The notes below the pieces were generated by a model that searched no databases, was not told the origin of the DNA, and was given only the letters and a program-made list of their open reading frames with translations. A stretch of DNA of 21,904 nt from Psammoneis japonica (taxonomy: Eukaryota), in NCBI GenBank assembly GCA_008632985.1, contig QPGO01000260.1:62001-83904 (forward strand). The letters are read 5' to 3'. The position numbers were made by a program, and so were the translations under genes. Numbering within the stretch: the stretch's first letter is position 1; each line of letters starts with the position of its first letter. Shown here piece after piece: positions 1-21,904 of the stretch.

Positions 1-226
1 TCATCCATTGCATTGCGGGTCTTTCAACGCAATGAAAAACACAGACAGCACAATGACAATGACATCGCAACACTCACACAAGTCTTGTTGGTGTTGCAAA
101 ACATTTGCATTTGGACAAATCTGTGCTTTTGGTGGTGAAAGATTGACCGCAATTCAGGGGCCGTGCAAAAATTGTGCAAATGTCATTTTTGTGCACGATT
201 TGGCTCACATGCGGCTGGAACACGTC
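1..226. mobile_element. Terminus of a putative TIR DNA transposon (left part outside the window)
   Basis: Unique sequence ends in GGCTGGAACACGTC (213-226), matching the MITE terminus CTGGAA(C/T)GCGTC at 11811-11822. Satellite sequence resumes immediately (TGAACCC...). Confidence 0.55.
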
Positions 227-2358
227 TGAACCCGATTGGGTCCAAAACTGCAATTTTTGACCAGCCTCAAATGAGGGAGGCATGTGTTTCTCACAAGGCA
301 AGCTTTCCCTGGCCTGATGATGAAGTGCTGCTCTTTCTGTCTTTGTGCTGCACCCTTGCAGGCATGTGCATGCTTGGCTCTTGGACAGTTTCTTCACAAA
401 AAGCACACCAGGCAATCACTGGACCACCCTTGTGAAGGTCAAACAGCTCCAAATGGGGCTTTGACAAAGAAACTTGGCAATTGTTGTCAACTTTGCAGTG
501 TTGGTGTTTGGGTTCAAATCATTTCCTTTTTTGGGTTCAAACCTTCAACTTCAACCAACTTGGGTTTTAAACTTGGATTTTGGCCCCAATTGGGTCCAAA
601 ATTGCAGTTTTTGACCTGCCCAGAAAGAGGGAGGCACACGCTTCTCACGAGGCAGCAGGCAATCTGTGCACATTTCCCGCCAGCTTGAGCTGCACTTGAG
701 TGGGCGTGCCACAGTTCTCAGCCCGCTCATTTTCTGCGTGGCCTGGCACAACCCAAATCTGTGCAGGTTCAGCACATTTTGCCCTGTGGAACAGTTTTTG
801 GGAGTGTTTTCTGGGTTGCAACGGACAACAGCATTTTGCCAACTTCAACAGTGCAGTTGTTTCTGAGGCACTTTGTGGTGTGCTCTCAATGGAACATCGC
901 ACGCCACAGCACAAGGTGTGTGACAAGCTCAAGAGTGCACAGGTTCACATGGGCAGCTGATGGCAAAAAATCATGTTGAAGGTTCGTGCTGACAATGTCG
1001 CTTCTGTTGTGTCACAACCAACCTCATGCACTGCCATTCATGCTGTGTGTTTTGTTGAGTTTTTGAATGTTTGGAGCCATTTGACTTGCGTGTGCTTCCC
1101 CTTTCTGCACCGCCCTTTTGTTCTGCAGGCTCTGCATTGTCGTGAGACATCCCAGAGACAGTTTCTCTCATCAAGAATGTCATTTCTGCAGCGCAATGGC
1201 CACGGCAATTCAAGGACAAGGCCAAGTCACAGACACAGCATCAAGAAGAGTTCACAACAAATGCAGCAACTTGGCGCCATGATGTCTTGATCTGAGCAAG
1301 CTCTCAAGAGCTCAAACACATCATCGCACAGTTTTGACAACAGCTCTCCCCGCCTCCACATGGCGATGCAGCTCCAATGGCGCAGACTGCTTCTTTTGGC
1401 TGTGCAGGAACTCTCACCCAGAAATGTGCGACTCATTTGCCCCATTGGTTCACAAGCCAATGCAACAAAATTGGAGAGTGAAGGACGAGACAGATGCGCA
1501 GTTGTGTCAAGTCTTGCAAGCATGTCAAAAGTGCAAGCCAACAAGATTTGTCAGCTTTGCAACTCAGCAAGTGAGTGTTGAGTGCAACCTGTGGGGGCAC
1601 CACGTCTCCATTGTTCTTCCAGAGCAAACAGCAAATGGCATTGATTTGGCTGACACAGCCAACATGCGTGCGTGCCTTGACAGTCTGTGGCGCTGGATTC
1701 TGAGATTGTGGAACAAAAAGAGGCACTTGCACTTGCCTCACTCCATCACATCAGAAATGCACAAGCTTTCCATGGCCCTTTTGGAGCAGCCAGGCAAGCA
1801 AAAGAGGAGCTGTGGAAAGATGCGGAAGACTCCATTTTGATGCATTGTCATCTGGCGGTGTCATCATTTGTGATGAAGTGCCGTGCTTTGTGGCTTTATG
1901 CTGCATCTGTGCAGGAATGCATGTTGTTGGCTCTTGGGCAGCTTCTGTGCAAAAAGTGCACCAGGCGATCTCTGGACTGCCCTCTTGAAGGTCAAATGGC
2001 TCTGAGCAAAGCTTTGACAAAGAAACTTGGCAGTTGTTGTCAATTTTGCAGCGTCAGTGTTTGGGATCAAAATTTTTCCTTTTTGGGTTCAAACTTTCCT
2101 TTTCAACCAGCTTGGGTTGCAAGTTTTGATTCTGAACCCAACTGGGTCCAAAATTGCAGCTTTCGACCCGCCACAAAAAAGGGAGGCACGCACTTCTCAC
2201 AAGGCTGCAGGCAACCTGTGCACATTTCCCATCAGCTTGAATTGCACTCAAGTGGGTGCACCACAGTCCTTGGCCCATTTGTTTTCTGCGTGGCCTGGCA
2301 CAACCCAAATCTGCGCAGATTCAGTGCATTTTGCCCTGCAGAACAGTTCTTGGGAGTG
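227..2358 (-). repeat. Satellite-like ~1.5 kb unit array, inverted orientation
   Basis: Reverse complement of the modules seen downstream. The marker TGGGTCCAAAATTGCAG occurs at ~237, ~591 and ~2143 (period ~1.55 kb). Confidence 0.9.
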
Positions 2359-2619
2359 CCTGGGATGTTGTTGATTGTCAGTTTCTGCAGCGAAAGAGGG
2401 CTCGTGCATTGACAGGATGCAGAGGAGGGTGTTTGATGGCACAGGTGATTTTTCACAGTTGAGAGTTGGGCTTCCTGGCCAAAGTCATTTGTCGTTGACA
2501 GGCAACCAATCATTGCCAGCTGTGAGCTGATGAGGTTTGAAACCACAATTGTTTTGTCTGCAAAAGGAACAAAAAATTACATCAAAAAGGGGTGGTCGAT
2601 CACTGTGATGTGCGCTCTG

Positions 2620-5600
2620 ATGCACGTGCATTCCCACACAGACGCAGTGTGAGACAAGAAAGCACAGCACTTCATCACAAATGATGATGACACCACCAGG
2701 CGACAATGCATCAAAATGGCATCTTCTGCATCTTTTGACAGCTCCTCTGTCACTCACCTGATTGCTCCAAAAGGGCCAGGGAAAGCTTGCACATTTCTGT
2801 TGCAACAGAGCAACGCAAATGCAAGCACTTCTTTTCATTCCAAAATCTCAGAATGCTGCACAACAGATTGTCAAGGTGCGCACACATGTTGGCTGCATCA
2901 GCCAAATCAACACCATTTGCTGTTTGCTCCAGAACGACAATGGAGATGTGGTGCTCCCACAAATTGCACTCAGCGCTTGCTTGCCAAATTGCAAAGCCAG
3001 CGACTCTTGTTGGCTTGCGCTCTTGAGCCGCTTCTGAGACTTGGCACAACTGCACATCATCTGCCTTGTCCTTCACCCTCTAAATTTGTTGCATTGGCTT
3101 GCTGACAAGTGGGGCAAACAAGCCACATGTTTCTGGGTTGCAAGCTGCTGTGCTGCCAAATGAAGTGATCCATGACATTGGAGCTGCCATGATGCGCTGG
3201 TCTTCTGAGTCAAACTCTGCATTGCCATGTGGAGGTGGGGAGGAGAGAGCTGTTGTCAAAACTGTGCGATGATGTGTTTGAGCTCTTGAGAGCTTGCTCA
3301 GCTTAAGACATCACAGCTCTAAGTTGCCGTGTTTGTTGTGAACTCTTCCTGATGCTGTGTCTGTGACTTGGCCTTGTTCTTGAATTGTCGTGGATGTTGC
3401 ACTGCAGAAATGACATTCTTGATGAGAGAAAGTGTCTCTGGGATGTGCTGCAGAAACAGCATTCTTGATGAGAAAAAGTGTCCATGTGGAAAGAGAAATC
3501 ACTGTTCACAACACAGAGCCTGCAGAGCAAAAGAGCAGCCTGGAAAGGGGGAGCACATGCAAGTTAAATGGCTGCAAACAGACAAAGCCCCAACAAAGCA
3601 CACAGCATGTGTGGCAGTGCATGAGGTTGGTTGCAACACAACAAAAGCAGTGTTGTCAATTTGAGCCTTCAGCATGCTTTTTCATTGTCAGCTGCCGATG
3701 CGGGCCTGTGAGCTCTCAAGCTTGTCACATGCCTTGTGCCATGACATGTGATGCTCCATTGAGAGTGCACTGCAAAGCACCTCAGAAACAAAAACATTTT
3801 TGAAGTCAGTGAAATGCCATCGCCCGCGTCATTTTGCACAATGTTTTGCACTGCTCTGCAGGGCAAAATGTGCTGAACCCACACAGATTTCTTGGGCTGC
3901 ACCAGGCCGTGCAAAAAAAGAGCAGGGCAACAGCTGTGGCACACCCACTCAAGCACAACTCAAGCTGACAGAAAATGTGTGCAGGTTGCCTGCCACCTTG
4001 TGAGAAGTGTGTGCCTCCATTTTGGGGGGTGGGTCAAAAACTGCCATTTTGGACCCAACTGGGGCCAAAATCCAAGCTTTGAACCCAAGTTGGTTGAAAT
4101 TGAAAGGTCGAACCCAAAAGAGGAAAAATTTTGATCCTGGACACCAACACTGCAAAATTGACAACAATTGCCAAGCTTCTTTGTCAAAGCTTTGTTTGGA
4201 GCTGTTCGACCTTTGAGAGGGTGGTCCAGAGATTGCCTGGTGTGCTTTTTGTGCAGAAACTGTCTGAGAGCCAAGCACGCATGTTCCTGCAAGGACGCAG
4301 CATGAAACCAGAAAGAACACACTTCATTGTCATGAATGATGACGACACCACCAGACAACAATGTGCCAAAATGGCATTGTCCACATCTTTTGACAGCTCA
4401 TGCCTCTCTTTTTCAGGGCGAGTTGAAAACTGCAATTTTGGACCCAATTGGGTTCAAAATCCAAACCCAAAGCCCAAGTTGGTTAAAATTGAAAGTTTGA
4501 ACCCAAAACAGGAAAATTTTGAAACAGAGCACCAGCGCTGCAAAACCAACAACAGCTGCCACCAGACAACAATGCACCAAAATGGCGTCATCCGCATCTT
4601 TCGATGGCTCCTCTTTTGCTTGCCTGATTGCACCAAAAGGGCCAGGGAAAGCTTGCGCATTTCTGTTGTGACAGACTGATGCAAGCACATGTGCTTCTTT
4701 TCATTGCACAGTCTCAGAATGCAGCACAACAGACTGTCAAGGCATGTGCACACATTGGCTGCATCAGTTGAATCAACGCCATTTGCTGCTTGCTCCAGGA
4801 TGACGATGGAGATGCGATGCCCCCATGAACCACACTCAATGCTCACTTGCCAAATTGCAAAGCTGGCAGTTCTTGTTGGCTTGCACTCTTGAGCTGCTTC
4901 TGAGACTTGACACAGCTGCGCATCTGTCTTGTCCTTCAGCCTCTAAATTTGCTGCATTGGCTCGCCAACAAATGGCGCAAACAAGTCACATTTTTTTGGG
5001 TCACAAACTGCTGCACAGCCAAAAGAAGTGGCCCACATTGTTGGAGCCACCATGACAAGCTGGCAGAGAAAAAAGTGTTCGCCATCAGCCACTCATGTGA
5101 GCCTGTGTGCTCTTGAGCTCATCACATGCCTTGTGCCACAATGTGCAGCACTTCATCAAGAGCACATTGCAAAGCAACTCAGAAACAACCACATTTTTGA
5201 AGTTGGCAAGACCTTGTTGTCCTTGTCACTTTGCATGTTGTCTGGTGTCGCGAGCCAGAAAACACTCCCAAAAACTCTTCTGCAGGGCAAAATGTGCCAA
5301 GCCGGCATGGATTTGGGTTGTGCCAGGCCACGCAGAAAATGAGTGGGCCAAGAACTGCGGCGTGTCTGCTCAAGTGCAGCTGAAACTGACAGGAAATGTG
5401 CGCAGGTCACCTGCCACCTCATGAGAAGCAAGTGCCTTCCTTTTTTGGGGTGGGTTGAAAACTGCAGTTGCGGGCCCAGCTGGGTTCAAAATTCAAATTT
5501 AAAACCCAAGTTGGTTGAAATTGAAAGTTTGAACCCAAAAAAGGAAAAATTTGAACCTGAGCTCTGATGCTGCAAAACCAACAGCAACTGCCAAGTTTCT

Positions 5601-6390
5601 TTGTCAAAGCTTTGTTTTGAGCCATTTGCCCTTTGAGGTGGCGGTGGTCCAGAGATTGCCTGGCATGCTTTTTGCACAGAAACTGCCCAAAAGCCACGCA
5701 CTTCAGAGCTTGCAATGTGGCAGCAATCACTTTCGTTGGTTTTTGCCATGCCGCTGCATTTTGTTTGTGTCATTCATTTGACTGTGATGCCAGCACTTGA
5801 ACATTGTTTTCACAGTGCAAGGTGTTTGACCTTTTCAAGCTTTGGGTTGGGTTGAAAACTGCTGTTTTGGACCCAGCTGGGTTCAAAATTCAAACTTAAA
5901 ACCCAAGTTGGTTGAAATTGAAAGTTTGAGCCCAAAAAGGGAAAAAATTGAACCCGAGCACTGACGCTGCAAAATGAACAACAACTGCCAAGTTTCTTTG
6001 TCAAAGCTTTGTTTGGAGCCATGTGACCTTTGAGGCGGTGGTCCAAAGATTGTCTGGTGTGTCTGCTCAAGTGCAGCTGAAACTGACAGGAAATGTGCAC
6101 AGGTCGCCTGCTGCCTCGTGAGAAGTGTGTGCCTTCCTTTTTCGGGGCGGGTCAAAAACTGCAATTTTGGACCCAACTGGGTTCAAAATTCAAGCTTGAA
6201 ACCCAAGTTGGTTGAAATTGAAAGTTTGAACCCAAAAAAGGAAAAATTTGAACCTGAGCACTGACGCTGCAAAACCCACAGCAGCTGCCAAGTTTCTTTG
6301 TCAAAGCTTTGTTTGAAGCCATTTGACCTTTGAGGCGGTGGTCCAGAGATTGCCCGGCATGCTTTTTGCACAGAAGCTGCCCAAAAGCCA
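2620..6390 (+). repeat. Satellite-like array, forward orientation, with internally deleted units
   Basis: Marker ...AAAACTGCAATTTTGGACCCAACTGGG...AAACCCAAGTTGGTTGAAATTGAAAGTTTGAACCC at ~4035, 4425, 5457, 5855 and 6155. Confidence 0.9.
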
Positions 6391-7172
6391 AGCACATGAG
6401 AGCCTGCAATTTGGCGGCAATCACTTTCATTGATTTTTGCTGCGCCGTTGCATTTTGTTTGTGTCATTCTTTTGACTGTGATGCCAACACTTGAACGTTC
6501 TTTTCATGGCACAAGGTGTTTGACCTTTTCGCACAGATTTTTTTTGCCCATTTGCGTTGGTTGTTCATGCTCAAGCAACTCACATTTGCAAATGCAATGT
6601 GGTCAAAGAAGCTTTTCATGGCGCAAGGTGTTTGACCTTTTGGCGCAGATTTTTTTTGTCCATTTGTGTTGGTTGTTCATGCTCAAGCAACTCACATTTG
6701 CAAGTGTCATGTGGTCAAAGAAGCTTTGGGTCGTGACAACCCATGCTCCATGCCTTTGACAATTTGGCTTTCAAGCTGGTTTGTGCTTTTTTGTTTCACC
6801 CCCTTGTGTGTCACACCACATGCTGCTGCCCATGTCTGCCCAGTCACCTCCATGTGTGCGCACATTTCCTTGTCGCGCCACACTTGTTTCCGGAGCTCTC
6901 TGTTGGTGCGTTTTCTGTGTTCTCAGTGTTTTTTCTGCACATGCCATTTCCTGCACATTTCACAAAAGCACGCCGTCTCCCCAAAATCAATTTGACCAGA
7001 GTGTGGGCTGTTGTGATTCATGCACTTTCTGCATGTTCCGCCAACAGACAACTGGCCATGGTGGCCGGTCAATGACTTTGCCCCACAAGTGGAGGAGGTT
7101 GACCCTGACCCCTCCTTTGTCTTTCCTGATGATGTCAATTTCAACAACACAGAACATCTCACCAATGGCTTC
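6065..7172 (+). repeat. ~1 kb segment duplicated at ~8396-9388
   Basis: Colinear similarity from GCTCAAGTGCAG through CCCCAAAATCAATTTGACCAGAGTGTG to CCAATGGCTTCA in both copies. Confidence 0.85.
6501..6727 (+). repeat. Local tandem duplication, 112-bp period
   Basis: TTTTCATGGC(A/G)CAAGGTGTTTGACCTTTT...GTGGTCAAAGAAGCTTT starts at 6501 and 6613. It is single-copy in the 8.8 kb paralog. Confidence 0.85.
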
Positions 7173-7260
7173 AGAGTGGAGCCATTTGGGCCCAAGTTCA
7201 GGAGCATGATTGCACTGTGTGCATCCAAAAAGCAGTTTGTGGAGAGAACAAATTGGGGTG
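7030..7260 (+). pseudogene. Fragment of a degenerate acidic-protein gene, cut by a MITE copy
   Basis: Protein-like frame FAPQVEEVDPDPSFVFPDDVNFNNTEHLTNGF, paralogous to 9255-9388. Confidence 0.4.
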
Positions 7261-7261
7261 C

Positions 7262-7638
7262 ATGGGCGGGACTCCGTGTGACATCGGGCCTGCAGAGTTC
7301 TGCGTGCGAGCTCTGCAGTGTAAGAATTTAATCAACAGACACATTCATCTTCAACATCAAATGAACAGCCAAGTTTGTGGCACAATTGACCCTCTTGCCA
7401 CTCAACGTTTTTGCAGATGCGCCTGCCCCGTGTGATTCTCAAGACATTGCAGAATCGCACTGCATGACAAAAATGTCAAAAGTTGTTGGATGGATCGCTC
7501 AACAAGTGCACCACAAAATGACACAAAATTTCACAAAAGTCTTGCGCAATTCTGCGTGCACGACATGCTGTGTGATCCAAAAAACCATTGAGGTCACAGT
7601 TCAGTGGAACAAGGTCCCACCTGGAGCTGGGGTGTGTC
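7262..7638 (-). mobile_element. MITE copy, one end truncated, more mutated
   Basis: Reverse complement of ~11433-11808. Ends GGTCCCACCTGGAGCTGGGGTGTGTC, versus GGTCCCACCTGGACCTGGAACGCGTC in the reference copy. Confidence 0.85.
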
Positions 7639-7664
7639 TTGGTCACCCACCCCAGAGTTCCTCG

Positions 7665-8720
7665 AGCTTCCTTTTCTTTGCCAAAATGTCAGAATGCAGC
7701 ACGACAGATTGTCAAGGTGCACGTGCACGTTGGCTGCATCAGCCAAATCAACGCCATTTGCTGTTTGCTCCAGAAGAACAATGGAGACGTGGTGCCCCCA
7801 AAAATTGCACTCAGCACTTGCTTGCCATTTGCAAAGAAGCCAGCGATTCTTGTTGGCTTGCACTCTTGAGCCACTTCTGAGACTTGACACAACTGCACAT
7901 CATTTGTCTTGTCCTTCACCCTCTAAATTTGTTGTGCTGGCTTGCTGACAAGTGGGGCAAACAAGTCACATGTTTCTGGGTTGCAAGCTGCTGTGCAGCC
8001 AAACAGAATGATCCACACCATTGAAGCCACCATGATGCACTGGTCTGCTGAGTCAAACTCTGCATTGCCATGTGGAGGTGGGAAGAGCTGTTGTCAAAAC
8101 TGTGCAATGATGTGTTTGAGCTCTTGAGAGCTTGCTCAGTTTGAGACATCACAGCACCAAGCCGCCGCATTTGTTTTTGAATTGTCGTGGCCATTGCACA
8201 GCAGAAATGACACTCTTGACAAGAAAAAGAGTCTCTGGGACACCGCGCGACAACGCAGAGCCTGCAGAACAAAAGAGCAATGTGAAAAGGGAAAGCACGT
8301 GCAAGCTGAGTTGCTGCAAACACACAAAGCCTCAACAAAATACACAGCATGAATGGCAGTGCATGAGGTCAGTCACAAAGCAACAGAAGTGATGTTGCTC
8401 AAGTGCAGTTGAAGCTGACTCAATGTGTGAGCAGGTCACCTGCCACCTCATGAGAAGTGCAGGCCCCCCCTTTTTGGGGGCAGGTCAAAAACTGCAATTT
8501 TGGACCCAATTGGGTTCAAAAGTCAAACTCAAAACCCGCGTTGGTCAAAATTGAAAGTTTGAGCCCAAAAAAGGAAAAATTTGAACCTGAGCACTTGTGC
8601 TGCGAAATCAACAACAACTGCCAAGATTCTTTGTCAAAGCTTTGTTTGGAGCCATTTGACATTTGAGGTGGCAGTCCAGAGATTGCCTGGCATGCTTTTT
8701 GCGCAGAAGCTGCCCAAAAG
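7665..8720 (+). repeat. Satellite-like unit (partial)
   Basis: Same modules, e.g. CAGAATGCAGCACGACAGATTGTCAAGG and GAGCTCTTGAGAGCTTG; marker at ~8485. Confidence 0.85.
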
Positions 8721-9254
8721 CCAAGCACATCAGAGCCCACAATGTGGCGGCCATCACTTTCATTGGCTTTTGCCGCGCAGCTGCATTTTGTTGGTGTCAT
8801 TCTTTTGATTGTGGCGCCAGTGCTTGAATGTTGTTTTCACAATGCAAGGTGTTTGACCTTTTCATGAGGATTTTATTTTGCCCATTTGTGCTGATTGCCC
8901 ATGCTCAAGCAACTCACATTTGCAAATGTTTTGTGACCAAAGCTTTGGGTGGTGACAACCCATGCTCCATGCCTTTGACAATTTGGCTTTTGTGTTGGTT
9001 TGTGCTTTTTTGTTTTTGCCCCCCTCATGTGTCACAGCACACAATGCTGTCCACATCTGCCCAGTCACCTCTGTGTGTGCACACATTTCCTTGTTGCTTC
9101 GCACCTTTTTCCAGAACTCTGTGACAGTTTCTCTGCTGTGTTCTCAGTCTTTTTTCTGCATGCACCATTTCCTGCACATTTCTCAACAGCACACCCTCTC
9201 CCCAAAATCAATTTGACCAGAGTGTGCGATGTTGTGATTCGCTCACTTTCTGCA

Positions 9255-10090
9255 TGTTCCACGCAAACAGATGGCTGGCCACAGTGATCAACGTGCCCCA
9301 TCAGCGGAGGAGGCCAACCCCAACCCCTCCTTTGTCTTTCCTGATGATGTCAATTTTGATGACACAGAACATTTCGCCAATGGCTTCAATGGTTGAGTTT
9401 GTGCATCAGATCATTGCCGGTGAGGACCTCAATGACCCTGTCTCCGGCAAGCCTTGTTTCCATTTTTTTAAGTGCAAAAATCTCAAATCTCTGATTGACG
9501 ACTGAGCACAGGACCTTCGTGCTACAAAATTTGTTGTCAAAACAGCCGTGCGTCCCATGTGGAGAAGGGTGGTGGAGTCGGGCAACACAAAGGTCATGGA
9601 GCTGGCCATGGCAAGCAACAAGGCACTGGCGCTGTTGGCATTGGAAAATTGCTGGAAGGTTTGGGAGCACAAATCCAAGCTGGAGGGAAAGGAAGAAGAG
9701 AGTGAAGAGGAGGAGAAGGAAACAAAACTGGCGCCCTTGCACACAGACCCACTGCATCAGCGCGACTCTTGGAAGGATGGCGGAATGAAGCAATTCACTG
9801 CCCTGCTTGAGGAGTTGAAGGATGACAGGGCAAGTGAGCCGGGTGTGCAGCTCGACACATGGCACGCTGATGGAAAGAAAAAGGAGAGTGAGGGAAATGA
9901 AAAAAGAGCCAAACCACTGAAAAGCCAGCGGGGGTGGAGATGAGAATGCAAGCAACAACAGAGCTTTCTGGTGACAATGAGGACCATGAAGAGAAAACGG
10001 ATGAACCAAGCAACAGAGGCAACAAGGAAGAAGATGAAGACAGCAAAGAAGACAACAATGACAAAGAACATGTGCAGACTGCAGTGCAGG
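9255..10090 (+). pseudogene. Degenerate gene for an unknown, probably transposon-associated protein with an acidic tail
   Basis: Purine-rich coding-like frames: ...ELAMASNKALALLALENCWKVWEH...EEESEEEEKE...PLHTD...SWKDGGMKQFTALLEELKDDR..., then D/E-rich DNEDHEEKTDE...EEDEDSKED. Contains stops and frameshifts. Confidence 0.55.
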
Positions 10091-10154
10091 CCTGTTGCAA
10101 CTTAAAAAATGCCAGACAACAGAGCATCAATTTGGCACTCATTGATGCACCATG

Positions 10155-10394
10155 GATGCATTCCAGCCCCAGGTGGGGCTCTGTGTTCTGCAGTGCTAGA
10201 AGTTGGTCAATGGATGCACCCATCTTCAACATCAAACAAACGGCCAAGTTTGTGGTGAAATTGTGCCTCTTGCCACTCGACGTTTTTGCAAGTGCACCTG
10301 CCCTGCACGACTCTCAAGACATTGCAGAATTGCGCTGAAACAAAAAATGTCAAGAGTTGTTGGAAGGATTGCTCAACAAGTGCACTGCAAAATG
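10155..10394 (-). mobile_element. MITE half-copy
   Basis: Starts GATGCATTCCAGCCCCAGGTGGGG (TIR). Reverse complement of ~11551-11822 with a small internal deletion. Confidence 0.8.
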
Positions 10395-10743
10395 GGACCT
10401 CGCGCTGCTGAACTGTGACAACGACAGTTTTTGAATCATGTTGCATGTCAGGCACGTGGATTTCCACATGATTTTGGCGACATGTTGTGTCATTTTACAG
10501 TGCACTTGTTGAGTGATCTGTCTGACAACTTTTGACATTCTGCAATGTCTTGAGAACTGCACAGGACAGGCACATTTGCAAAAACGTCAAGTGGCAAAAG
10601 GTGCAATTGTGCCACAAACTTGGCCATTTGTTTGATGTTGAAGACAAGCGCATCCATCAATTAAATTCTCACACTGCAGAGCTCGCACACAGAGCTCCAT
10701 GGCCCAACATCACATGGAGTCCCGCCCAGGGCTGGAGCGCATC
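10395..10743 (+). mobile_element. MITE copy lacking its left TIR
   Basis: Colinear with ~11454-11822. Ends GGAGTCCCGCCCAGGGCTGGAGCGCATC. Confidence 0.85.
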
Positions 10744-11332
10744 TGCATGAGGTTGGCTGCAACACAGCAAAAGTGATGTTGTCAATGTGAACCTTCAGCA
10801 TGCTTTTTCACCATCAGCCACCCATGTGAGCCTGTGTGCTCTCAAGCTTGTCACATGCCCTGTGCCACGACGTGTGATGTTCCATTGAAAGTGCACTGCA
10901 GAGCACCTCAGAAACAACCGCATTTTTGAAATCGGCAAAACACCATTGTCCATGTCATTTTGCGTGTTGTTTTGCATCACAGCTCAGAAAGCACTCACAA
11001 AAACCACTCTGCAGGGCAAAATGTGCTGAGTTCACACAGATTTGGGCTGTGCCAGGCTGCACAGAAAATGAGCGGACCAAGAGCTGTGGCACACCCACTC
11101 AAGCACAGTTCAATCTGACAGGAAATGTGCGCAGGTCGCCTGCCACCTTGTGAGAAGTGTGTGCCTCCCTTTTTTGGGGTGGGTCAAAAATTGCAATTTT
11201 CAACCCAGCTGGGTTCAAAATCCAAGCTTTAAACCCAAGTTGGTTGAAATTGACAGGTTGAGCCCAAAAAAGGAAATGATTCAAACCCGAACACTGATGC
11301 TGCAAAATTGACAACAACAGCCGAGTTTCTTT
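10744..11332 (+). repeat. Satellite-like unit interrupted by the solo LTR
   Basis: Runs to ...CCGAGTTTCTTT. The unit continues at 12605 as CTTTGTCAAAGCTTTG. Confidence 0.9.
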
Positions 11333-11432
11333 TGCAGCGTGCCTCTCCACTGGACAGCACGGCAAGACTGTGCACAAGCCTCTTGTGCGTGGCAACGCAG
11401 CATTGCGTGGCTCCAGGTCTCAGGCAATTCCA

Positions 11433-11822
11433 GACGCGTTCCAGGTCCAGGTGGGACCTCGCACTGCTGAACTGTGACATCGACAGTTTTTTGAGTCTCA
11501 TCGTATGTCGCGCACGTAGATTTCTACGTGATTTTTTCGACATTTTGTGTCATTTTACGGTGCATTTGTTGAGCGATCCGTCCAACAACTTTTGACATTT
11601 TTTGTTGCAGCGCGATTCTACAATGTCTTGAGAATCGCGCAGGGCAGGCGAAGTTGCAAAAACGTCGAGTGGTGAGAGGCATAATTGCACCACAAACTTG
11701 GGCGCTCATTTGATGTTGAAGACAAGCACATCCATCAATTAAATTCTCGCACTGCGGAGCTCGCACGTAGAATTCTACGGGCCCAATGTCACACGGAGTC
11801 CCACCCAGGGCTGGAATGCGTC
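11433..11822 (+). mobile_element. 390-bp MITE with ~25-bp imperfect TIRs and 4-bp TSD
   Basis: Left end GACGCGTTCCAGGTCCAGGTGGGAC, right end GTCCCACCCAGGGCTGGAATGCGTC. TSD TCCA at 11429-11432 and 11823-11826. Empty site with a single TGGA at 17715-17718. Confidence 0.9.
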
Positions 11823-11906
11823 TCCAGAAGGATGCCAAGAGAGCATCCGTGTGAAGCACACTGGCCCGTCGTCTGGCCCACGATGGCAGCGTGATTCCAC
11901 ATGATG

Positions 11907-12383
11907 TGCAGCATGCATGCAGACAAAAGGTCATTTTTGTCACGACCTTTGTGACATTTAAATTGCAGCACATCGCCGTGATGCATTGGCTCTCATTGGC
12001 AGCTGTGTGCTGCACTCCTCCCCATGTGTCACGCGTCCATGTGGCTCTTTGCTGACGTGCACTGACACTGTGCGGTTTTGGCGGAACAGTGTGGGTGCGT
12101 GCGAAGAAACATGCAGAACTGCACAGAGTTTTGCACGTTCGACAGTGATCAACGTTGCTGCAGACAACTCCCACTCAGGGTTTCGAACCCCTGGCCTCCT
12201 GCCCAATGGTCGCACATTGAACCACTCCGCTGTGAATTCACAGTGCAGCATGCATGCAGACAAAAACAATCACAATGCAGCATGCATGCAGACAAAAGGT
12301 CATTTTTGTCACGACCTTTGTGACGTTTAAATTGCAACACGTCGCCGTGATGCATTGACTCTCATCAGCAGCTGTGTGCTGCA
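11907..12383 (-). mobile_element. TRIM-like non-autonomous mini LTR element (108-bp LTRs)
   Basis: Direct repeats 11907-12014 and 12276-12383 (TG...CA, 6 differences, all transitions). TSD GATG at 11903-11906 and 12384-12387. PPT GGGGAGGAG on the minus strand at 12015-12023. Empty site at ~17635-17638. Confidence 0.88.
12168..12238 (-). other. tRNA-like segment with Pol III A box and B box inside the TRIM
   Basis: Minus strand: CAGCGGAGTGG (A-box-like, 12232-12222) and GGTTCGAAACC (B box, 12189-12179) inside a CAGGG...CCCTG stem, 43 nt apart. The anticodon arm is not convincing. Confidence 0.55.
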
Positions 12384-12604
12384 GATGACATCACTCGTGC
12401 ACAGCGCGTGATGGCTTGATTCGCGCGATCCACAATGCGAGCGCACAATCGATTTGACACGATCCAAATGCGAACAAACAGGGATTTGGCAAGATTCCCT
12501 GTTCGCATGATCCCACTTTCTCTGCTCTAAACCAGCTCACAATTTTCACAACGACAAAGTCGCAACACATCTTCTTTTGCAGCGCCTGGTGCATGCACAG
12601 GGCA

Positions 12605-15600
12605 CTTTGTCAAAGCTTTGTTTGGAGCTGTTTGACCTTCAAGAAAGCAGCCCAGAGATCACCTGGTGCGCTTTTTGTGTGGAGACCATCCAAGAGCCAA
12701 GCACGCACATTCCCACACAGATGCAGTGCAAAGCCAGAAAGCGCGGAACTTCATCATGAATGATGTCGACACCACCAGATGACAATGCATCAAAATGATG
12801 TTGCCCACATCTTTCGAAAGCTCCTCTTTCACTTGCCCTCTTTTGCTCACCCGATTGCTCCAAAAGGGCCAGAGAAAGCTGACACATTTCTTTCATGATG
12901 GAGCAATGCAAGCGCAAGCACTTCTTTTCATTCCACAATCTCAGAATGCAGCACAACAGATTGTCAAGGCACGCATGCACGCTGGCTGCATCAGCCAAAT
13001 CAGCACCATTTGCTGTTTGCTCTGGGGCAACAATGGAGATGTGATGCCCCCACAAGTTGTGCTCAACACTCACTTGCTGAGTTGCAAAGCTGACAGCTCT
13101 TGTTCACTTGCCCCTTTGAGCTGCTTGTGAGACTTGACACAACTGCACATCTTTCTTGTCCTTTGCTCTCCAAATTTGTTGCATTGGCTTGCTGACAAAT
13201 GGGGCAAATGAGCCACACATTTCTGGTTTCTGGGTTGTCAGTTGCTGCACAGCCAAAAGAAGCAATCTGCGCCACTGGAGCTGCCATGGTGTGCTGGTCT
13301 GCTGTGTCAAACTCTGCATTGCCACGTGTGGGTGGGGAGAGCTGTTGTCAAAACTGTGCAATGATGTGCTTGAGCTCTTGAGAGCTTGCCCAGCTCAAGA
13401 CATCACAATGGCGCCAAGTTGCCATGTTTGTTGTGAACTCTTTGCAATGCCGCGTCTGTGACTTGGCCTTGTTCTTGAATTGTCGTGGATGCTGCGCTGA
13501 AAAAAGAACATTCTCGATGAGAGAGAGTGTCTCTGGGATGCCTCGCGAGAGGTTGGTTGTGACAAAACAGAAGTGACATTGTCAGTGCAAACCTTGACAT
13601 GATTTTTCACCATTGGCTGCCCGTGCAAACCTGTGTGCTCTCAAGCTTGTCACACGCCCAATGCCGCAGCATGTGATGCTCCATTGAGAGCACACCACAA
13701 AGTGCCTCAGAAACAACTGCATTTTGGAAGTTGGCAAAACACCGCTGTCCATGTCATTTTGTGTGTTGTTTTGCATCACGGCCCAGAAAACACTCTCAAA
13801 AACTGCTCAGAAGGGCAAAATGTGCTGAGTTCACACAGAAATGGACTGCACCAGGCCACAAAGAAAATGAGCGCACCAAGAGATGTGGCACACACACTCA
13901 AGCGCAGCTCAATCTGACAGGAAATTTGCACAGGTCGCCTGCCACCTTGTGAGAAGTGTGTGCCTCCCTTTTTGGGGGGGGGGGGGCAAAAGTTGCAATT
14001 TTGGACCCAACTGGGTTCAAAATTCAAGCTTTAAACCCAAGTTGGTTAAAATTGACAGGTTGAACCCAAAAAAGGAAAAATTTCAAACCCAAACACCGAC
14101 ACTGCAAAACTGACAACACCAGACAAGTTGCTTTGTCAAAGCTTTGTTTGGGGCTGTTTGACCTTCAAGAAAGCAGTCAAGAGATGACCTGGTGCACTTT
14201 TTGTGTGGAGAACATCCAAAAGCCAAGCACGCACATTCCCGCACAGATGCAGTGCAAAGCCAGAAAGCATGGAACTTCATCATAAATGATGTCAACACCG
14301 CCAGATGACAATGCATCAAAATGATGTTGCCCATGTCTTTTGACAGCTCCTCTTGCACTTGCCTTCTTTCACTTGCCCGATTGCTCCAAAAGTGCCAGGG
14401 AGAGCTGACACATTTCTGTCATGATGGAGCAATGCAAGCGCAAGCACTTCTTTTCATTCCACAATCTCAGAATGCAGCACAACAGATTGTCAAGGTGCGC
14501 ACGCACTGCAACTTTGGACCCAGTTGGGTTCAAAATCCAAACTCAAAACCCAAGTTGGTTAAAATTGAAAGTTTGAACCCAAAAAAGGAAAAAATTCGAA
14601 CCTGAGCACCGACACTGCAAAATTGACAACAACTGCCAAGTTTCTTTGTCAAAGCTGTGTTCAGAGCCATGTGACCCTTGAGAGGGTGGTCCAGAGATTG
14701 CCCCCCGTGCACTTTTTGCACAGAAGCTGCCCCAGAGCCAACACTGTGCATTCCTGCACAGATGCGACATGAAGCCAGAAAGCACAGCACTTCATCATGA
14801 ATGATGACACCACCAGACAACAATGCATCAAAACGGCGTCTTCCACATCTTTCAACAGCTCCTCTTTTGCTTGCCCAACTGCTGAAACAAGGGCCAGGGA
14901 AAGCTTGTGCATTTCTTTTGTGATGGAGTGATGCAAGTGCAAGTGCCTCCTTTTGTTCCACAATCTCAGAATGCAGCACAACAGACTGTCAAGGCACACG
15001 CGCACATTGGCTGTGTCAGCCAAATCAATGCCATTTGCTGTTTGCTCTGGAGCAACAATGGAGGCGTGATGCCCCCACAAGTTTCACTCAGCACTCACTT
15101 GCTGAGTTGCAAAGCTGACAACTCTTGTTGGCTTGCACTCTTGAGCTGCTTGTGAGACTTGACACAACTGTGCATCTGTCTTGCCCCTCACTCTCCAAAT
15201 TTGTTGCATTGGCTTGCTGACAAATGGGGCCATTTGGTCACACATTCCTGGGTTGTGAGTTGCTGCACAGCCAAAAGAAGCAGTCTGCGCCATTGGAGCT
15301 GTCACAATTGTCAAAACTGTGCGATGATGTGCTTGAGCTCTTGAGAGCTTGTTCAGCTCAAGACATCATGGCGACAAGTCACCATGTTTGTTGTGAACTC
15401 TTCCTGATGCTGTGTTTGTGAGTTGGCCTTGTTCTTGAATTGTCACGGCCATTGCACTGCAGAGATGACATTCTTGATGAGAGAAAGTGTCTCTGGGATG
15501 CCTCGTGAGAGGTTGGTCATGACAAAACAAAAGCAACATTGTCAGTGCAAACCTTCAACACACAATTTTTCACCATCAGCGGCCCATGCAAACCTGTGCA

Positions 15601-17329
15601 CTCTCAAGCTTGTGACACACCTTGTGCCGCAATGTGTGATGTTCTGTTGTGAGCACACCACAAAGTGCCTCAGAAACAACTGCATTTTTGAAGCTGGTGA
15701 AATGCCGTTGTCCATGTCATTTTGCAAGTTGTTTTGCATTGCAACCCAGAAAGCACTCCCAAAAACTGTTCCACAGGACAAAATGTGCAGGGAGCAACCA
15801 CAAAAAACAAATGGGCCAAGAACTGTGGCACGCCCACTCAAGTGCAGCTCAAGCTGATGGGAAATGTGTTCAGGTTGCCTGCCGCCTCGTGAGAAGTGCA
15901 TGCTTCCTTTCTTTGGGGTGGGTCAAAAGTTGCAATTTTGGACCCAACTGGGGCCAAAATCCAAACTTAAAACCCGAGTTGGTCAAAGTTAAAAGTTTGA
16001 GCCCAAAAATGGAAAAATTTTGAACCCAAACACCAGCACAGCAAAGTTGACAACAACTGCCAAGTTTCTTTGTCAAAGCTTTGTTTGGAGCTGTTTGACC
16101 TTCAAGAGGGTGGTCCAGAGATTGCCTGGTGTGCTTTTTGCACAGAAGCTGTCCAAGAGCCAAGCACGTGCATTCCTGCAAGGACACAGCATGAAACCAG
16201 AAAGAACGGCACTTCATCATCACGAATGATGATGAAACCACCAGACGACAATGCGCCAAAATGGCATTGTCTGCATCTTTTGACAGCTCCTCTTTTGCTC
16301 ACCTCACTGCTCTGAAAAGGACGTGGAAAGCTCACCTTTTGAGAAGCACGTGCCTCCCTTTTTTTGGGCTGGTCAAAAATTGCAATTTTAGACCCAGATG
16401 GTTCAAAATCCAAATTTAAAACCCAAGTTGGTTGAAATTGAAAGTTTGAACCCAAAAAAGGGAAAAAATTGAGCCCGAACACTGGCGTTGCAAAACCAAC
16501 AACAACTGCTGAGTTTCTTTGTCAAAGCTTTGTTTGGAGCCATTTGACCTTTGAGAGGGTGGTTCAGAGATTGCCCGGCACACTTTTTGTGCAGAAACCA
16601 CCCCCAAGAGCCAAGCATGCACATTCCCACACAGACACAGCACAAAGCAAGAAAGGGCTGCTCTTCATCATGAATGATGATGACACCACCAGACAACAAC
16701 ACACCAAAATGGCATCATCTGCATCGTTTGATGGCTCCTGTTTCACTTGCCCGATTGCCTCAAAAGGACCAGGGAAAGCTCGTGCATTTCTGTCAAGGCA
16801 CGTGCATCCACTGGCTGCATCAGCCAAACCAACGCCATTTGCTGCTTGTTTCAGGACAACGATGGAGACACAATGCACCCATGAGCCGCGCTCAATGCTC
16901 GCTTGCCAAATTGCAAAACTGGCAGCTCTTGGTGGCTTGCACTCTTGAGCTGTTTTTGAGACTTGACACAACTGTGCATCTGTCTTGTCCTTCACCCTCT
17001 AAATTTGTTGCATTGGCTTGCCAACAAGTGGGGCAAACAAGTCAAATTTTTTGGGTCACAGACTGCCGCACAGCCAAAAAAAGTGGTCTGTGCCATTGGA
17101 GCCGCCATGATGCGCTGGTCATGAACGATGTCTTTGGGATGCCCCACAATGATGCAGAGCCTGCAGAATGAAAGCACAACATAGAAAGAGAAAGCACATG
17201 CAAGCCAGACAGTTTTGAAACACACAGCCTGAATGTCAGTGCATGAGGTCAGTCGAAACGCAACAGAAGCAACGTTGTCAATGCAAACCTTTAACATGAT
17301 CTTTCACCATGAGCCACCCATGTGAGCCT
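12605..17329 (+). repeat. Satellite-like array: about two long units plus short deleted units
   Basis: CTTTGTCAAAGC at 12605, 14131, ~14644, ~16069 and ~16517. The module order is conserved. Confidence 0.9.
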
Positions 17330-17417
17330 GGGCAAGTGAGCAGGATGTGCAGCTTGACACATGGCACTCCAGCGCAAAGAAAAAGGAGAGTGAAGGAAAA
17401 GGGAAAAAGGGCCAAAC
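17330..17417 (+). pseudogene. Short copy of the 9.8-9.9 kb gene relic; insertion target of the Gypsy
   Basis: GGGCAAGTGAGC...GACACATGGCAC...AAAGAAAAAGGAGAGTGA...GCCAAAC matches ~9828-9915. Confidence 0.8.
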
Positions 17418-17849
17418 TGCCCTGTGCATGTGCCAGGCGCTGAAAAAGAAGATGTGTTGCGACTTTGTCGTTGTGAAAATTGTGAGCCAGTTTAGAGTGG
17501 AAAAAGTGGGATCGTGCGAATGGGGAATCTTGCCAAATCCCTGTTTGTTCACATTTGGATCGCATCAAATCGATCATGCATTTGCATTGTGCATCGTGCG
17601 AATCAAGCCATCACGCGCCATGCACGAGTGATGTCATCGTGTGGAATCACACCACCATCGTGGGCCAGACGACGGGCTGGTGTGCTTCACACGGATGCTC
17701 TCTTGGCGTCCTTCTGGAATTGCCTGAGGCCCAGAGCCACGCCCTCCTGTGGTCATGCTTCCCAGGTGCGTGTCAACAATGCCACGTTGCCATGCACAAG
17801 AGGCTCATGCACGGTCTCGCCGTGTTGTCCAGCAGCGAGGCATGCTGCA
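17418..17849 (-). repeat. 3' LTR (432 bp)
   Basis: Begins TGCAGCATG right after the PPT and ends ...CAGGGCA. Both ends coincide with the TSD-defined solo LTR. Confidence 0.9.
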
Positions 17850-17860
17850 CACTCCCCCAT
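17850..17860 (-). promoter_or_regulatory. Polypurine tract
   Basis: ATGGGGGAGTG between the integrase stop (17889) and the LTR. Confidence 0.85.
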
Positions 17861-17888
17861 GATCAGGGCCGTCAAGTGACAGGATGTC

Positions 17889-18890
17889 TCACTGGTGACA
17901 GGGTGCAATCTGCCGTAGATTGCACGTGTCTGTCAGCACTCCATTCTGGACATGCAACGTGCCGTTGTCACACACACGGACAACTCTGGCGGGTCCTGCA
18001 CAGCTGTCAGAACCGCACTTAGAGGATTGTTCCTGTTTGATGAGTGCCAATTGCCCTGCGGTGCATTGATGCTCCTTGCGTTTCTGATTTTCACGCTTGT
18101 TGTTTAAGTGGACAAGCTTCTGCTTTCTGGTTTCTATGTGCTTCCACTTGGCACGATGGGCAACAGATGAAACCGCATCGCGTCCGAAGACCAATTGCAT
18201 GGGACTTGCACGTGTGGCCGTGTGTGCCGTAGCTCCAATGGCGAAGGCCACTGCGGAGAGGATGCCACTCCATGGGTCATCTTCATCCAGTTCCACATCC
18301 TGCACTGAAAAGGAGCGCACCATGTTGCCAAGTGTCTGGTGCACACATTCCACTGTGGCATTCGCCTGTGGATTCCGTTTGCTTGTGGGTTTCTTCAAAA
18401 TCCCACAGTCATTTTTAATCATCTGGCTAAATTCTGCCATAAATTCTGTCCCACGGTCATAAACCACCTGGGTTGGCCACGGACATCTGCACAGCCACGT
18501 TTGTTCTACGACGTTTGCTGCGATGTCTGCACGTTTCGCAGACACTTCTTTGATCTCGAACCACCCGGTTGCTGGGTCAATCATTGTGACCGCCCACAAT
18601 TGCAAAGTGTCCTTTCCGTGTCTTTGAATTTTATGTGGCCTTGTCATGTCTGTGCATGGAGTCTCCCATGGAATCATCTTGGCGACCTTTTCTGGCAGCT
18701 TCCCACAATGCTGCGTTCGGCGTTTTGTCTTCTGACATCGATCGCACTTGATGCACGTAGAATGCACCGTAGACCTCATGCCAGGCCAGCAGAAGTGCTG
18801 GGCAACAGACATTTCCGTGCGTGTCTCACCTGGATGACACAGTGTCTCGTGGCACCATTCAGTTGGCGGAACCTGCAATGACTGTGGCAC
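17889..18890 (-). pseudogene. pol: Integrase domain of pol (HHCC + DDE), mutated
   Basis: HETLCHPG...FCWPGM...CDRCQ; IDPATGWFE; YDRGTEF; NPQANATVECVHQT; SPMQLVFGRD. Confidence 0.95.
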
Positions 18891-18920
18891 TGCGATTTTG
18901 TCCTTATGACAGATTGACTG

Positions 18921-20807
18921 TCATGATGACCCTCCCCCACGATGCGCACGAATGGAGCAGTCGGACGAGTCCTCAGCTCGTGAGAGCAGGCACTTGTCCT
19001 TTTGTTGTTCTTTTTGAATGTGCTTGAAGCTGACAGGCAGAGATGCGTCGTCTTGCGCGTCTGCATTAAAAGCTTCATGCAAAGGACGACTCGATGGAGT
19101 GTCTTTTACATCCGGATTAGCCTCGGAAGGCAAGCTGGGTGCCAGTCGAAGGCGACTGAGAGCGTCAGCGACTGGGTCATGGGTGCCCTTGACACAGCGT
19201 AATTCGGGACCGCATTCTTCGCATGTCAACCGCCAGCGCATGACGCGCTCGGTGTTGAATGCTTTGTGAGCAAGATTTTTATGATCAGCACACACAATCA
19301 CACGATGACCCAGGAGAATCGTTCAAAATTCTTTCAACATCTCCACAATGGCAAGCAACTCTCTCTCCATTGTTGCACAATTTAATTGCGTGCTGTTGAG
19401 CTTTCTGCTGTGAAAGGTGATGGGTTTGTTGTCTTGGGACACAACTGCTCCCAATTGACATTTAGAGGCATCGGTGTGTGTCTCAAAGGGTTCATTAAAA
19501 TCAGGATGTGACAACAAAACATCATCCGACATCACCTGTTTGACGGTTTCGAACGCCTCGTCTTCAACGGACGTCCACTCCCATTTGACAGTCTCGCTTG
19601 CGAGTCGTGTTGGCGGAGCCAAGACTTCAGAACGTCCAATCCACGTGTCGCGGCAGCAGTTCACCACACCAACAAATGACCGCAGGTCGCGTTTGTTGGT
19701 TGGGGTTGCGATTCGCTCAATGGCGTCGACTTCATTGGGTGTTGGTCGCATTCCGTCTCTGTTGACCAGATGACCCAAGCACTCCAATTGGGTTTGACAG
19801 AAGTGAGATTTGGCTGCGTTGACTTTTAGTCCTGCTTTCTGGACCCTCAACAAAACTTCTTCAAGTTTGTTGAGGTGATCTTCACAGGTGCCTTTCGTCA
19901 CGACGAGAAGGTCATCCAAGTGTGTTCGAACGAACGACAGATCTTCAAATGAGCCTGACATGCGTTCTTGGAAAATGTCTGGCGAGTTGCATGACCCCAT
20001 GGGCAATGCCTGCATCTCATGCTTGCCCCACGGGAAGATGAGCGTGCAGAGCTTCTTGCTGTCAGCATCCAATCGGATGTGACAACAGCCCATGTTTAAA
20101 TCCAGTGATGTGGCCCACACAAAGCCTTCGAGCTTGAGGAGCACATCTTGGATGTGAGGAATCGGATGAGGCAATCGCTTGATCCGTTTATTCAGCTCTC
20201 TGAAATCATTGACAAAGTGTGCCATTAAGTCTTTCTTCGGCATGACAAATGATGGAGCTGCCCATTGGGATCGGTTGACGCGTTTGAGAACACCGATGCG
20301 CACCAGGCGTTCTACTTCTTTACGCAGCGCAGCTTCGTACGCACGAGGTGCTTCACACGGACGAGCGTGATGTGGTTCTGCACCCTCCTTGAGTTGGACA
20401 TGGCAGGGTTCTCCCTTCCATTCTCCTGATGTCCCATCAAACAAGGACTCATGGCGTTTCAACAGTGCCAAAAGGTCGTTTTGTTGAACCACAGAAAGTT
20501 CTGTTGCCCCTCGCGTTATGTCCGCGAGGCATGCCGGCGCGTGTTTGGCGTCTGAGATGCGCGAAATCCGGTCGGTTTCCGAAGATGAGGCTTCTGGATC
20601 TTGAAGATAGAAGGAGGTTTCTACCGCAGCATCTGCGTGCCTCATTGGCACTTCTCCATTGACTGGTGGCCACTCTGTCATCTGTTTAGAGAAGACAACA
20701 TCAATGCCTTGTGTCTCCAGAATGTCACGTCCAATGATCACATCGCACTTGCCCAACTTTCCGTTGTGTGCGTGGACGGCATGTTTAAGTTCTGCAGTTT
20801 CGGACAA
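18921..20807 (-). pseudogene. pol: Protease C-terminus, reverse transcriptase and RNase H of pol, mutated
   Basis: CDVIIGRDIL; DFRELNKR; LDLNMGCCHI; HLDD at 19911-19922 (from YLDD); HTDASK; ERELLAIVE; in-frame TGA at 19323-19325 (probably from CGA); DHKNL; VADALSR. Confidence 0.96.
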
Positions 20808-21100
20808 TTCTGGTAACCGAAATTTAACGGTGCAGTCGTTGGACGCACTGAACGAGCCTGCTGCCGCAGTCCAGTTGTCTCAGCCATTGAATGGCTTCGC
20901 AGACGCTTGCAGCATTGACTGTCGAGCAGAGCACTGCTGGCGCCACTGTCTGGCAGTGCCTTGATGGTTTGAGTCTTGCCCTTGCCATGTTTGGCATTCA
21001 CAGCTGCAAACAAGATTGGAGCAAGATGAGTCTTTTTAACTCGCTTGCGGGATTGGCCCACAACACGTGTGCGATGGCAGCCCAGTTCATCCAATGCATT
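20808..21100 (-). pseudogene. pol: Aspartic protease N-terminal part (frameshifted)
   Basis: IKALPDSGASS, with DSG at 20942-20950. Confidence 0.85.
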
Positions 21101-21143
21101 AAAGCTGCCTGCATCGTGTCGGCAAGTGTCTGAATCTTCGGAA

Positions 21144-21904
21144 TCACTTGAGTTGAGGTCGCGGAAGTGATTGAGCTCCTCCTCGCGTGCCTTGCGCTTT
21201 TTCTGAGCGTTGGCAAAGAACTTCTCGACCTTCGGGTCCGATGAGAGCATCAATGTCTTCCTCATTCCGAGGTTTTGCATTGGGCTTGCTGCCTCCGTTG
21301 TTGGAATGTCCAGTCTTGACACATTTCACGTGGTGCTTGAGCTGACGGCAATCCTCCGTATGATGTCCACAGTTGGTCCCGTGCAGCATGCACGACTTCT
21401 GGGTGTTTGGTTGGGTCGTGATCAACGACTCAGGATTGTCCGTTCTACGTTCCCACTTGCGTGGAACCTCAGCATGTTGGTCCAGGTTACCTTCGGCAAG
21501 CTCGACCTGCTCGATGCGCTCGCAGAACTGTGCAAATTTGGTGACAGTGTGCGCCAACGAGTCAAAATTCTGTAACGTCATGAACTTCTGCCATGCGTTC
21601 GGCACACCGCACTCGAACATGTCGCACAGTTCGTCATTGGGTGATGGTGCCGGTGCTTCTCCATCCTGCGTCACGGGTGGAAACTGAGAGATGCAGCCGT
21701 TAATTTCAACAGCCCTCGCGACACAGTCATGAGCAGAAACCTCTGCGGGCTTGCGCATGAAGCGCCTCAGATGACGCTTCTGCAATGGCACCGCCCTGTG
21801 TGGGAAGACACTTTCCTTTAGCTTCGCGATGCATGCTGCGCACGCAGCGTTGGTTTCGGATGCCTGCGTGTCAGCGGCATTGTTGAATGACGTCAGAGCA
21901 TCGC
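21144..21904 (-). pseudogene. gag: gag-like region, partial
   Basis: Lies upstream of the protease. Motifs QKRHLRRFMRKP and FCERIE, and a Cys/His knuckle CMLHGTNCGHHTEDC (21348-21392). Frameshift near 21.24 kb. Confidence 0.8.

Follow-up and report, generated by a model that had tools for sequence, protein, structure and literature searches.

Fungal RIP converts C to T at CpA and thereby creates TpA. The sequence analysed here, a stretch of 21,904 nt (hereafter the window), parallels this in that dense, one-directional transitions in a fixed dinucleotide context have affected both strands and inactivated repeated DNA. Their direction, however, is the opposite, as the window loses TpA and gains CpA and TpG. 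The TpA excess and CpA/TpG deficit by which RIP is recognised are found reversed, with observed/expected (o/e) ratios over the whole window of 0.06 for TpA, 1.71 for CpA and 1.74 for TpG. Deamination of 5-methylcytosine likewise produces TpG and CpA, and it runs in the window next to the loss of TpA (CG o/e 0.39 in the old repeats), but the removal of TpA and the change of Tyr codons to His and Cys codons are impossible for CpG decay. Editing of retroelements by ADAR and APOBEC also leaves clustered, one-directional transitions, driven by deaminases, that disable the element, and ADAR favours a 5' U. Such editing affects one RNA or cDNA strand per replication cycle and yields strand-coordinated clusters, whereas the window has the two strands interleaved and a strict 5' T, and the decay appears to take place where the copies reside.

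A modification with some of the required preferences is known from dinoflagellates. According to the available part of one account (PMC11572971), the repeats of Amphidinium carterae are enriched in 5hmU, and in Crypthecodinium cohnii the modification preferentially replaces T in TA and TC. This resembles the window in being a repeat-aimed modification with a preference for TA. It differs in that 5hmU is a silencing mark that is not known to be mutagenic, and in that it also prefers TC, of which the window bears no signature.

The closest described system is the TpA-specific hypermutation of integrated NCLDV and virophage DNA in the marine alga Bigelowiella natans (Mettrop et al., bioRxiv 2026, 10.64898/2026.01.13.699255). 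In the accessible part of this preprint, 230 of the 231 mutations that accumulated in two viral regions are A>G or T>C, and the GC-biased mutations all lie at TpA and arise at about 1000 times the background rate. Illumina data showed them as mutations that were new relative to T0. The process is regional, an integrated DNA virus mutates in place, and reverse-transcriptase and DDE domains are over-represented in low-TpA coding sequences (mean TpA frequency 0.0018). The preprint proposes an ADAT2-like adenine deaminase; the system is presented there as a proposed genome defence with a putative enzyme. A full-text search of the literature for the same signature returned this preprint only, and it renders outdated the statement of the first-pass annotation of this DNA that no natural pathway of the kind was described.

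The feature in the window is real and belongs to this very recently described kind. As in the available account of B. natans, the changes are A>G or T>C only and affect no dinucleotide but TpA, which becomes TpG or CpA according to the strand, and TpA falls while CpA and TpG rise. The differences concern substrate and degree. The substrate in the window is an LTR retrotransposon together with nested old repeats, and the process is read here from sequence, in B. natans from mutation accumulation. Depletion is near saturation (o/e 0.04-0.19, compared with 0.45 given for the NCLDV region), and it is accompanied by CpG decay and by TTAA as a resistant context. The words Gypsy, LTR and retrotransposon do not occur in the preprint text available to us.

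TpA depletion and repeat structure of the window

Only 91 TA dinucleotides occur in the 21,904 nt, compared with a mean of 1,438 (sd 27.6, minimum 1,348) in 200 mononucleotide shuffles, a scarcity that the first-pass annotation had reported in milder terms. The surplus of CA and TG over the whole window (1,983) approximately equals the shortfall of TA and CG (2,019), so that TpA depletion is coupled with CpA and TpG enrichment. The annotation, which called TA rare throughout the window, had flagged positions 17889-21904, which are occupied by a Gypsy element. The depletion is present there (44 TA, o/e 0.19), but it is window-wide and stronger outside (47 TA at positions 1-17888, o/e 0.04), and the element is the least TA-depleted part of the window; the other 17.9 kb, composed of nested older repeats, lies lower. 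A signature of TC>CC is absent from the window (TC o/e 0.89, CC o/e 0.84). Among the surviving TA, 33 of 91 stand in a TTAA context. The trinucleotides TAA and TAG together number 65, against 542 TGA. This near-absence of TAA and TAG means that such regions contain long spurious ORFs in all six frames, and Tyr-free "proteins" of such origin have already been deposited in public databases.

Positions 1-11332 are occupied by an old repeat family whose unit measures roughly 2 kb. Its copies are nested, inverted and in tandem, and self-BLAST gave 144 paired matches of 69-92% identity. Per kb, TA o/e is 0.00-0.06 and CG o/e 0.22-0.45, i.e., TA is nearly erased and CpG strongly decayed. The summed depth of paralogs is at least 7 times the single-copy depth, and ORFs of this part gave no Pfam family above cut-off. 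Further copies at 12610-17412 (TA o/e 0.00-0.07 per kb) contribute to a direct tandem pair of the old repeat, 12605-14354 and 14644-16294. The plus-strand element at 11333-12609 is younger and of very high copy number, and reaches the highest summed depth of the window (129,301). It appears LTR-like from its inverted homology to the sequence that follows the Gypsy integrase (17413-17638 to 12609-12384 with 89% identity, 17635-17718 to 11906-11823 with 92%, and 17777-17849 to 11405-11333 with 84%). It contains an internal duplication and, near 12150-12230, a tRNA-like (SINE-like) piece at which ARAGORN found no tRNA. By the same homology the minus-strand stretch 17413-17888 is the probable 3' LTR of the Gypsy element, and depth rises sharply to 31,916 in the bin 17246-17912.

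A paralog within the window was found for 15,127 of the 17,888 flank positions, and the entire window consists of repeats, without a single-copy part. The Pfam scan of 101 flank ORFs of at least 90 aa gave nothing above cut-off and one weak match (FXa_inhibition, E 0.0066), while Rfam and ARAGORN returned no match on the window. Loss of TA and of CG follow one another along a gradient, from the old repeats (TA/CG o/e 0.04/0.39) through the Gypsy element (0.19/0.85) to the youngest LTR core at 11430-11800 (0.36/1.27), and both are correlated in 500-nt bins (Spearman rho 0.50, P=6e-4). In the Gypsy element, 81% of TA but 15% of CpG is lost; expressed as log survival, TA loss is about ten times CpG loss.

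The copies mutate independently of each other, as paralogs differ in whether a given site became TG or CA. Among flank paralogs, TG<->CA double differences number 1,202, compared with 152 in the mirror control GT<->AC. At 605 of the sites with both TG and CA, neither TA nor CG remains in any copy, a comparable state being reached by only 6 of 335 control sites; 542 others retain CG and 44 retain TA. The 31 differences between the LTR-like copies (17413-17888 against 11333-12609) comprise 12 TG<->CA doubles, 12 changes between CG and TG or CA, and 7 others. We considered the doubles as pure proof of an ancestral TA and rejected this, since CpG decay yields identical pairs and TA therefore accounts for only part of the signal. 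The split by surviving CG or TA, together with the mirror control, was used instead.

Loss of tyrosine in the Gypsy element

All coding parts of the element lie on the minus strand. Its pol region (17889-20879) is a single frame with two internal TGA stops, in which RVT_1, RT_RNaseH_2, RT_RNaseH and Integrase_H2C2 exceed the Pfam cut-off and rve stays below it (22.8 vs 32.6 bits). A protease-region ORF (20738-21325, with LPDSG at 20942-20956) stands in a different frame. The ORF at 21144-21904, which runs past the end of the window, has no Pfam match and is probably gag-like from its position. The pol region is collinear with the relatives P0121 and P0126. In tblastn, residues 100-1096 of P0121 align to 20873-17892 in frame -3 with 58% identity, and residues 32-125 to 21073-20762 in frame -1. 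As intact relatives encode protease to integrase in one ORF, the two frames indicate a protease/RT frameshift in the window copy. The order of protease, RT, RNase H and integrase and the Pfam domains identify the element as a Ty3/Gypsy LTR retrotransposon. It is not a functional copy, with HLDD in place of YxDD, two internal stops and the frameshift.

The Tyr counts of the first-pass annotation (2/494, 1/333, 0/126 and, in the gag-like ORF, 0/215 aa) were reproduced exactly, and the protease-frame ORF has 1 Tyr in 194. All twelve altered motifs that it had quoted (HLDD, GCCH, LECLG, NCCRD, HPDF, FHSRKL, LPDSG, GTSGE, MGSCN, LAPPT, ANATVE and FVMPKK) were found on the minus strand, each with the codon given for it. 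In an alignment with 50 full-length relatives, 462 columns reach a consensus of at least 80%. None of the 23 conserved Tyr columns is retained in the window: 15 became Cys (TGY) and 8 His (CAY), interleaved along the sequence. The control columns are complete for Pro (31/31), Asp (22/22), Gln (14/14), His (10/10) and Cys (6/6) and nearly so for Trp (18/19) and Phe (20/22). Other conserved columns changed from Leu to Ser (6, all TCA) or Pro (2, CCA), from Ile to Thr (3, ACA) or Met (2, ATG), and from Val to Ala (3, GCA).

Affected relatives in metagenomes

Protein searches with the window pol returned almost exclusively metagenomic relatives of at most 61% identity. The few matches with source names seem either to be contaminants of bacterial records or to bear generic labels. 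No relative was found in viral_contigs or genome_contigs, and a protein search with one flank ORF gave no match. The same depletion occurs in unrelated environmental Gypsy families. A DNA-level comparison is provided by L011, a marine-metagenome Gypsy copy, and its intact siblings L001 and L002, which are 2 nt apart from each other; L011 and these siblings come from separate metagenome assemblies, possibly from different hosts. Of 95 private changes in L011, 54 are TA>CA (34) or TA>TG (20). A following A is present in 34 of 39 T>C changes and a preceding T in 20 of 23 A>G changes. TA is retained at 16 of 75 sites (0.21) and never became CG. CG is retained at 0.90, and the other 15 dinucleotides at 0.68-0.96, the lowest of these overlapping TA sites. 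CA and TG outcomes are randomly interleaved (24 runs, shuffle P=0.30). The conserved protein columns and this comparison bear out what the annotation had claimed for the polarity (TA ancestral, TG and CA derived) and for the involvement of both strands, and they rule out RIP and 5-methylcytosine decay as the cause, as it had argued.

The context of the surviving TA is different in L011, where all 4 TTAA sites were lost and CTAx was retained at 13 of 30. The agents may therefore not be identical in the window and in L011. Intact copies with TA o/e of 0.84-0.87 coexist with affected ones in the metagenomic family. Four Tyr-depleted relatives (P0109, P0115, P0245 and P0305) were found among the 388 proteins examined, and their His/Cys patterns differ. 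P0109 retains 7 of the 26 Tyr of the intact L002 protein, with 14 changed to Cys and 3 to His. P0245 was considered as a member of the same family as the window element, and this was rejected, as the His/Cys patterns agree at 8 of 11 informative Tyr columns, which chance could produce, and overall identity is 53%.

Proposed process and alternatives

We consider it likely, with a probability of roughly two in three, that a host process turns TpA into TpG or CpA in copies of repeats or foreign DNA that lie in the chromosomes, on a random strand and far faster than CpG decays. Such a process would convert A:T to G:C with a strict 5' T, on either strand at random, and would account for a TA loss of about 96% in the old repeats and of about 81% in the younger Gypsy insertion. 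It would have destroyed every conserved Tyr codon, including that of the catalytic Tyr of YxDD, as well as TTA, CTA, ATA and GTA codons, with ordinary CpG decay of the 5-methylcytosine type running concurrently and adding to the same pool of TG and CA. The process probably acts on DNA in situ and may be aimed at repeats rather than at the whole genome. TA reads identically on both strands, so that A>G and T>C chemistries are indistinguishable from the sequence; the agent could be an ADAT2/TadA-like deaminase that converts adenine to hypoxanthine, or an oxidation of T at TpA to a base that pairs with G.

The presumed aim at repeats has to be weighed against a genome-wide, untargeted TpA bias, caused by bulk base modification or a repair defect, which the repeats would display as unconstrained sequence. 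All 21.9 kb are depleted, the older sequence more so, and the window, being wholly repeats without a Pfam-recognisable host gene, offers no internal contrast by which transposon targeting would stand out. The lesser depletion of the Gypsy element than of its surroundings fits a slow, time-dependent decay of all non-coding DNA equally well as targeting. We nevertheless regard this bias as unlikely, given the nearly identical intact copies beside affected ones in the metagenomic family and the regional process reported in the available account of B. natans; contig loose ends on LTR- or Gypsy-like pieces of the same sample, with ordinary TA (2-3 per 30 nt, in 3 of the 10 listed), speak faintly in the same direction. 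Hyperediting of retroelement transcripts from A to I by an ADAR-like enzyme, fixed through reverse transcription, would draw on the 5' U preference of ADAR and on the RNA stage of retroelements, a textbook point that also appears in the Discussion of the preprint as far as available. Its one-strand A>G clusters are not what is seen: 34 T>C and 20 A>G are interleaved within the single copy L011, and so are the 15 Tyr>Cys and 8 Tyr>His changes of the window pol. Together with the strict 5' T, the conversion of 79-96% of sites, far beyond a single round of editing, the growth of decay with age in situ, and the virus that mutates in place in B. natans as reported there, this makes hyperediting very improbable.

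A different chemistry within the same overall picture would be a TET/JBP-type modification of thymine (5hmU or 5fU) at TpA in silenced repeats, mispairing with G and giving T>C. The dinoflagellate 5hmU, with its place on repeats and its TA/TC preference (PMC11572971, in part), lends it some plausibility, as does the self-complementarity of TA, by which T>C is inseparable from A>G. We think it improbable all the same, in view of the missing TC>CC signature and of a mutagenicity of 5hmU at such a rate that is not established; slight further weight comes from the spliced-leader pattern of dinoflagellates, for which a motif search that allowed up to 3 mismatches found 0 matches in 22 kb of repeats, a poor sample for it. 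An artefact of sequencing or assembly, such as a modified base miscalled at TA, could in principle imitate an extreme dinucleotide pattern on both strands if miscalling were strand-wise at a palindromic site. It is hardly credible, since the same signature is found in unrelated public metagenome assemblies and proteins, and new mutations relative to T0 were seen in Illumina data of B. natans in the accessible part of the preprint. Sequencing run X1 moreover contains 0.49 of the sampled window 31-mers and contigs that show 0-1 differences from the window over 317-329 nt at a word depth of 55-61, though X1 is possibly the window's own assembly data and in that case not independent support. Among the data sets listed as containing window sequence there was no RNA set, which speaks neither for nor against expression.

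The proposed host process acting on repeated and foreign DNA may be part of something broader, and the metagenome cases suggest that it is not limited to one species. We put forward tentatively, our doubt slightly outweighing our confidence, that a "reverse-RIP" defence is widespread in marine eukaryotes. A DNA-acting mutator strict for 5'-T-A would attack silenced repeats and integrated foreign DNA on either strand to saturation, be it a natural adenine deaminase working on chromosomal DNA or a mutagenic oxidation of thymine. B. natans, the organism of the window and the hosts of at least four further metagenomic Gypsy lineages would all possess it, with TTAA as the sole poor substrate in the window. 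If true, this would join RIP and APOBEC as a second kind of mutational defence of the genome, of opposite chemical direction, and the retrotransposons and old repeats of the window would display it at saturation. Natural DNA adenine editors might also be obtained from it; to our knowledge, such editors have so far been evolved TadA variants only.

Two further runs, X2 and X3, cover 4 and 2 of 30 bins, respectively, and differ from the window by G>A or C>T at 50 places and by A>G or T>C at 21. The excess of G>A and C>T could reflect copies that are less TA-mutated or copies that are more CpG-decayed.

TpA loss in the Gypsy element and across the window

The Gypsy pol domains lie on the minus strand and are recognised by the Pfam families RVT_1, RT_RNaseH_2, RT_RNaseH and Integrase_H2C2, with rve below threshold. 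A full-length relative, P0121, aligns in a single frame from 20873 to 17892 at 58% identity, and among proteins returned by database searches the identity to the window pol did not exceed 61%. The protease part lies in a different frame from this alignment and therefore indicates a PR/RT frameshift in the window's copy, which also contains two internal TGA stops.

We aligned the window pol with 50 full-length relatives (P0121-P0170), all 50 of which passed a filter of >2% Tyr, and considered the 462 columns with a consensus of at least 80%. None of the 23 conserved Tyr columns is retained; 15 now read Cys (TGY) and 8 His (CAY). Control columns were largely kept (Pro 31/31, Asp 22/22, Gln 14/14, His 10/10, Cys 6/6, Trp 18/19 and Phe 20/22), and other TA-bearing codons changed in the same manner: Leu to Ser six times (all TCA), Leu to Pro twice (CCA), Ile to Thr three times (ACA), Ile to Met twice (ATG) and Val to Ala three times (GCA). 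This pattern establishes that TA was the ancestral state and TG or CA is derived, and bears out the mutational direction and TA specificity proposed in the first-pass annotation. Its Tyr counts in the Gypsy ORFs (2/494, 1/333, 0/126, 0/215) were reproduced exactly, and the twelve motifs it quoted (HLDD, GCCH, LECLG, NCCRD, HPDF, FHSRKL, LPDSG, GTSGE, MGSCN, LAPPT, ANATVE and FVMPKK) are all present as given. A milder general A>G drift in the window pol (Ile>Val 6, Thr>Ala 7, Lys>Arg 3) may reflect a higher G+C content of the window's genome compared to those of the relatives.

The scarcity of TA throughout the window, likewise claimed earlier, is evident from 91 occurrences in 21,904 nt (observed/expected ratio, o/e, 0.06) against 1,438 +/- 28 in 200 mononucleotide shuffles (minimum 1,348). 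The annotation had placed the hypermutation at 17889-21904, where depletion is indeed present (44 TA, o/e 0.19; CG o/e 0.85), but the remaining 17,888 nt are depleted further (47 TA, o/e 0.04; CG o/e 0.39). Over the whole window the o/e values are 1.71 for CA, 1.74 for TG and 0.48 for CG, and the deficits of TA (1,346) and CG (673) sum to 2,019, compared with a CA plus TG excess of 1,983. Only 65 TAA or TAG trinucleotides (48 and 17) are left, compared with 542 TGA. Because TAA and TAG have nearly disappeared, the six frames hold 113 stop-to-stop ORFs of at least 90 aa, and gene callers on such DNA would yield spurious Tyr-free proteins.

Independent decay of repeat copies

Positions 1-17888 consist of nested copies of a single repeat family, in direct and inverted orientation and with 69-92% identity; for 15,127 of these 17,888 positions the window contains one or more paralogs. 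No Pfam-recognisable gene was detected there (0/101 scanned ORFs above the cut-off), nor any Rfam family or tRNA, and a flank ORF searched for protein relatives had no match. An LTR-like stretch at 11333-12609 shows inverted homology to the segment immediately downstream of the integrase (17413-17849); we infer that it is an LTR of the same Gypsy family, either solo or a second one. Its segment 11430-11800 is the least decayed piece (TA o/e 0.36, CG o/e 1.27). The regional o/e values, together with the correlation of TA and CG o/e in 500-nt bins (Spearman 0.50, P=6e-4), show that decay follows age, from the young LTR through the Gypsy body to the old repeats.

Differences among the flank paralogs include 1,202 TG<->CA doubles, compared with 152 for the mirror control GT<->AC, which has the same bases in opposite order. 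TG and CA occur together at 1,192 sites (at least three paralogs). As CpG decay also gives TG/CA pairs, we split these sites by the ancestor still surviving in any copy: CG at 542, TA at 44, both at 1 and neither at 605. TA survives at 4%, compared with 39% for CG, which makes former TA the best reading of the 605 emptied sites; only 6 of 335 control sites are emptied of both possible ancestors. A total of 31 events separate the two LTR-like copies, namely 12 TG<->CA doubles, 12 CG<->TG/CA changes and 7 others. Twelve single CpG changes leave little room for sites at which the two copies decayed from CpG in opposite directions (estimate <1), and the 12 doubles therefore represent former TA resolved differently in each copy. 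These differing outcomes rule out a mutated master element as the source of the mutated state.

X1, a public sequencing run matching the window and possibly the data underlying the assembly, hence not independent evidence, contains 0.49 of the sampled 31-mers. Over 317-329 nt, some of its contigs differ from the window by 0-1 nt (word depth 55-61). A total of 12,530 X1 contigs match a 20-kb stretch at ≥80% identity, which marks the families as high-copy; the highest summed depth by far is at 11333-12609. The 40 best-supported differences comprise five adjacent TG<->CA doubles, two TA>CA/TG, one TG>TA and eight involving CpG.

The high-copy LTR-like element also carries a tRNA-like T-arm/acceptor piece on the minus strand at 12150-12230 (GGTTCGAAACC-like), possibly a SINE-type insertion, on which ARAGORN and Rfam make no call. 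An internal duplication of ~65 nt occupies 11900-11965 and 12245-12335 (GCAGCATGCATGCAGACAAAAGG...TTTAAATTGCA), and both duplicates retain TTTAAA, among the few surviving TA contexts. A tandem repeat of a 112-nt unit (2.0 copies, 93% matches) lies at 6500-6727.

Tyrosine-poor relatives in metagenomes

Among 240 relatives from word-indexed searches, P0115 and P0109 are Tyr-poor (0.86% and 1.28%; median 3.84%), and 148 further cluster representatives include the Tyr-free P0245 and P0305. These four Gypsy pol proteins come from public databases of metagenomic origin. In all of them His or Cys occupies conserved Tyr columns, with a pattern that varies between the proteins, and the Phe and Asp columns are mostly retained, P0305 retaining fewest.

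With P0109 as query, 77 loci were found on metagenome contigs, of which L011 is the sole clearly TA-poor one (o/e 0.29; others 0.59-1.18). Two loci of its family, L001 and L002, show 2 differences in 1,108 positions; L011 has 95 private differences. They include 39 T>C, 34 of them followed by A, and 23 A>G, 20 of them preceded by T. Of 75 TA sites, 16 are kept, 34 became CA, 20 TG and none CG, and CG retention is 0.90. CA and TG follow one another along L011 in random order (24 runs, shuffle P=0.30). P0109 retains 7 of the 26 Tyr of the intact L002 protein, with 14 changed to Cys and 3 to His.

Ten other loci (L012, L013, L039, L040, L044, L048, L054, L056, L071 and L074) have a CG o/e of 0.02-0.23 at near-normal TA (0.62-0.83); CpG decay and TpA loss are therefore separable. 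The 10.6-kb contig L005 bears two copies of the intact element (2310-3397 and 7429-8516), both 82.7% identical to L011, and has a normal TA o/e of 0.82. Duplication on a single contig is not in itself tied to TA loss, though this one may be an assembly tandem.

Precedent, mode of action and sequence context

The first-pass annotation knew of no described natural pathway of this kind, a statement overtaken by the only report of the signature that we found in the full-text literature (Mettrop et al., bioRxiv 2026, 10.64898/2026.01.13.699255), which describes TpA-specific hypermutation in B. natans. According to this preprint, two integrated viral regions mutate ~1000x faster than the remaining genome in mutation-accumulation lines; of their 231 mutations, A>G and T>C make up 230, and all such GC-biased changes fall on TpA. 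The authors also report 324 predicted CDS in which the TpA frequency averages 0.0018 and reverse-transcriptase and DDE domains are over-represented, and propose an ADAT2-like deaminase; Gypsy, LTR and retrotransposons are unmentioned in the text. The feature in the window is real and its process is of the same kind. It differs from the B. natans case in affecting a retrotransposon and old repeats instead of integrated viral regions. The protein searches, with at most 61% identity for the pol and no match for the flank ORF, speak weakly against an annotated genome such as that of B. natans as the source of the window. The window shows the TpA process at saturation, with ordinary CpG decay alongside, and adds a further case to a process previously described in one recent preprint alone.

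Action in place at the DNA level fits best, because both strands are affected, outcomes are interleaved, copies diverge independently and decay follows the age gradient, and because the preprint shows in-situ occurrence. The process may be aimed at repeats, as the first-pass annotation proposed, or may affect any unconstrained DNA in this organism. Adenine deamination and thymine oxidation predict identical sequence changes, as TA is its own reverse complement. In a dinoflagellate, 5hmU is placed on repeats, reportedly with a preference for TA and TC (PNAS 2024, PMC11572971); a TC>CC signature is absent from the window.

TTAA accounts for 33 of the 91 surviving TA in the window (21/47 in the flank, 12/44 in the Gypsy stretch), and no ATAT survives. 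The most over-represented tetranucleotide is TGCA (355 vs 85 expected), followed by CACA and TGTG, each at ~3x expectation, an excess consistent with the resolution of earlier TATA or (TA)n into TG and CA. The survivors in L011 are unlike those of the window, with 13 of 30 CTAx sites and none of the 4 TTAA sites retained, and the context rules of TA loss may differ between hosts.
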